Shown piece after piece: positions 1-64,000 of a stretch of 64,000 bases of DNA; the stretch's first letter is position 1, and each line of letters starts with the position of its first letter. A program made the position numbers and the translations under genes. The stretch is from assembly GCA_963422395.1 (NCBI GenBank), contig OY729431.1, positions 1,856,001 to 1,920,000 on the forward strand, read 5' to 3'. The notes under the pieces are model-generated. The model made no database searches and had not been told where the DNA came from. It was given only the letters and a program-made list of their open reading frames with translations. This stretch comes from Vicinamibacteria bacterium. GTDB lineage: Bacteria; Acidobacteriota; Vicinamibacteria; Marinacidobacterales; Marinacidobacteraceae.

Positions 1-1318
1 CGAGCAGATCCTGTGGGCGCACCGGGCCGACCTGAAGGCGCCGGTGACCCCCGGCGCAGCGCTCCTCGTCGCTGCCGACCTGCTCCCCGCCTCCGACGGC
101 ACCGCTCCCTTCGCCATCCACGCGTTTCGGGAGATCAGCGGCGGTGCGATCCACCCCCGCCAGGCGGCGATCGCGAACGACCACTTCGTCTTCACCGGAC
201 GGGAAGCCGACGACCGGCAGACCGCCATCAGCGCCGCCTTCGCCCAGGAGGAGGGCATCGAGTCGCCGTGGTTCGCCACTCCCGGCGACGGCATCTTCCA
301 CTTCTACTTTCCCGAGCAGGGCCTGGTGGTTCCCGGCGCGGTCATCGCGGGAGCCGACAGCCACAGCCGCGCCTACGGGGCCTACGGGGCGCTCGGAGTC
401 GGGGTGGGTTCGACCGCGCTCGGATTCGGATGGGCCACCGGTCGGATCTGGCTCACCCCGCCGCCTGCCCGGCGGGTGGTCTTCACCGGCTCGCTGCCGG
501 CGTGGTCCTCGGGGAAGGATGCGGTGCTGCGCCTCCTCTCGCGCTGGGCGGGTGCCGCAGCTGGAATGTCCGTCGAGTTCGCAGATCCCGGGGGAGTACT
601 GCCCATCGCCTGGCGCAACACGATCTGCAACATGATGGCCGAGGCCGAAGCCTGGAACGGCCTTTTCCCCTTCGATGAGATCACCAGGCGGTGGTTCGGA
701 GATCGGAGGATGGACGAGCTTCCCTACCCGGCGGCAGTTTCGGGGCCGAGCTCCCGATTCGAAACCGAGGAGGTCGTGGATCTTTCGGAGATCGTGCCCC
801 TGGTGGCGAAGCCCCCCGCTCCCGGCAACGCCTGGCCCGCCGACGAAGTGGCGAGAGAGCGGATCGGCTTCGACCGCGCCTACATCGGCTCTTGCACGAA
901 CGGCAGCTACCAGGATCTGCTCTCGGCGGCGCTGGTGATCCGGGCGGCGCGCGAGCGAGGGCACGAGCGGGCCCTGGAGAAGTTCGTGATCTTCCCCGGC
1001 TCGGGCGGGGTGCGGCGGCGCATCGAGCGCGCCGAGCCGCGACTCGGGGGCGAGCCGATCGCCTCGGTGCTGCGGTCCGTGGGGGGCGTGATCCGCAAGT
1101 CCTGGTGCGGCCCCTGTTTCGGGCAGGGCGAAGACGCCCTCACCCCGGGAATGCGGGCGATCACCTCCTTCAACCGCAACTGGGAGAACCGGATGGGCCG
1201 GGGCGGCGAGGGATACCTGGCGAGTCCGGCGGTAGTGGCTTCGTCGGCGCTGCTCGGCTACATCGCTCCCCCTTCGGAACTCGGACTCCGTTGGGACCCG
1301 GAACGATTCGGCGCGTGA
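1..1318 (+). CDS. Aconitase-family (LeuC/homoaconitase-like) large subunit, 5'-truncated by window edge
   Basis: Frame is open from position 2 (EQILWAHR...). Motifs GADSHS, YIGSCTNG and WCGPCFG (4Fe-4S Cys), plus NRNW..RMG. Confidence 0.85.
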   Translation, partial: EQILWAHRADLKAPVTPGAALLVAADLLPASDGTAPFAIHAFREISGGAIHPRQAAIANDHFVFTGREADDRQTAISAAFAQEEGIESPWFATPGDGIFHFYFPEQGLVVPGAVIAGADSHSRAYGAYGALGVGVGSTALGFGWATGRIWLTPPPARRVVFTGSLPAWSSGKDAVLRLLSRWAGAAAGMSVEFADPGGVLPIAWRNTICNMMAEAEAWNGLFPFDEITRRWFGDRRMDELPYPAAVSGPSSRFETEEVVDLSEIVPLVAKPPAPGNAWPADEVARERIGFDRAYIGSCTNGSYQDLLSAALVIRAARERGHERALEKFVIFPGSGGVRRRIERAEPRLGGEPIASVLRSVGGVIRKSWCGPCFGQGEDALTPGMRAITSFNRNWENRMGRGGEGYLASPAVVASSALLGYIAPPSELGLRWDPERFGA

Positions 1319-2979
1319 GCATTCGCCTGCGGGACAGCCAGCCGCCGCTGCCGGTGGACCGGCTGCTCATCGAGACCCCGCCCGGGCCGGACGCGGTTCC
1401 GCTCGATGTGGCCATCGTCGGCGGCGGGCCGGCGGGCCTGGCGGCAGCCATCCGGCTCGCCCGAACGGACGAGGCGAGGGGGAAGGCCGGAGGGGGTGGT
1501 CTGGCCATCGGCGTCTTCGAGAAAGCCGCCGAGCCGGGAGGCCATTGTCTTTCCGGCGCGGTGGTGAATCCGGTGGGCTTCCGGACGCTGTTTCCCGAAC
1601 TCCGGGACCGCGAGTTCCCCCTCCGCAAGCCGGTCACCGCCGAGAGCGTCCACTTCCTGACCGGACGCCGGAGTTTCCGGATCCCGACGCCGCCGACGAT
1701 GCGGAACCGAGGCTGCTACACCGCCTCGATCTCGGAAATGGCACGCTGGCTCGCCGGGCAGGCCGAAGCGCTCGGGGTCGAGATCTTTCCCGGCTTCCCC
1801 GCGGGGTCGCTGCTGGTTTCGGCGGAAAAGCGCGTGCTGGGGCTTCGGACCGTGCCCGCGGGGCTGCGGCAGGACGGAACCCGGAGGCCGGACTTCGAGC
1901 CGGCCGCCGAGGTCTCCGCCCGGATCGTCATCCTCGCCGAGGGCGCGCGGGGGCCCCTGGGACAGGCCTGGCGGAAGCGCCTTTCGATCGCCTCGCCGAA
2001 CCCCCCGATCTTCGCGCTCGGGGTCAAGGAACTGTGGAAGTCGGAGAACCCGCCGCCCGGGATCGTCCACACCGTCGGCTATCCCCTGCCCCGGAGCGCT
2101 TTCGGCGGAGGCTTCCTCTATCCGATGGGCGAGGGGCTCTCGGCGCTGGGGATGGTGGTCGGGCTCGACGCCCCCGCCGAAGCGCTCGATGTGCACGCGA
2201 TGCTGCAGCGGTTGAAAGCCCACCCCCGGATCCGCCCGCACCTCGACGGCGGCGAATGCCTCGAATGGGGAGCACGGCTGATCCCCGAAGGAGGAGCGGG
2301 CTCGCTCCCCGAACGGCTCTCGGGCGAAGGACTGCTCCTCGTCGGGGACGCCGCCGGATTCGTGGATGTACCTTCGCTGAAGGGAATCCACTACGCGATG
2401 CTCTCCGGCATCCTCGCCGCCGACGCCGCCGAGGCGCATCTGCGCGCCGGAGCACCGCTCTCCCGGTACGACGCCGCGATCGCGGACAGCCCGATCCTCG
2501 TGGATCTGAGGCGCACCCGGAACATGCGGCCGGCGTTCCAGCGCGGGTTCTGGACCGGCGCTGCGGTCTCGGCACTCGCGACGATCACCGGGGGCGCCCT
2601 GCCCCGGGGAACGCTTTCGGTCACCGCGGATGCGGCGGTCCCCCGCGAGGTTCTCGCACCCGGAACCAGCGGCGGACCGAAGCGCGGGACGGGCCGAGAG
2701 CAGGATTCCCAACTGCCGGGTCTCGGGAAGCTCGACGGGGTCTTCCTCTCGGGAAACAACACCCGAGACGACCTGCCGAACCACTTGGTGGTTCCCGAGG
2801 CCCCGCCGCCCGGAGCCGCCGCCCTCTGGGAGCGGATGTGTCCGGCCGGGGTGTACGAAACGCGCAGCGGGCTGACCGTGCATCCGGCGAACTGCGTGGA
2901 CTGCCGCGCCGCCGATGTCCTCGGACCGCGCTGGACCCCCCGTGAGGGAGGCACCGGGCCCCGCTGGCGCCGGATGTAA
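1315..2979 (+). CDS. Electron transfer flavoprotein-ubiquinone oxidoreductase (FixC/ETF-QO-like)
   Basis: GTG overlaps the upstream TGA. DVAIVGGGPAGL FAD motif, LSGAV, KGIHYAM, and C-terminal CPAGVYE..NCVDC. Confidence 0.9.
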   Translation: MSIRLRDSQPPLPVDRLLIETPPGPDAVPLDVAIVGGGPAGLAAAIRLARTDEARGKAGGGGLAIGVFEKAAEPGGHCLSGAVVNPVGFRTLFPELRDREFPLRKPVTAESVHFLTGRRSFRIPTPPTMRNRGCYTASISEMARWLAGQAEALGVEIFPGFPAGSLLVSAEKRVLGLRTVPAGLRQDGTRRPDFEPAAEVSARIVILAEGARGPLGQAWRKRLSIASPNPPIFALGVKELWKSENPPPGIVHTVGYPLPRSAFGGGFLYPMGEGLSALGMVVGLDAPAEALDVHAMLQRLKAHPRIRPHLDGGECLEWGARLIPEGGAGSLPERLSGEGLLLVGDAAGFVDVPSLKGIHYAMLSGILAADAAEAHLRAGAPLSRYDAAIADSPILVDLRRTRNMRPAFQRGFWTGAAVSALATITGGALPRGTLSVTADAAVPREVLAPGTSGGPKRGTGREQDSQLPGLGKLDGVFLSGNNTRDDLPNHLVVPEAPPPGAAALWERMCPAGVYETRSGLTVHPANCVDCRAADVLGPRWTPREGGTGPRWRRM

Positions 2980-3001
2980 CCGCGGCCCCGGGGGTATCTC
3001 G

Positions 3002-4429
3002 CTAAGCCCGCGTCGCCCCCTGCGACAGGTAGTCGAGCAGATCGATGGGAGTGAGGATCCCCGCGGTGCGCCCGCCCTCGCGGACCACGCTGATCCGGCC
3101 GCCGGCGAAGATCTGCGCGAGCGCGTCGAGCGGACTCTCGGCGTCGAGCGACTCGACGGCACCCCTCCGCACGAAGGCGCGGATGCTGTCTTCTCCCCGG
3201 CCCGGGCCGCCGGCGAGGAGCCCCTCGAGCAGGGTCGCCTCCGAAACGACCCCGACGAATTCTTCGCCGTCACCGACCGGCAGCTGGGAGACATCGTGCT
3301 CCCGCATCAGCGCCACCACCTCGCGCACGCCGGCTGTCTCGGAAACGCTCAGGATCTCGCCGGCGCCCTTGGCGGCGAGCACATCGCCCACTCGTCCGGC
3401 ATCGAAACCGGAATCGAGAAATCCGTTCTGGCGCATCCAGTCATCGCTGAAGATCTTGGACAGATAGCGGCCGCCCGCATCGGGTGCGATCACCACCACC
3501 AGAGCGCCCTCCGGCAGCGCCGCCGCCACTCGCAGCGCCGCCGCCACTGCGGTTCCGGCGGAGCCGCCCACGAAGAGGCCCTCCTCGCGCGCGAGCCTCC
3601 GGGTGATGAGGAAGGAATCCCGGTCGGTGATCCGGAGCACTTCGTCCACCACTGCGAAATCCATCGTGGTGGGGATGAAGTCCTCGCCGATCCCCTCGAC
3701 CTTGTAGCTGCAGGCCTGTCCCAATTTCCCGGTGCGGAAGTACTCGTCGTAGAGCGACCCCACCGGATCGGCCCCGACCACCCGGATGTCCGGGTTCTGC
3801 TCTTTCAGGTAGCGCCCGGTCCCGGAGATCGTGCCTCCGGTGCCGAGACCGCAGACCAGGGTGTGGAGTTCGGGCCCCACCTGCCCCCAGAGTTCCGGCC
3901 CGGTGGTGCGGTAGTGGGTCTCCGGATTCACCGGGTTGTGGTACTGGTTCGCGTAGAGCGAGTCTTCGGTCTCTTCTGCAAGCCGCCGGGCCACGCTGTA
4001 GTAGCTGCGCGGGTCTTCGGGTTCCACCGCGGTCGGAGTGACGACCACTTCGGCGCCCAGCGCCCGCAGCGCCCGGATCTTCTCGTCGCTCATCTTGTCG
4101 GGCATGACGAAGATCGAGCGGTAGCCCTTGACCGCCGCCACCAGCGCCAGCCCCATCCCGGTGTTCCCCGAAGTGGCCTCGATGATCGTGCCGCCGGGCC
4201 GCAGCTCCCCGCGCCGCTCGGCATCCTCGATGATCGAGATCGCGATCCGGTCCTTGACCGAACCGCCCGGATTGAACGATTCCATCTTGACTGCGATCCG
4301 GCCGGGCAAACCCTGTCCGAGGCGGCGCAACCCGACGAGAGGAGTGTCCCCGACGGTATCGAGAATGGTGCCTCGGATGATGGCAGCCGCTCCAGCTCCT
4401 GCCGCCATCCCGCCGTCAGCTCCCGTCAT
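3002..4429 (-). CDS. Cystathionine beta-synthase/cysteine synthase with C-terminal CBS domains
   Basis: NPGGSVKDR PLP lysine, EATSGNTG, GLGTGGT, VEGIGEDF, CBS pair. Start taken at the ATGA overlap with the upstream gene. Confidence 0.9.
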   Translation of the reverse strand: MTGADGGMAAGAGAAAIIRGTILDTVGDTPLVGLRRLGQGLPGRIAVKMESFNPGGSVKDRIAISIIEDAERRGELRPGGTIIEATSGNTGMGLALVAAVKGYRSIFVMPDKMSDEKIRALRALGAEVVVTPTAVEPEDPRSYYSVARRLAEETEDSLYANQYHNPVNPETHYRTTGPELWGQVGPELHTLVCGLGTGGTISGTGRYLKEQNPDIRVVGADPVGSLYDEYFRTGKLGQACSYKVEGIGEDFIPTTMDFAVVDEVLRITDRDSFLITRRLAREEGLFVGGSAGTAVAAALRVAAALPEGALVVVIAPDAGGRYLSKIFSDDWMRQNGFLDSGFDAGRVGDVLAAKGAGEILSVSETAGVREVVALMREHDVSQLPVGDGEEFVGVVSEATLLEGLLAGGPGRGEDSIRAFVRRGAVESLDAESPLDALAQIFAGGRISVVREGGRTAGILTPIDLLDYLSQGATRA

Positions 4430-6075
4430 CGTCCGGAGGACCCCGCTTCGGGCCGCCAGTGCGGCCACAGCACCTTTCCGGGCCGGGCGCCGGTGTGCTC
4501 ACCGTCTTCCAGCACGAAGACGCCGCCGACCAGCGCGTGGACGATTCCTTCGGCCAGCGCGTGCGGATCCTCGTAGGTCGCGGTATCGGTGAAGTTCGGG
4601 AGGTCCACCACCAGCAGGTCGGCCACCTTTCCCGGCGCGATCTGCCCCCGGTCGCGCATCCGAAAGACGCTCGCGGGCAGGCTGGTCATCCCGCGCACCG
4701 CTTCGGCCGCGGTCAGGACTCCGCGCTCCCGGACATAACGGGCGAGGCGCCGGGGAAAAGCGCCGTAGAAGCGGGGATGCGGCCGGCCTTCGCTCGCCGG
4801 CACCAAGCCGCCGTCGGAAGAGCCCATCGTCCATTCGCGGGTCATGATGTGGACGATGTCGCCCTCCGACATGTTGAAGGACACCAGCCCAGCTCCCCCG
4901 GAGTCGAGCAGCCGGAGCGCGGCGTCCACCGGCTCGATCCCCCATTCCGCCGCCAGTTCGGAAAGTCGAAGCCCTTCGAGCGAAGGGTCAGCGCGGTGGC
5001 GGGAGAGGAGCAGCGTCGGCGCGCCGCCGCGGCGTTCGAGCGCCTCCAGCATGTCGGCACGGAGGCGAGTCCGCTCCGCCGGATTCGCGAGCCGCCCCTC
5101 GAGCGGCGACGGCATCCCCGGCATCGTCTCCCCAGCGAGCGCCCAGCGGGGTACCAGGGCGCCGACGATGCTCGTGCCGGAGGCCTCGTACGGGTACTGG
5201 TCGGCGAACACCTCGATCCCCCGGGCGCGGGCCTCGCGGATGGCCTCGGCCGCTTCGCGGGAAAGCCCCCAGACTGGCGGCCCGAGGGCCTTGAAATGGG
5301 TCACCACCCCCCGAATCCCATGGGTCTCGGCAACCTCGACGACTTCCCCGACCGCCGCCACCAGGCCGATGCCGTAGTCGCTCTCGTCGCGGATGTGGCT
5401 CACGAAGGCGCCATGAGGGGTGATCTCGCCGGCGAGCTGCACCACTTCGTCGTTCGCGGCGTAGCTGCCGGGGGCGTAGTAGAGCCCCCCGGTCATGCCG
5501 AACGCGCCCGCCTCCATCCCGGCACGCACCAGAGCGGCCATCCGTCCGAGTTCCTCTTCGGTCGGCGGCCGGTCCTCCATGCCGAGCACTTCGCGGCGCA
5601 CCGCGCCGTGGCCGATCATCAGGGCCACATGGATGCCGATCCCGCCGTCTTCGAGCGCGCGGCGCTGTCCTTCGAGATCCACCGGACCGCCCCCGTCGGG
5701 ATTCACCATCGCGGTGGTGATCCCCTGCCGGATCAGCGGCAGACCGGCGTTCAATTCCGGATCGAGGAGGCCGGACGCCGCGTGGGAATGGGGATCGATG
5801 AAACCCGGCATCACCGTGAGCCCCCGGATGTCGAGCTCGCGGGTGCCGGCTGGAAGATCCGCTGCCGCGAGGATTCCGACCTGCCGGATGCGGCCTTCGG
5901 CGACGAGGACATCACCCCGATACCAGGGATTTCCGGTGCCGTCCAGGATCTGCCCGCCCCGAAGCACGATCCCCGGTGCCTCGGCGATCTCGGGCGCGGG
6001 GGCGTCCGGGCAGGCGGTTGCGAACGCCGCCCCGATCGCCGCCGCCGCCAGTATCCGTGTCCGCCCCGCGCTCAC
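4426..6075 (-). CDS. N-acyl-D-amino-acid deacylase (amidohydrolase), probable lipoprotein
   Basis: PGFIDPHSH, SHIRDE, HPRFYGAFPR. N-terminal signal ending ATAC; GTG start at 6075. Confidence 0.85.
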   Translation of the reverse strand: MSAGRTRILAAAAIGAAFATACPDAPAPEIAEAPGIVLRGGQILDGTGNPWYRGDVLVAEGRIRQVGILAAADLPAGTRELDIRGLTVMPGFIDPHSHAASGLLDPELNAGLPLIRQGITTAMVNPDGGGPVDLEGQRRALEDGGIGIHVALMIGHGAVRREVLGMEDRPPTEEELGRMAALVRAGMEAGAFGMTGGLYYAPGSYAANDEVVQLAGEITPHGAFVSHIRDESDYGIGLVAAVGEVVEVAETHGIRGVVTHFKALGPPVWGLSREAAEAIREARARGIEVFADQYPYEASGTSIVGALVPRWALAGETMPGMPSPLEGRLANPAERTRLRADMLEALERRGGAPTLLLSRHRADPSLEGLRLSELAAEWGIEPVDAALRLLDSGGAGLVSFNMSEGDIVHIMTREWTMGSSDGGLVPASEGRPHPRFYGAFPRRLARYVRERGVLTAAEAVRGMTSLPASVFRMRDRGQIAPGKVADLLVVDLPNFTDTATYEDPHALAEGIVHALVGGVFVLEDGEHTGARPGKVLWPHWRPEAGSSGR

Positions 6076-6243
6076 CGCTCCATCGTAAGGGAAAACAGGC
6101 CGGGGCGCGCCGGGTCCCCGCCGCCGAACCGCCCCTTCCCCGGGCACCCGGCGTCCGCGATCGGCCGGGCGCAGCGCCGGGGATCGGTTTCGACTCCCGG
6201 GCGGCTCATATACTGATCCGCGAGACGGTAGAAGGAAGGGCGA

Positions 6244-6987
6244 TTGCGCACAGCGGCCATCATTCCGACCCGGAAGGGGGCGGCGGAAATCGAGAGGCTC
6301 CTGTCGGCGATTCCGGCGGGGCTGCTGAGCGAGGTGATCGTGGTGGCACGATCCGCCGCTGACGAGATTTCGGCAGTCGCCGGGAAGCAAGGCAGCGCCG
6401 TGGTGCTTCCGGAGCCCGGTGCGGGCTTCGGACGGGCCTGTCTCGCGGGGATCGCCCACCTCGCCGGGTCCCCGCCCGATGCGGTGGTGTTCTTCGGCGG
6501 CGAGAGCGTCTCGAATCCGGCGGAGCTCCCGGCGCTCTTCGCTCCGTTCGGCGCGCCGGGGGTGGATCTGGTGGTGGGATCGCGAGTGCGCGGGAGCGCC
6601 CGGCGGCGGAGCGCGGGTGTCGTGAACCGATTGGCCGCCGGCGTCATCCGACTCCGCACCGGCTACCGCTTCACCGACCTTTCCCCGATCTGCGCCATTC
6701 GCTGGGAGGCGCTGGCCCGCCTCGGGATGCGGGATCCCGACTACGGCTTTTCTGCCGAGCTGCTCTCGAAGGCCGCCCGCGCCCGCATTCCCGCAGCCGA
6801 GGTCCCGGTTTCCTCCCGCCGACCGGATCCGCCGCGAGAATCCGCCCCTTCGGCTCCGGCAGGTTCCTCGTTCGTCCGGGGGCTCAAGATCCTCCTCACC
6901 GTCCTGGCGCCGCCTCCCGGAATCCGGAGTGACGACAAGGAAGCAGGGGCCCCGGCCGCCGAGAACGGGGCTGCTATGGCCGTATGA
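6244..6987 (+). CDS. Glycosyltransferase family 2-like protein with degenerate catalytic motifs
   Basis: GT2 layout (IIP..., GFGRACLAG, DLVVGSR, FTDL.P..AIR) but the usual acidic motifs are absent. Confidence 0.7.
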   Translation: MRTAAIIPTRKGAAEIERLLSAIPAGLLSEVIVVARSAADEISAVAGKQGSAVVLPEPGAGFGRACLAGIAHLAGSPPDAVVFFGGESVSNPAELPALFAPFGAPGVDLVVGSRVRGSARRRSAGVVNRLAAGVIRLRTGYRFTDLSPICAIRWEALARLGMRDPDYGFSAELLSKAARARIPAAEVPVSSRRPDPPRESAPSAPAGSSFVRGLKILLTVLAPPPGIRSDDKEAGAPAAENGAAMAV

Positions 6988-7012
6988 CTTCGGAAACAGG
7001 CTGCTGACGGCC

Positions 7013-8428
7013 ATGCTGCGGCGCACCAAGATCATCGCCACCCTGGGTCCGGCAACGGCTTCGGCGCCCGCCGTCGAGGCGCTCGTGGAGGCCGGCATGG
7101 ATGTCGCGCGGTTCAACTGCGCCCATGAGACCGCATCGAGCCTCCAAAAGCGCATCCGCGTCATCCGCCGGGCTTCGAAGAAGTACGGGCGGGCGATCGC
7201 GACCATGGCCGATCTCGCCGGGCCCAAGATGCGCACCGGGGAAGTTCCCGAAGAAGGCGTCGAACTCACCGCGGGAGCGCGCTTCATCCTCACCACCCGG
7301 AAAGTCCCGGGCAGCGCCGAAGCGGTCTCGACCACCTACGCCCAGTTGCCCCGCGATGTCCGCCCCGGCGACTCGATCCTGCTCGACGACGGGCTGCTCC
7401 AGCTGCGAGTGGTCGAGGCGCGGAACCAGGATGTCGATACCGAGGTGGTGGTGGGCGGCCTGCTCCTCTCCCGGAAGGGACTCAACCTGCCGGGGGTGCC
7501 GCTCTCGGGCCCTTCGTTGACCGTCAAGGACCGCTCCGACCTGAAAGCCGCAGTCGCTGCGGGCGTGGATTACCTCGCAGTGTCCTTCGTGCAGCGCCCC
7601 CGCGACATCGAAACGGTGCGGGGCTTGCTGGCGAACCTCGACCGGGAAGATCTGCCGATCGTCGCCAAGATCGAACGGCCCGAGGCGCTCGAGAACCTCG
7701 AGCGGATCCTCGCGGTTTCGGACGGCGTGATGGTCGCCCGCGGCGACCTCGGCGTCGAAACTTCCTCGGAGCGGGTGCCGGTGATCCAGAAACGGGTGAT
7801 CCGGGAAGCGAACTCGCGGGGCAGGATCGCCATCACCGCGACTCAGATGCTGGATTCGATGATCTCCCACCCCTTCCCCACCCGGGCCGAGGCCTCCGAT
7901 GTGGCGAACGCCATCCTCGACGGCAGCGACGCGGTCATGCTCTCGGGAGAAACCTCGGTGGGGAAGTACGCGGCGGAGGCGGTCCGCACCCTCGACCGCC
8001 TCGCCGCCTACACCGAACAACACGCCGACTTCGGCGAACAGCCGCACTATCAGGCCCTGATCGACCGAAGCCGGGTGGAACACGCGGTAGCGGCGGCCGC
8101 TCGGGAAGCGGCGGCCACCGTGGAGGCCGTCTGCATCATCGCGTTCACCGACTCGGGGGCTACCGTCCGGCAAGTGAGCCGGTTGCGGCCGCCCTGCGGG
8201 ATCTTCGGCTTCACGACTTCCGAACGCGTCTATCGGCGGCTCGCCCTCCGCTGGGGCGTCCGGCCGATGCGGAACCGCCGGTTTCGCACCACCGACGCGA
8301 TGCTGAGGAGCGCCCTCGACGGGCTCCGCTCCGAGCGGTTCGTCGCCGCCGGTGACCGGGTGGTCCTCGTGTGCGGCACCACCCAGCTGAGCGGCGCCAC
8401 GAACATGATGAAGGTGGAGATCCTCTGA
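7013..8428 (+). CDS. pyk: Pyruvate kinase
   Basis: RRTKIIATLGP, DLAGPKMR, IVAKIE, MVARGDLG, TQMLDSM, MLSGET. Confidence 0.97.
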   Translation: MLRRTKIIATLGPATASAPAVEALVEAGMDVARFNCAHETASSLQKRIRVIRRASKKYGRAIATMADLAGPKMRTGEVPEEGVELTAGARFILTTRKVPGSAEAVSTTYAQLPRDVRPGDSILLDDGLLQLRVVEARNQDVDTEVVVGGLLLSRKGLNLPGVPLSGPSLTVKDRSDLKAAVAAGVDYLAVSFVQRPRDIETVRGLLANLDREDLPIVAKIERPEALENLERILAVSDGVMVARGDLGVETSSERVPVIQKRVIREANSRGRIAITATQMLDSMISHPFPTRAEASDVANAILDGSDAVMLSGETSVGKYAAEAVRTLDRLAAYTEQHADFGEQPHYQALIDRSRVEHAVAAAAREAAATVEAVCIIAFTDSGATVRQVSRLRPPCGIFGFTTSERVYRRLALRWGVRPMRNRRFRTTDAMLRSALDGLRSERFVAAGDRVVLVCGTTQLSGATNMMKVEIL

Positions 8429-8462
8429 GGGTGTCCCTCGGGACAGCCGGCGGTCTTTTTTC
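8429..8462 (+). terminator. Possible intrinsic terminator between convergent genes
   Basis: TGTCCC-TC-GGGACA hairpin with a T6 run shortly downstream of the pyk stop. Confidence 0.3.
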
Positions 8463-8463
8463 G

Positions 8464-10014
8464 TCAGGCGGGCACGAAGATGCCGTGGAAACCCAGCGGC
8501 AGGGGGTAGCGCAGCCGGCCCACCGCGAGCGGGCCCTCGCCGATGCGCTCGGCGTCGAAAACCGCGATCTGGGTGATCTCCCGGTCGAGGTCCAGCGCGG
8601 TGCCGAGAACCCAGCCGGCCTCCTGCGTCTCTCCTCCGGGGCGGGGCACGAAGATGTGCTCCTCGGGCAGGAAGCGGTCTCCGTAGAAGTGGGTTTCCGC
8701 TTCGCCGGTCGAAAGATCCCAGCGCGCCACCCGATCCAGCCGGCGAGGCAGAGTCCCGGAACGACGGGCCGGGGCGCTCGCCAGGCTATAGACATGGCGG
8801 TGCCGTTTGCCCACCGCGCCGGGATGCACTCGGGGAAACTCCGCCGCCCGCTCGAACAGCTGCTGCTCGACGAGGTCCCCCTCGCCGAGCGCGACCTGGG
8901 CGAGGCGGGTGGGTCCGGTCGGAGCCCGCAAGACGCCGCGCATGACCTCGCGGAAGGTCTCGGTCAGTTCGGTCGCGTCCGGTGCCACACAGTAGTCGAA
9001 CCGGATGGCATCTCCGTCTTCCCAGGCGTTGCCGAAATGGAAGGTGAAGCCCGCCGGCAACTGCCACCACCGCCGGTTCGCGAAGTCGTCCTTGCGCACC
9101 GCGAGTACGCGAGTGCCGAGCTCCGGCCGCCAGACCTGGGCGTCGAGCAAGCTGGCCTCGGGGGACAGCCTCTCGGGGTCGAATACCAGCGGCGGCAGGA
9201 CGAAGACCAGATGGTGGGCGGTAACGGCGAAGTCGTGGACCATGCCGAGCGGAGCGGCGGCGACCTTTCCAACCGCGGCCACCGCGCCCGCCGCATCGAT
9301 TCGGTAGAGCACCAGCAGGCCCCGGAGGAAGTCGTAGCCGAACGCCCAGAGCGTGCCGTCGGGCTCGACCTTCGGATGCGCGGTGAAGGGCGCGCCGATC
9401 AGGTCGTTCCGCCAAACCTTCGGACCCAGGGTTTCCAGGGACTCGGGATCGAGGCGATACGGTGAGCCGGCCTCCCACAGCGCCAGCAGTTCACCCGCAT
9501 GGTGCAGGAGGCTGATGTTCGCGGGGTTCATCGCATCCGGGCCGGTCAGCGGCCGGCCGTCGGCCAGGGGAGTACCGAATCCCGGCCACAGCATTCGTCC
9601 GGCGTCCTGTTCCGCCTGCCGCTTGGCGGTGGCGACGAACCGGCCCCGATGGCGAATCCGGCCGCCGCCCATGGTGAATGCCTGGACCATGCCGTCGCCG
9701 TCGAACCAGTGGTGGTACCGCCGGCCGCCGACCTCATGACCCGCCGGGCCGTTCCGGTAGAAGACGCCGGCGAGTTCTTCCGGCCAACGCCCTTCTACGG
9801 CCAGGTCCTCGTCCCCGAGACTCTCGGCCGCGATCCCCTGCCAGCCGAGCAGGGCGGGATTCGCGGCCCGGGCGGCGTCGAAGTCCTGTTTCCAGCGATC
9901 TCCTCGGGAGAGGCGCCGGGCTCCGGCAGGAAGCGCCCAAAGGGCGCCCGGCAATCCCATCGCACCGATCGCGGCAGCCGCGAGGAACTCTCTCCTCTGC
10001 TTCGGTGCGCTCAT
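8464..10014 (-). CDS. Carotenoid oxygenase (RPE65/lignostilbene dioxygenase) family protein, Tat-exported
   Basis: RREFL Tat signal, YRNGP, HWFDGDGM, FTAHPK, MVHDF, FHFGNA, EFPR, GFHG (four Fe-binding His). Confidence 0.92.
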   Translation of the reverse strand: MSAPKQRREFLAAAAIGAMGLPGALWALPAGARRLSRGDRWKQDFDAARAANPALLGWQGIAAESLGDEDLAVEGRWPEELAGVFYRNGPAGHEVGGRRYHHWFDGDGMVQAFTMGGGRIRHRGRFVATAKRQAEQDAGRMLWPGFGTPLADGRPLTGPDAMNPANISLLHHAGELLALWEAGSPYRLDPESLETLGPKVWRNDLIGAPFTAHPKVEPDGTLWAFGYDFLRGLLVLYRIDAAGAVAAVGKVAAAPLGMVHDFAVTAHHLVFVLPPLVFDPERLSPEASLLDAQVWRPELGTRVLAVRKDDFANRRWWQLPAGFTFHFGNAWEDGDAIRFDYCVAPDATELTETFREVMRGVLRAPTGPTRLAQVALGEGDLVEQQLFERAAEFPRVHPGAVGKRHRHVYSLASAPARRSGTLPRRLDRVARWDLSTGEAETHFYGDRFLPEEHIFVPRPGGETQEAGWVLGTALDLDREITQIAVFDAERIGEGPLAVGRLRYPLPLGFHGIFVPA

Positions 10015-10478
10015 CGTACCGATCCTCCCGAGCGATAGATCAGTTCGGCGTCGGTCGAGACCGTCTCGCCGGCGGCGGACACCTCGACCGCCGCCTGCTC
10101 GAAATCCGGCGGCCCGAACCGCCCATCGGCACTGCGGCTGAAGCCGAAGCCCTCGGTGGGGAAGTCGTGGAAGTCGGTGTCCAGCTCATCGTTGCCGTTC
10201 TCGTCGTGGAAGACCGCGACCGCGTAGCGGCCCGCCGGCAGGTCGGTGAAGACGAACCGGAGCACCCCGGGGGCGGCCCTCCTCCAATGCGCGGCCACCG
10301 CAGCCTCGGCATCGGGGAAGTCGTCCGCGCCGGCCTGGTGGTGGAGAGCCGCCATCACTCTCCCGGAATCGTGCGCGACCGAACGCACGGTGACCTCCAG
10401 GTCATCGCCGAATCCGGGCGGCGCTGCCGCCAAGATCGCCAGGGCGGCGGAAAAGAACGATGTCGTGATCTTTGGCAT
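10011..10478 (-). CDS. DUF2141 domain protein, secreted
   Basis: Signal peptide; GRYAVAVFHDENGN..LD..P.EGFGFS..GPPDF signature. Confidence 0.88.
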   Translation of the reverse strand: MPKITTSFFSAALAILAAAPPGFGDDLEVTVRSVAHDSGRVMAALHHQAGADDFPDAEAAVAAHWRRAAPGVLRFVFTDLPAGRYAVAVFHDENGNDELDTDFHDFPTEGFGFSRSADGRFGPPDFEQAAVEVSAAGETVSTDAELIYRSGGSVR

Positions 10479-10530
10479 CAGGGATCTCCTTCGGAGGTTT
10501 GCGAAGAGATTGGAGAGAGGATCGCGGCGG

Positions 10531-11733
10531 TCAGCGCGGAAAAGAGAAGCCGATATCCACCGAGAACAGCACGAGCGTCGGATCTATCGTCGAACTCCAG
10601 GTGGTTTCCACGAGGGTCTTCGGATCCGAAACGAGGGTGCCCAAGTCGAAAAGGATCGTCATGTCCGTGGTGAGGGGCGGGCCCCAGACGACATCCACCC
10701 GGGGGCGAATCAGGAACCGGCCCCTGCGGAACCCGAGACTCAGGGAGCCGGTATGCACGAGATGGCTCCGATCGGCTTCGAACACGAACTCCGCCACCGT
10801 GATCGGGGCCCCCTGGGCCGCCAGCTCCGCCTCCAGGTCGGAGATCAGGGCGCCCGACTGCAGATCGTCGGTCAGGTCGTCGGTGGCCCGAATCCATCCC
10901 GTGCCGAAGCCGATTGCGAGCTCGACGGCCCCGTCCCGGAAGCGAAAGGTGCGCAGCGCCGAGGCCAGCACGAGGTCGGCGCGGGAAGAAACCGAGCTCT
11001 GAACCGCCCCCATCGATACCCCGAGAGAGGCGGTTTCCGGGGAATCCTGGAGGAGCTCCGACGGGGTGAGATCGGGACTTCGGAGCACGAAGTAGCTGCC
11101 CTCGAAGCCCCAATTCCCATAGAGCAGCCGTGTCCCCGCGCCCCCGCCGAACTCCCGGCTCCAGCGGGAATCCGAGACGGAATCCGTGTCCAGCTCGGAA
11201 CCGGCTCGCGCGCTGATGGAGTCGGTGGCGGACACCTGGAGCAGGGACAGTCCGCCGCGCCCGAAGACTTCAGCGCGGAAGCGGGGCGGCGGGATCATCT
11301 TGGCAGCGGTCGAGATCGTCTCGCCGCCGGTCGGTATCTCGACGGCCGCCTGCTCGAAATCCGGGGGGCCGAACAGGCCCTTCGCGCTGCGGCTGAAACC
11401 GTAGCCCTCGATCGGAACACCGAAAAAGTTGGTGTCCAGCACCCCGTTGCCGTTCTCGTCGTGGAAGACCGCGACCGCGTAGCGGCCCGCCGGCAGGTCG
11501 GGAAAGAGGAAGCGGAGCACTCCGGGAGCGGCCTTCATCCACTGCGCGGCCACCGCACCCTCGGCATCGGGGAATTGCTCCGCACCGGCCTCGCGATGGA
11601 GGGCCGCCATGACCCTTCCGGAATCGTGCGCGGCCAAACGCACGGTGACCTCCAGGTCATCGCCGAATCCGGGATGCGCTGCCGCCAAGACCGCCAGGGC
11701 GGCGGAAAAGAACGATGTCGTGATCTTTGGCAT
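10531..11733 (-). CDS. DUF2141 domain fused to an unknown C-terminal domain (possibly beta-barrel)
   Basis: First ~145 aa are near-identical to 10011-10478. The remaining ~250 aa has alternating beta-strand patterns and ends VDIGFSFPR. Confidence 0.75.
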   Translation of the reverse strand: MPKITTSFFSAALAVLAAAHPGFGDDLEVTVRLAAHDSGRVMAALHREAGAEQFPDAEGAVAAQWMKAAPGVLRFLFPDLPAGRYAVAVFHDENGNGVLDTNFFGVPIEGYGFSRSAKGLFGPPDFEQAAVEIPTGGETISTAAKMIPPPRFRAEVFGRGGLSLLQVSATDSISARAGSELDTDSVSDSRWSREFGGGAGTRLLYGNWGFEGSYFVLRSPDLTPSELLQDSPETASLGVSMGAVQSSVSSRADLVLASALRTFRFRDGAVELAIGFGTGWIRATDDLTDDLQSGALISDLEAELAAQGAPITVAEFVFEADRSHLVHTGSLSLGFRRGRFLIRPRVDVVWGPPLTTDMTILFDLGTLVSDPKTLVETTWSSTIDPTLVLFSVDIGFSFPR

Positions 11734-11745
11734 CAGGCCATCTCC

Positions 11746-12408
11746 TCATTCGAGGGTTCGCGCAAGAGTTCGCGCAAGAAATCGAGAAGGTCGGGTGGTT
11801 TGCGAAGCGGCCGGAGGGAGACCCGCTGCCCCACAAGCCCGGCCCGGCCGATCGGCATCCTTCGCGGCGAGAGCGCGCAGCTCCTCGAGCGCGCGGTCGC
11901 ACCAGCCGAGCTGCGCCTCGGCCTGATCGAGCCCGTAAAGCAGCGTCATCCGCCAGAAGGGCATTCGTGGATCGGGGCCCGGCCGCCGCGCGAGATCGGC
12001 GGCGATCTCCCGGTAGCGAGCGAGTGCGGCGGCGGCGCGGGCCCGCGCCGACTCGACATGGGCCAAACAGACCGGCAGCGGAACTTCATCCCCGAAGAAC
12101 AGCTTGAGCAGGAGCTCGTTCCGGGGCGGCCGGTCGGCCACCGGCGCCGAAAGCCAGGCGCGCAGCGCCGCACGGCCCCGAGCCGTGATTCCATAGACAT
12201 GGCGAATCCGCCGCCCGGTGCGGTCGTCCTCCTGCCTGGTGACCCAGCCTTCCTCGGCGAGCGCCTTCAGCATCGGATAGATCTGGCTGTACCCCTCCGA
12301 CCAGAAGTTCCCGACACTCCGGGCGACCACCTGTTTGAGGTCGTAGCCGGACATCGGGCGCCAGGTCAGAAACCCCAGCAGGGCGAAGGCGGTTCGGTTT
12401 TCAATCAT
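11746..12408 (-). CDS. PadR family transcriptional regulator
   Basis: ALLGFL..PMSGYDLK..FWSEGYSQIYP.L..L, YGIT..GR, ELLLKLFF. Confidence 0.92.
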   Translation of the reverse strand: MIENRTAFALLGFLTWRPMSGYDLKQVVARSVGNFWSEGYSQIYPMLKALAEEGWVTRQEDDRTGRRIRHVYGITARGRAALRAWLSAPVADRPPRNELLLKLFFGDEVPLPVCLAHVESARARAAAALARYREIAADLARRPGPDPRMPFWRMTLLYGLDQAEAQLGWCDRALEELRALAAKDADRPGRACGAAGLPPAASQTTRPSRFLARTLARTLE

Positions 12409-12411
12409 GAG

Positions 12412-12460
12412 TATCTCTTCGATAGGTAGGGATTATATATCTTTTCAATATATATGTCAA
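12412..12460 (-). promoter_or_regulatory. Perfect sigma70 promoter of the padR operon with an operator-like inverted repeat
   Basis: TTGACA (12460-12455), 17 nt, TATAAT (12437-12432). TATATAT-N7-ATATATA inverted repeat at 12434-12454; related TATC-N5-GATA at 12412-12424. Confidence 0.85.
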
Positions 12461-12491
12461 CTACATTGAGAGGGCTCTAGACTCCGCGCCG

Positions 12492-14420
12492 ATGATCGCC
12501 GTCCTGGAGGACGCCGTGCGGAAGGCCGCCGCCGCCCTCGGGGCGCCGGACTTCCCGGTGGCCTCGGAGGTTCCCCCCTCGCCGGAACAGGGAGATGTGG
12601 CGTTCCCGGCGGCTTTCGGGCTGGCGAGAACCCTCCGCCGCCCGCCCCGGGCCATCGCGGAAGGGCTGGCCGAGTCGCTTCGGGAGCGCCCCGAAGTCCA
12701 GCGGATCGTCCAGCGGGTGGAAGTGGCGGGGCCCGGGTATGTCAACCTGTTCCTGCGGCGGGCGCAGTGGCTCGCCCAGCCGGACCCCGGGGTGGATCCG
12801 GAAGCGCCGGAAGGGGTCCACATCGTCGAGCACACCTGCATCAACCCGAACAAGGCCGCGCACCTCGGCCACTTGCGGAACGCAGCACTCGGGGACTCCT
12901 TCGCCCGCATCCTCCGGTTCCTCGGGCGGCGGGTCGAAGTGCAGAACTACATCGACGACACCGGCGTACAGGTCGCGGATGTCGCCCTCGGCTTCTATCG
13001 CCTCCGGGGAGAAGACGCCGATGCAGTGCGCCGCCTCGCGCGCCGCCCGCGCTTCGACTTCCTCTGCTGGGACCTCTACCGCGAGGTGTCGCGCCGCATC
13101 GATGCCGATCCCGCCTTCGCCGCCGCCCGCCGGGAGGCCCTCCACGGGCTGGAACACGGCGAGGCTCCCTGGTCGGAGATCGGGGCGGTCGTCGCCGAAG
13201 CCATCGCCCGCCGCCACCTCGAAACGATGGAACGGATCGGCGTCCGCTACGACTTGCTGCCCTGCGAGAAGACGATCCTGCGCCTCCACTTCTGGGATCG
13301 CGCTTTCGAACTGCTGCGGGCGAAGGGAGCCATCCGCCGGAGCCGCTCCGGCAAGAACCGGGACTGCTGGGTGATGGACACCGATCTCGCCCAGGACGGG
13401 GAGAAGGTCATCGTCCGCTCGAACGGGACTGTGACCTATGTGGGGAAGGACATCGCCTACCAGATGTGGCAGCTCGGCCTGCTGGACCGGGAATTCCGCT
13501 ACCGGCGCTTTCACGACTACGCCGACGGTTCGGCGGCCTGGATCACCACCGACGGCCGCGGCGATCCCGCCGCCCCGCGCTTCGGCGCCGGCGCGCTGGT
13601 CCACCATGTGATCGACGCCCGGCAGTCCTATCCGCAGCAGGTGGTCCAGGAGGCGGTCGCGCGGCTGAGCTCGGAGTCGGAACGCTCCCGGACCCGGCAC
13701 TTCGCCTACGAGATGGTCGCTCTCACTCCGGCGACATTCGCGGCGATGGGGTCGCCCGGGAGCGGGGGCGGGAGCGGGGGCGCAGTGGAGATGTCCGGCC
13801 GGAAGGGAGTGGGGATCAAGGCCGACGACCTCCTCGACACACTCGTAGCCCGAGCGCAGGCCGAAGTCTCGTCGCGGAACCCCGATCTCGGAGCCGCAGT
13901 GCCGGAGGCGCTCGCCCGCGACATCGCGGTGGGCGCCCTTCGCTACTTGATGGTGCAGGTGACGAAGAACCAGCGGATCGTCTTCGATATCGAGGAAGCG
14001 CTGAGCTTCGACGGCGCCACCGGCCCCTATCTCCAATACGCAGCGGTGCGCGCCCGGAACATCCTGACCCGGCTCGACCTCCCGGCGTCGAAGCACCGCA
14101 GAGGTCCGCCCGAAGAGTTCGACGAACGGCTGGCCCGGCTCGATCCGACGGAGGCCCGAGATCTCTGGATCCTGGTCCGGGAGGCTTCTGGACTCCACGC
14201 CGCCGCCGCCCGCGCCCGGGACGAAGAGGACCCACAAGTGCTGGCGCGCTGGGCCTATGAGGGAGCACAACGCTTCCACGGCTTCTACCACCGCTACCGG
14301 GTAGCGGGAGAAACCGACGAGAACGCCCGAAGCCTGCGCGCCTACGCCATCGAAGTCTTTTTCACCCAGCACGCCAAGGGGCTGGAGCTTCTGGGGATTC
14401 CGATTCCGGAGCGGATGTGA
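12492..14420 (+). CDS. argS: Arginine--tRNA ligase
   Basis: EHTCINPNKAAHLGHLRN (HIGH motif), RSNGTVTY, MSGRKG, GPYLQYA. Confidence 0.96.
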   Translation: MIAVLEDAVRKAAAALGAPDFPVASEVPPSPEQGDVAFPAAFGLARTLRRPPRAIAEGLAESLRERPEVQRIVQRVEVAGPGYVNLFLRRAQWLAQPDPGVDPEAPEGVHIVEHTCINPNKAAHLGHLRNAALGDSFARILRFLGRRVEVQNYIDDTGVQVADVALGFYRLRGEDADAVRRLARRPRFDFLCWDLYREVSRRIDADPAFAAARREALHGLEHGEAPWSEIGAVVAEAIARRHLETMERIGVRYDLLPCEKTILRLHFWDRAFELLRAKGAIRRSRSGKNRDCWVMDTDLAQDGEKVIVRSNGTVTYVGKDIAYQMWQLGLLDREFRYRRFHDYADGSAAWITTDGRGDPAAPRFGAGALVHHVIDARQSYPQQVVQEAVARLSSESERSRTRHFAYEMVALTPATFAAMGSPGSGGGSGGAVEMSGRKGVGIKADDLLDTLVARAQAEVSSRNPDLGAAVPEALARDIAVGALRYLMVQVTKNQRIVFDIEEALSFDGATGPYLQYAAVRARNILTRLDLPASKHRRGPPEEFDERLARLDPTEARDLWILVREASGLHAAAARARDEEDPQVLARWAYEGAQRFHGFYHRYRVAGETDENARSLRAYAIEVFFTQHAKGLELLGIPIPERM

Positions 14421-15076
14421 ATCCGCCCGCCAACGCCGTGCGGCATCTCGAGCGACGGGGGCGCGGGGTGGCCTGGCGGCTCGTGAGGACGGCGGCCATC
14501 TCGCTCGCCGCCGGCTGGTTGCTGCTTTCCTACGGCGCCCAGATCTTCCGGATCGAAGGCGCGAGCATGGCCCCCGCGCTTCGTTCCGGAGAACGAGTCC
14601 TGGTGGACAAGGTCGGCGTCCGGCTCGGCGGAGTCCGGCGGGGAGATGTGGTCGTCTTCCGCTCTCCGGCGGATTCCGGAACGGTCCTGGTGAAACGGAT
14701 CGCCGCGCTGCCGGGAGACACCGTGCACTTCCTCGACGACGAGGTGTCGGTGACCCCGAACTCCGCCCCCGCACCCGACGCCCGGAACGAGCAGGAGGCG
14801 ACTTTCCTGCGGGCGCTTTCACCGCTGGTGAAGGCCGCCGCCGACGAGCCGCCTGCCGGCTCTCGGCCGCCACCCGACGCAATCCACCACCGGCAGCCTC
14901 CCGCTCCGGGCGCAGTGGGGATGCGGGTGAGCCCCGGGCGCCTCTTCGTCCTCGGGGACAACCGCAGCCAGAGCAGCGACAGCCGTCACTGGGGGCTGCT
15001 ACCCGAGGACGCGGTCCTCGGCAGAGCCATCCTGCGCGTCTTTCCGCTGCAGCGGATGGGACGGGTTCCCCGGTGA
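14417..15076 (+). CDS. lepB: Signal peptidase I
   Basis: GASMAPAL (Ser), LVKRI (Lys), LGDNR..S.DSRHWG. Confidence 0.92.
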   Translation: MNPPANAVRHLERRGRGVAWRLVRTAAISLAAGWLLLSYGAQIFRIEGASMAPALRSGERVLVDKVGVRLGGVRRGDVVVFRSPADSGTVLVKRIAALPGDTVHFLDDEVSVTPNSAPAPDARNEQEATFLRALSPLVKAAADEPPAGSRPPPDAIHHRQPPAPGAVGMRVSPGRLFVLGDNRSQSSDSRHWGLLPEDAVLGRAILRVFPLQRMGRVPR

Positions 15077-16704
15077 GCGCCGCTCCCGCTCCTCCGGCCT
15101 CCCGGCCCACATCGCCCGGGGCCGAAGCGGCCGGCGCCGAAGACCGCGGTTTCCTACGGACCCTGCCGATCTCCCCGGGATCGTTCTTCGCCGGCTGGGC
15201 GCGAGAGCCCGGCCGTTTCTCCGACCTCCTCCCCAACCCCTTCGCCGCCGGGGCGCTCGGCGCCGCCGCGGATCGCCCGCCGCACCCGGAAGGCCGGCGC
15301 CGCGCTGCCGCCGCCGCACTCACCGCGACGAACCGGGCCTGGGGCGCCTGCCCGCGCGCACTCGGCGCCGCCGCGAGCCTGGCCGATTCCGCCACGCTCG
15401 CGGTGGTCACCGGACAACAGCCCGGACTCTTCGGAGGCCCCCTCTATTCGCTGGTCAAGGCCCTGTCCACAGTCGCCGCCGCCCGCCGCCTCGAGGCGGT
15501 TTCCGGCCGCCCCGCGGCGGCGGTGTTCTGGATCGAAGGCGACGACCACGATTTCGAGGAGATCCGGAACGCCTGGCTGCTCGACCGCGCCGGCACCCCC
15601 CGCTGCCTGCGCTACCGGCCGGGGGAGGAAAGCCCTGGACTGCCGGCGTTCCGCCGGATCCTCGACGGGTCCGTGGGGGAGCTCCTGGCGGAGCTGAAAG
15701 CGCTCCTGCCAGCGACGGAGTTTCGCAGCGAGGCGCTTCTCGCACTCTCGGACGCCTACGCCCCCGGACGGCCGCTGAGCGAGGCCTTCGGGCGGCTGAT
15801 GCTGCAGCTGACCCGCGGCACCGGGTTGATCGTCATGGATCCCACCGTGCCCGAGCTGAAGCGCCTGGCATCTCCGGTGTACGAGACTGCGATGCTGCGA
15901 GAAACCGAAGGCCGCCGCCGGATCGGGGAAACGACGCGCCGGATCGAGGCCGCCGGGTACCGGGGGCAGGCTGCCGCCGAGGGGTACGGCGTCTTTCGGA
16001 CCGGGGCGAACGGGGTGCGCCTGCGGCTCGCCGCCGGGGAGACGCTGCCCCCCGAAGCCGAGTCGTGGAGCGCGGCGGTCCTCCTCCGGCCGCTGGTGCA
16101 GGATTTTCTGCTGCCGACCGCCGCCTATGTGGGCGGTCCCTCCGAAATCGCCTACCACGCCCAGCTCGGGGGCCTCTACGAACTCCACGGGATCCCCCGG
16201 CCGTTCGTGATCCCGCGGCATCAGATCTCGGTGCTGAGTGCATCCCAGCTACGGGTGCTCGACGAGGACGGCATCGGGTTCGACGAACTCTCGGCCGGGG
16301 ACGAGGCGGCGCTGAACCGCAAGGCGGCCGATCCAGCGGCGCGGCAGGCGATTTCCGGCGCACAGGAGGCGGTGACGACCCATCTCCGGGAAGTGGAAGG
16401 GGCCGTCGGCGCACTCGACGGCAGCCTGACCGCCGCCTCTCGCCGCGCCCTCGGGAAGATGCTTCAGATCCTGGGAGATCTGGACGCCAAGGCCGTCCGC
16501 GCTGCCAAACGGCGCGACGAAGAACGGCGCCAGCGATTCCTGCGCGCCCGGAATGCGCTCTTCCCCGCCGGGACCCCGCAGGAGCGCCGGCTCGGCCCCA
16601 TCGTCTTCTGGAACCGTTATGGACCCGGCTTCGCCGGTTGGCTGCTCGACGCCCTCGAACACCCGGACTCCGACCGCCGAGCCCGGAATCTGCTGCTGCG
16701 CTGA
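15073..16704 (+). CDS. bshC: Bacillithiol biosynthesis cysteine-adding enzyme
   Basis: VVTGQQPGLFGGPLY, FWIEGDDHDFEE, LLRPLVQD.LLPT..YVGGPSEIAY, PQER. Confidence 0.92.
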   Translation: MSAAPAPPASRPTSPGAEAAGAEDRGFLRTLPISPGSFFAGWAREPGRFSDLLPNPFAAGALGAAADRPPHPEGRRRAAAAALTATNRAWGACPRALGAAASLADSATLAVVTGQQPGLFGGPLYSLVKALSTVAAARRLEAVSGRPAAAVFWIEGDDHDFEEIRNAWLLDRAGTPRCLRYRPGEESPGLPAFRRILDGSVGELLAELKALLPATEFRSEALLALSDAYAPGRPLSEAFGRLMLQLTRGTGLIVMDPTVPELKRLASPVYETAMLRETEGRRRIGETTRRIEAAGYRGQAAAEGYGVFRTGANGVRLRLAAGETLPPEAESWSAAVLLRPLVQDFLLPTAAYVGGPSEIAYHAQLGGLYELHGIPRPFVIPRHQISVLSASQLRVLDEDGIGFDELSAGDEAALNRKAADPAARQAISGAQEAVTTHLREVEGAVGALDGSLTAASRRALGKMLQILGDLDAKAVRAAKRRDEERRQRFLRARNALFPAGTPQERRLGPIVFWNRYGPGFAGWLLDALEHPDSDRRARNLLLR

Positions 16705-16740
16705 ACCGTCCAGAGCGCCGCGTCAGGGCCCCGCCGAGTC

Positions 16741-17796
16741 TCAGGGCCGCGCCGGATTCGCATCGGGGAAGGAACACACCACCGGCCGGAACGCCGGCTG
16801 GCTCGCCGCCGCGAGGCGGGCTCCCGAAGCGGACACGGAACCGGCGATGGAACCGGGAACGAAACCGGTTGGGTCCACATCCACATCGGTGTTCCCTGCG
16901 GGCCTCGCATAGAGCACCCGGGCGTGGAAGATGTCCCACTCGGTGAAGTGCGGAGGCTCGAGCTCCCCCGAGTACCACATGTGCGAAGGGCGGTGGCCCC
17001 CCACCGGATGGAAGAGGCCCATCACATGACCGATCTCGTGGTGCACCGCCCAGGTCTCGGAAAGGTGGCGGAACACCACCACATTCGCAGGGCCGCCCAC
17101 CCGGAAAGCGAAAGCGTCTGCGGTATCCGCGAACTCGGAGACTTCGGCGGCGTTCCAGCGCAGGATCACCGTCCCCGGGGTCATGTCCGCAGGCGGTTCC
17201 GGAGTGGCCTCGATGTGTTCTCCGGTAAGCCGCCCGCCGCTCAGCAGCGGCAGGGTGACCCGGATGGCCTCCCGCACGAACGCGACCGTCTCCTCGGGAA
17301 TCTCCGCACCGGTGGTCGGCTCCGGGCGGGTGTCGATGAAGAAGCGGGGCTCGGAATCCCACCGCGTGAGCGGCAGCAGATCGTCTGTACCGTTTCGTGC
17401 GATCTCACGATAGAACGCGAGCGTCCAGGGCCCGCTTTCGGGGATGGCGTCCAGCCGGACTCCCTCGGCCGGAGCGCGGATGGTGGTGGTGCGCTCTACG
17501 ATGCCAGGCCCCGAGATGGTGAGGCGATGGAGGCCCGGAGGCAGACGCATCGCGAAGGAGCCGTCGCCCGCCGACCGCGTGGAGACCCCGGCGGCGCTCA
17601 GGGCCGCCCCGGACACCGGGCGCCCGTCCACGGTGGTGGTGAGCGAGCCGAAGACATTTCCCGCACCCAGCGCCGCGGAATCGCCCAGACCGGTGTGCAG
17701 CCTCGGGGAAGGAGTCGTCGCCGGGGACGAGGAGCCGCAGCCAGCGAAGAGAGCAGCTGGAAGCAACAGGGAAAGCAGCGGGGGGGCGCGTCTCAC
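16741..17796 (-). CDS. Lipoprotein with carboxypeptidase-regulatory-like domain and metzincin (matrixin-like) zinc protease domain
   Basis: FAGC lipobox, HEIGHVMGLFH zinc motif, Met-turn SHM. GTG overlaps the upstream stop. Confidence 0.75.
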   Translation of the reverse strand: MRRAPPLLSLLLPAALFAGCGSSSPATTPSPRLHTGLGDSAALGAGNVFGSLTTTVDGRPVSGAALSAAGVSTRSAGDGSFAMRLPPGLHRLTISGPGIVERTTTIRAPAEGVRLDAIPESGPWTLAFYREIARNGTDDLLPLTRWDSEPRFFIDTRPEPTTGAEIPEETVAFVREAIRVTLPLLSGGRLTGEHIEATPEPPADMTPGTVILRWNAAEVSEFADTADAFAFRVGGPANVVVFRHLSETWAVHHEIGHVMGLFHPVGGHRPSHMWYSGELEPPHFTEWDIFHARVLYARPAGNTDVDVDPTGFVPGSIAGSVSASGARLAAASQPAFRPVVCSFPDANPARP

Positions 17797-19034
17797 GATC
17801 CTGCCGCCCTTCTCGGACGCTTTTCTTCCGGACCCCGGATCTCTCCCGCGGCCGCTCCGGTGAAGATCGCGTTCGAGATCTGCCCGACGAGATTTCCGCT
17901 CGTCCGCAGATGGTCGAGCGGCCGCTCCACCGCAAACACCAGCGCCGAGAGCGACACCGGCAGGCCGGCGGCGCCGAGCAGGATGGTGAGGTTCACGAAG
18001 CTCGCGCCCGGCACTCCCGATACCGCCAGCGAGGAAAGCACCGCGGTCAGCCAGAGGACTCCGAGATCTCCGGCAGCGAGCGGCTGGCCGACGAGCTGCG
18101 CGATCGCCACCACCGAGATCACCTGGTAGATGCCGCTCGAATCTCGACCCACCGCTGCGCCGAGCGGCAGCACGAATCCCGCCACCCGCCCCGAGATCCC
18201 GGATTCGCGCGGGACCGCCGCCATCGAGATCGGCAGCGCGGCGGCGGTCGAGACCGAGGCGAAGGCGACCGGCAGCGGCTCGCGGAGCGCGCGGAAGAGG
18301 TTGCCGAGCGGCTGGCGGGCGAGGAACCGGACCGCCCCGCCGTGTATCCCGAAGACATGGACCAGAGTGGCGATCAGCACCACGACCATGTACCAGGCGA
18401 GCGTCCCCAGGATTCCGAGCCCGGACTGGCCCACCACCGCGGCGAGGATCGCAAACACCCCTACCGGGGCCAGCCGAACGACCCAGTGGACGATGCGGTA
18501 GAGAACATCGTTCACGGCTTCGAGCACCGCGAGGAGCGGCCTCGTCCGCTCCCGGCCGAGGGCGTTCAGGGCGAATCCGCACAGGATCGCCAGGAAGAGG
18601 ACCTGCAAGACATCCCCCTCGGCGAAAGCGCGCACCACATTGGAGGGCACGATGCCGACCAGGATGTCGAACGCCGAACGCGCCTCGCCCGCTGCTCCGG
18701 GGCGGACCTCCCGCTCCGCTCCGCCGAGTGCGGAGATATCCACCCCCTGCCCCGGCCCGAGCCATACCGCGAAGCCGATCCCGATAGCGAGAGCGATGCC
18801 CAGGGTGATCAGGTTGTAGGCGACCGCCCGAACTCCGATGCTCCCGGCCGCACGGCCGCCGGTCCGGGTCAGCGCGAGCGTCAGGGTGACGAAGACCAGG
18901 GGCGCGACGATCATCCGCAGCAGCTGGACGAACAGGTCCGCCACCGGCGAAAGCAGCGCGGCGTGCTCTCCGAGCAGGATCCCCGCGAGCACTCCGCCCA
19001 CTGCTCCGAGGCCGACGAGCAGGTGGAGGGGCAA
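17793..19034 (-). CDS. Dicarboxylate/amino acid:cation symporter (DAACS)
   Basis: LLRMIVAPLVF, LQVLFLAI, AFASVSTAAALP, FVLPLGA, DHLRTSGN; multiple TM segments. Confidence 0.9.
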   Translation of the reverse strand: MPLHLLVGLGAVGGVLAGILLGEHAALLSPVADLFVQLLRMIVAPLVFVTLTLALTRTGGRAAGSIGVRAVAYNLITLGIALAIGIGFAVWLGPGQGVDISALGGAEREVRPGAAGEARSAFDILVGIVPSNVVRAFAEGDVLQVLFLAILCGFALNALGRERTRPLLAVLEAVNDVLYRIVHWVVRLAPVGVFAILAAVVGQSGLGILGTLAWYMVVVLIATLVHVFGIHGGAVRFLARQPLGNLFRALREPLPVAFASVSTAAALPISMAAVPRESGISGRVAGFVLPLGAAVGRDSSGIYQVISVVAIAQLVGQPLAAGDLGVLWLTAVLSSLAVSGVPGASFVNLTILLGAAGLPVSLSALVFAVERPLDHLRTSGNLVGQISNAIFTGAAAGEIRGPEEKRPRRAAGS

Positions 19035-19186
19035 ACGAAGGTGCAGGCGAAGAAGCCGGGGAAGCGGAAACTCCGAAGTCTCCCGGCAGAGTCCCCGGCG
19101 GGGACCCTACGAAGACTCCGAGCCTCTCGAGATGGTACCCGGGGCCGATTCCCTCCGGGGCAGACTCCTAGACTTCCGCCGCTCGC

Positions 19187-22100
19187 ATGACGAATCCGGG
19201 TCCGGGGCGCACCGCCTTCCTTGAAGCCCTGGAGCAGCGGATCGTGGTTTTCGACGGGGCGATGGGGACCCTGCTGCAGCAGGAGCGGCTCGACGAGGCG
19301 GGTTTCCGCGGCGCCCTGCTGCGCGATCACCCGAAGCCGCTCGCCGGCCTCCACGATGTGCTCTCGATCACCCGTCCCGAGCTCGTCGAGGGGGTCCACC
19401 ACCGCTACCTCGCGGCGGGGGCCGAAGCGCTGACCACGAACACCTTCAACGGCTCGGCCATCTCGCTCGCCGACTACGGGCTCGAAGACCGAGCCTTCGA
19501 GATCAACCGGAAGGGGGCGGAGACGGCCCGCCGCGCCGCGGACACGGTCCGCCGACGCGGACGGCAGTGCTTCGTCCTGGGGTCCATGGGACCCACGAAC
19601 CGAACCCTCAGCATCTCGCCCGATGTCTCCGATCCCGGGTTTCGGGCGGTGTCCTGGGAGGAGATGCACGCGGCCTACCGCGAGCAGGCCGCGGGGCTCC
19701 TCGCCGGAGGCGCGGACCTGCTCCTCGTCGAGACCTGCTTCGACACCCTGAACGCCAAGGCAGCGCTCGACGCCGCTCGGGAAGCCCTGGACGAAGCGGA
19801 CGGAGACCCGGGACTCCTGGTGTCCTTCACCGCGGTGGACATCGGGGGCCGGAACCTGACCGGCCAGGATGTCGAAGCCTTTTGGATTTCGGTGTCCCAC
19901 GCCGGAGCCGCTGCCGCCGGAATCAACTGCTCACTCGGCGCCGAAGCGATGCGGCCCTTCGTCGCAACGCTGGCGCGGGAGGCGCCGGTCCCGGTGGGGG
20001 CGGTTCCGAACGCCGGGCTTCCGAACGATCTGGGCGGCTACGACGAGACGCCGGAAGCCACCGCCGGGGCTCTCGGGACCCTCGCCCGCGGGGGCCTGGT
20101 GAACTTCGTCGGAGGCTGCTGCGGGACCACCCCCGAGCACATCGAGACCCTCGCCGCAGCGGTCGCGGGGGTCCCTCCCCGGCGGGCGCCTCGACGCCGG
20201 AAGCAGCTTCGGCTCGCCGGAACCGAGCCCCTGGTGCGTCCGGAGTCCGCCTTCCTGGTAGTGGGCGAACGCACGAATGTCACCGGCTCGCGGCGCTTCG
20301 CCCGGCACATCCGGGACGGCAGCTACGAAGCGGCGGTCGCAGTAGCCCTGGACCAGGTTCGGGGAGGCGCGAACCTCCTCGATGTGAACCTGGACGAGGG
20401 GCTCCTCGATTCCGCCGCCGCCATGAGCCGTTTCCTGCAGCTGCTCGCCATGGAGCCGGAAGCGTCGCGGCTCCCGGTGATGGTGGACAGCTCGCAGTTC
20501 GAGGTGATCGAAGCGGGGCTCCGCTGCCTGCCCGGAAAGGGGGTGGTGAACTCCTTGTCGCTCAAGGACGGGGAAGAATCGTTCCTCGCCGCCGCCCGGC
20601 GGATCCGGAGGTTCGGCGCCGCGGTGGTGGTCATGGCCTTCGACGAGGAGGGCCAAGCGGTTTCCGCCGACCGCAAGACGACGATCTGCGCCCGCGCCTA
20701 CCGCCTGCTGACCCGTCGCGCCGGATTCGCGCCCGAGGACCTCGTCTTCGACCCGAATGTGCTGGCGGTCGCCACCGGCATCGCCGAGCACGACCGCTAC
20801 GCCCGCGAGTTCCTCGACGCGATTCCCCGGATTCGAGAGGCGTGTCCGGGATCCCTGGTCTCGGGGGGAATCTCGAACCTCTCCTTCGCCTTCCGCGGCC
20901 ACGAACGGGTGCGGCAGGCGATGAACGCGGTGTTCTTGCACCACGCGATCGCGGCCGGCCTCGACCTGGGGATCGTGAACGCGGGCCGCCTTCCCGCCCT
21001 GGACTCGATCGGGGAACCGCTTCGCGAGCGGGTCGAGGATGTGGTCCTCGCGCGCCGACCGGACGCCGCGGAACGGCTCCTCGCCGTTGCCGGGGAGGCC
21101 CGCACTGCCGGGCGGGATCTGCCCGCGGACGCCGCCTGGCGGCGCGAGCCCGTTGCGAAACGGCTGGCCCACGCGGTCGTCCACGGCATTCTCGACCACA
21201 TCGAAGCCGACGCGGACGAGGCGAGACGGGAGCTGCCCTCGGCGCTCGCGGTCATCGAAGGACCGCTCATGGACGGGATGCGTGTCGTGGGCGACCGGTT
21301 CGGAGCCGGAAGGATGTTCCTGCCGCAGGTGGTCAAGAGCGCCCGGGTGATGAAGCGCGCGGTGACTCGCTTGGAGCCGCACCTGGAGGCAGCCGGCGAA
21401 ACCCGGGGACCCCGGCCCACCATCGTGCTCGCCACCGTCAAGGGAGATGTCCACGACATCGGCAAGAACATCGTGGGCATCGTGCTCGCATGTAACGGCT
21501 ATGAAGTGCAGGACCTCGGGGTCATGGTTCCCGCGGACCGGATCCTCGCCGCCGCCCGCACCGCGGAGGCCGCGCTGATCGGGCTCTCCGGCCTCATCAC
21601 CCCCTCCCTCGCCGAGATGGAACGCTTCGCTGCCGAAATGGAACGAGAGGGAGTGTCCCTGCCGCTGTTGATCGGAGGCGCCACCACCTCCCCCCGCCAT
21701 ACGGCGCTCCGCATCGCACCAGCGTGCTCCGGGCCGGTGGTCCAGGTCGCGGACGCTTCCCGCGCCTCGGGAGTGGCGCGCGCCCTCCTCGGCGAAGACC
21801 GCACCGCCTTCGTCGCCGAGAACCGCCGCGCCCAGGCCGTAGAGCGGAGCGGGGAACGGCGCCGGAGGCCCGCCCTCCTCGGCCTCGAGGCCGCGCGCCG
21901 GCGAGCGCCGGCCTTTTCCCGCGCGACCGACCTCGATCCGGCGTTCCTCGGACGCCGGGTGCTCTCCGAAACACCGCTTTCGGAGTTGATCCCGTATGTG
22001 GACTGGACCCCGTTCTTCCATGCCTGGCAGCTGCGAGGAACCTTTCCGGCGCTCCTCGACCATCCGGAATCGGGCGCCGAGGCGCGGGAGCTCCACGAAA

Positions 22101-22867
22101 ACGCAGTGCGGCGGCTCGGGGAACTCGCAGAGCACGCACACCTTCGGGCGGCCGCGGCGTACGGGTTCTTCCCTGCAGCGCGCGAAGGGGACGACATCCT
22201 CGTCTGGGATCCGGAATCCCGGAAGTCTCCAAAACCCCTGGACGGGCCGCCCCGGCTGCGGATTCCGACCCTGCGACAGCAGGAGGACCGACCGGGCCCG
22301 CGCCTCGCGGCTGCGGATTTCCTCGCCGCCGCCGAAGGCGGCCGGCCGCCGGCCGCCGGGCCGGATGTCCTGGGAATGTTCTGTGTCACTGCGGGGCGCG
22401 GCATCGAAGAGCTGGCGGCCGCCGCCGGGCGGGCCGGCGACGACTACGAGGGGCTGCTCTTGCGCTCCCTCGCCGACCGCCTCGCCGAGGCGGCCGCGGA
22501 GTGGCTCCACGCGAAAGCCCGGCACGACCTCGGCTACGGCAGGACCGAGACCCTCACTCCGGAGGCGATGGCCCGCGGGCGCTACCGCGGCATCCGGCCG
22601 GCGCCGGGGTACCCCGCCACCCCCGACCTCAGCCTCCTGCGGGAGATCTTCTCCCTGCTCGAAGCCGAGCCGGCCCTCGGGGTAGAGCTCACCGAGAGCT
22701 TCGCGATCCGCCCCGCCGCCTCGGTCGCCGGGCTCTATTTCGGCAGCCCCGACGCCTGTTACTTCACCATCGGCACCATCGGCCGCGACCAGCTCCGGGA
22801 CTACGCCGCCCGCCGCGGCATCCCTCCGGCAGAAGCCGAACGCCTCCTCCGCCGGCATCTCGCCTGA
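19187..22867 (+). CDS. metH: Cobalamin-dependent methionine synthase
   Basis: [41 protein letters not shown]. Confidence 0.97.
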
Positions 22868-22912
22868 ACTTCGACCGAACCTCACCCGCCCAAGACCGGA
22901 GAGCGGGCAGGG

Positions 22913-23320
22913 TTACGCGGGCTCGGTCGGAATTTCCCGGGCGGTGCCGGGGATGCGGCGCTCTTCGACGGGAACCCCTCCGATCAGGTGGCGCTCGATG
23001 ACTTCTTCGAGCCCCTCGGGATCCATCCGGGAATACCAGACCCCGTCGGGCCAGACGACGGCCACCGGGCCGTCGGCGCAGATGCGCAAGCAGCCCGCTT
23101 TGGTGCGGGCGACCCGGCCTCCGGCGGGGCCGTTCGCGAGCCTGAGCTCCTCGAGGCGGCGTTTGAGATAGAGCCACGAGGCAGAACTGGCCGACGGGGC
23201 ACAGCACCGGGGCGTGGCCGCGTCGGCACAGAGGAAGATGTGCCGCTCGAGGCGGCGGATTCCGAGAGCCTCCGCCTTTTCCGCGGCTCCCGCGGCGGCG
23301 GGGGGGCCGTTCGGGGCCAA
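22913..23320 (-). CDS. Thioredoxin-like [2Fe-2S] ferredoxin
   Basis: HIFLC..CC..CLRIC..GP..VVWPDGVWY; TTG start at 23320. Confidence 0.85.
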   Translation of the reverse strand: MAPNGPPAAAGAAEKAEALGIRRLERHIFLCADAATPRCCAPSASSASWLYLKRRLEELRLANGPAGGRVARTKAGCLRICADGPVAVVWPDGVWYSRMDPEGLEEVIERHLIGGVPVEERRIPGTAREIPTEPA

Positions 23321-23327
23321 ATCTCTT

Positions 23328-23981
<654 letters not shown>

Positions 23982-24074
23982 GGAACCGGAGGAAGCGATG
24001 GCGGGGCAGTGTAGTCCGCAAGGGCCCGCACGCGGAAGTCCCCACCGCCGGTTTCCGCAGTTTCCTGGCCGGTT

Positions 24075-25151
24075 TCATTCCTCGGAAAGGAGCCGCAGCC
24101 CGGCGCGGCTGATTCCGGCGCCGCTGATCACCAGCCCGACGGACCGGAGGCCGGGCGCGAGGCGGGGAACCGCAGCCACCGGGAGCGCCGCCGAGCCTTC
24201 GATCAGCGCGAACCGCTCGCGGAGCACGAGCCGCATTCCGGCGGCGATCTCCGCTTCTTCGAGGAGCACCCAATCGTCCACCAGGAGGGAACAGAGCCCG
24301 AGGGTGATCGCCTGCTCTTCCACCCCGCCCGCCACCCCGTCGGCCAGCGTCGGTTCGAAGGGGGTCTCCCTCCCGGATTCCAGGATCCGGCCGGCGGCGA
24401 CCGAGGCGGCCATCACCGCCGAGGCCCGGGGCTGGCAACCCACCACTCGCAGCCCGGGCCGGGCGTGCCGCAGCCAGCCCGCCACCCCGGCGACGAGCCC
24501 GCCGCCGCCTACGGGCACGAGCACCGCGTCGAGCGGCTCGGCGCCGAGAGCCCGGTCCATCTCGAGGCCGACCGTTCCCTGCCCGGCGATGACTTCCAGG
24601 TCGTTGTAGGGAGAGAGGAACGGGCACCCGCGGGTCTCCGCTTCGGCCCGCGCCGCGCGCTCCGATTCGATGGCGTCCTCACCGACGAGACGGAGCTCGA
24701 CCACCGTGCCGTAGCGCTCTTCGAGCGCCCGACGCTTCGAGTCCGCGACCGTGCGCGGCAAGTACACCATCCCGCGGCCCCCGAGGAGCGAGAGCGCGTG
24801 CGCCGTCGCCCTCCCGTGGTTTCCCGAGGAAGCAGTGATCACGCCGCCTTCGAGGACCGACCGGCCCTCGGCTTCCGAGAGCGCGAGCAGCGCGTTCAGG
24901 GCTCCGCGCGCCTTGAAGGAGCCGGTGGTCTGGAAGCACTCCAGCTTCCAACGGACGACGCGCCCGGAAAACCCGCCGGCGAGCTCGAAGGGGGTCGAAG
25001 GAAGCCAGGGCCGCAGCCGCTCGGCGGCGGTGCGGATGCGGTCCGGCAGCTCACACAGGAGCTCCCGCAGAGGAGCGTTCTCGGGGGCTGCCGCTCGGGT
25101 AGCATTCCCGGTTTCCCCGATCCCGGATTCGCGAGAAGACACGGAAGACAC
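24075..25151 (-). CDS. PLP-dependent threonine/serine dehydratase family protein (start uncertain)
   Basis: TGSFKARG, ASSGNHG, GQGTVGLE, PVGGGGL. Confidence 0.88.
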   Translation of the reverse strand: MSSVSSRESGIGETGNATRAAAPENAPLRELLCELPDRIRTAAERLRPWLPSTPFELAGGFSGRVVRWKLECFQTTGSFKARGALNALLALSEAEGRSVLEGGVITASSGNHGRATAHALSLLGGRGMVYLPRTVADSKRRALEERYGTVVELRLVGEDAIESERAARAEAETRGCPFLSPYNDLEVIAGQGTVGLEMDRALGAEPLDAVLVPVGGGGLVAGVAGWLRHARPGLRVVGCQPRASAVMAASVAAGRILESGRETPFEPTLADGVAGGVEEQAITLGLCSLLVDDWVLLEEAEIAAGMRLVLRERFALIEGSAALPVAAVPRLAPGLRSVGLVISGAGISRAGLRLLSEE

Positions 25152-25168
25152 GAAGGAGCAAAAGTCTA

Positions 25169-26803
25169 ATGAGCCAGGGAATCCAGGCCGTTCCCCGCCC
25201 CGCCAACGAGCCGGTGCTCGAGTACCTGCCGAAGAGTCCGGAACGCGCCGCGCTCCAGGCGGAATTGGAACGGCAGTCCGCGGAAGTCGTCGATATCCCG
25301 ATCATCGTCGGCGGCCGGGAGATCCGTACCGGAAAGATCGCCGAGGTCCGCTGCCCGCACGACCACGGCAAGGTGCTCGCTCGCTACCACGAGGCGGGCC
25401 CCGAGATCGTGGAACAGGCGGTCTCCGCCGCTGCCGCCGCGTGGCACAGCTGGTCGGAGCTCGACACCCGAGCGCGCGCGAGCCTCTATCTGCGGATCGC
25501 CGATCTGCTCGTCGGCCCGCATCGGGCGCGGTTGAACGCGGCCACCATGCTCGGCCAGTCGAAGACCTGCCACCAGGCCGAGATCGATGCGGCGTGCGAG
25601 TTCGCGGACATGCTCCGCTTCAACGCCTATTTCCTCGACCAGCTCGTGCGGCAGCAGCCTGCCGGCGATGCGGACCCCGGCATCTGGAACTACTTCGAGT
25701 ACCGGGCGCTCGAAGGCTTCATCTTCGCGGTGAGCCCGTTCAACTTCACTGCTATCGGAGGCAACCTGCCGACCGCCCCCGCGATCATGGGGAACACCGT
25801 CGTCTGGAAACCCGCCGAAACGCAGATGCTCTCGGCGTACTACCTGATGCAGCTCTACCGTGAGGCCGGGCTTCCCGACGGCATCGTGAACATGGTCCCC
25901 GGGCACGGGCCGACCATCGGAGCGCCGGCGCTCGCCCAGGAGACGCTCGCCGGCGTCCACTTCACCGGGTCCACCGCGACCTTCCAGCACCTCTGGAAGA
26001 CGGTGGGCGAGAACATCGCGAACTACAGCTCCTATCCCCGGATCGTGGGCGAGACCGGCGGCAAGAACTTCGTGGTGGCGCACGAAAGCGCCGATCTCGA
26101 GGCGCTGGTGGCCGGGCTGATCCGCGGCGCCTACGAGTACCAGGGGCAGAAGTGCTCTGCGGCCTCCCGTGCCTATCTGCCGGAGAGTCTGAAAGACGAG
26201 TTCCTCGAACGGTTCCGCGCCGAGGCGGAGACGGTGACGGTGGGAGACCCCGCGGACTTCTCCAACTTCATGGGAGCGGTCATCGACGAACGCGCCTTCG
26301 AGAAGGTGTCGGGCTACCTCGACCTGGCGCGGACCGACTCCGCTTGCGAAGTCGTCTCCGGCGGAATCGCCGACCGGACGCGCGGCTGGTTCGTCGAGCC
26401 CACCCTGGTGGTGAGCGGCGACCCGCAGCACCGGCTGATGACCGAGGAGATCTTCGGGCCGGTACTCACCGTCTTCTTCTACCCCGACGGCCAGTACGCC
26501 GAGACTCTCGACCTCTGCCGGAACACTTCGCCCTACGGCCTCACCGGCGCCATCTTCGCGAACGACCGGCTCGCGGCCGAGCAGGCGTACCGCGCGCTCC
26601 GCCACGCCGCCGGCAACTTCTACATCAACGACAAGCCCACCGGCGCGGTGATCGGACAGCAGCCCTTCGGCGGCGGCCGCGCTTCCGGCACGAACGACAA
26701 GACCGGCGCCGGCTCACACCTCCTGCGCTGGACCAGCATCCGCACCGTGAAGGAGAACTTCGCGCCGGCGAAGGACTACCGCTACCCGTTCCTCTCCGCC
26801 TAG
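25169..26803 (+). CDS. pruA: L-glutamate gamma-semialdehyde (P5C) dehydrogenase
   Basis: PANEPVL.Y, SPFNFTAIG, GETGGKNF, YQGQKCSA, NDKPTGAV. Confidence 0.96.
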   Translation: MSQGIQAVPRPANEPVLEYLPKSPERAALQAELERQSAEVVDIPIIVGGREIRTGKIAEVRCPHDHGKVLARYHEAGPEIVEQAVSAAAAAWHSWSELDTRARASLYLRIADLLVGPHRARLNAATMLGQSKTCHQAEIDAACEFADMLRFNAYFLDQLVRQQPAGDADPGIWNYFEYRALEGFIFAVSPFNFTAIGGNLPTAPAIMGNTVVWKPAETQMLSAYYLMQLYREAGLPDGIVNMVPGHGPTIGAPALAQETLAGVHFTGSTATFQHLWKTVGENIANYSSYPRIVGETGGKNFVVAHESADLEALVAGLIRGAYEYQGQKCSAASRAYLPESLKDEFLERFRAEAETVTVGDPADFSNFMGAVIDERAFEKVSGYLDLARTDSACEVVSGGIADRTRGWFVEPTLVVSGDPQHRLMTEEIFGPVLTVFFYPDGQYAETLDLCRNTSPYGLTGAIFANDRLAAEQAYRALRHAAGNFYINDKPTGAVIGQQPFGGGRASGTNDKTGAGSHLLRWTSIRTVKENFAPAKDYRYPFLSA

Positions 26804-26812
26804 CAGCCTGTG
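26801..26812. repeat. Remnant left end of the TIR-element family, abutting an IS481 fragment
   Basis: TAGCAGCCTGTG begins at the pruA stop and matches the element left end. Confidence 0.5.
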
Positions 26813-27018
26813 TGGCGCGGTGTCCGGGCCGCCGGAAGCGCCCGAGTTTCTCGATGTCGAGGTGGAGGAGGCCTCCGGAATCTGGATAGACATAGCGGTT
26901 GGGGGGCGGGGGCGGTTCGAGCTGGGAGAGGCGGTGGACCCCGGCGCGCTGGGCGATGCGCCCCACGGTACTGGGGGAGATGCCGAGCTGCTGGCTGATG
27001 TCGTGGTAGGTGCGGTCA
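26813..27018 (-). pseudogene. IS481-family transposase internal fragment
   Basis: Translates as TYHDISQQLGISPSTVGRIAQRAGVHRLSQLEPP..NRYVYPDSGGLLHLDIEKLGRFRRPGHR, matching the IS481 HTH and first catalytic Asp region. Confidence 0.82.
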
Positions 27019-27185
27019 CATACCCCCTTTCACGAATTGGTGACTCAGAAACCGAACTGCTGCCGGGGCAGCGAGTTCGGATTCCCGGCGCGCAGCGCCG
27101 GGCGCTTCGGGAGCGGGGCGTCCTCCCTCCTCCCCCGAGAACGCCCGACGCCATCCTGACGCCCCGCTCCCCGGAGCGCTCGGTC
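27017..27185. repeat. Repeat family B, copy 1 (~170 bp non-coding)
   Basis: Colinear with 43532-43700 (ACCCCCTTTCACGAATTGGT...GTTCGGATTCCCGGCGCG...CCTCCTCCCCC...ACGCCCGACGCCATCC). Confidence 0.85.
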
Positions 27186-27207
27186 GATGGGCCTATCATC
27201 GACCCCC

Positions 27208-28686
27208 ATGTCCGAGACCGACTACCGGGTCCCGCCGCTATCGCTTCTCCTTCTACTGCTGCTCCTTTCTCTCGGACCTGCACCTCGGCATGCACTCGGG
27301 CTTGCCCCCCAGTCTGGAATTCAACTTGCCGCCGGCGGCACCGCAATCCTCTCGGAGCAATCCGCTGCCCCCCCTTCCGAGGCGCTCGCTCACGAGATCA
27401 CTGCGCTCGCCGAAGCGGCGCTCGAGAACCACCCCGCGCCGGGCCTGTCGATCGCCGTTGCGCAGGGCGGCGAGATCCGCTTCGCTGGCGGCTTCGGCTA
27501 CGCCGACCTCGAACACTCGGTTCCGGCGGCCGAAAACACGGTGTACCGGATCGGCTCGGTGACGAAGCAGTTCACTGCCGCCGCCGCGATGCTGCTCGTC
27601 GAGGAGGGAAGGCTGGACCTCGCCGCCGACCTGCGCGAGTACCTGCCGGAATACGACACCGGAGAGTTCGCGGTCTCGGTGGAACGGCTGCTGAACCACA
27701 CTTCGGGGATCAAGGGCTACACCGAAATCGAGGAGTTCTGGGAAACCTCCCGGCTCGACCTCGGACATGAGGCGATGATGGAGATGTTCGGCGCCGCGCC
27801 GTTCGAGTTCGAACCGGGAGACCGCTACCAATACAACAACTCTGGGTACTACCTCCTCGGAGTCATCGTCGAACGTCTCTCGGGCCACAGCTACGCGGAG
27901 TTCCTCGAAGAGCGGTTCTTCTCTCCGCTAGGCATCGAACGCACCCGCTATCTCGAAAACGACCCTATCGTTCCCGGGCGCGCCGCGGGATACGAGCTCC
28001 GGGAGGGGGGCGGGTTCGAGAACGACGCCCCGCTGAGCATGCGCGGGCCGTACGCCGCCGGCGCGCTCGGCGCGAGCGTCCTGGACCTGCTCGCCTGGCA
28101 GCAGGCGCTCGTCGGCGGCGAGGTGGTGAGCCCCGCCGGCTACCGGCGGATGAGCGCGCCGGGAACACTCGCGAACGGCGATCCGGTCCCCTACGGGTAC
28201 GGACTTTCGCTGGGCGAGGAGCACGGGCTCGCCAAGGTCTCCCACGGCGGCGGGATCAACGGGTTCCGCGCCCGGCTCTCCTGGTATCCGGAGGTCCGCC
28301 TCGGCATCGCGGTGCTCATGAACGCCGGCTCGGGGCGGCCAGGGCTGCTCGAGAACCGGATCGCACGCGCCACTCTCGGCATGGAACAGCCACAGGTGGT
28401 GGAGACCCCGGTTCCAGCAGAGGAACTCGAACGCTGCGCCGGAATCTTCGATCCGGGCCGTGCCCCGGTGACCGTCCGCTTCGAGAACGGAGCGCTCTTC
28501 GGCTTCGGCCAGCGGCTCGTCCCGGTGGGCGGCGGCCTCTTCCATCCCGAGGGGGATCCGTTCACCGCCATCCACTGCGAACCGGCGCCCGCAGGGACAC
28601 TGTCACCGTCCCTCGCGGTGACCACCGCCGGAGTCTCCGTGCGATACCCCCGGTCTCGGTCCGAGCGCTCCGGAAACGGGGCGTGA
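27208..28686 (+). CDS. Serine hydrolase, beta-lactamase/AmpC-like family, secreted
   Basis: GSVTKQF (SxxK), LLNHTSG, YNNSGY, HGG. Confidence 0.9.
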   Translation: MSETDYRVPPLSLLLLLLLLSLGPAPRHALGLAPQSGIQLAAGGTAILSEQSAAPPSEALAHEITALAEAALENHPAPGLSIAVAQGGEIRFAGGFGYADLEHSVPAAENTVYRIGSVTKQFTAAAAMLLVEEGRLDLAADLREYLPEYDTGEFAVSVERLLNHTSGIKGYTEIEEFWETSRLDLGHEAMMEMFGAAPFEFEPGDRYQYNNSGYYLLGVIVERLSGHSYAEFLEERFFSPLGIERTRYLENDPIVPGRAAGYELREGGGFENDAPLSMRGPYAAGALGASVLDLLAWQQALVGGEVVSPAGYRRMSAPGTLANGDPVPYGYGLSLGEEHGLAKVSHGGGINGFRARLSWYPEVRLGIAVLMNAGSGRPGLLENRIARATLGMEQPQVVETPVPAEELERCAGIFDPGRAPVTVRFENGALFGFGQRLVPVGGGLFHPEGDPFTAIHCEPAPAGTLSPSLAVTTAGVSVRYPRSRSERSGNGA

Positions 28687-28755
28687 TGTGATGCCGCGTC
28701 TCGCGCCTCGTGGGAAGAGCGGGGGCGCCCCGTTCCCGGCCCGCCGCCCAAAAGT

Positions 28756-29217
28756 ATGCAGAGCCTGCCGATGGCCGCGGTAACCATCGAAAAACGGATC
28801 GAGGCAGCCCCCGAGCGGGTGTTCGCCGTCGCCACCGACCTGGACGACCTGACGGAGACGATCTCCGGCATCGTTTCTGTCGAGGTGTTGACCGAGGGGC
28901 CGGTCGGTCATGGAACACGCTGGCGTGAGACCCGCGTTCTCCATGGACGGCGGGCGACAGAGGAGATGGGAATCACCGGTTTCGACCCGCCGCGTTCATT
29001 CGTCGTCGAGGCGGCTTCGCACGGCGCTGAATACCGAACGGAGTTCCGCTTCGAACCGGAGGGGGCGGGAACCCGCGTCACTCTCGTCTTCTCGGCCCGC
29101 CCGGTGCGTCTCCTCGCCCGGGTCCTCTCGGTTCTCAGCGCCGCCATGATGGGCAGCGTGCGGAAGGCCATCGAGCAGGACCTGGAAGATGTGAAACGCG
29201 CTGCGGAGGCCGTTTGA
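28756..29217 (+). CDS. SRPBCC (polyketide cyclase/dehydrase-like) family protein
   Basis: IEAAPERVF..ATD, GTRWRETR, C-terminal helix DLEDVKRAAE. Confidence 0.85.
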   Translation: MQSLPMAAVTIEKRIEAAPERVFAVATDLDDLTETISGIVSVEVLTEGPVGHGTRWRETRVLHGRRATEEMGITGFDPPRSFVVEAASHGAEYRTEFRFEPEGAGTRVTLVFSARPVRLLARVLSVLSAAMMGSVRKAIEQDLEDVKRAAEAV

Positions 29218-29353
29218 CCCCGTGCGATCCGGGTGCGGGGGAGGTCGTGTTCCGTCACGCGCCCTCGTGGGGCGAGCGGGACGCCCTGCGCTCGAACCGT
29301 CCGGCGCGCCGCGCCGCAGGAGCGGCAGCAATGGCGATTCGAGGGCGCTGATC

Positions 29354-29926
29354 GTGAACGGAGGCTCGGCGGTAGCAGGCTTACCGGGTAACGCCTCCTC
29401 GGGCCTGCCGCTCTGCACCGAGCGGCTCGTCCTGCGCCCGTTCCGGGAGTCGGATTGGCCGGAGGTCCAGGAGTACGCGGGAGATCCCCAGGTCACCCGA
29501 TACCTGCGCTGGGGGCCGAACGACGTCCGGAGGACCCGACAATTCCTGCGCCAAGCCATCGACGAGGCCCGCGCAGCGGAGATCTCTCGGCTCCAGCTCG
29601 CGGTCGTCGAGCAGAAGAGCGTCCGCGTGCGCGGAGGACTGAGCCTGGAACGACGCGCTCCCGGAGTCTTCGAGATCGGCTATTGCTTCGCGCGAGCGGT
29701 CTGGGGCCTCGGATACGCGACCGAGGCGGTGCCGGCCGCCCTCGATTTCGCCGCCGGAAGGCTGGCCGCCGCCGAGGTCTTCGGCCTCGTAGCCCCCGGC
29801 AACGAGGCTTCCGAGCGGGTCCTGCTCCGCTGCGGCTTCCGGCGCGTGCCCGACCCGGCGCCGTATGCTGCATGGAGGGACGGGCTCTGCGCCGCCGCGA
29901 GCGTCTATCGCCGGCAGCTCTCCTGA
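29354..29926 (+). CDS. GNAT (RimJ/RimL-type) N-acetyltransferase
   Basis: TERLVLRPF, EIGY..WGLGYATEA, N.ASERVL..CGF. Confidence 0.85.
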   Translation: MNGGSAVAGLPGNASSGLPLCTERLVLRPFRESDWPEVQEYAGDPQVTRYLRWGPNDVRRTRQFLRQAIDEARAAEISRLQLAVVEQKSVRVRGGLSLERRAPGVFEIGYCFARAVWGLGYATEAVPAALDFAAGRLAAAEVFGLVAPGNEASERVLLRCGFRRVPDPAPYAAWRDGLCAAASVYRRQLS

Positions 29927-30068
29927 CCGAAGACCCCCGCGCTACGATTTCCTCCGCTGCGGCTCGTCGCGCCGGCGGCCTTGCGCATGGCCGCCGTTCC
30001 GGGTTTTCCGACCCGGACGGCGCGGCCCGATGCGGTGCCTTCGGGAGTGCTGGCGCCGCTCGCTTCCG

Positions 30069-30842
30069 ATGCGGAAGCCGACTCGCCGCCATTCCCGCGC
30101 TTCCACCCCGCTTTCCCCTCGCGACCGCGTGCCCCGGCCCCAGGCGCTGCCCCTCCGGACGCCGGGCTATCCTCGCCGCGCCCCGAAGCGGCGCCGCCTG
30201 CTTCCCGGGGATACTCCCGCTGAACGCCTCTTCGAGAACGGCGCCCGCTCACTCACCAACGCCGAACTGCTCGCGCTCGTGCTCGGCTCGGGCACCGACG
30301 AAGTCGCCCGCCGGGTCCTCCGGGAAACCGGCAGCCTGGCGAGGCTCGCCCGGACGCCGCTCGGCCAGATCGCGCGGTTTCCGGGCTTGTCCCCAGTCCG
30401 AATGGGGCGGCTGGCCGCCGCGCTGGAGCTCGGCCGGCGCGGGGTCTTCCCCTCGGACGGCCGCGTCCCCTGTTTCCAGAATCCGGCAGAAGTCGCGCGC
30501 TATCTCCTCTCCCGGTACGGAAACCAGGAAGTCGAAGAATTCGGAGTGCTGCTGCTCGACGCGCGGGGATGCCTGCTGCGGGCCGAAATCATCTCCCGGG
30601 GTTCCCTCACCGGAGCTCCGGTCCATCCCCGCGATCTCTACCGGGTCGCAGTCACCCACCAGGCGGCCTCGGTGGTGCTGTTCCACAACCACCCTTCCGG
30701 AGACCCGAGGCCGTCGAAGGCCGACCAACACCTCACCCGGAGGCTCGTGGAAGCGGGAGAAGTGATGGGCATCCCGGTGCTCGACCATCTGGTGATCGGC
30801 GCGGGCCGATGGCACAGCTTCGGCGAAAACGGACAGCTCTGA
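30069..30842 (+). CDS. radC: RadC/JAB-domain protein (start uncertain)
   Basis: ERL...G..SL.NAELLAL, EEFGVLLLD, VHPR, HNHPSGDP.PS.AD, LDHLVIG. Confidence 0.9.
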   Translation: MRKPTRRHSRASTPLSPRDRVPRPQALPLRTPGYPRRAPKRRRLLPGDTPAERLFENGARSLTNAELLALVLGSGTDEVARRVLRETGSLARLARTPLGQIARFPGLSPVRMGRLAAALELGRRGVFPSDGRVPCFQNPAEVARYLLSRYGNQEVEEFGVLLLDARGCLLRAEIISRGSLTGAPVHPRDLYRVAVTHQAASVVLFHNHPSGDPRPSKADQHLTRRLVEAGEVMGIPVLDHLVIGAGRWHSFGENGQL

Positions 30843-30845
30843 AGC

Positions 30846-31322
30846 TCAGTCGTCCCGGCAACAGCTCCGACAGACGCCGTAGAGCTGGTGTCGATGCCAG
30901 ACCAACTGGTAGCCGTAGGCAGCAGCGATCTCCTCCTGACGCTCCTCGACCTCGGGCGAGAGGAACTCGTCGATCCGCCCGCAACGGACGCAGATCAGGT
31001 GATCGTGGTGGGCGCGGGAAAGCGCCGGCTCGAAACGGGTGAGCCCGTCCTTCAGAAAGATCGAGGAGGCGATCCGGGCCTCGCAGAAGAGCCGCAGTGC
31101 GCGGTACACCGTGGTGCGGCCGATCGCGGGGTCCGCTCCCCGCACTTCGGCGTGCACATCGTCGGCGGAGACATGCCCCCCCATCCCGAGGAACCGCTCG
31201 AGGATCAGGTCCCGCTGGCGAGACTTCTTGAGGCCCCGCTCATGCGCGAACTCCCGCAGCCGGTGGAAAGCCTCTTCGCGCATCGAGTCCGCGCTGGGCA
31301 GCGCGGGAACGGAAGTGCTCAT
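30846..31322 (-). CDS. Fur family transcriptional regulator
   Basis: TTVYRAL, HHDHLICVRC, CRSC. Confidence 0.92.
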   Translation of the reverse strand: MSTSVPALPSADSMREEAFHRLREFAHERGLKKSRQRDLILERFLGMGGHVSADDVHAEVRGADPAIGRTTVYRALRLFCEARIASSIFLKDGLTRFEPALSRAHHDHLICVRCGRIDEFLSPEVEERQEEIAAAYGYQLVWHRHQLYGVCRSCCRDD

Positions 31323-31504
31323 GACGGAACAAAGTCCCGCACCCTGATTCGGTCCGCGCGCGGGGAAACGGCGCGGCCGAGGATATCCCTTCTCGGTTTG
31401 GACATGTTGGCCGCGCCTCTTCTGCCCCGCCGGGGTCGGGGGCGCCTACCGACGGCTCGGTGTTCTTCGCCGCTGCGGGGAGCGCTCCCTTAACATGCTT
31501 TTCT

Positions 31505-31690
31505 TCAGCGTTCTTCGAAATTCCGCTTCGCTCCCAACGCGAGCAGAATGTCTGCAGTGGAGCCCCATGCCAAGTCGAGAGGAGTCGCCCCCTCGGGGGC
31601 TGCGTTGAAGCGTGGATTCCCCTTGTACTCGACCGGGACCTCGACCGGGGCGTTCAAATCCGCGCCCGCTTCCACCATTACCTCCAGGAT
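31505..31690 (-). pseudogene. Out-of-frame duplicate C-terminal ankyrin cassette
   Basis: Encodes ILEVMVEAGADLNAPVEVPVEYKGNPRFNAAPEGATPLDLAWGSTADILLALGAKRNFEER*. Tandem with 31695-31862 at a 179-bp period. Confidence 0.8.
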
Positions 31691-32262
31691 TTTTCGAAAT
31701 TCCGCTTCGCTCCCAACGCGAGCAGAATGTCTTCTTCGTAGAACCCTGCCAAGTCGAGAGGAGTCGCCCCCTCGGGTATACGGTTGCGAAGGTCCCCCCC
31801 CTTGTACTCGACCGGGTACTCGACCGGGGCGTTCAAATCCGCGCCCAGTTCCACCATTACCTTGAACATAGACGCTAACGACTCCTGCGAGCAGGGTGTC
31901 GAGAGAGCCGAGTTCGTGTCTCTAATCTGAAATCTCTCAGCGGGTGGTGTGACAACAGCTACCGCTGCGGCATGAAGCGGCGTCATGCCTAAGTTATTCC
32001 GGGCGTTCATGTCGGCCCCGGCCGCGGCGAGCAGTTCGATCGGTCTGGGATGACAGAGGTGTAGGCCTACGATATGCAGAGCGGTCTCACCACTCTCGTT
32101 CCGCGCATTCGGGTCCGCCAATCCACTCGAGAAACATTCAGCGATGTGGTCCATAGCATCGACCACCGCGAAATTCCTCAGGGCCGGCCATCCCGGGCAT
32201 CCTTTCGTCGCACCCGCCTCGGTGAGCAATTCGATCACCTCCGGGATGGGTTCAATACTATT

Positions 32263-33472
32263 GGACCCTCTGATTTATTGATTTCGTTTGGGGTATTCTG
32301 CTTTGTATCGTCTGAGGAATGGCGGTGGGGGTTGATATGCGTCAGATGAGCTTTGCGGAAGCGGGATTCGACAGGTTTCGGAAGAAGACGAGGCGGCGTC
32401 GGTTTTTGGAAGAGATGGACCGGGTGGTGCCGTGGGATGCGTTGTGCGCGGCGATCGCGCCGGTGTATCCGAAGCGGGGGCGTGGGCGACCGCCGGTGGA
32501 GCTGGAACGGATGCTGCGGATCTACTTCTTGCAGCAGTGGTTCGACCTGTCGGACCCCGGGGTGGAGGAGGCGCTCTACGAGTCGGATTCGATGCGGCGC
32601 TTCGTGGGGATCGACCTGGGGCGGGAGAGGGCGCCGGATGAGACGCGGTGTGCAAGTTCCGGCATCTGCTGGAGCGTCACGACCTGACGGAGGCGATGTT
32701 CGAGCAGGTCCAGGAGTATCTGGCGGAGCACGGGGTGCGGGTGCGGAACGGGACGATCGTGGACGCGACGATCCTGACGGCGCCGAGTTCGAGGAAGAAC
32801 CGGGCGAAGGCGCGGGCGGAGATGGGCTCGACACGGAAGGGGCAGCAGTGGTATTTCGGGATGAAGGCGCACATCGGGATGGACTCGCAGACGAAGCAGA
32901 TCCATTCGGTGGTGGCGACGGCGGCGAATGTGCACGACTCGCAGGTGTTGGCGGAGCTGCTCCACGGAGGGGAGACGCGGGTGTGGGGGGACAAGGCGTA
33001 TTGCGGGCAACGGAAGGTGATTCGAGAAGTAGCGCCGCGGGCACAGGACTTCACACAGCGGAAGGCGTTTCGGAATCAGCCTCTCACCGAGCAGCAGCGG
33101 GCGGCGAACGTCAGGAAGGCGCGGGTTCGGGCTCGGGTGGAGCATCCGTTTCAGGTGATGAAGCGGGTGTTCGGGTTTCGGGAGGTGCGGTACCGAGGCA
33201 TCGAGAAGAACTGGCATCGGGTGGTGGCGACTTGCGCGCTGGTGAACCTGTTCCAAGCCAGGAGAGTGGTGATACGGGCGCAAGAGCGCTGCGCCTGCTG
33301 AGAAGACTCGGGGAGAGAGCCGAGGGGGCTGCCCGGAGCCTGACTCTCTTGCCCGGCGCGGGGGAATACTGCCGATGAAGGTCGGCACTCGAGGTTTCCT
33401 CACGAATCGTAGAAGCCGAGCTCCATCCGATATCGAGAATCCGACTAAAAAATCATCTTGATCAGACCTTCC
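32263..33472 (+). mobile_element. IS5-family insertion sequence, 1210 bp, 4-bp TATT target duplication
   Basis: Imperfect IRs GGACCCTCTGAT and (reverse complement) GGAAGGTCTGAT. TATT at 32259-32262 and 33473-33476. Confidence 0.92.
32337..33301 (+). pseudogene. IS5 transposase with a -1 frameshift near 32646
   Basis: MRQMSF..TRRRRFL.EM, GRPP..LERMLRIYFLQQWF, PDET, then frame change to VCKFRHLLE, IVDAT, FGMKAHIG, GDKAY, RVEHPF. Confidence 0.9.
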
Positions 33473-35204
33473 TATTGTTGTAAAACTGCGCATCGTTGAG
33501 CACGGTCGCATTTCCCTTGTTCCGGATTCGCACATCCGCGCCCCCCCGGAGCAGCGCCTCGACCACTTCCGGTTCCGGAGCATACATATCCCCCACGACT
33601 GCCTTATGAAGAGGGGTCCCTCCTGAGACCCCCCCGATCGCATTCGGATCTAGCTCCATAGTCAAGAGCCTCTCGATCACGGCCGGATTCGGGTTGACTG
33701 CCGCCATGTGGAGCGCGTTCCATCCGGTCATCGTCGTACCCGCACCCGCCTGCGCGTGGACGTCCGCACCCGCGGCGAGGAGCGTCTCGAGCACAGCCAG
33801 GTTCTGGTTGTACATCGCCGCATAATGGAGAGCCGTTAAAGCTCTGCTGCTAGGGGCATCTACATCGGCACCCGCCGCGAGGAGCGCCTCGACCGTCGAC
33901 GGCTCGGCATTCCCCGCCGCCATATGGAGCGGGTTCAGTCCATCCTCATCCTGGATACTCAGATCGGCGCCGCCCGCGACGAGCGCCTCGATCACTTCCG
34001 GGGGTCTTGAGTATTGGGTTGCGAAGTGCAGCGGGGTTTCGTCAGGCTCATCGATACCATGATTCTGGGCGTCCGGATCCGCACCGCCCCTGATCAGCGT
34101 TTCGATCATTCTCGTGGTTTCGATCACTCCTCGCTTCTTGGAGGATTCGATCGTGCTATGGAGCGGAGTTTCTCCGAAGCCGTTCCGCCCGTTTGGATTC
34201 GCGCCCGCTGCGATCAGCGCTTCGAGAACCGCGGGATCCTGGGAGACACCAGCTGCGCCGTGCAGCAGGGTATCGTGGTAATTGTCTCGTACGTTCGGGT
34301 CCAGCCCCGCGGCCAGACACGCCGCCACGATTTCTATCGGGCTGCTCTTGAAAAAGCGAATCTGATCGGATACATCGCATTCCAGATCTTGCGATTCTCC
34401 GGAACGTTCGGAGCTCTCGGCCGTGCTTCCGGCCGCAGGAGCAGCGGCGTCCGGATCAGCGGCGCCCGGGCGCGCCGAGGACTTCTGAGTTTCGACCGGG
34501 TTCTCGGCTTCCCCACCGCCTTCGGAGCTCGACTCCCCGCCCCTCCTTCCGAACGACCTCAGCACGCCACCCACGCGAGACGCCGTCCGGGAAGCGCGCC
34601 GGGCCACTCTCGCCGTCGCTTCGACCGTTTCCGCACTCTCTCTCCCGCCGGGGATCGCCTCGAACACTGCCGAGTTCGCCGCGGCCTCCGCGACGGCCTG
34701 CGGGGTCAGGCCCTCTCCGTTCAGCGCGGTCAGATCCGCACCCGCCGCGACCAGCGACTCGATCACCGCCGAGTCACTGGATTCCGCCGCGAAATGCAGC
34801 GCCGTCCAACCGGCCTCGGACCGGAGATTCGGGTCGGCGCCCGCCTCGATCAGCGCGTCGATCACCTCCAGCGAGGCTTCCGCCCTGGCCGCGAGGTGGA
34901 GCGGGGTCAGGCCCCCCTCGGCGCGAGCGTTCGGATCTGCACCCGCCGCAAGACACGCCTCCACTTCCTCCACCTCGGCACTCTCGAAAAAGCCCGGCGT
35001 GTTCCAGCCCCGGCAATCGGTTTCCGTCCGGTCGGAGAGCAGCCGCTTGGCGAGCCGTCCGAACTGGGCGGCGGCCTCCGCGGGAGCGGCCCACGAAAAG
35101 ACCACCGAACTCAGGACCGCCGCAGCGCCGAACCCGCGCATTCTCTTCCTCTTCGTCATGTCTTCCCTCTCTTTCGACTCCCGGCCCCCAGCCGGAAGAC
35201 GACT

Positions 35205-35223
35205 ACTCTATCCACAGATTGTC
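35205..35223. repeat. Possible degenerate right-end remnant of the TIR-element family
   Basis: ACTCTATCCACAGATTG resembles the consensus ACTTCGTCCACAGRCTG. Confidence 0.35.
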
Positions 35224-35370
35224 GAGCCCCCGGCCCCTCTCGCGTCGGCGAGGCCGGAGAGAGCTTGCGAGCCTCTACAGGACCAGCGGCAGGAAGCCTT
35301 CGTCCACCGGCAGCCCGCCCCGTCCGTATCCGATGCGCCGGCCTCCCTTCTAGAATCCGCGCGGTTCCCC

Positions 35371-36561
35371 TTGCGCATTCTCTACCTCGATCTCTCCGCC
35401 GGCATTTCGGGAGACATGCTGCTGGGCGCGCTGGTGGACATCGGGGTTCCGCGCGAAACCCTCGAGGAAACGGTTGCCGCGCTGGGCTGCCCGGTATCGC
35501 TGACGTTCGAAGAGAGTGCCCGCGGCGGACTTCGCGGGACTCGAGCCCGCGTCGAAGCACCGGACGACCGGGGGCACCGCCGCCTCGCGGATTTCCTGGC
35601 CGCTCTGGACCGGAGCCGGCTCTCCGGCGATGTCCCGGAGCGAGCGGCCCAACTGCTCCGCCGGATCTTCGAAGCCGAAGCCCGGATCCACGGCATGACC
35701 CCCGAGTCGGTCCACCTTCACGAACTCGGCTCCCTCGACACCCTGGTGGACATCGTGGGAGCGGTCGCCGGAGTCGCCTGCCTCGACCCCGATCAGGTCG
35801 TGGGTTCCCCCGTCAACCTCGGCAGCGGCTCGGTCGAGGCCGAGCACGGCACCCTCGAAATCCCCGCCCCGGCCACCGGCATGCTGCTGCGCGGCGTGCC
35901 GACATTCTCCGACGGGTCCGGTTTCGAGCGCACCACTCCGACCGGAGCAGTTCTGACCGGGCTCGCCTGCTCCTTCGGCGGCTGGCCCCCGATGACCGCC
36001 GAACGGATCGGATACGGCCTCGGTTCCGCCGATCCGCAGGAGGGGCGTCCGAACGCGCTGCGCGTGGTGCTCGGGTCCGCCCCTGACCTCGCTGACCACG
36101 CCGGCCGGGTGGTCATCGTCGTCGAGACGACGCTCGACGACCTGCAGCCCGAGCTCGCGCCGCACCTGATCGAGAGCCTGCTCGCCGCGGGCGCGCGGGA
36201 TGCCTTCTTCACCCCGGTGCAGATGAAAAAGGGTCGGCCCGGACTGTTGTTGACCGCCCTCGCCGATCCCGCTCGCCGGGAGGCGGTCGTGGCGGCCCTG
36301 TTCTCGGAGAGCACGACACTCGGTGTCCGGATCACGGAGGCGGAGCGGGAGACCCTGGAGCGCCGCGTCGTCTCCGCCCGTACGCCGTGGGGGGAAGTCG
36401 GGCTCAAGATCGGAATGCGGGGTGGAAACGTGGTCAACCGAGCTCCGGAATTCGAGGATTGCCGGCGTCTCGCGGCGTCCGCCGGCGTTCCCCTGAAGGA
36501 GATCTACCGGCACGCGCTCGGCGCGCCTCTCCCCGAGCTCTTCGGCCGGGACCGAAAGTGA
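35371..36561 (+). CDS. larC: Nickel-pincer cofactor biosynthesis protein LarC
   Basis: YLD..AGISGDMLLGAL, VHLHELG, PAPAT, TPTGA, MKKGRPG, STTLGVR, PEFEDC. Confidence 0.93.
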   Translation: MRILYLDLSAGISGDMLLGALVDIGVPRETLEETVAALGCPVSLTFEESARGGLRGTRARVEAPDDRGHRRLADFLAALDRSRLSGDVPERAAQLLRRIFEAEARIHGMTPESVHLHELGSLDTLVDIVGAVAGVACLDPDQVVGSPVNLGSGSVEAEHGTLEIPAPATGMLLRGVPTFSDGSGFERTTPTGAVLTGLACSFGGWPPMTAERIGYGLGSADPQEGRPNALRVVLGSAPDLADHAGRVVIVVETTLDDLQPELAPHLIESLLAAGARDAFFTPVQMKKGRPGLLLTALADPARREAVVAALFSESTTLGVRITEAERETLERRVVSARTPWGEVGLKIGMRGGNVVNRAPEFEDCRRLAASAGVPLKEIYRHALGAPLPELFGRDRK

Positions 36562-37400
36562 CCGACTCGCACGCCCACCTCGACCAACCGGCGTTCGATC
36601 CCGATCGCCGCCCGGTCCTCGAGCGGGCGCGCGCCGCCGGAGTCGAAATCGTCGTCTCCATCGGGATGCTCGACGCCGAGGAGTCGTGGCGGCGCACCTT
36701 CGCCCTCGTGAGCGACCTCCATCCCGGCGGCAGCGATCACGAAGAGCCGGGACTCCCGCAAATCTTCACTACCATCGGCTGCCATCCCCATGAAGCGCGC
36801 CTCTTCGACTCGTTCGGCGGGGAGAAACGACTCACCGACCTCGCACGCCGTCCGAGACTGCTCGCCATCGGCGAGGTCGGGCTCGATTACCACTACGACC
36901 GGAGCCCCCGCCCGGAACAGCGCGACACTTTCCGCCGGCAGATCCGGGTGGCCCGCGAGCTCGATCTTCCGGTGGTGGTGCATCAGCGAGACGCGGAGGA
37001 CGACTTCTTGCGGATCGCCGACGAAGAGGGACTTTCGGAATGCGGCGCCGTCCTCCATTGCTTCACCGCGAGCGAGCGGCTCGCCGAGGCCGCCGTCGAA
37101 CGCGGTTTCCTGATCTCGTTCTCCGGGATCCTCACCTTCCGGGGAGCGGGCGATCTCCGCCGAACTGCAGCCCGAGTGCCGCTCGACCACCTCCTCGTCG
37201 AAACCGACTGCCCGTATCTCGCCCCGATCCCGCACCGCGGACGACGCGCCGAGCCCGCGATGGTGGTGGAAACCGCCCGGTGCCTCGCTGCCGAAAGGAG
37301 CGCCGCGCTCCCGGACCTCGAAGCGGCCACCGACGCCAACTTCCGCCGGTTCTTCCTCGGAGGATCCCGCACCGGGACCCCGGCACCCACCGTGCGATAA
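36558..37400 (+). CDS. TatD family hydrolase
   Basis: DSHAHL, GCHPH, IGEVGLDY, VLHCF, ETDCPYLAP. Confidence 0.93.
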   Translation: MTDSHAHLDQPAFDPDRRPVLERARAAGVEIVVSIGMLDAEESWRRTFALVSDLHPGGSDHEEPGLPQIFTTIGCHPHEARLFDSFGGEKRLTDLARRPRLLAIGEVGLDYHYDRSPRPEQRDTFRRQIRVARELDLPVVVHQRDAEDDFLRIADEEGLSECGAVLHCFTASERLAEAAVERGFLISFSGILTFRGAGDLRRTAARVPLDHLLVETDCPYLAPIPHRGRRAEPAMVVETARCLAAERSAALPDLEAATDANFRRFFLGGSRTGTPAPTVR

Positions 37401-37414
37401 TCGGCGGTCGGCCC

Positions 37415-38413
37415 ATGCTCTCCGTATCGAGCCCCTCAGGGGTATTGATCGAGCTGGAGGCGGAGATCGCTCCCGATCTCGCCGAGGTGGAACGCATCCT
37501 CGCCGCGCGGGTGGAAAGCGATCTAGAGCTCATCCGGCTGGCCAGCCGGTACCTCTACCGGAGCGGCGGCAAGCGGATCCGCCCGATGCTGCTGCTGCTC
37601 GCCGCACGGGCCGCGGGAGGCGACGGCGGCGGCGGCGGCGCGTACTACGGCGCCATGGTCGAGATCATGCATACGGCCACCCTCGTCCACGACGACATCG
37701 TGGACGCCGCCGACACCCGGCGCGGGCAGGAATCGCTGAACAATCTGCTCGGCAACGACCTGACGGTCCTGATCGGCGACTTCCTCTACATCCAATCCAT
37801 GTCGCTGGCGGTCGAAGGAGAAAAGCCCCGGATCGTCGCCCTGATGTGCGATCTGACGATGCGCATGATCGAGGGGATGCTTCTCGAAAAGGCCCGCGCC
37901 GGCATCTTGGGCCTGACCCGGGACGAACACCTGGAGATCCTCCGCCTCAAGACGGCCTACCTGTTCCACGGATGCGGCAGGATGGGCGCGATGATCGCGG
38001 AGGCGCCGCCCGAGGTCGAACGAGCGCTCGGGGACTACTGCATGAATCTGGGGATGGCGTTCCAGGTGGCCGACGATCTGTTCGATTTCACCGCGAGCGC
38101 CGCCGAAGTCGGCAAGCCGGTCCTGAGCGACCTCAAAGACGGCCACCTCACGCTGCCCATCCTCTATGCCCTCGAACAGGAGCCGGCTGCGATACCGCTG
38201 GTAGAAGGCGTGCTCGAGAGTGGACGACTCAACCCCGAGGCGCACAAGGAAATCCTTTCGCTCGTCGAGCGGCAGGGCGGACTCGACGAAGCGCGGCGGG
38301 TGGCCGAGGGCTTCACCGCCGCCGCGCGCAAGGCGCTCGCCCCGCTGCCGCCGTCTCCCTATCGGGACGGGTTCGAGGCGCTTGCCGAGTATGTGATCTG
38401 GCGCGACCGCTGA
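37415..38413 (+). CDS. Polyprenyl diphosphate synthase (IspB-like)
   Basis: GGKRIRP, LVHDDIVD..RRG, KTA, FQVADDLFD. Confidence 0.93.
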   Translation: MLSVSSPSGVLIELEAEIAPDLAEVERILAARVESDLELIRLASRYLYRSGGKRIRPMLLLLAARAAGGDGGGGGAYYGAMVEIMHTATLVHDDIVDAADTRRGQESLNNLLGNDLTVLIGDFLYIQSMSLAVEGEKPRIVALMCDLTMRMIEGMLLEKARAGILGLTRDEHLEILRLKTAYLFHGCGRMGAMIAEAPPEVERALGDYCMNLGMAFQVADDLFDFTASAAEVGKPVLSDLKDGHLTLPILYALEQEPAAIPLVEGVLESGRLNPEAHKEILSLVERQGGLDEARRVAEGFTAAARKALAPLPPSPYRDGFEALAEYVIWRDR

Positions 38414-38877
38414 ACCTCCGATTTCCGCCCTATCGCCACCGGCCGGGCCAAACACCGCACCCGGAACGGGATCCGGGAGGGCATCGACTGCTGGAACAGC
38501 TGCCCCGAGAGCTGCTGCCGGCGGCGCCGGTTCCCTTGGCGGCGCTTCTCGACGCGGCGCTCTTCGACTACGGCGAGCGCCTGCTGCGGGCCGGGTACGC
38601 CTGGGAAGCCCACGCGGTCTGGGAAGAGCTCTGGCGCGCCGCGAAAGCTTCGGCGGAAGGGAACCAGACGCCCGAGAGCGAAGCGCTGCGCGCCTTCATC
38701 CAGCTCGCCGCCGCCGCGCTCAAGCACGAGCTCGGCAACGCTGCCGGAAGCCGGAAACTCCTCGCGGCGGCGGCGCGCTCTCTCCATCGCGCCGATCGCG
38801 GCGGCCGGGCAGCAGAGAGGATCGAAAGACGCTTCCGGGAACTTTCGACAGCGTGCGGGCTAGCAGCCCATGGATGA
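38410..38877 (+). CDS. DUF309 domain protein (start uncertain; stop lies inside a repeat element)
   Basis: PPY..RPGQTPHP, YAWEAHAVWEELW, IQLAAA. Confidence 0.75.
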   Translation: MNLRFPPYRHRPGQTPHPERDPGGHRLLEQLPRELLPAAPVPLAALLDAALFDYGERLLRAGYAWEAHAVWEELWRAAKASAEGNQTPESEALRAFIQLAAAALKHELGNAAGSRKLLAAAARSLHRADRGGRAAERIERRFRELSTACGLAAHG

Positions 38878-39076
38878 AGTGGCGCGAGCACCGAGACCGG
38901 GCCAGTTCTCCCGGTGGGGGGGCGGCGCCTGGCTGACAAGGCGCGATTCGGGAGGCATACCGGGCGTATTCCGACTGATTTGCAACGAAGAGCGAAGCGG
39001 TTCAGCCAGGGACCCCACCGGGAGGACTGGGCATCGCCGGTCGACTGCCGTGTGACTTCGTCCAGGGGCGGGCTAG
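38860..39076. mobile_element. TIR element (MITE-like) copy A1, module alpha
   Basis: CTAG-CAGCCCATGGATGAAGT...ACTTCGTCCAGGGGCGGG-CTAG. Internal IR CCAGTTCTCCCGGTGGGG/CCCCACCGGGAGGACTGG. Confidence 0.85.
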
Positions 39077-39085
39077 CATCCTGAA

Positions 39086-40339
39086 ATGCCTCTCCCGCCG
39101 CCCGGAGACGAGGACATCGCGGTGCTCGTGGTGGACGATGAAGCGGTGATCCGCCGATCGCTCCGCCGGCGGCTGCGCTACGAGGGCTGGAGAGTCTCCG
39201 AAGCAGCCTCGGGGCCCGAGGCATTGGCCGCGCTAGAACGCGAACCGGTGGACCTCGTCGTCCTCGACATCAAGATGCCGGGGATGGACGGCATGGAAGT
39301 GCTCGAGCGCATCCGCTCCGAGCGACCCGCGATCGCGGTGGTGATGCACACCGGCCACGGGGATATCGAGACCGCGGTGCGGGCGATCCAGGCCGGAGCA
39401 GCGCACTTCCTCGAAAAGGGGGGAGGCGGAGACATCGGGGCCTGTCTGCGGATGGCGATCGAGAAGACCGCCACGCTCGAGCGGAAGCGCCTCGAAGGGG
39501 AGAACCGGCGCCTCGCCGCCGAAGTCGAGGAACATCGGAACCGGCAGGGTGCACAACGGCAACTGGTGGGGGACTCCCCGGTGCTGCGTGCGGTGCGCGA
39601 GCGGATCGAACGGGTGGCGCCGAGCGATGTGCGGGTGCTCATCACCGGGGAATCGGGCACCGGGAAGGAGGTCGCGGCGCGGCTCCTCCACGACGAAAGC
39701 CCCCGGGCGGGGGGGCCGTTCATCGAAGTCAACTGCGCCGCGATTCCCGAAGAGCTCATCGAGAGCGAACTGTTCGGTGCCGAGCGCGGCTCCTACACCG
39801 GAGCGCACCGGCAGAGGATCGGAAAGTTCGAGCAGGCGAACGGCGGCACTCTGTTCCTCGACGAGGTGGGCGACATGAGCCCGCGCACCCAAGCCAAAGT
39901 GCTGCGCGCGCTCGAGGAGCAACGGATCACCCGGGTCGGCGGCTCGAGTCCGGTCGCAGTGGATGTGCGGGTTCTCTCGGCGACGAACCAGAACCTCCGC
40001 CGGCAGGGCTTCCGCAGCGACCTGCTCCACCGGCTGGAGGTGATTCCTCTCGAGATGCCCCCTCTCCGGGAGCGCCGGGAAGACATCCCCGCACTCGTGG
40101 GCCATTTCCTCGAAACTCTCGAGCAGAACGAACACCAACGCCCCCGCCCGTTCACCGCCGGGGCGCTCCAGACGCTCGCGGCGCACTCGTTCCCGGGGAA
40201 TGTGCGCGAGCTCCGAAACCTCGTCGAACGGCTGCTGATCCTGAGCCCCGGAGACGAGATCGAGGAGGCCGATGTGCGGGAACAGCTGCGCGGCGGCGGC
40301 CCATCCCGGCCCGATGGAAACGGCGAAAACAACGATTGA
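39086..40339 (+). CDS. NtrC/NtrX-like response regulator with AAA+ domain, no C-terminal HTH
   Basis: LVVDDE, LDIKMPG, GESGTGKE, ESELFG, GSYTGA, LFLDEVGD, FPGNVREL. Confidence 0.9.
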   Translation: MPLPPPGDEDIAVLVVDDEAVIRRSLRRRLRYEGWRVSEAASGPEALAALEREPVDLVVLDIKMPGMDGMEVLERIRSERPAIAVVMHTGHGDIETAVRAIQAGAAHFLEKGGGGDIGACLRMAIEKTATLERKRLEGENRRLAAEVEEHRNRQGAQRQLVGDSPVLRAVRERIERVAPSDVRVLITGESGTGKEVAARLLHDESPRAGGPFIEVNCAAIPEELIESELFGAERGSYTGAHRQRIGKFEQANGGTLFLDEVGDMSPRTQAKVLRALEEQRITRVGGSSPVAVDVRVLSATNQNLRRQGFRSDLLHRLEVIPLEMPPLRERREDIPALVGHFLETLEQNEHQRPRPFTAGALQTLAAHSFPGNVRELRNLVERLLILSPGDEIEEADVREQLRGGGPSRPDGNGENND

Positions 40340-40446
40340 CGCGGCGGCCGAGAGAGCTGTTCGTTCGGCCGCCAACGAGCGGCTGAGGGTCGCGGAGACG
40401 ATGAGGGACTGCGGAAGGTAGAAGCAGAGTAGAATTCCCCCGGTTC

Positions 40447-40811
40447 GAGTCGTTCAGACGGTCGCCGGCTCGTTCGAGCGGGAGGAAAGTCCGAACTCCG
40501 AAAGGCAGTGCGCTGGATAACTCCCAGTCCGGGTGACCGGAAGGAAAGTGCCACAGAAAACAAACCGCCTCTTCCTTCGGGAGCGGCAAGGGTGAAAAGG
40601 TGCGGTAAGAGCGCACCGCCCGGGCAGTGATGTTCGGGGCACGGTAAACCCCGCATGGAGCAAGACCAAATAGAGAAGCGTCCGAGGGCCGCCTGTCCGA
40701 GCTTCCGGGTAGGTCGCTCGATCCGTCGGGCAACCGGCGGGCTAGATGCATGACCGTCGCCGCGTTCCGGGAAACCGGCTCGCGGAACAGAATTCGGCTT
40801 ACGAGCGGCTC
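40447..40811 (+). ncRNA. rnpB: RNase P RNA (bacterial class A)
   Basis: GAGGAAAGTCC, AGTGCCACAGAAA, GGTAAACCCC..GAGCAAG, AACAGAATTCGGCTTA; paired P1 ends. Confidence 0.97.
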
Positions 40812-41020
40812 GGACCGATCGTGCGGAACGATGGGCCTCGCCGGGCCGGCGGCGGATCGTGGCCCGGCCCCCCGGCCGGCGGCCGCCGGCCGGAATACCC
40901 ATCAGGAGTACCCGGCGGGGATCCCTTGTCTGGAGTGCTTTCTGGAAAGCTGTCGGGAACGATGACGGAACCGGCAACGGACCGGCGTGCGCCGCGGCCG
41001 CGGCCCGGAGCCGCCGGCCC

Positions 41021-41968
41021 GTGATCCTCGTAACCGGCGGCGCCGGCTTCATCGGCTCGGTACTCGTCTCGCGGCTCTCCGGCCGGGGAGAGCGGGTTCG
41101 GGTGCTCGACGACTTCTCCACCGGAAAGCGCGAACGGGTGGCCGAGCTCCCTCTCGTGGATGTGTTCGAGGGCGACATCCAGGATCCCGAAGCCGTACGG
41201 AGCGCGCTCGTCGGTGTGGACCGGGTCGTCCATCTCGCCGCAGTGGCCTCCGTCCCTCACGCCGAGCGAGAGCCCGAGGCCGCGACTCGGGTGAATGTCG
41301 CCGGCACGCTGGTGGTGCTCGGCGAGTCCCGCCGCGCCGGGGTGAAAAGCCTGGTGTACGCATCTTCGTGCTCGGTATATGGCGATGCCGGCGAAGATGC
41401 GATCGGCGAAACCACGCCCCAGCACCCCATCTCGGCGTATGCCGCGACGAAGCTGGCGGGCGAGCGGCATGTCCTCCTGTACCACCGGACCGGAGGGCCG
41501 CCGGCGATCGCCCTGCGCTTTTTCAATATCTATGGCCCGGGGCAGTCGCTCGACTCCCCCTATTCGGGAGTGATCGTCCGGTTTGCCGCGGCGGCACTTT
41601 CGGGAGGGCGCCCCCACATCTACGGGGACGGCGAACAGACGAGGGATTTCCTCTCGGTGGCCGATGTCGCCCGAGCGGTGATGCGTGCACTCGAGGCGGC
41701 GGGAGGCGCAGCGGGAGGCGAGGTGTTCAACATCGGCTCCGGGCGCGGAACGACGGTGAACGATATCTGGCGTCATGTCGCGGCGGCCGCCGCAGTCACC
41801 CGGTCCCCCCAGTTCTACCCCCCCCGGCCGGGGGACCCGCGCAACGCTCGGGCGCGGACCGACAAAGCGGCGGAAATGCTTGGTTTTCGGACGCGCATCG
41901 AGCTTGCCGAGGGAATCCGGGATCTCGTTTCCGCGATAGCGCGGGATGGAACTCTCGCGGCTCGTTAG
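41021..41968 (+). CDS. NAD-dependent epimerase/dehydratase (GalE/WbpP-like)
   Basis: ILVTGGAGFIGS, YAATK, RFFNIYGPGQ, DGEQTRDF. Confidence 0.92.
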   Translation: MILVTGGAGFIGSVLVSRLSGRGERVRVLDDFSTGKRERVAELPLVDVFEGDIQDPEAVRSALVGVDRVVHLAAVASVPHAEREPEAATRVNVAGTLVVLGESRRAGVKSLVYASSCSVYGDAGEDAIGETTPQHPISAYAATKLAGERHVLLYHRTGGPPAIALRFFNIYGPGQSLDSPYSGVIVRFAAAALSGGRPHIYGDGEQTRDFLSVADVARAVMRALEAAGGAAGGEVFNIGSGRGTTVNDIWRHVAAAAAVTRSPQFYPPRPGDPRNARARTDKAAEMLGFRTRIELAEGIRDLVSAIARDGTLAAR

Positions 41969-41987
41969 GATTCCCGCCTTCAGTCCC

Positions 41988-43379
41988 ATGGAAGGTCCCG
42001 CCGGTTCTGCGCCCATGCGCGAAAGCTCCGGGGATCCCGACCCCGGTTCCCGAGCCGGCGCGGCGCGCCGGCCGACAGCGGATCCATCGGCTCGGGGATT
42101 CACTTCCGCCGCGGCGGTCGCCGGCGCGCTCGCCTCGGGGATCGTGCTGTTCGGCGCCTCGGTTTCGGGCTCCTGGCACGGGCCCGTCCCCAAGGCTCCC
42201 GAACCGCCCGCGGTGAGGACGAGCGAGGCGCCCATCTACGGTCTCTTCCTGGTCCCCGACAGCTTCCTCCGAGGCGACTCGCTCTCGAATGTGCTGGAGC
42301 GCAACGGGTTCTCCGCGCGGGAGATCGCCGACATCACCGAAGCCCTCACCCCGGTCAGCGAGGTGAGGCGGTTGCGGGCAGGGCAATCGGTCTGGCTGCA
42401 TCGGAACGAGCGCGGTGTTCCCTCGCGCATCGAATTGCCGATCGAAGACTTCCGCAGGGTCTCGGTCGTCCGCTCTGCAAACGGCTGGACCGCTCGGGAA
42501 ACCGAAGGGGTCCGTTTCAAGCACCGCGAGACGGTACAGGGCATCCTGACCACGAGCCTCGACGAGGCGGTCCATCGGGCCGGCGAGCGCGCCGACCTCG
42601 CCATGTTGATCGCGCAAGTGCTCGAACACGATGTGGACTTCCATCGCGACCCGCGGCGGGGGGACACCTTCTCCCTCGTCGTGGACAAGCTCTACGACGC
42701 CGAAGGCGTCTGGAAGGGATACGGGGATCTCCACGCAGTGCGCTATCGCAACGCCGGCCGCGCGATCACCGCCTTCCGTTTCGAACTGCCGAGCGGGGCA
42801 TCGGGCTACTACGACCACGAAGGGAACTCCGTCCAGCGCTCCTTCCTGACGAGCCCGGTGGCCTACACCCGCATTTCGGGCGTCTTCACGAGCCGCCGAT
42901 TCCACCCGGTACATCGCGTTTACCGCCCTCACTACGGAGTGGACTACGCGGCGCCGCGGGGAACTCCGGTGCGGGCCACCGCCGACGGGGTGGTGGCAGA
43001 CGCCGGCCGTCGCGGCCCCAACGGAAACATGGTCACGCTGCGCCATGCCGGCGGCTATGTGACGAAATACCTCCACCTGCAGCGCATCGCTCCCGAAGCC
43101 CGAACCGGGCACTCGGTGCGGCAGCGGGAGATCATCGGATATGTCGGCTCCACCGGGGTTTCCACCGGGCCGCATCTCGACTACCGCATGTCCCGCTACG
43201 GGAGGCCGCTGAACCCGCGCACTCACATCCTGCCGCCAGGCCCACCGATCTCACCGGAGTACCGGGCGGCGTTCGATGCTTGGCGGAACGGCATGCTGGC
43301 TGCCCTCGACAGCCCGGCACCCCGACCGCGCCCGTCCACCGCACTCCGGACTCTGGACGCGAGCGGGGGCGGCTCTTAG
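41988..43379 (+). CDS. M23 family peptidoglycan endopeptidase (MepM-like; start uncertain)
   Basis: HYGVDYAAP.GTPV, YLHL, GSTG.STGPHLDY. Confidence 0.9.
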   Translation: MEGPAGSAPMRESSGDPDPGSRAGAARRPTADPSARGFTSAAAVAGALASGIVLFGASVSGSWHGPVPKAPEPPAVRTSEAPIYGLFLVPDSFLRGDSLSNVLERNGFSAREIADITEALTPVSEVRRLRAGQSVWLHRNERGVPSRIELPIEDFRRVSVVRSANGWTARETEGVRFKHRETVQGILTTSLDEAVHRAGERADLAMLIAQVLEHDVDFHRDPRRGDTFSLVVDKLYDAEGVWKGYGDLHAVRYRNAGRAITAFRFELPSGASGYYDHEGNSVQRSFLTSPVAYTRISGVFTSRRFHPVHRVYRPHYGVDYAAPRGTPVRATADGVVADAGRRGPNGNMVTLRHAGGYVTKYLHLQRIAPEARTGHSVRQREIIGYVGSTGVSTGPHLDYRMSRYGRPLNPRTHILPPGPPISPEYRAAFDAWRNGMLAALDSPAPRPRPSTALRTLDASGGGS

Positions 43380-43459
43380 CAGTCCGTGGATAAAGTCGCG
43401 CGAGCACCGAGAGCGGGCCCGTTCTCCCGGAAAGAGCCGCGGCTTTCACCCATAGCCTG
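43377..43459. mobile_element. Short, internally deleted TIR element copy A2
   Basis: TAG (M23 stop)-CAGTCCGTGGATAAAGTCGCGCGAGCACCGAGA..GTTCTCCCGG, with a degenerate right end CTTTCACCCATAGCCTG. Confidence 0.65.
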
Positions 43460-43507
43460 AAAAAAACACCTGTTGCGACCGAGCCTCCGGCTCGGGCGCG
43501 GCACAGC

Positions 43508-43700
43508 GGGGGTATGTGTGAAAGGGGGTCCACCCCCTTTCACGAATTGGTACCTCGGAATCCGAACTCGCTGCCCCCGGCAGCAGTTCGGATTCCCGGC
43601 GCGGAGCGCCGGGCGCTTCGAGAGCGGGGCATCTTCCCTCCTCCCCCAAAAACGCCCGACGCCATCCCTGACGCCCCGCCCTCGGAGCGCACCGCCCGAG
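43508..43700. repeat. Repeat family B, copy 2, with a 12-bp perfect inverted repeat at 43518-43543
   Basis: Homologous to 27017-27185. GTGAAAGGGGGT-CC-ACCCCCTTTCAC. Confidence 0.82.
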
Positions 43701-43949
43701 AGTCGAGGACCGCTGACATCCTCGTCCACCGCAGTTGACGCCGTGACCGCCCGGTCGGTCTCTGGGGGCCGAGAAGGAGATCTCGGCCCCCATCCATTTT
43801 TCATAACTCATTGATTTTTCTACGTATCGTCGAGCTGTCCAACGGGATCCACCCGCGCGTGGCGATCTTGGGAATCCGTTGGCGCGGGAGTTGCTGCTTC
43901 AAGCGTCCCGCATCGGAATCCGGAGCTTCGTCCCCGGATTCCTTTTCCC

Positions 43950-44423
43950 ATGGAGGTCCGCATGGCCCGATTCTGTTTTCCCCTTCCCGTCCTGGCGCTC
44001 GTCTCCTCGGCGGCGATCACGCTGGCGCCGGCGGCGGTCCAGCCCGACGAGCCGATCGACATCAACACCGCCACCGCCGAGCAACTCATCGAGCTGCCCC
44101 GGATCGGCGAAGTGACCGCTGCCCGCATCATCGCCTGGCGCGAGGAGAACGGCCCATTCACCAGCACCGAAGAACTGATGAATGTCCAGGGCATCGGTGA
44201 GCGGATCTATGAGCGGATCGAACCCCATGTGACGGTGGGGGACGGGCCGGGGAAAGAGCTCGGGCAGAGCCGGGAAGCGAGAGGAACCCTGGACGGAAGA
44301 AAAGAGAGGGAAGGGAACGGGGCCTGGAGTGAGATCTGGAACGAGATGCCCGCCCCTGCCCCACCGGGGGCCGCCAAGGATGCCTCCGAGGAGTCCGCCG
44401 GGCGTGCGCCGAGAACTTCCTGA
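43950..44423 (+). CDS. comEA: ComEA helix-hairpin-helix DNA-binding protein
   Basis: Signal peptide; IDINTATAEQL..LPRIG..A.RII..R..NGPF..EEL.NV.GIG. Confidence 0.9.
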   Translation: MEVRMARFCFPLPVLALVSSAAITLAPAAVQPDEPIDINTATAEQLIELPRIGEVTAARIIAWREENGPFTSTEELMNVQGIGERIYERIEPHVTVGDGPGKELGQSREARGTLDGRKEREGNGAWSEIWNEMPAPAPPGAAKDASEESAGRAPRTS

Positions 44424-45048
44424 GCGCAGTGGGAGCGGCGAGACCGGGAGTGATGCCGCCCGTCGGGCGCGGGGCTTCACGCTGGTCGAGCTGTTGCTCG
44501 CGATCGCGTTCCTCGCCGTACTCGGCGCCATGGCAGTCCCACCGTTCGCCGACCGCCTCCGCGCCGAAAAGGTCCGCGCCTCGGCGCTCGCCATCCGCGC
44601 GCTCCTGCATCAGACGCGCGCCGAGGCCGCCGCGAGATCCACGCAGGTGGCGGTTGTCTTCGATCCTCCTTCCCGGGGCTCGGGCAGCAGGATTCCGGGA
44701 TCCGCCGACTCGCCGGTGATCGCGGTGTATCTCGACGCGAACCACAATGGGGTGCGGCGTTCCGAGATCGCCGCAGGCAGAGAACGGCTGCTCGAAAACC
44801 CGTGGCGGTTCGGGAACCGTTTTCCCGGCGTCTCCTGGGGAGCTCCTGCCGGAGCCGGGGGCTCGGATGCGATCCCGGGGCTCGCCGTCGGAGCTGCCGG
44901 GATGATTTCCTTCTCGCCGCTCGGAGGTTCAGGTCCCGGTCGGATCACCGTGAGCGGAGAGGGCGTCGTCTATTCCGTGGTGATCCACGGTGGAAGCGCG
45001 CGGATTCGCCTCGAGCGCCGCGCGGGCGACAGGTGGATCCCGGCGTGA
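44329..45048 (+). CDS. Prepilin-type (GspH/FimT-like) pseudopilin (start uncertain)
   Basis: RG/FTLVELL cleavage-methylation motif followed by a hydrophobic helix. Confidence 0.85.
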   Translation: MRSGTRCPPLPHRGPPRMPPRSPPGVRRELPERSGSGETGSDAARRARGFTLVELLLAIAFLAVLGAMAVPPFADRLRAEKVRASALAIRALLHQTRAEAAARSTQVAVVFDPPSRGSGSRIPGSADSPVIAVYLDANHNGVRRSEIAAGRERLLENPWRFGNRFPGVSWGAPAGAGGSDAIPGLAVGAAGMISFSPLGGSGPGRITVSGEGVVYSVVIHGGSARIRLERRAGDRWIPA

Positions 45049-45051
45049 TCC

Positions 45052-45579
45052 TCACACTTCGCGGGCGGGAATCAGCCTCCCGCCCGCGAGCTCCAGGTGC
45101 CGCCAGTCGGCGAGCGCCCGGAAGACATCGTTGTCGACCGCGACGAGCGCCGGGGACCTCCCGTACATCTCCTCACCGACCACCCCGGCGAGCGCGAGGA
45201 AGGCGTCCACGCCGCGGGTGATCAGCGCGGCCGGCGCAGTGCCGCACCGGATCGCCTCCAGCAGCACTGCAGTCGTCGTCGAAGAGCCCCGGGTCGCCGG
45301 AAGGATCAGCACCCCGCCGGCAGCGTTTTGCCCGGCGAGTGGGTGGTGGGTATCGGTGATCCGCCCCGAAGCAGCGTCGTAGCCTCCCCAGAAGCTGAGC
45401 GGTTCGTCGGCGTGGAGCACTTCGCCCGCGGCGTTTCCGGCGATCACCACCCGCCCCCGAAACACCTTCGTTTCGGCACGCCCGATACCGGAAGAACCGG
45501 CTCCCGCCCCTCCCGAAAATGCGGATTCCCCGGAAGGGAGAACCGGAGGGCTGCCCGCGCCCGCTGCGCTCATTCCCAT
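45052..45579 (-). CDS. Aconitase X swivel subunit (DUF126)
   Basis: EPLSFWGG.D..SG.I.D.HHPL.G, RGSST. Confidence 0.9.
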   Translation of the reverse strand: MGMSAAGAGSPPVLPSGESAFSGGAGAGSSGIGRAETKVFRGRVVIAGNAAGEVLHADEPLSFWGGYDAASGRITDTHHPLAGQNAAGGVLILPATRGSSTTTAVLLEAIRCGTAPAALITRGVDAFLALAGVVGEEMYGRSPALVAVDNDVFRALADWRHLELAGGRLIPAREV

Positions 45580-46844
45580 ACCCCCGACTCACGCACCACC
45601 CGCCCCTGCCGCGCCGACTCGACGCACTCCGCGAGGCTTCCGAATGCCACCTCTGTTCCGAGCAGACCCGGTGCATACCAGGCGTATTTGGCCGAGTTCG
45701 TCATGAGCCGGCGCACGGTTCCGGGGAGCATGGGAGTGGCCAGGATGCAGGTATCCACGGTGATGCGGCCTCCGAAAGCATGGAGGGGTTCGAGGAGGCC
45801 GGCGCGCTCCGCCAGCGCGCGCACCGCACGGCTCGTGGTCACCAGGAATTCGCAGCCGCCCTCGCCCCGGGCGCCCCGCTCCCGGAGCACCTGCGCCAGC
45901 TTCTCGAATTCGGCGAAGGAGAAATGCGGGCTCCCGAGCACCACCAGGTCGAGCGGACCTTCGCTCCGGGTGGTGAGCGTTCGGCGCGCGGCACCGAGCT
46001 CTGCGAGTCCCACTTCGCGGGTGACGGCGGGCTCTCGGCCGCCGAGCGCGGCGCGCAGGGTGGGTGCTTCGGGGGTGACGCCGGGAATGTGGAAGAGCGC
46101 CACCGCGCCCGAAGCAGCGGCAGCGGCGCCGAGCGCCTTGAGCTGGTCTTCGTCGGGCGGAACCGGAAGGCCGGTGATCGCCGCCGGCTGATCTTCGGCC
46201 CACGGCCCGAGCAAGTGGCCCAGCACCGGGTAGAAGTCGTCCGCCGCGGCCAGCGCTTCGGAAATTCCGGTCAGCCGAAGCACTCGGGTGGCGAGACGGT
46301 TCTCGTCGAGATGGAGCCCCGCAGCGGGGGCGCGGCCGGTGACTGCGCAGCAGATGTCGAGGAGATCCGGATAGCGCTCGGTGCGCGCTCCGAGAACCGA
46401 ATTGGCGAAACAGACCGCGTTCGATTCGCCCCAGGCGACCTGCTGGCCCCGACGGGGGGTGTGGCCGGCCTGGTACGGGGCGCAGGTCCAGGTCGGCGTG
46501 GTTCCCATCGAGGCGTAGGCCCGCATCTGCCGCGCCGATTTCTCGGCCCATTCCGGCGGCACCGCCCACTCGCTCCAGTGGAATTCGTCGAGACCGCTCA
46601 CATTCAAGGTGGAGGGAACCCGGACGCGCGCCCCGAGCCCGGCGAGCCGCTCCGCGAACTCCAGTCCGGCGTCTCCCACATAGATCGTGCTGTCTATGTG
46701 CGCCGACTCGATGTCCAGCATCGCGCCAGCGCCTCGGACCTCGGCCATCCGCAACAGGATCCGCATGGCGAGGCGCGCTGCCTCCCCCTGCTCTCCCGCG
46801 AGCAGCGCCCGATCCCGCTCGTCGAGCCGGACTTCGGCGCTCAT
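45570..46844 (-). CDS. Aconitase X catalytic subunit (DUF521)
   Basis: AHID, TCAPY, AWGESNAV.FANSVLGART, LGSPHFS, DTC, TNSAKYA.Y.PG. Confidence 0.92.
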   Translation of the reverse strand: MSAEVRLDERDRALLAGEQGEAARLAMRILLRMAEVRGAGAMLDIESAHIDSTIYVGDAGLEFAERLAGLGARVRVPSTLNVSGLDEFHWSEWAVPPEWAEKSARQMRAYASMGTTPTWTCAPYQAGHTPRRGQQVAWGESNAVCFANSVLGARTERYPDLLDICCAVTGRAPAAGLHLDENRLATRVLRLTGISEALAAADDFYPVLGHLLGPWAEDQPAAITGLPVPPDEDQLKALGAAAAASGAVALFHIPGVTPEAPTLRAALGGREPAVTREVGLAELGAARRTLTTRSEGPLDLVVLGSPHFSFAEFEKLAQVLRERGARGEGGCEFLVTTSRAVRALAERAGLLEPLHAFGGRITVDTCILATPMLPGTVRRLMTNSAKYAWYAPGLLGTEVAFGSLAECVESARQGRVVRESGVWE

Positions 46845-46848
46845 CCGC

Positions 46849-48306
46849 TCAGTCGCGTACCCGGATCCCGGTTCGTTTCCATACGAAGCGATGGATCGCC
46901 AGGCAGACCAGGAGCAGCAGACTCAGCTGGAAAACCACCGTCCCGACGCTGAACTCCCCGAAGGGATTCCACCAGCCGCTTCCCGTGGACGACACCGACT
47001 GCCACATCCACCACAGGGCGAGCACGGTGAACTCGATCGGAACGATCCAGGTGATGACCCTCTCGAACCAGGACCCCACTCGCCATTCCTCCTCGGGTCC
47101 GAGAAGTTGTTCCTCACGGAAGCGGCGGGCTCCGCGGCGGATCACGGTGATGGCCACGAAGAGTCCGGACAGCAGCAACGCCACCCCCCAGACCCAGTCC
47201 TGGTTGCGGAAGAAGCCGAGCGACCAGGCAGAAGGGAGCCCGAACACGAAGGCCACCGCCCCCACCATCGGGACCGAGCGGCGGCGTGCCACTCCGATGT
47301 CCATCACCATCCGGTTCACGAGTTCCAGCTGGGAGATGAGCGAGGAGATCGCGGCGCAGCACAGCGTGAGGAAGAAGAGGGGAAGCAGGATTCCTCCACC
47401 CGGCATCTCGGAGAACAGGCGGGGGAGCCAGAGGAAGGTCAGCCCCTCGTTCCCGGCACCGAGGGCGGCGTCGCGGTCCGTTCCGGAACCACTCAGCGCG
47501 AACACGGTGCAGAGCACCGCGATGCCGGCGAGCAGCGAAGCGAAGTTGTTGGCGAACGCCGCAGCGATTCCGGTCCTCACGAAGCCCTGGCCCTTCGCCA
47601 CATAGGCGCCGAGCACCATGACTAGGCCCCACCCCGCACCCGTGCTCCAGGCGGTCTGAGTGAGCGCAGCGAGCCACAGCCGGTAATCGCCGAGCTGGCC
47701 GAAATCGGGAACGAAGAGGAATCGCAATCCCTCCCCGGCTCCGGGCAGCGTCACCGCCCGCAGCGCGGCGATCGCAAGCAGCACGAAGAGGGTCGGGACC
47801 AGAAAGCGATTGACTCGCTCGATGCCCCCCACCACCCCGCGGAAGATGATCGAGCAACCGATCAGCAAGGCGAGCCCGTGGAAGAGGACCGGCTGCACCG
47901 GATGGCTGGTGAAAGCCTCCCAATACGCCTGCGAATCGGCTCCTCGCAGCTGGCCCAGAACGGAGGCGACCAGGTACTTGAGGCACCAACCGGTGACTAC
48001 CGAGTAGTAGAAGGTGATGCAGGTGGTGACGAGGCCGATGAAGAGCCCCATCCAGTTGTGGCGGGCGCCGGTCAGCGCACCGATAGCGGCGGCTGGCCCG
48101 CGGCGCGAACTCTTGCCGAGTGCGAACTCGGCGAGCAACAGCGGAATCCCCCAGAGGAAGAGGAAGAGCAGCCAGGGGATCAGGAACTCGCCGCCGCCGT
48201 TCTGTGCCGCGATGCGGGGGAAACGCCAGATGTTGCCGGTGCCGACCGCCATCCCCACCGTGGCGAGCAGGACTGCCCAGCGGGAGGTGAACCGTTCGCT
48301 ACTCAC
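46849..48306 (-). CDS. Sodium-dependent transporter, NSS/SNF family
   Basis: GMAVGTGNIWRFP, NGGG.FLIP, FYYSVV.GW; about 12 TM segments. Confidence 0.93.
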   Translation of the reverse strand: MSSERFTSRWAVLLATVGMAVGTGNIWRFPRIAAQNGGGEFLIPWLLFLFLWGIPLLLAEFALGKSSRRGPAAAIGALTGARHNWMGLFIGLVTTCITFYYSVVTGWCLKYLVASVLGQLRGADSQAYWEAFTSHPVQPVLFHGLALLIGCSIIFRGVVGGIERVNRFLVPTLFVLLAIAALRAVTLPGAGEGLRFLFVPDFGQLGDYRLWLAALTQTAWSTGAGWGLVMVLGAYVAKGQGFVRTGIAAAFANNFASLLAGIAVLCTVFALSGSGTDRDAALGAGNEGLTFLWLPRLFSEMPGGGILLPLFFLTLCCAAISSLISQLELVNRMVMDIGVARRRSVPMVGAVAFVFGLPSAWSLGFFRNQDWVWGVALLLSGLFVAITVIRRGARRFREEQLLGPEEEWRVGSWFERVITWIVPIEFTVLALWWMWQSVSSTGSGWWNPFGEFSVGTVVFQLSLLLLVCLAIHRFVWKRTGIRVRD

Positions 48307-48423
48307 CGCGCCCCACCCCTCGCTCGCCGCCGGGCGGAGGCGGGTGCCCCAGGGCCGCGGCGCTCCGGAGGAAAACGGCCGGATCCGTCCGGTGCTCCCA
48401 GCCCCGCACTCCTTCTCCGCTCT

Positions 48424-49416
48424 TCATCCCCCGCGGCCCTGGTTCTGAAGCGTCAGGTCGAGCCCCAGACCGCGGGCTCGGGCCGCTTCGTACACGAAGG
48501 CGGCGCAGGCCACATCCTCGATCGCCACTCCCACCGACTTGAAGAGCGTGATGTCCTCGTCCGACTCCCGACCCGGCTTCTTGCCGGCGACGATGTCTCC
48601 GAGCTCGGCGTGGATCGAGCTCTCTTCGAACTCCCCGCTGCGGAGAGCCGCCATCAGGTCGCCGGCCTCGGCGAGCACCTGCGGGCGGAAGTCGGGCACG
48701 ACCCGCGCGCGGGCGAATGCAGCCGCCTCGACCTCCCGTTTCACCGGAGCGTTGGCGCCCACCGAGTTCACATGCATACCCGGTTCGAGCCAATCCGCCC
48801 GGATCACCGGTTCCTTCGTGGTGGTGGCCGCGCACACGATGTCCGAACCGCGCATCGCGGCTGCGGCGCTTCCGACCGGCTCGGCGTCGAGGCCCTCGGC
48901 GGCGAGCGCGGCGGCAAAGGCGGCCGCTGCCTCGGGAACCGCGTCGTGGATCCGCACCCGGCGGATCTTCCGCACTTCGCGCACCGCCGCGGCCTGGTTA
49001 CGGCCCTGGAACCCCGCCCCGATGAGGCCGAGCGAGGAAGCGTCCTTCCGCGCCAGATACCGAGTCGCCACCCCGCTGGCCGCGCCGGTCCGAGTCCCGG
49101 TGATGTGGGTTCCCGGCATCACTGCCGAGAGCGCTCCGGTTTCGGCATCGAAGTAGAGGAGAGCGAAATAGGTCTCCTCCGGGGCGCGCTTTCCAGGAGT
49201 TCCGGTGAGCGTCTTCAGCCCGAAGCCACGCATCTCGGGAATCACCGCCGCCATGATCCGGAAGTTACCGGCAGCCCCCGAAAGCGGCAGGATCAAGCGC
49301 GGGGCCAGTTGAGTCCGGCCTTCGGCGTGAAGCCGGAAGGATTTCTCGAGAAGACCTACGGCATCCTTCATGGAAAGCGCCTCGGCGACCTCTCGTTCGG
49401 TGAGGATGAGTGCCAC
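48424..49416 (-). CDS. Ornithine cyclodeaminase/mu-crystallin family protein
   Basis: TRTGAASGVA, LIGAGFQ, HVNSVGA, FKSVG.AIEDVA. Confidence 0.92.
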   Translation of the reverse strand: MALILTEREVAEALSMKDAVGLLEKSFRLHAEGRTQLAPRLILPLSGAAGNFRIMAAVIPEMRGFGLKTLTGTPGKRAPEETYFALLYFDAETGALSAVMPGTHITGTRTGAASGVATRYLARKDASSLGLIGAGFQGRNQAAAVREVRKIRRVRIHDAVPEAAAAFAAALAAEGLDAEPVGSAAAAMRGSDIVCAATTTKEPVIRADWLEPGMHVNSVGANAPVKREVEAAAFARARVVPDFRPQVLAEAGDLMAALRSGEFEESSIHAELGDIVAGKKPGRESDEDITLFKSVGVAIEDVACAAFVYEAARARGLGLDLTLQNQGRGG

Positions 49417-49433
49417 GGGACGAGTGTACCCGG

Positions 49434-49548
49434 CAGCTGCGACCTACGGTAGGTCGTTCATGCGAACCCGATCCCCGAAGCTCATCGGCATCCACCACCC
49501 CTCAGCAGAAGGAGCAACCTCGCTATCCGCCGCTTCGTCCACAGACTG
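49434..49548. mobile_element. TIR element copy A3: module gamma plus right TIR
   Basis: GCTGCGACCTACGGTAGGTCGTTCA..CTCAGCAGAAGGAG matches 55079-55158; ends CTTCGTCCACAGACTG. Confidence 0.75.
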
Positions 49549-49552
49549 CTGA

Positions 49553-49747
49553 CAGCCTGTGGATGAAGTGGCGTGAGCGCCGAGAGTGGCCAGTTCTCCC
49601 GGTGGGGGCGGCGCCCGGCGGGCAAAGCGCGTGAGGGAGGAATCCCGGGAGTATTTCGACCGAAACAACGATGAACCCCGGGGAACTGGGCGTTCAGCCG
49701 GGGCCCCCACCGGGAGAACTGGGCCGTGTGACTTCGTCCACCGGCTG
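49553..49747. mobile_element. TIR element copy A4, module alpha
   Basis: TGA-CAGCCTGTGGATGAAGT...ACTTCGTCCACCGGCTG-TCA; the TCA is the ProDH stop. Confidence 0.85.
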
Positions 49748-50650
49748 TCAACCCCGGGAGAAGACCGCCCGGATCACATGATGGGCGAGCTCCGGGTTCT
49801 TGCGGAGACGGCGGAGCGAGTAAGGCAACCACTCCGGCCCGAACGGAACAGCGACCCGGACGCGGTGCCCGGCGCGCCGGACGATCTCCCGCAGGCGCGG
49901 GCGCACACCGTGGAGCATCTGGAACTCGTAGCGCTCCGGCGGCACTCCGAGTTCTTCCACCATCGTGGATGCCTTGAAGATCAGCCACTCGTCGTGGGTG
50001 GCGATGCCGACCGAACAACCCGCCGTCAGCAGCTCGCGAAGGAGTAAGCAGTAGTTCTCCCGGATAAGCTGCGGCTCGGTGTAGGCGATCTCGTGGGACT
50101 CCAGATAGACACCCTTGCAGAGCCGCACATAGAACCCGGGGGCGGCCAGCTTCCGCACATCGGCGAGGCTTCGCCGCATCCGCGCCTGGATCACCACTCC
50201 GAAGTTCAGGAAATCGGGATGGAGTTCCCGGTAGAGATCGAGCGTCGCGTCGATCCGCGGACTGTCCTCCATGTCCATCCGCAGGAAAGTGCCGCCGCGG
50301 CTCGATGCGTATTCCAGCAGCGAACGGACCTGGTCTCGGCAGAAGCCGCGGTCGAGAAGCAGCCCGAGCTGGGTCAGCTTCACATGGACATACGCAGCAA
50401 GCTCGCGGCGGGCGACCGTATCCAGGACCTCTCGGTACATTGCGGTGGCGGCTTCGGCCTCCGCCCGGCTCTCGACGAATTCGCCGAGCTGACTGATGGC
50501 GACCAGGTATCCCTGCCGGTTCAGCATCTCGGCCTCCCGGGCGGCCTCCTCCACCGTCTCGCCGGCGATGTATGGCCGGGCGAAGGGACGGACCGCAGCC
50601 TTGGGCAGGAACTGCAGGCTGGCCGCGATCGTCCGATCGAAGAGACCCAA
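49748..50650 (-). CDS. Proline dehydrogenase (monofunctional)
   Basis: YIAGET, VKLTQLGL, RMDMED, VRLCKGVY.E, IATHD, EFQMLHG, LRRL. Confidence 0.92.
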   Translation of the reverse strand: MGLFDRTIAASLQFLPKAAVRPFARPYIAGETVEEAAREAEMLNRQGYLVAISQLGEFVESRAEAEAATAMYREVLDTVARRELAAYVHVKLTQLGLLLDRGFCRDQVRSLLEYASSRGGTFLRMDMEDSPRIDATLDLYRELHPDFLNFGVVIQARMRRSLADVRKLAAPGFYVRLCKGVYLESHEIAYTEPQLIRENYCLLLRELLTAGCSVGIATHDEWLIFKASTMVEELGVPPERYEFQMLHGVRPRLREIVRRAGHRVRVAVPFGPEWLPYSLRRLRKNPELAHHVIRAVFSRG

Positions 50651-50668
50651 ACCGGCCAACGCTCTCAG

Positions 50669-50814
50669 CAGTCTGTGGATGAAGTGGCGCGAGCCCCGAG
50701 AGCGGCCCATGCGGGGCCGGAAAGGCCCCGCGAACACGCCGAAGAGCGAGGGGTTCCCAGCCGAGTGTCCTCGACCGGGAGTCCCTCGCTGCTCGGCACT
50801 TCGTCCACAGGCTG
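50669..50814. mobile_element. TIR element copy A5, module beta only
   Basis: CAGTCTGTGGATGAAGT...ACTTCGTCCACAGGCTG. Interior matches 58840-58925. Confidence 0.85.
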
Positions 50815-50821
50815 TTAGATG

Positions 50822-51703
50822 TTAGAGCTCGAAGTGGCGGAGGATGCGGTCGAGCGCCTCTTCGGTCGGGGAGTCGAGCGCTGCCGCCGGAGCCCGGATT
50901 CCGGGATGGGAGATCGCACCCCGGCGCCGGAGCATCTCCTTGCGGATCGCCATGCCGATCCCCTCCTGGAACTCGAAGCGCATCATCGGGGCATAACGGT
51001 AGAAGACTTCGGCGGCGCCGTCCCGGTCGCCGGCATCCCAGCGCGACACCACCGAGACGAGCAGCTTCGGATAGGCGAAACCGGTCATGGCGCCGGTAGC
51101 GCCGGCGAGGAGCTCCTCGAGGAGATAGGTCCCGCCGAGACCGCCGAAGATGCCGATCTCGATATCCGGGGTCCGCTCCCGGATCCGCGCCGCCTTGTAA
51201 GGCGTCGGGGCATCTTCCAGCTTGATCGTCCGCGCCGCCGGGATCTCCCGGCACAGGCGGGCGAGGAGGTCCGGTTCCATGGGAAAGCCGGAGATCGGCG
51301 GAAAGTCCTGGATCACGATGGGGATCGAGATCGTGTCGGCGATCGCGGCGAAGTGGCGGAAGACCGCCTCCGCGTTGCACCTCGGGGCACGCGGCGGAGA
51401 CACCATCACCCCAGCGGCGCCCGCCTGCTCGGCGGCGCGGCAACGCTCGAGGCAGATGTCGAGGCCCGGACCGGAAGCGCCGACGATCACCGGAACCCGG
51501 CCCGCCGCATGGCTCATGCTGGCGTCGAGGATCTCGTCGCGTTCGCGGTCGGAGATCCGGGACACCTCGCTGGTCACGCCGAGGGCGGTGAACCCGGATA
51601 CGCCGTCCTCGAGGAAGAGCGCGATCACTCGGCCGAGGCTCGCGGAATCGAAGCGGCCGTCCGCAGCGAAGGGGGTCGGAAGAACCGAGTAGACACCGTT
51701 CAT
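50822..51703 (-). CDS. Dihydrodipicolinate synthase (DapA)-family lyase
   Basis: PTPF, LGVTSE, IKLED Schiff-base Lys, GAMTG. Confidence 0.9.
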   Translation of the reverse strand: MNGVYSVLPTPFAADGRFDSASLGRVIALFLEDGVSGFTALGVTSEVSRISDRERDEILDASMSHAAGRVPVIVGASGPGLDICLERCRAAEQAGAAGVMVSPPRAPRCNAEAVFRHFAAIADTISIPIVIQDFPPISGFPMEPDLLARLCREIPAARTIKLEDAPTPYKAARIRERTPDIEIGIFGGLGGTYLLEELLAGATGAMTGFAYPKLLVSVVSRWDAGDRDGAAEVFYRYAPMMRFEFQEGIGMAIRKEMLRRRGAISHPGIRAPAAALDSPTEEALDRILRHFEL

Positions 51704-51753
51704 GGGGCGATTCTCGCACAGCGGCACCCTCTCTCTGATACAACCCCGGTGTC

Positions 51754-52740
51754 ATGGAACTGCGCCTTCTCACCGCCGCCGAAGTCGTAGCGGCGATGCC
51801 CATGGCCGAGGCGATCCCGGTGGTGCGCCAGGCCTTCATCGAACTCTCCGCCGGCCGGGCGGTGATGCCGGTCCGTACCCGGGTGGAGGTGCCGCGTCGG
51901 TCCGGGATCAGCCTGCACATGCCGGCCTATCTGGAAGGCGGCCACCAGCTCGCCACCAAGATCGTCTCGGTGTTCCCCGAAAATCCGGGACGGATGCCGC
52001 CGCTGCCGACGATCCACGCCCTGGTGGTGGTTCTCGATCCCGAGACCGGGGCGCCCGCGGGAGTCCTCCACGGGGGGGCGCTCACCGCGATCCGCACCGG
52101 CGCCGCTTCGGGAGTCGCCACCGAAGAGCTCGCGCCAGCCGAAGTCCGGAGCGCCGGAGTGCTCGGCGCGGGAGTTCAGGCTCGCACCCAGCTCGAAGCG
52201 ATGGTCGCCGCGAGGCCGGGGATCGAGCGGGCCTCGGTGTACGACCCTCGGATCGGCGCCGCAGAAGCCTTCGCCGCCGAGATGTCGGAAAGGCTCGGTC
52301 TGCCGGTGACCGTCGCCTCCTCCGCCGATGCGGTCGTCGCCGCCTCCGAGGTGATCGCCGAGGCGACCACTGCGGAGACTCCGGTCTTCTCCGACGCCGC
52401 GCTCCGGGACGAGGCCCACCTGAACGCCGTAGGCTCGTTCACTCCCGCGATGCAGATCGTCCCCGAGGCAACCGTCGTCCGCTCGGCGGTGGTGGTGGAC
52501 CACCGCGAATCCTGCTGGGAAGAGGCCGGAGACCTGATCAAGCCCCGCGACCGCGGCGTAATCGACGAATCCCAGGTGCTCGCCGAGATCGGCGAGGTCG
52601 CCGCCGGAACCGCCCCCCGGCCCTCCAGCCGACCCACTCTGTTCAAGACCGTCGGCACCGCGGTCCAGGATGCCGCGGTCGGGGCGGCGACGCTCGCCCG
52701 CGCCGAGGAACGGGGTCTCGGAACGGTGATCGAACTGTAG
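51754..52740 (+). CDS. Ornithine cyclodeaminase/mu-crystallin family protein
   Basis: LHMPAY, KIVSVFP.N, LTAIRTGAASG, GAGVQA, FKTVG.AVQD. Confidence 0.92.
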   Translation: MELRLLTAAEVVAAMPMAEAIPVVRQAFIELSAGRAVMPVRTRVEVPRRSGISLHMPAYLEGGHQLATKIVSVFPENPGRMPPLPTIHALVVVLDPETGAPAGVLHGGALTAIRTGAASGVATEELAPAEVRSAGVLGAGVQARTQLEAMVAARPGIERASVYDPRIGAAEAFAAEMSERLGLPVTVASSADAVVAASEVIAEATTAETPVFSDAALRDEAHLNAVGSFTPAMQIVPEATVVRSAVVVDHRESCWEEAGDLIKPRDRGVIDESQVLAEIGEVAAGTAPRPSSRPTLFKTVGTAVQDAAVGAATLARAEERGLGTVIEL

Positions 52741-52894
52741 AAGACGCCGGGATGCGGGCCGGCATCAGCGGCGAAGGCGGTACGCAACCCGGACTGCTCG
52801 ACGCCTCTGACCGAGCCAGCGTCGGCGATGGCGGGGCACCGTCCGCCGACGGCCAGTTCCTGCGGCAGCCGGGGGATATCTCCGGACGCCCCGC

Positions 52895-53755
52895 TCACCG
52901 CCGCACCGGATTTTCGAGCCGGCCGATCTCGGCGACCTCGGCGCCCACCGTGTCTCCCTCCCGGATCTCCACCGCTCCCGGAGTTCCGGTGAGCAGGAGA
53001 TCGCCGGCGCGCCAGGTCATGTCTTCCGAGAAGAAGGAGAGCAGCTTCTCGGGGGAGTGCGTCATCCCCGCCACCAGGTCGCTGCGGACCGGCTCGCCGT
53101 TTCGGAGCGTCGCGGTGCGAACCGCCGGAAGCGATTCCGGGGCCGCCACTTCGTCCGGAGTGACGAGGCAGGGTCCGAGGCTCAGAAAGGTATCGAAGCT
53201 CTTGGCGCGGGTGAGAAAGCGCGGGTTCTGCCGCAGGATGTCCTCGGCGGTCAGGTCCACCGCGAGGGTGTAGGCGCCGATCGCCGAAAGCGCCTCGGCG
53301 GGCTCGAAGTCGCGCCCCGAGCGGCCGAGCACGACCACCAACTCCCCCTCCCCGGTGACCCGCCGTGAGGCCCGGGGCAGGCGCACCGGCTCACCCGGGC
53401 CGATGATGGACTCCTGCGGACGCAGGAAGCCGACGGGAGCATCCGGGGAGGAGGTGCCGAGGTCGGCGGCATGGGCGCGATAGTTGAGTCCGATGCACCA
53501 GATCTTCGGCGGCCGGACGAGGGGGGCGAGAATCCGGGCTTCGGCCAGCGGGATGCCGGGGAGATCGAAGCGGGCCGCAGCTTCGGCTTCGGCCTCGGCG
53601 AGCTCCGGGAGGCGGCCTCCCTGGACCAGTTCGTCGAGGTCGCCCGGAACCGCCGGCTCGAGTTCCGCTGCGAAGGCCCGGACCGGGACCAGCCGGCCGC
53701 CTTGCAGCGCGGCGGCTTCCGGCCCGTCCGGGCCGGCGTGGCGGTAGAGACGCAT
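52895..53755 (-). CDS. Fumarylacetoacetate hydrolase family protein
   Basis: KIWCIGLNY..H, EGEL, RAKSFDTF..LGP, LTGTPG. Confidence 0.92.
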   Translation of the reverse strand: MRLYRHAGPDGPEAAALQGGRLVPVRAFAAELEPAVPGDLDELVQGGRLPELAEAEAEAAARFDLPGIPLAEARILAPLVRPPKIWCIGLNYRAHAADLGTSSPDAPVGFLRPQESIIGPGEPVRLPRASRRVTGEGELVVVLGRSGRDFEPAEALSAIGAYTLAVDLTAEDILRQNPRFLTRAKSFDTFLSLGPCLVTPDEVAAPESLPAVRTATLRNGEPVRSDLVAGMTHSPEKLLSFFSEDMTWRAGDLLLTGTPGAVEIREGDTVGAEVAEIGRLENPVRR

Positions 53756-53812
53756 CCGGTGAGAATACGCCCCTCCGGGACGGGCGAGAATCGCTCTCCG
53801 AGACCGGCGGGA

Positions 53813-55096
53813 ATGGAACGGATCCGACTCGACTACGACGAACAGGGGCTGGATCTCCGGATCCCGGACCGGGCCGCCGGCCGCTTCGAAGTCATCCGGC
53901 CCCGCTTCCCGCCGCCGCTCGCGGACGAAGCCGGGGCGCTCCTCCGGGCCCTCCGGGAACCGGTCGCCGGCCCGCCGCTGCACGAGCGGGTGCCCCGGGG
54001 GGCCTCCGTCGCGATCTCGGTCTGCGATCCGACCCGTGCCCAGCCCCGGATCCCCATGCTCCGCGCCCTGCTCGAAGAGCTTCCAACCCCGCCGGAGCGG
54101 GTCACTCTGCTCGTCGCCACCGGGACCCATCGCCCGGCGACCGCGCGCGAGCTGGAAACGATGTTCGGCAGCGAGCTGCTCTCGGCCTGCGAGGTCGAAA
54201 ACCACGACTGCCGGGACGGCTCGGCGCTGGTCGAACTCGGGCGGACGGCGACCGGAGTCCCGGTGGCGCTGAACCGCCGCTTCGTCGAAGCCGATGTTCG
54301 CATCACCACCGGCTTCGTGGAGCCGCACTTCTTCGCCGGGTTTTCCGGGGGGCCGAAGATGATCGCCCCCGGACTCGCCGGCCTGGAAACGATCCTGATG
54401 CTCCACGACGGGCACCGGATCGGCCACCCCCGAGCGGTGTTCGGCATCACCGAGGGAAACCCGGTCCACGACGATGTGCGCGAGATTGCGCGGCGATTCC
54501 CGGCGGACTTCGGCCTCGATGTGCTCCTCGACGGAGAGAAGCGGATCACCGGAGTCTTCTCGGGCGATCTCGCCGAGGAACACGCTGCCGCCTGCCGGCG
54601 GTCGCGCGCCGAGGCGATGCGCCCGGTCGCCGGACCTTTCGAGGTGGTGGTGACCACGAATGCCGGCCATCCGCTCGACCTGAACCTCTACCAGGCGGTC
54701 AAGGGGATGGCGGCAGCGGCCAGGATCGTGCGCGAGAGCGGGACGATCCTCTGCGCCGCCGCCTGCCGCGAAGGGATCCCCGAAGGGGGCGCGTACGCCC
54801 GGGCGCTCCGCGCCGGTTCCTCGATCGAGGAAGTGCGGGAGGCGCTCGCCGCCTCCCCGGTGCGCCGGCCCGACGATTGGCAGGTCCAGATCCAGTGCCG
54901 CATCCTGGAACGGGCGCGGGTCGGGCTCTTTTCGAGGCTCCCCGACGAGACCGTCCGGGCGGTGCATCTGGATCCGGTGGCCGATCTCGACGCCGCCTGC
55001 CGGGAAGCGCTCGAGACTGCGGGGCCGCAGGCGCGGCTCGCGGTGCTGCCGCACGGACCGGTCACGATCCCTCATCTAGCTGTGACCTTGCGGTAG
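53813..55096 (+). CDS. larA: Nickel-pincer-dependent lactate racemase family protein
   Basis: DPTR, ATGTHR, NHD, EPHFFAGFSGGPK, LDLNLYQAVKG. Confidence 0.92.
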   Translation: MERIRLDYDEQGLDLRIPDRAAGRFEVIRPRFPPPLADEAGALLRALREPVAGPPLHERVPRGASVAISVCDPTRAQPRIPMLRALLEELPTPPERVTLLVATGTHRPATARELETMFGSELLSACEVENHDCRDGSALVELGRTATGVPVALNRRFVEADVRITTGFVEPHFFAGFSGGPKMIAPGLAGLETILMLHDGHRIGHPRAVFGITEGNPVHDDVREIARRFPADFGLDVLLDGEKRITGVFSGDLAEEHAAACRRSRAEAMRPVAGPFEVVVTTNAGHPLDLNLYQAVKGMAAAARIVRESGTILCAAACREGIPEGGAYARALRAGSSIEEVREALAASPVRRPDDWQVQIQCRILERARVGLFSRLPDETVRAVHLDPVADLDAACREALETAGPQARLAVLPHGPVTIPHLAVTLR

Positions 55097-55310
55097 GTTG
55101 TTCACACGAACCCGATGCCCGGAACTCATGGGCATCCACAACCCCTCAGCACAAGGAGGCGCCCGGCTGACGAGGCGCGATTCGGGAGGCATACCGGGAG
55201 TATTCCGACGGAATCGCAACGCCGAGCGAAGCGGTTCAGCCGGGCCCCCACCGGGAGGACTGGGCATCGCCGACCTTTGGCCGTGTGACTTCGTCCACAG
55301 GCTGCTCTAG
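55076..55310. mobile_element. TIR element copy A6: module gamma, 3' part of module alpha, right TIR; flanked by CTAG
   Basis: CTAG at 55076 and 55307. Gamma at 55079-55158, then alpha GGCGCCCGGCTGA..CCCCACCGGGAGGACTGG, then GTGTGACTTCGTCCACAGGCTG. Confidence 0.85.
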
Positions 55311-57707
55311 GGCGGGAATGAAGCCGGGAGTCAGGGTCAGGGTCCACGCAGCAGGGCCGGCGAGAAAGGGAGTCGGGCGTCCTTCCTCCCAGTCGCGGTG
55401 ACCCGCCAGGTAGTACGGCGATCCGGGGTGGCCCGACTGCCCGCCCGGCATGTGGAGGATGCCGCGGTGTTCCGCACCCGGAGCGACCACGAAGCGGTTC
55501 GACGGGCCGTGGGCTCCGTTCTGGGCGAGGGGCAGCCCGGCGTCGCCGGGAAGACCTCGGGGCGGCGCATCCAGCCAGCGGGACAGGAGCCGGGGCAGCG
55601 CCGGGCTCAGCGGATGACGGATGGAGACGAGATTCTCCCCGCCCCAGGAGCGCCCTTCGAGCGGGCCGTCAGCGGCCAGCCGGAGGGCGGCGTCGAGCAC
55701 CGCCCGTTCGAGCGCTTCCCGCCAGTCCGCCGCTCCCGGAGGTATGAAATGCGCCGGCTGCTCCCGGGCGAGGCGCAGGAGCGGCCCGGGCCACTGATTC
55801 GCGACCCAGGGCGAAAACTCGGGCAGCAGCTCGCTCGCGGGTCGGGTGAGCGCTCCGTACACGCTGCGGAAGAGCTCGAGCCTGGCGTTCCGCACCAGCG
55901 GATAGGCGGCGCTCTCGACGCTCGCCCTTCCAGTCCACCCCTGCCGCAACACCCGGGCGGCTTCGCCGGCGCGGGCTTCGCCGGATCCGCGAAGCGCTTC
56001 CAGGAAGAGCTTCCGCCAGACCTCGAGTTCCACCGCCCGGTCGTCGCGCTGGACCGAGAGCATCGCCGGTTCGTCGGCGGCTTCCACCCCGAGCAGCCGG
56101 TCCCGGATCTGCCGGGCGCGCGCACCGTGGGCATAGCTGCCGCCGCTGCCGATCCGGCCGAGCCACTCCCCATCCACGATCCGGTTGTTCGCGGTCCAGA
56201 GGAGCCCCGAAGGCGGATTCCGGATCGCGGGCATTTCGTCCGGCTCCAGGAAACCGTCCCAGCCCCGCTCGCCGTCGGCCCACGAAGTGGGGATTCTTCC
56301 GTCGAATCCCCTCCGCCGCGGAAGGGGCCCGGCGATGGTCCAGCCGATGGCGCCCGAACGGTCGGCGGCCACCAGGTTCTGGGGCGGCATTCCGCTTTCC
56401 CAGCCCGCGCGGAACAGCTCCTCGATGGACTCCGCCTCGGCGAAGTCCAACCAGCCGACCCGCCGGCCCGCCGGATCGTGCGCCGTCCAGCGGATCGCAT
56501 AGGGCCGGCCCCACCGCCGGGTGACCGGCCCCCAGATCGTCTCCTGAACCTCCAGGGTCTCCGGCGCTCCGCCGGAGACCAGCAGCCGCTCGGCGAACAC
56601 CTCCATCCGCCGAAAGCCCTCGGGAGTCCGGTAGCGCAGCGGTTCTGCGGGATCCGTCTCCAGCGCGACCAGATCGGTCCCGTCGCCCGCCGAGTTCGTG
56701 AAGCCCCACGCCACCCGGCCGTTGCTGCCCGCGATCACCGCCGGAATCCCGGGCAGCGTGAGCCCGGCGAGCCGGGTGCCGCCGAAGCGCAGTTCCGCGC
56801 GGTACCAGATGTTCGGAACAGCGAGCGGGAGGTGCATGTCGCTCGCCACCAGCGGTGCCCTGCCGGCCGTCCGCTCCGCCGCCACCGCCCACGAGTTGCT
56901 CCCGGAGGCCGGCGGAGGGGCGCCCGGACGAAGAGAGGGAGAGGCGGACGGGGTGATGGCGGACGCCCTTTCGAACCCGGCACGCCGGAACGCCCCGGGG
57001 CCGGGGATCTCCGGGGTGGGGAACGCTTCCCCCACGAGCGGCGCGTCGGACTCGGTGCCGGGCGGATTCAGGAAGCGGACGAGTTCTGCGGGGAGCGTCT
57101 GTTCGAGCGCGAGGATCCGGGCTTCGCGCAAGCCGGCGGCGTCGTTCAGCAGGAAGGCCATCGCCGCCACCACGAGCAGCGAATCGGAGGTCCGCCAGCC
57201 AGCCGGCTCCTCTCCGAGCAGCAGGTACTCGAAAGGCGCCGCCCCGAGCGCAGAGAGCCCGGCGTTCACTCCGTCCCGGTAGGTCTCGAGTGCTCGTCGT
57301 GCGGCGGGCGGCAGCGCCGCCGCCGTCCTCTCGGTCCGGGCGCGCATCCGGTGGAGCCGGGCCTCCCGGTCGGCGTCGAGTGCGGCGGCCCCGACGAGTG
57401 CCGCGAGCTCTCCGGCGGCCTGGCGGCGCATCAGGTCCATCTGGAAGAACCGTTCCTGGGCGTGGAGGAAGCCGAGGGCGCGGAAGCCGTCTCCGGCGGT
57501 CCGGGACGCGATCCGCGGCACTCCGAGACGGTCGCGTTCCACCCGGACCGGCGCCGAGAGTCCGGAGAGCGGCCGGCTTCCACGCAGTGCCGGCTGGCTC
57601 GCTCGGAGCCGCGCGCGAACGAAGAAGCCGGCGCCCACGAAACCCATGAGGACAACGCCGAGCAGAATCGCTCCGGCGAGCGCGATCAGGGAACGCCGCT
57701 TCTTCAC
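55236..57707 (-). CDS. Penicillin acylase (Ntn-hydrolase) family protein; C-terminus runs into repeat A6
   Basis: GFLHAQERFFQMD, GSNSWAV nucleophile Ser, DMHL, PGGQSGHP.SPYY. Confidence 0.92.
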   Translation of the reverse strand: MKKRRSLIALAGAILLGVVLMGFVGAGFFVRARLRASQPALRGSRPLSGLSAPVRVERDRLGVPRIASRTAGDGFRALGFLHAQERFFQMDLMRRQAAGELAALVGAAALDADREARLHRMRARTERTAAALPPAARRALETYRDGVNAGLSALGAAPFEYLLLGEEPAGWRTSDSLLVVAAMAFLLNDAAGLREARILALEQTLPAELVRFLNPPGTESDAPLVGEAFPTPEIPGPGAFRRAGFERASAITPSASPSLRPGAPPPASGSNSWAVAAERTAGRAPLVASDMHLPLAVPNIWYRAELRFGGTRLAGLTLPGIPAVIAGSNGRVAWGFTNSAGDGTDLVALETDPAEPLRYRTPEGFRRMEVFAERLLVSGGAPETLEVQETIWGPVTRRWGRPYAIRWTAHDPAGRRVGWLDFAEAESIEELFRAGWESGMPPQNLVAADRSGAIGWTIAGPLPRRRGFDGRIPTSWADGERGWDGFLEPDEMPAIRNPPSGLLWTANNRIVDGEWLGRIGSGGSYAHGARARQIRDRLLGVEAADEPAMLSVQRDDRAVELEVWRKLFLEALRGSGEARAGEAARVLRQGWTGRASVESAAYPLVRNARLELFRSVYGALTRPASELLPEFSPWVANQWPGPLLRLAREQPAHFIPPGAADWREALERAVLDAALRLAADGPLEGRSWGGENLVSIRHPLSPALPRLLSRWLDAPPRGLPGDAGLPLAQNGAHGPSNRFVVAPGAEHRGILHMPGGQSGHPGSPYYLAGHRDWEEGRPTPFLAGPAAWTLTLTPGFIPALEQPVDEVTRPKVGDAQSSRWGPG

Positions 57708-57734
57708 AGGCTGTGGGTATTCTCCCGGACGCTC

Positions 57735-58655
57735 ATGCGAAGCGGCTTCCGGTCTCGGCGATTCGGGCAGTTTCGGCGATTCGGTCTCGCGCTGTTCCCT
57801 CTCGCGGTGCTCATCGCTCCAGCGGCGGCCGCCTCGTCGGTGCAGGGAGACGAGACAGCGGAAGCCGCCGGCGGCGAGCCCGGCTGGTCGGGAAGCGCCG
57901 ACTGGAACCTCGCGAGCAATTGGGGCAACTCCAGTTCCGGCTCGATCGGCCTGGCCGGAGAGAGCCGGCGGGAGATCGGGCGGTTTCGCCTCCTGATCCG
58001 GGGCGGGCTGCTGCGGGCCAGCACCGATACGGTGAAGCGGGAAGCTTTCGGCGCTGCAGACAGCTTCGAAGTGTCCCGCACGGTGGAGAGCAAGGTCTCG
58101 GCGGATCGGGCCCACCTGCGCACCCGGATCTCCCAAGCGCAGACCGACCGTCCGGTGCAGTTCTTCGCCACCGCGGGCTGGGAGCGCGACGCTCGAGCCG
58201 GGGTGAAGGCACGGCTCGACCTCGGCGCGGGGATCGGCGCCTCGTTCGGCGAGACTCCCGTCGAAGGCGAGCTCGAACTCGGCGCGGGGATGAGCTACAC
58301 CCACCAGAGCGACGAAGTAGTGGATCCGGATCTCAGCAGCGGCACACTGGGACTGCGCTTCGATATGCGCGCTGAAAGAAGTTTCCGCGGCGCCGACCTC
58401 GCGCTGATCGCCGCCTCGACCTGGAGCCTGGGAAGCCGGGACGACCTCCGCCTCGATGTGACCGGGTCGGCGGCTTTCCCCCTCTCCCGCCGTCTCGCCT
58501 TCCGGACCAGCCTGCAGACCCTCTTCGATACCCGGCCATCGCTCGATCGGGTGCGCCTCCGCGCATTCCCCGGCGGACCAGCACTCGGAACGGTCATCGT
58601 GCCGAGACAGCGATTCGACCGGATCTTGATGATCGCCCTCGCTCTCCAGTTCTAG
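57735..58655 (+). CDS. Outer-membrane beta-barrel protein (DUF481-like)
   Basis: Signal peptide, W.GSA....GNS, amphipathic strands, C-terminal Phe (ALQF). Confidence 0.75.
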   Translation: MRSGFRSRRFGQFRRFGLALFPLAVLIAPAAAASSVQGDETAEAAGGEPGWSGSADWNLASNWGNSSSGSIGLAGESRREIGRFRLLIRGGLLRASTDTVKREAFGAADSFEVSRTVESKVSADRAHLRTRISQAQTDRPVQFFATAGWERDARAGVKARLDLGAGIGASFGETPVEGELELGAGMSYTHQSDEVVDPDLSSGTLGLRFDMRAERSFRGADLALIAASTWSLGSRDDLRLDVTGSAAFPLSRRLAFRTSLQTLFDTRPSLDRVRLRAFPGGPALGTVIVPRQRFDRILMIALALQF

Positions 58656-58957
58656 CAGTCCGTGGATGAAGTGGTGCGAGCACCGAGACCGGGCCAGTTC
58701 TCCCGGTGGGGGCGGCGCCTGGCGGACAAGGCGCGAATCGGGAGACAAACCGGCGTATTCCGACTGATTCGCAACGAAGAGCGAAGCGGTTCAGCCAGGG
58801 CCCCCACTGGGAGAACTGGGCATCGCCGGTCGCTCCGAGCGGGGCCGAATATGGCCCCGCGAGCACGCCGGAGAGTGAGGGGCTCCCGGTCGGGATCCCC
58901 GACGGGAGTCCCTCGCTACTCGGCAAATGCCGTGTGACTTTGTCCACGGGCTGCTAA
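58652..58957. mobile_element. TIR element copy A7, modules alpha + beta
   Basis: CTAG (DUF481 stop)-CAGTCCGTGGATGAAGT...ACTTTGTCCACGGGCTG-CTAA. Confidence 0.87.
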
Positions 58958-58967
58958 CTCGAAGCCG

Positions 58968-60002
58968 ATGCCGCTCGACGCGCCGCGGGCGGTGGTGATC
59001 GGACCGCAGCCCGGGAAGATCCACCTCGGCGCCGGGCTCGATATCCTGGGCCCGCCGCCGGGCACGGTGGCGGCCATCACCGTCGGCTGGCGCGAGACCG
59101 AGCCGGTAGCGCGCGAAGTGGATCGGGAGCTCGAGCGGTCCGGGCGCGAACCCGCGCCGCTGCTGATCGGGGAACGGGTAGGGCGCATCTTCGAGCGCGA
59201 CCCGGAGCTCGCCAGAGCCCATCGGGCACTCCAGGAGGGGCTCCTCGCCGAGGAGAAGCTGTACCGCGCGCGGCTCCGCCAGGCCATCGAGGCCTCGCGG
59301 GCGGTGGCCCGGCTCGGGGTGGGGGAGCGCTACCGGGCGCCCTATGTCGAGGAAGCCTGGAAGGGGATCGTGGCGGCCGACCGATTCCACATCGAACACC
59401 AGGCCGCGCTCTGGCGAGAGTTCCGCGCCGCCTTCCGCCCGACCGAACGGCCGGTGCTTCGCGCGGAGCGGGAAGAACTCGAGCGCATTCTGGCGGGCTC
59501 CGCCGCGGTGGTGCTGACCGGCGGGCAGGTGGCGGTGATCCGGAATCGGCTGCTGCTGCTCGATCTCGCCGGGGCGCTCTCGCGGCTTCCCATCCTGGCG
59601 TGGTCTGCGGGAGCGATGGTGCTCACCCGCCGGGTGGTGCTCTTCCACGACCGGCTCCCCTACGGTTCCGTCCGACCGGAGTTCCTGGGCGAGGGCCTCT
59701 CGATGCTGCCGGGGGCCGCACTGTTCCCGGATGCGGGCGGCCGGCTCGATCTCGAGGATCGGCAGAGCCTCCGAGAACTGGCCGGACGGGTGGCGCCCGA
59801 GCGCGCGGTTCTGCTCGACCCGGGCGATCAGCTCCTCTGGGACGGAGAGTGCTGGACCGCGGACGGCGGGATCCGGACGCTCTCTCCCGAAGGAGACATC
59901 GAGTGTGTGCCCCAGCTGCACCCCTCTCGCGATCTGCAGCCACCTCGGAAGCCGTCGTTCTCTCCGGTGCGGGCCTCGCCGCCGGGGAGCGAAGAGAAGT
60001 GA
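58968..60002 (+). CDS. Class I glutamine amidotransferase-like / peptidase S51-like protein
   Basis: LTGG.VAV, AWSAGAM nucleophile elbow, GLS.LPG..FP. Confidence 0.75.
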   Translation: MPLDAPRAVVIGPQPGKIHLGAGLDILGPPPGTVAAITVGWRETEPVAREVDRELERSGREPAPLLIGERVGRIFERDPELARAHRALQEGLLAEEKLYRARLRQAIEASRAVARLGVGERYRAPYVEEAWKGIVAADRFHIEHQAALWREFRAAFRPTERPVLRAEREELERILAGSAAVVLTGGQVAVIRNRLLLLDLAGALSRLPILAWSAGAMVLTRRVVLFHDRLPYGSVRPEFLGEGLSMLPGAALFPDAGGRLDLEDRQSLRELAGRVAPERAVLLDPGDQLLWDGECWTADGGIRTLSPEGDIECVPQLHPSRDLQPPRKPSFSPVRASPPGSEEK

Positions 60003-61144
60003 TGAGCACCCCTCCCGAACTGGCGATCTCGGAGCTGGCGCTCTCCGGGCCGACTCCCGAAGATCTGGAGCGATTCCTCGAGGAACACGATTTCCCGATC
60101 CGCGAAGGCCCGCACACCACCTTCGTGTTCCGCGGCGAGGCCGACTCGATACTCCTCGGCCACTGGCTCTTCGGGACTGCAGCGGCGCGGTCGATGGAGC
60201 GGATCCCGGGCACCGATCTGTGGTTCGTGACCCTGGACCTGCCAGCCGACTCGCGGGTCGAGTACCGCTTTCAGCGCGTTTCGGGCGCCGAAGCGGAATG
60301 GATCCTCGACCCGCGGAACCCCCGAACGGTCCGGGATCCGTTCGGCGTCTTTTCGGTCTGCCACGGCGCGAGATACCGAAAGCCCGAGTGGACCGAAGAG
60401 GACCCGGTGGTCGGACGCGGCGAGCTGACCGTCACCGAGGTCCGGAGCCGGGTCCTGGGAATCCGGCGGGTCCCGGTGTACACCCCGGTGGGCTTTCGGG
60501 GAAGCCGGCGCTATCCGCTGCTGATCGTGCTCGACGGGGACGGCTATCTCCGCTATGCGAACGCCCGCACCGTGCTCGACAACCTGATCCACCGCCGCGA
60601 GATCCCGCCCCTGATCGCAGCGTTCGTGGACCCCGAAAAACGGATCCGCGAGTTCGCGAACAGTGCCTCCCACGCTGAGTTCCTCACCGCCGACCTCGTG
60701 CCCCACCTCCAGCAGGAGTTCCCCATCCGCCTGCGTCCCGACGACCGGGGCCTCGTCGGAGCGGGTCTCGGCGCCGTCGCCGCGCTCACCGCCGCCTGGA
60801 GGCATCCGGGCTTTTTCGGCAAACTGCTCCTCCAATCGGGATCCTTCACTTTCACCGATGTCGGCCCCAGCACCCGCACCTCGCTGCTCGATCCGGTAGT
60901 GGATTTCGTGAACGCCTACCGCGAGGCGCCGCGCCGGGTGAGCAGCCGGATCTTCCTCAGCTGCGGCATCTACGAACCGCTCATCTACGAGAACCGCTCC
61001 ATCGTCCCCCTGCTGCGGGAAAGCGGGATGGAGGTGCGCTATACCGAAGTGCCGGACGGCCACAACTGGGAGAGCTGGCGCGACCGGCTCCAGGAAGGCC
61101 TCTCGTGGCTCTTCCCGGGACCCCTCTGGCTCTACTACCGATGA
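60002..61144 (+). CDS. Enterochelin-esterase-like alpha/beta hydrolase with N-terminal Ig-like domain
   Basis: LDPRNP, VYTP.G...YPLL..LDG, LDNLI, DGHNWESWR. Elbow reads GAGLG. Confidence 0.85.
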   Translation: MSTPPELAISELALSGPTPEDLERFLEEHDFPIREGPHTTFVFRGEADSILLGHWLFGTAAARSMERIPGTDLWFVTLDLPADSRVEYRFQRVSGAEAEWILDPRNPRTVRDPFGVFSVCHGARYRKPEWTEEDPVVGRGELTVTEVRSRVLGIRRVPVYTPVGFRGSRRYPLLIVLDGDGYLRYANARTVLDNLIHRREIPPLIAAFVDPEKRIREFANSASHAEFLTADLVPHLQQEFPIRLRPDDRGLVGAGLGAVAALTAAWRHPGFFGKLLLQSGSFTFTDVGPSTRTSLLDPVVDFVNAYREAPRRVSSRIFLSCGIYEPLIYENRSIVPLLRESGMEVRYTEVPDGHNWESWRDRLQEGLSWLFPGPLWLYYR

Positions 61145-62421
61145 GTCGGGATCCCGGGTCGCCGCTCGACCGGATCCTCCCCCGCCGGGGCACCGGATCG
61201 GTGAAGTGGGAGTACCGCGAGCAGGCGGCAGGGCACGCCTCGCGGCTCGAACCGGCAGGCGACTCCGAAGTGATCCCGATGTGGGTCGCGGACATGGATT
61301 TCGCCTGCCCGGAGGCAGTGGTGGAAGCGATCCGGCGGCGGGCCGCGCATCCCATCTTCGGCTACAGCGCCGCGTCTGCCGGCTTCGTCCGCGCCTTCAC
61401 CGACTGGGCGGCCGCCCGCCACGGATTCCAGGTGGATCCCGCATGGGTGGTCCCGACCGAGGGCATCGTCCCCGATCTCGGCCTCATCGTCCGCACCTTC
61501 CTCCGGGAAGGCGAGGGGGTGATCCTCCACCCGCCGGTGTACTACCCGTTCTACGGCGCGGTGCGGCACAACGGGGCGCGGATCGCCCGCTGCCCCCTGT
61601 ACACCGATCGGGGCCCGGGAAACCCGTACCGACTCGACCTCGAACGGTTCGAGCAGCTCGCCCTGCGGCCGGAGAACCGGATGACCTTCCTGTCGAGCCC
61701 CCATAACCCGGTGGGGCGCGTCTGGACGGCAGCGGAGCTCGAGGAAGTCGCGAGGATCGCGGAGCGGGGCGACCTCCTCGTGGTCAGCGACGAGATCCAT
61801 GCCGACCTGCTGCTCGAGGGAGGCGTCTTCACCCCCTGGCTCCGCGCTGCGGCGCGCTCGGCACCGCGTTCCTTCGTCTGTTGGGCGCCCAGCAAGACCT
61901 TCAACCTCGCCGGCCTCAAGGCCTCCGTCCTGGTGATCCCCGACCCGGAGCTACGGGCCCGCTACCGCCGGGCCCGCGACCGCACCGGCGCCTACGGGGT
62001 GAACCCGCTGAGTGCGGCAGCCGCCGAAGCCGCCTGGACCGGCGGGGCTGTCTGGCTCGATCGGGTGCTCCGCTACCTGACCGGGAACGCCCACCGTCTC
62101 CACGCCTTTTTGGAGGAGCGTCCGGAGCTCGGAGTGCGGCCGACCCCGATCGAAGGCACCTACCTCGCCTGGCTCGACTTCCGGCACAGCGGGATTCAGC
62201 CCGCCGCGCTCGAGGCATTCTTGCTGGACGAGGCCCGCCTGCGCCTCGAAGACGGCGCGGTCTTCGGCCCCGAGGGCGCAGGTTTCGCCCGCATGAACAT
62301 CGCCTGCCCGCGACCGCTGCTCGACGAGGCTCTGCACCGGCTCGAAGGCGCGCTGACCAGGAAGACCCGATCGAAGACCCGTACCTCGGCTGGCCGCACG
62401 AAGCCGGCAGCGCAACCCTGA
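61141..62421 (+). CDS. PatB/MalY-family cystathionine beta-lyase
   Basis: PMWVADMDF, SPHNPVGRVW, SDEIHAD, APSKTFNLAGL, EGTYLAWLD. Confidence 0.93.
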   Translation: MSRDPGSPLDRILPRRGTGSVKWEYREQAAGHASRLEPAGDSEVIPMWVADMDFACPEAVVEAIRRRAAHPIFGYSAASAGFVRAFTDWAAARHGFQVDPAWVVPTEGIVPDLGLIVRTFLREGEGVILHPPVYYPFYGAVRHNGARIARCPLYTDRGPGNPYRLDLERFEQLALRPENRMTFLSSPHNPVGRVWTAAELEEVARIAERGDLLVVSDEIHADLLLEGGVFTPWLRAAARSAPRSFVCWAPSKTFNLAGLKASVLVIPDPELRARYRRARDRTGAYGVNPLSAAAAEAAWTGGAVWLDRVLRYLTGNAHRLHAFLEERPELGVRPTPIEGTYLAWLDFRHSGIQPAALEAFLLDEARLRLEDGAVFGPEGAGFARMNIACPRPLLDEALHRLEGALTRKTRSKTRTSAGRTKPAAQP

Positions 62422-62436
62422 CCGGGCGTTAGATGA

Positions 62437-62452
62437 ACACTACATATAGTGG
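62437..62452. promoter_or_regulatory. NrdR-box-like palindrome
   Basis: ACACTACATATAGTGG versus the NrdR consensus acaCwAtATaTwGtg; AT-rich within GC-rich DNA. Confidence 0.55.
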
Positions 62453-62481
62453 TCGATCGCGTCTGGAATCGTTCTGCGGCG

Positions 62482-62492
62482 CAGACTGCTAG
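62482..62492. repeat. Remnant end of the TIR-element family
   Basis: CAGACTG-CTAG lies just beyond the carB stop. Confidence 0.45.
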
Positions 62493-62495
62493 CGC

Positions 62496-64000
62496 TCATC
62501 CGCTCCGGCTCGGGCGCGGCCTTTCGAGAAAGTCGTTCCAGGCGCGGGCGCGCAGGCCGCGCTCCCGGTAGCGCACCAGCGCGGTCACCACATGGCGGGC
62601 GAGCGAAGGGTCGGTGAGCAGGGGGACGCCCCGATCCACCGCCCGCCGCCGCACCAGATAACCGTCGGGGCGCCCCTCGGGGTCGAACGCCACCGGCACA
62701 TTCACCACCAGATCCACCGCGCCGGAGTCGATCAGGTCGAGAGCACTCAGGGGGCTCGGAGCGGGGAAGTCGGGACCGAGATGCCGCTGTTCGAGGCGAA
62801 CCCGGGCGGCCTCGGTGTTCTCGATGCCGTTTTCCCGAAGCACCCGGCTCGTTCCGCGAGTCGCGTAGATCCGGAGGCCGAGATCCTCCGCCATGGTGCG
62901 CGCGGTGCGGAGAAAACGGTGTTTCCAGCGCGGCGGGCCGAGCGAGAGCAGCACCCCCTTCTTCGGGGGGCGAAATCCGGTGGCGAGCAGTCCGTGGAGG
63001 AGCGCCTCGTGGAAGGAGTCGCCGAGGCAGCCCACTTCGCCGGTGCTCGCCATCTCGACACCCAGCAGCGGGTCCGCACCGGCGAGGCGGGAGAAGGAGA
63101 ACTGCGGCACCTTGACCCCGACATGTTCGAGGTCGTAGAGCGGCCGGTGTTCGATCCCCGGATCCTCGCCGAGCATGATCCGGGTCGCCGCCTTCGCGTA
63201 GTTGCGCCCGGTCACCTTGGACACGAAGGGAAGACTCCGCGACGCCCGGAGGTTGCATTCGATCACCTTGACGATCCCGTCGCGGTGGAGTAGCTGGATG
63301 TTGCAGGGGCCGGTAACCGACAGGTGGCGGGCGATCTGCTCTGCGATCCGCCGCACCTGCCCCAGCGTCGGAATCGTCATGTCCACCGGGGGCAGCACCA
63401 GGGTGGCGTCTCCGCTGTGGACGCCGGCGTCCTCCACATGCTCGCTCACCGCCCAGAGCACGACTTCCCCGCGGTTCGCCACCAGATCGATCTCGATCTC
63501 CCGCGCGTCCTCCTCGAAACGCGAGATGACGACGGGGTACTCGGGAGAGATCTCCTTCGCCTTGCGGAGGATGCGGCTCAGCTCGTGGTGTTCGTGGGCT
63601 ACCGACATGGCGGCGCCGCTCAGCACATAACTCGGCCGCACCAGAACCGGGAATCCACCGAGCCGCTCCACGATGCGTTCGGCGTCCCCCGCGTCGGTCA
63701 CCTGCGCCCACTTCGGCTGATCCACGCCGATCCGGTCGAGGAGCGCACTGAACTTGTTCCGATCCTCCGCTCGATCGATGTCTCGGGCGGAGGTCCCGAG
63801 GATCGGCACTCCCGCGGCGTGGAGCCGCATCGCCAGCCGGTTCGGAATCTGCCCCCCCATGCTCACCACCACCCCGTCGGGCTCTTCCTTCTCCACCAGA
63901 TCGAGCACCGATTCGACGCTCACTTCATCGAAGACGAGCTTGTCGCAGATGTCGTAGTCGGTGCTCACCGTCTCGGGGTTGTAGTTGAGCATCGAGGTCT
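62496..64000 (-). CDS. carB: Carbamoyl-phosphate synthase large subunit, C-terminal half (truncated by window edge)
   Basis: NYNPETVSTDYD, GGQ.PN, RPSYVLSG, GVHSGDA, RASRS.PFVSK, EMASTGEV, MGS domain. Confidence 0.96.
   Translation of the reverse strand, partial: TSMLNYNPETVSTDYDICDKLVFDEVSVESVLDLVEKEEPDGVVVSMGGQIPNRLAMRLHAAGVPILGTSARDIDRAEDRNKFSALLDRIGVDQPKWAQVTDAGDAERIVERLGGFPVLVRPSYVLSGAAMSVAHEHHELSRILRKAKEISPEYPVVISRFEEDAREIEIDLVANRGEVVLWAVSEHVEDAGVHSGDATLVLPPVDMTIPTLGQVRRIAEQIARHLSVTGPCNIQLLHRDGIVKVIECNLRASRSLPFVSKVTGRNYAKAATRIMLGEDPGIEHRPLYDLEHVGVKVPQFSFSRLAGADPLLGVEMASTGEVGCLGDSFHEALLHGLLATGFRPPKKGVLLSLGPPRWKHRFLRTARTMAEDLGLRIYATRGTSRVLRENGIENTEAARVRLEQRHLGPDFPAPSPLSALDLIDSGAVDLVVNVPVAFDPEGRPDGYLVRRRAVDRGVPLLTDPSLARHVVTALVRYRERGLRARAWNDFLERPRPSRSG

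Follow-up and report, generated by a model that had tools for sequence, protein, structure and literature searches.

The last 1.5 ankyrin repeats encoded by an ankyrin gene with a signal-peptide-like start in this Vicinamibacteria bacterium are followed, in tandem and on the same strand, by a second version of the same segment (copy B) that matches the first (copy A) nucleotide for nucleotide outside four patches, and within those patches every changed codon changes the amino acid. We read copy B as an orphan alternative C-terminal tip, which would have been made by recombination between hypervariable alleles of the gene and which ordinary recombination could swap in, and we give this reading a probability of about one half. 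The pattern is real and statistically striking, and it is probably a variation on known recombination-based diversification. The analysis covered a window of 64,000 nt, within which the gene and its surroundings are arranged as follows:

33477..35159, minus strand: 5′ part of the ankyrin gene, 561 codons, start at 35159
32263..33472: IS5-family element of 1210 bp with imperfect terminal inverted repeats and a 4-bp target duplication
32319-32687 and 32648-33301, plus strand: IS5 transposase in two frames, matching positions 1-81 and 84-285 of profile NF033581
31678..32262, minus strand: 3′ part of the ankyrin gene, 194 codons, with the third Cys-capped module, ankyrin repeats and C-cap
30846..31322, minus strand: Fur-family regulator (profile match), downstream neighbour
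35371..36561, plus strand: larC (nickel pincer cofactor biosynthesis; profile match), divergent upstream neighbour

The open reading frame taken as the gene in the preliminary description is, by its coordinates, the 3′ part of an ankyrin gene of ~755 codons in one frame, a point which that description had missed. The 5′ part opens with a signal-peptide-like sequence (judged by eye), carries two Cys-capped modules with nine TPLH-like anchors, and runs four residues into the insertion sequence to a stop at 33462. Internal stops are absent from both halves, Pfam Ank families match both, and each of the three modules starts with a Cys-containing cap, in a form looser than the motif of the relatives described below. 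From these features the protein is predicted to be a modular ankyrin-repeat binding protein, probably secreted; the best score against the Dot/Icm ankyrin effector NCBIfam model was 99.8 bits for a cut-off of 600, reflecting generic ankyrin similarity only. The IS5 element, whose transposase has a frame break near 32645, cuts the 3′ part off from the signal peptide, and since the tip is thereby uncoupled from it the arrangement is probably a relic that is inactive here. GC content at fourfold sites drops along the gene (0.86, 0.77, 0.72; six host genes 0.85-0.92), as would fit a 3′ end that has been replaced or is changing fast. Over the whole gene the GC3 of variable and framework codons did not differ (0.69 vs 0.72), and there is thus no sign of unbiased randomisation.

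The window holds other repeated and mobile sequences. An IS481-like transposase fragment (weak, E=2e-4; 26625-27179) adjoins a 158-nt sequence that recurs at 89% identity 16.5 kb away (43532-43690). An intergenic repeat family of about 200-300 nt (38860-39076, 43376-43436, 49447-49752, 50661-50830, 55091-55309 and 58652-58958), for which an Rfam match is absent, has copies with related ends, some of them composite; our guess is that it is MITE- or REP-like.

The duplicated segment comprises the following elements, all on the minus strand:

31693..31860, minus strand: copy A, the final 1.5 ankyrin repeats in the gene's frame, running from an outer helix through a long loop and the TPLDLA helix to the capping helix
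31777..31797, minus strand: copy A loop patch GDLRNRI, beginning within an 8-G run at 31794-31801
31732..31746, minus strand: copy A post-TPL patch GFYEE
31682..31692, minus strand: 11-nt junction, like the end of copy B (7/11) and the start of copy A (5/11) by hand count
31514..31681, minus strand: copy B, the variant tip left as an orphan in a different frame, with a stop of its own at 31505
31598..31618, minus strand: copy B loop patch NPRFNAA
31553..31567, minus strand: copy B post-TPL patch WGSTA

The tandem 179-bp duplication that the preliminary description had placed at the end of the ankyrin gene was confirmed and is ungapped, with an offset of 179 bp between copy A (31860-31693, in the gene's frame) and copy B (31681-31514). 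Its hand tally was also reproduced: across 56 codons, 43 are identical in nucleotides, 13 are changed non-synonymously and none synonymously, and each of the residue swaps that it had named (L/A, Y/V, GDLRNRI/NPRFNAA, GFYEE/WGSTA) is present. The 28 mismatches in 168 nt make up two dinucleotides (L/A and Y/V), a 21-nt patch in the loop and a 15-nt patch after TPL, separated by five identical blocks of 12, 28, 19, 30 and 40 nt. Two or three bases differ in 10 of the 13 changed codons, and the copies share only 5/21 nt in the loop patch and 7/15 nt in the post-TPL patch. Upstream (5′) of the exact match lie three further non-synonymous codons (M/I, F/L, K/E). Relative to copy A, the downstream copy B is shifted out of frame by a single base, which had escaped the preliminary description; it reads as a complete tip with the consensus EAGAD and its own stop; a public protein set contains it as a 57-aa open reading frame (31505-31678), and taken alone it has no Pfam or NCBIfam match.

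The clustering of these differences is far beyond chance. When 28 mismatches were placed at random, as few as 13 codons or as many as 18 adjacent pairs were reached in 0 of 200,000 placements, and random point mutation (50,000 trials) gave a mean of 4.9 synonymous codons, with a probability of 0.004 for none. As a control of similar overall divergence we used two DUF2141 paralogues from the same window (10014-10478 and 11200-11733; 87% DNA identity), whose first 143 codons (divergence 14%) comprise 94 identical, 19 synonymous and 30 non-synonymous codons in a scattered arrangement, unlike the A/B pair (Fisher p=0.002 for residue-identical codons, and 0.006). These paralogues agree completely over some stretches of 10-18 codons, which hints at partial conversion there. 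The claim of a frozen framework in the ankyrin tip held under a count of synonymous sites, with 0 changes at 31.3 such sites outside the patches (upper 95% bound 0.09), and in this two-sequence comparison dN is far above dS. Within the patches identity is at the level of unrelated DNA (12/36, p=0.25), yet indels are absent. Since patches so divergent have kept their length, block exchange of constrained segments fits better than point mutation.

The variable residues fall where an ankyrin protein might be expected to bind. An AF2 model of the 3′ part (pLDDT 78.7, from an alignment of 43 sequences) is an ankyrin stack, for which the top Foldseek matches, and the nearest solved structures, are DARPins. 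In this model copy A supplies the final outer helix, followed by a long loop with a pLDDT of about 58 and then by the TPLDLA and capping helices. The preliminary description had put the variable codons at the loop and after TPL, and the model bears this out, with most of them in the loop or just past the first helix of the ankyrin fold: the loop, at -11 to -5 from the T of TPL, and positions +6 to +10 together account for 11 of the 13 changes. Loop and post-TPL regions are named as the ankyrin binding face in the cited portion of PMC4986451, and the variable patches are likely, going by the model, to occupy putative binding positions.

From the sequence pattern, the reading frame and the split by the insertion sequence, all of which can be read directly from the DNA, we infer each causal step of the recombinational account. 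In the first step, copies A and B would be variants of one hypervariable gene end resembling the ‘high internal conservation’ type, in which frequent recombination or conversion would keep the framework identical, whilst diversifying selection and short-tract exchange would alter the binding codons as blocks; identity of the framework might stem from recent common ancestry or from homogenising exchange. In the second, an unequal or partly illegitimate crossover would set two variants in tandem, thereby displacing one of them downstream in the manner of an rhs tip. In the third, crossing over within any one of the five identical blocks, each 12-40 nt long, would leave a single unit behind, and the gene would gain all or part of the patches of copy B by ordinary recombination with no dedicated enzyme. 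Among the findings that stand against this account, a donor pool was not found in the window or in the public sets searched, and the codons beside the patches hold no synonymous hitch-hiker, though one would be expected of ancient alleles. The sharp patch edges are not explained by it, and all inference from the A/B pair concerns a single locus.

Further copies of the framework, for which the preliminary description had proposed a search, were found neither in the window, where there is no third copy, nor in the public sets searched. Among 122 candidate homologues of the cassette protein (106-2000 aa) none reached E<=10. A comparison of the cassette with 1.84 billion representative proteins gave 13 matches, and of the eight examined one is the cassette's own open reading frame, while generic ankyrins or unrelated repeats account for the remaining seven. 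Scanning the GTDB representatives with two exact peptide patterns yielded 82 stretches and one confirmed locus, which was rejected as its 20-residue match lies in a non-ankyrin gene, which we take to be of the GxxExxY type. The cassette was unmatched in phages (tblastn) and plasmids (blastn), and a search of the ESM Atlas returned generic ankyrin and hypothetical clusters only. A close orthologue of the 5′ part was likewise absent among the best 120 of 983 matches, which show 26-43% identity, and none of the protein and GTDB searches brought up a sister strain.

More distant relatives are numerous, the modular ankyrin family with a Cys cap being large (at least 983 matches, mostly unnamed, some with other domains such as a kinase). 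We compared 166 of them, namely all 46 matches of one search and the best 120 of 983 from another, at the protein level. Their identities, taken over partial local alignments, are 26-71%, and the few top relatives that carry a name come from MAGs of Acidobacteria and Gemmatimonadota. The cap motif C..W...C[LF]..G is present in 102/166, and 34/166 contain an internal 56-aa copy at 43/56 identity or above, in several cases far above the 77% of the A/B pair. The 69 near-identical repeat pairs in these 34 proteins differ mostly at -5..-1, +4, +7 and +8 from the T of TPLH, and we therefore regard a fixed framework with variable binding positions as a habit of the family. Overlap of the A/B changes with these positions is partial, as copies A and B are invariant at -4..-1 and +4 and vary at -11..-6, -18 and -28, and the other repeats of the ankyrin gene itself are poorly conserved (best 29/56). 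Changes needing at least two base changes make up 9/13 in the A/B pair, compared with 11/33 at variable sites and 6/42 elsewhere in the closest pairs of the relatives. Among seven relatives with five or more such repeats, three have four-gamete column pairs, a signal that recurrent mutation can mimic, and four have none. Together with the protein-level scope of the comparison, these differences weigh against carrying the family explanation straight over to the A/B pair.

The explanation that survives best beside the recombinational one, though we consider it unlikely, dispenses with a cassette altogether. Copy B would once have been a second in-frame repeat, homogenised with copy A by conversion that stopped at dense mismatch, and would have left the frame through a one-base indel at the junction (real, subsequent to the IS insertion, or a sequencing error). 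The unit is indeed one base short of 60 codons, the junction contains most of a five-A run (only 3% of the 13-nt windows in the window hold a run of five or more), the three codons preceding the exact match read well as ankyrin outer helix in the frame of copy B, the nearby transposase is frameshifted too, and relatives often have near-identical repeats in frame. However, the unit consists of 1.5 repeats ending in a C-cap, and judging from its secondary structure an in-frame tandem would therefore pair two outer helices and break the ankyrin register. Chance alone gives this phase in one duplication of three, and conversion should have wiped the isolated dinucleotide mismatches.

A dedicated process that is not adenine-specific, rewriting set codons or inserting short templated pieces in ankyrin loops, with copy B as its stored or discarded product, would account for the sharp patch edges, with synonymous divergence below 0.09 beside saturated codons, and for the low share of transitions (8/28). 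It could also draw on an element just upstream of copy A, missed in the preliminary description:

31892..31918, minus strand: 27-nt larC-like piece, 26/27 identical to larC 35719-35745, sense to sense, in a different frame

This piece lies 32 nt upstream of copy A, inside the long insert between helix 1 and helix 2, and 3.8 kb from the larC original, with an extra 12/14 match after an 18-nt gap. Matches of 26/27 are expected about 1e-4 times for any 27-mer of the ankyrin gene and 1e-3 times window-wide (Markov order 3-5), and the gapped alignment scored 54.5 against a control maximum of 41.5 (198 stretches). As the piece encodes HELGSLDTL in larC, within the region matched by TIGR00299, larC is likely to be the donor. 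The sequence suggests that DNA captured from the neighbourhood went into part of the variable insert, possibly by templated insertion; it is a single event, and no link between it and the A/B patches was found. Against a dedicated process, templates for the patches are absent from the window. The two large patches, whose longest exact matches there are 9-10 nt, are not explained by local template switching, though such switching could account for Y/V, given the perfect 12-nt tandem repeat that copy A carries at that point. The 114 open reading frames scanned against Pfam (106 picked by a codon-bias filter and eight by hand) include no match to a reverse transcriptase family, and their sole transposase-type families are the IS5 pieces. 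Hairpins or unusual DNA structure were likewise rejected (z=0.02), no Rfam RNA lies near the duplication, the sole Rfam match in the window being a class A RNase P RNA at 40446-40816, and relatives showing recurrence were not found. Such a process strikes us as doubtful. The same holds, as a speculation with the odds well against it, for the broader idea that these bacteria might run a natural ‘DARPin library’, in which the binding-loop codons of secreted ankyrins would be rewritten as whole blocks by a targeted non-DGR mechanism, short pieces of neighbouring genes would be pasted in (the larC 27-mer being one caught event) and spare tips would be stored behind the gene, out of frame, for swapping.

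An assembly chimera, in which the alleles of two co-occurring strains were placed in tandem, seems to us improbable to a similar degree. In its favour, neither half of the gene was retrieved by the protein searches, although the 57-aa open reading frame is in the 50% set. Against it, the 11-nt junction is not an exact match to either flank, and a simple graph bubble would not produce such a stretch; the codon pattern would need explaining even between the alleles of two strains.

It is very unlikely that copy B is used as it stands, whether as a translationally coupled 57-aa partner or as a second tip reached by frameshifting or slippage. The stop codon of copy A overlaps the ATG of copy B (TAATG), GGAGG sits 5 nt before its second codon (GTG), the frame of copy B is open for 138 codons from 31921, and the G8 run at the start of the loop patch of copy A, which ranks among the two longest homopolymers of the window, is a possible slippage site. 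Set against this, the TAATG overlap is merely a pair of Val-Met codons that also occurs in copy A, a promoter-like site was looked for and none was found, and 57 aa amount to less than two repeats, with no signal peptide and no recognised domain.

A diversity-generating retroelement (DGR; defining features from the part of PMC6328139 cited) with a template elsewhere, of which both copies would be sibling variable regions, is barely credible and is not supported. In its favour, the duplication covers the 3′ end of the gene, 22/28 changes fall at the first or second codon position and an AAC parent would suit several of the pairs. Against it, 27 framework adenines are unchanged, five of them at synonymous third positions, the changes show no adenine specificity and six of them affect third positions, a template would require long A runs, the tally of hidden-template sites (27 invariant A, 13 with one A, 15 with no A, so that 15/28 mismatches involve no A) rejects a single-rate model at p=7e-6 with selection ignored, and the reverse transcriptase with an A-rich template that the preliminary description had proposed to seek has no counterpart among the 114 open reading frames of the window that were scanned. 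That description had already set aside a simple template/variable repeat pair, rightly so, given that A is involved in 5-8/28 mismatches with either copy as template on either strand; its reservation that the copies might be siblings of a distant template is not supported by the adenine counts. In common with DGRs as outlined in the cited text (PMC6328139), the tip combines a constant scaffold with variable codons and lies at the 3′ end of its gene; unlike them, it lacks adenine specificity, and neither template nor reverse transcriptase was found in the window.

Returning to the recombinational reading, the A/B pair would appear, by analogy with the systems covered in the cited sources, to work most like the ankyrin and WD40 repeats of fungal NLR proteins and to be arranged as a one-member vls cassette or a displaced rhs tip. 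The ANK, TPR and WD40 repeats of fungal NLRs (Podospora HNWD, Pa_3_8560) show high internal conservation, a pattern which the cited parts of PMC4986451 and PMC12222747 credit to concerted evolution together with diversifying selection. As described there, they share with the A/B pair a near-identical framework and few hypervariable codons, in their case on the inner helix and loop; they form long in-frame arrays in eukaryotic intracellular receptors, unlike the single out-of-frame bacterial tip of 1.5 repeats found here, which belongs to a gene with a signal-peptide-like start, no NOD domain and no array, and in which whole patches are replaced. Against a criterion for high internal conservation of >85% identity over at least 100 aa, copies A and B reach 43/56 (77%) and the other repeats of the gene at most 29/56.

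Tips of rhs genes are paired with immunity genes. The rhs orphan tips, in the account excerpted from PMC2935791, resemble copy B in forming an alternative 3′ end directly behind a full gene with homology that would allow an in-frame swap. Tips of that kind are unrelated to one another beyond the shared core according to the same excerpt, unlike copy B, which is homologous to copy A throughout, and the next gene here is fur, with no immunity gene.

Likeness to the Borrelia vlsE/vlsS system, so far as the cited sections of PMC11499132 describe it, lies in a silent copy adjoining an expressed gene, in variable regions between invariant ones, in a higher dN/dS in the variable regions and in out-of-frame overlapping cassette junctions. 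The non-expressed copy here does carry variable between invariant regions, its silence being judged from the frame. In those sections vls consists of many-cassette arrays set head-to-head with the expression site, with indels in the variable regions and demonstrated conversion, unlike the one head-to-tail copy without indels in our window, which is no cassette array. The ankyrin fold is shared with the eukaryotic-like ankyrin proteins of host-associated bacteria (PMC13747020, in the portion cited), with DARPins as a structural analogue, and by analogy with that account a role in host interaction is plausible; a sponge-symbiont setting for the organism would be a guess. Since the pair lacks a defining feature of each system compared, we file it under none of them. 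In the open-access titles and openings of abstracts that were searched, no orphan ankyrin tip in bacteria was described, and this argues only weakly that such a report does not exist.

The large Cys-capped ankyrin family often shows near-identical repeats and merits a survey at the DNA level. The A/B pair makes testable the origin of saturated patches beside a framework without synonymous change. If alleles confirm the recombinational reading, this would be a bacterial counterpart of the fungal NLR regime of concerted evolution plus hypervariable codons, in which an orphan tip keeps two states side by side.
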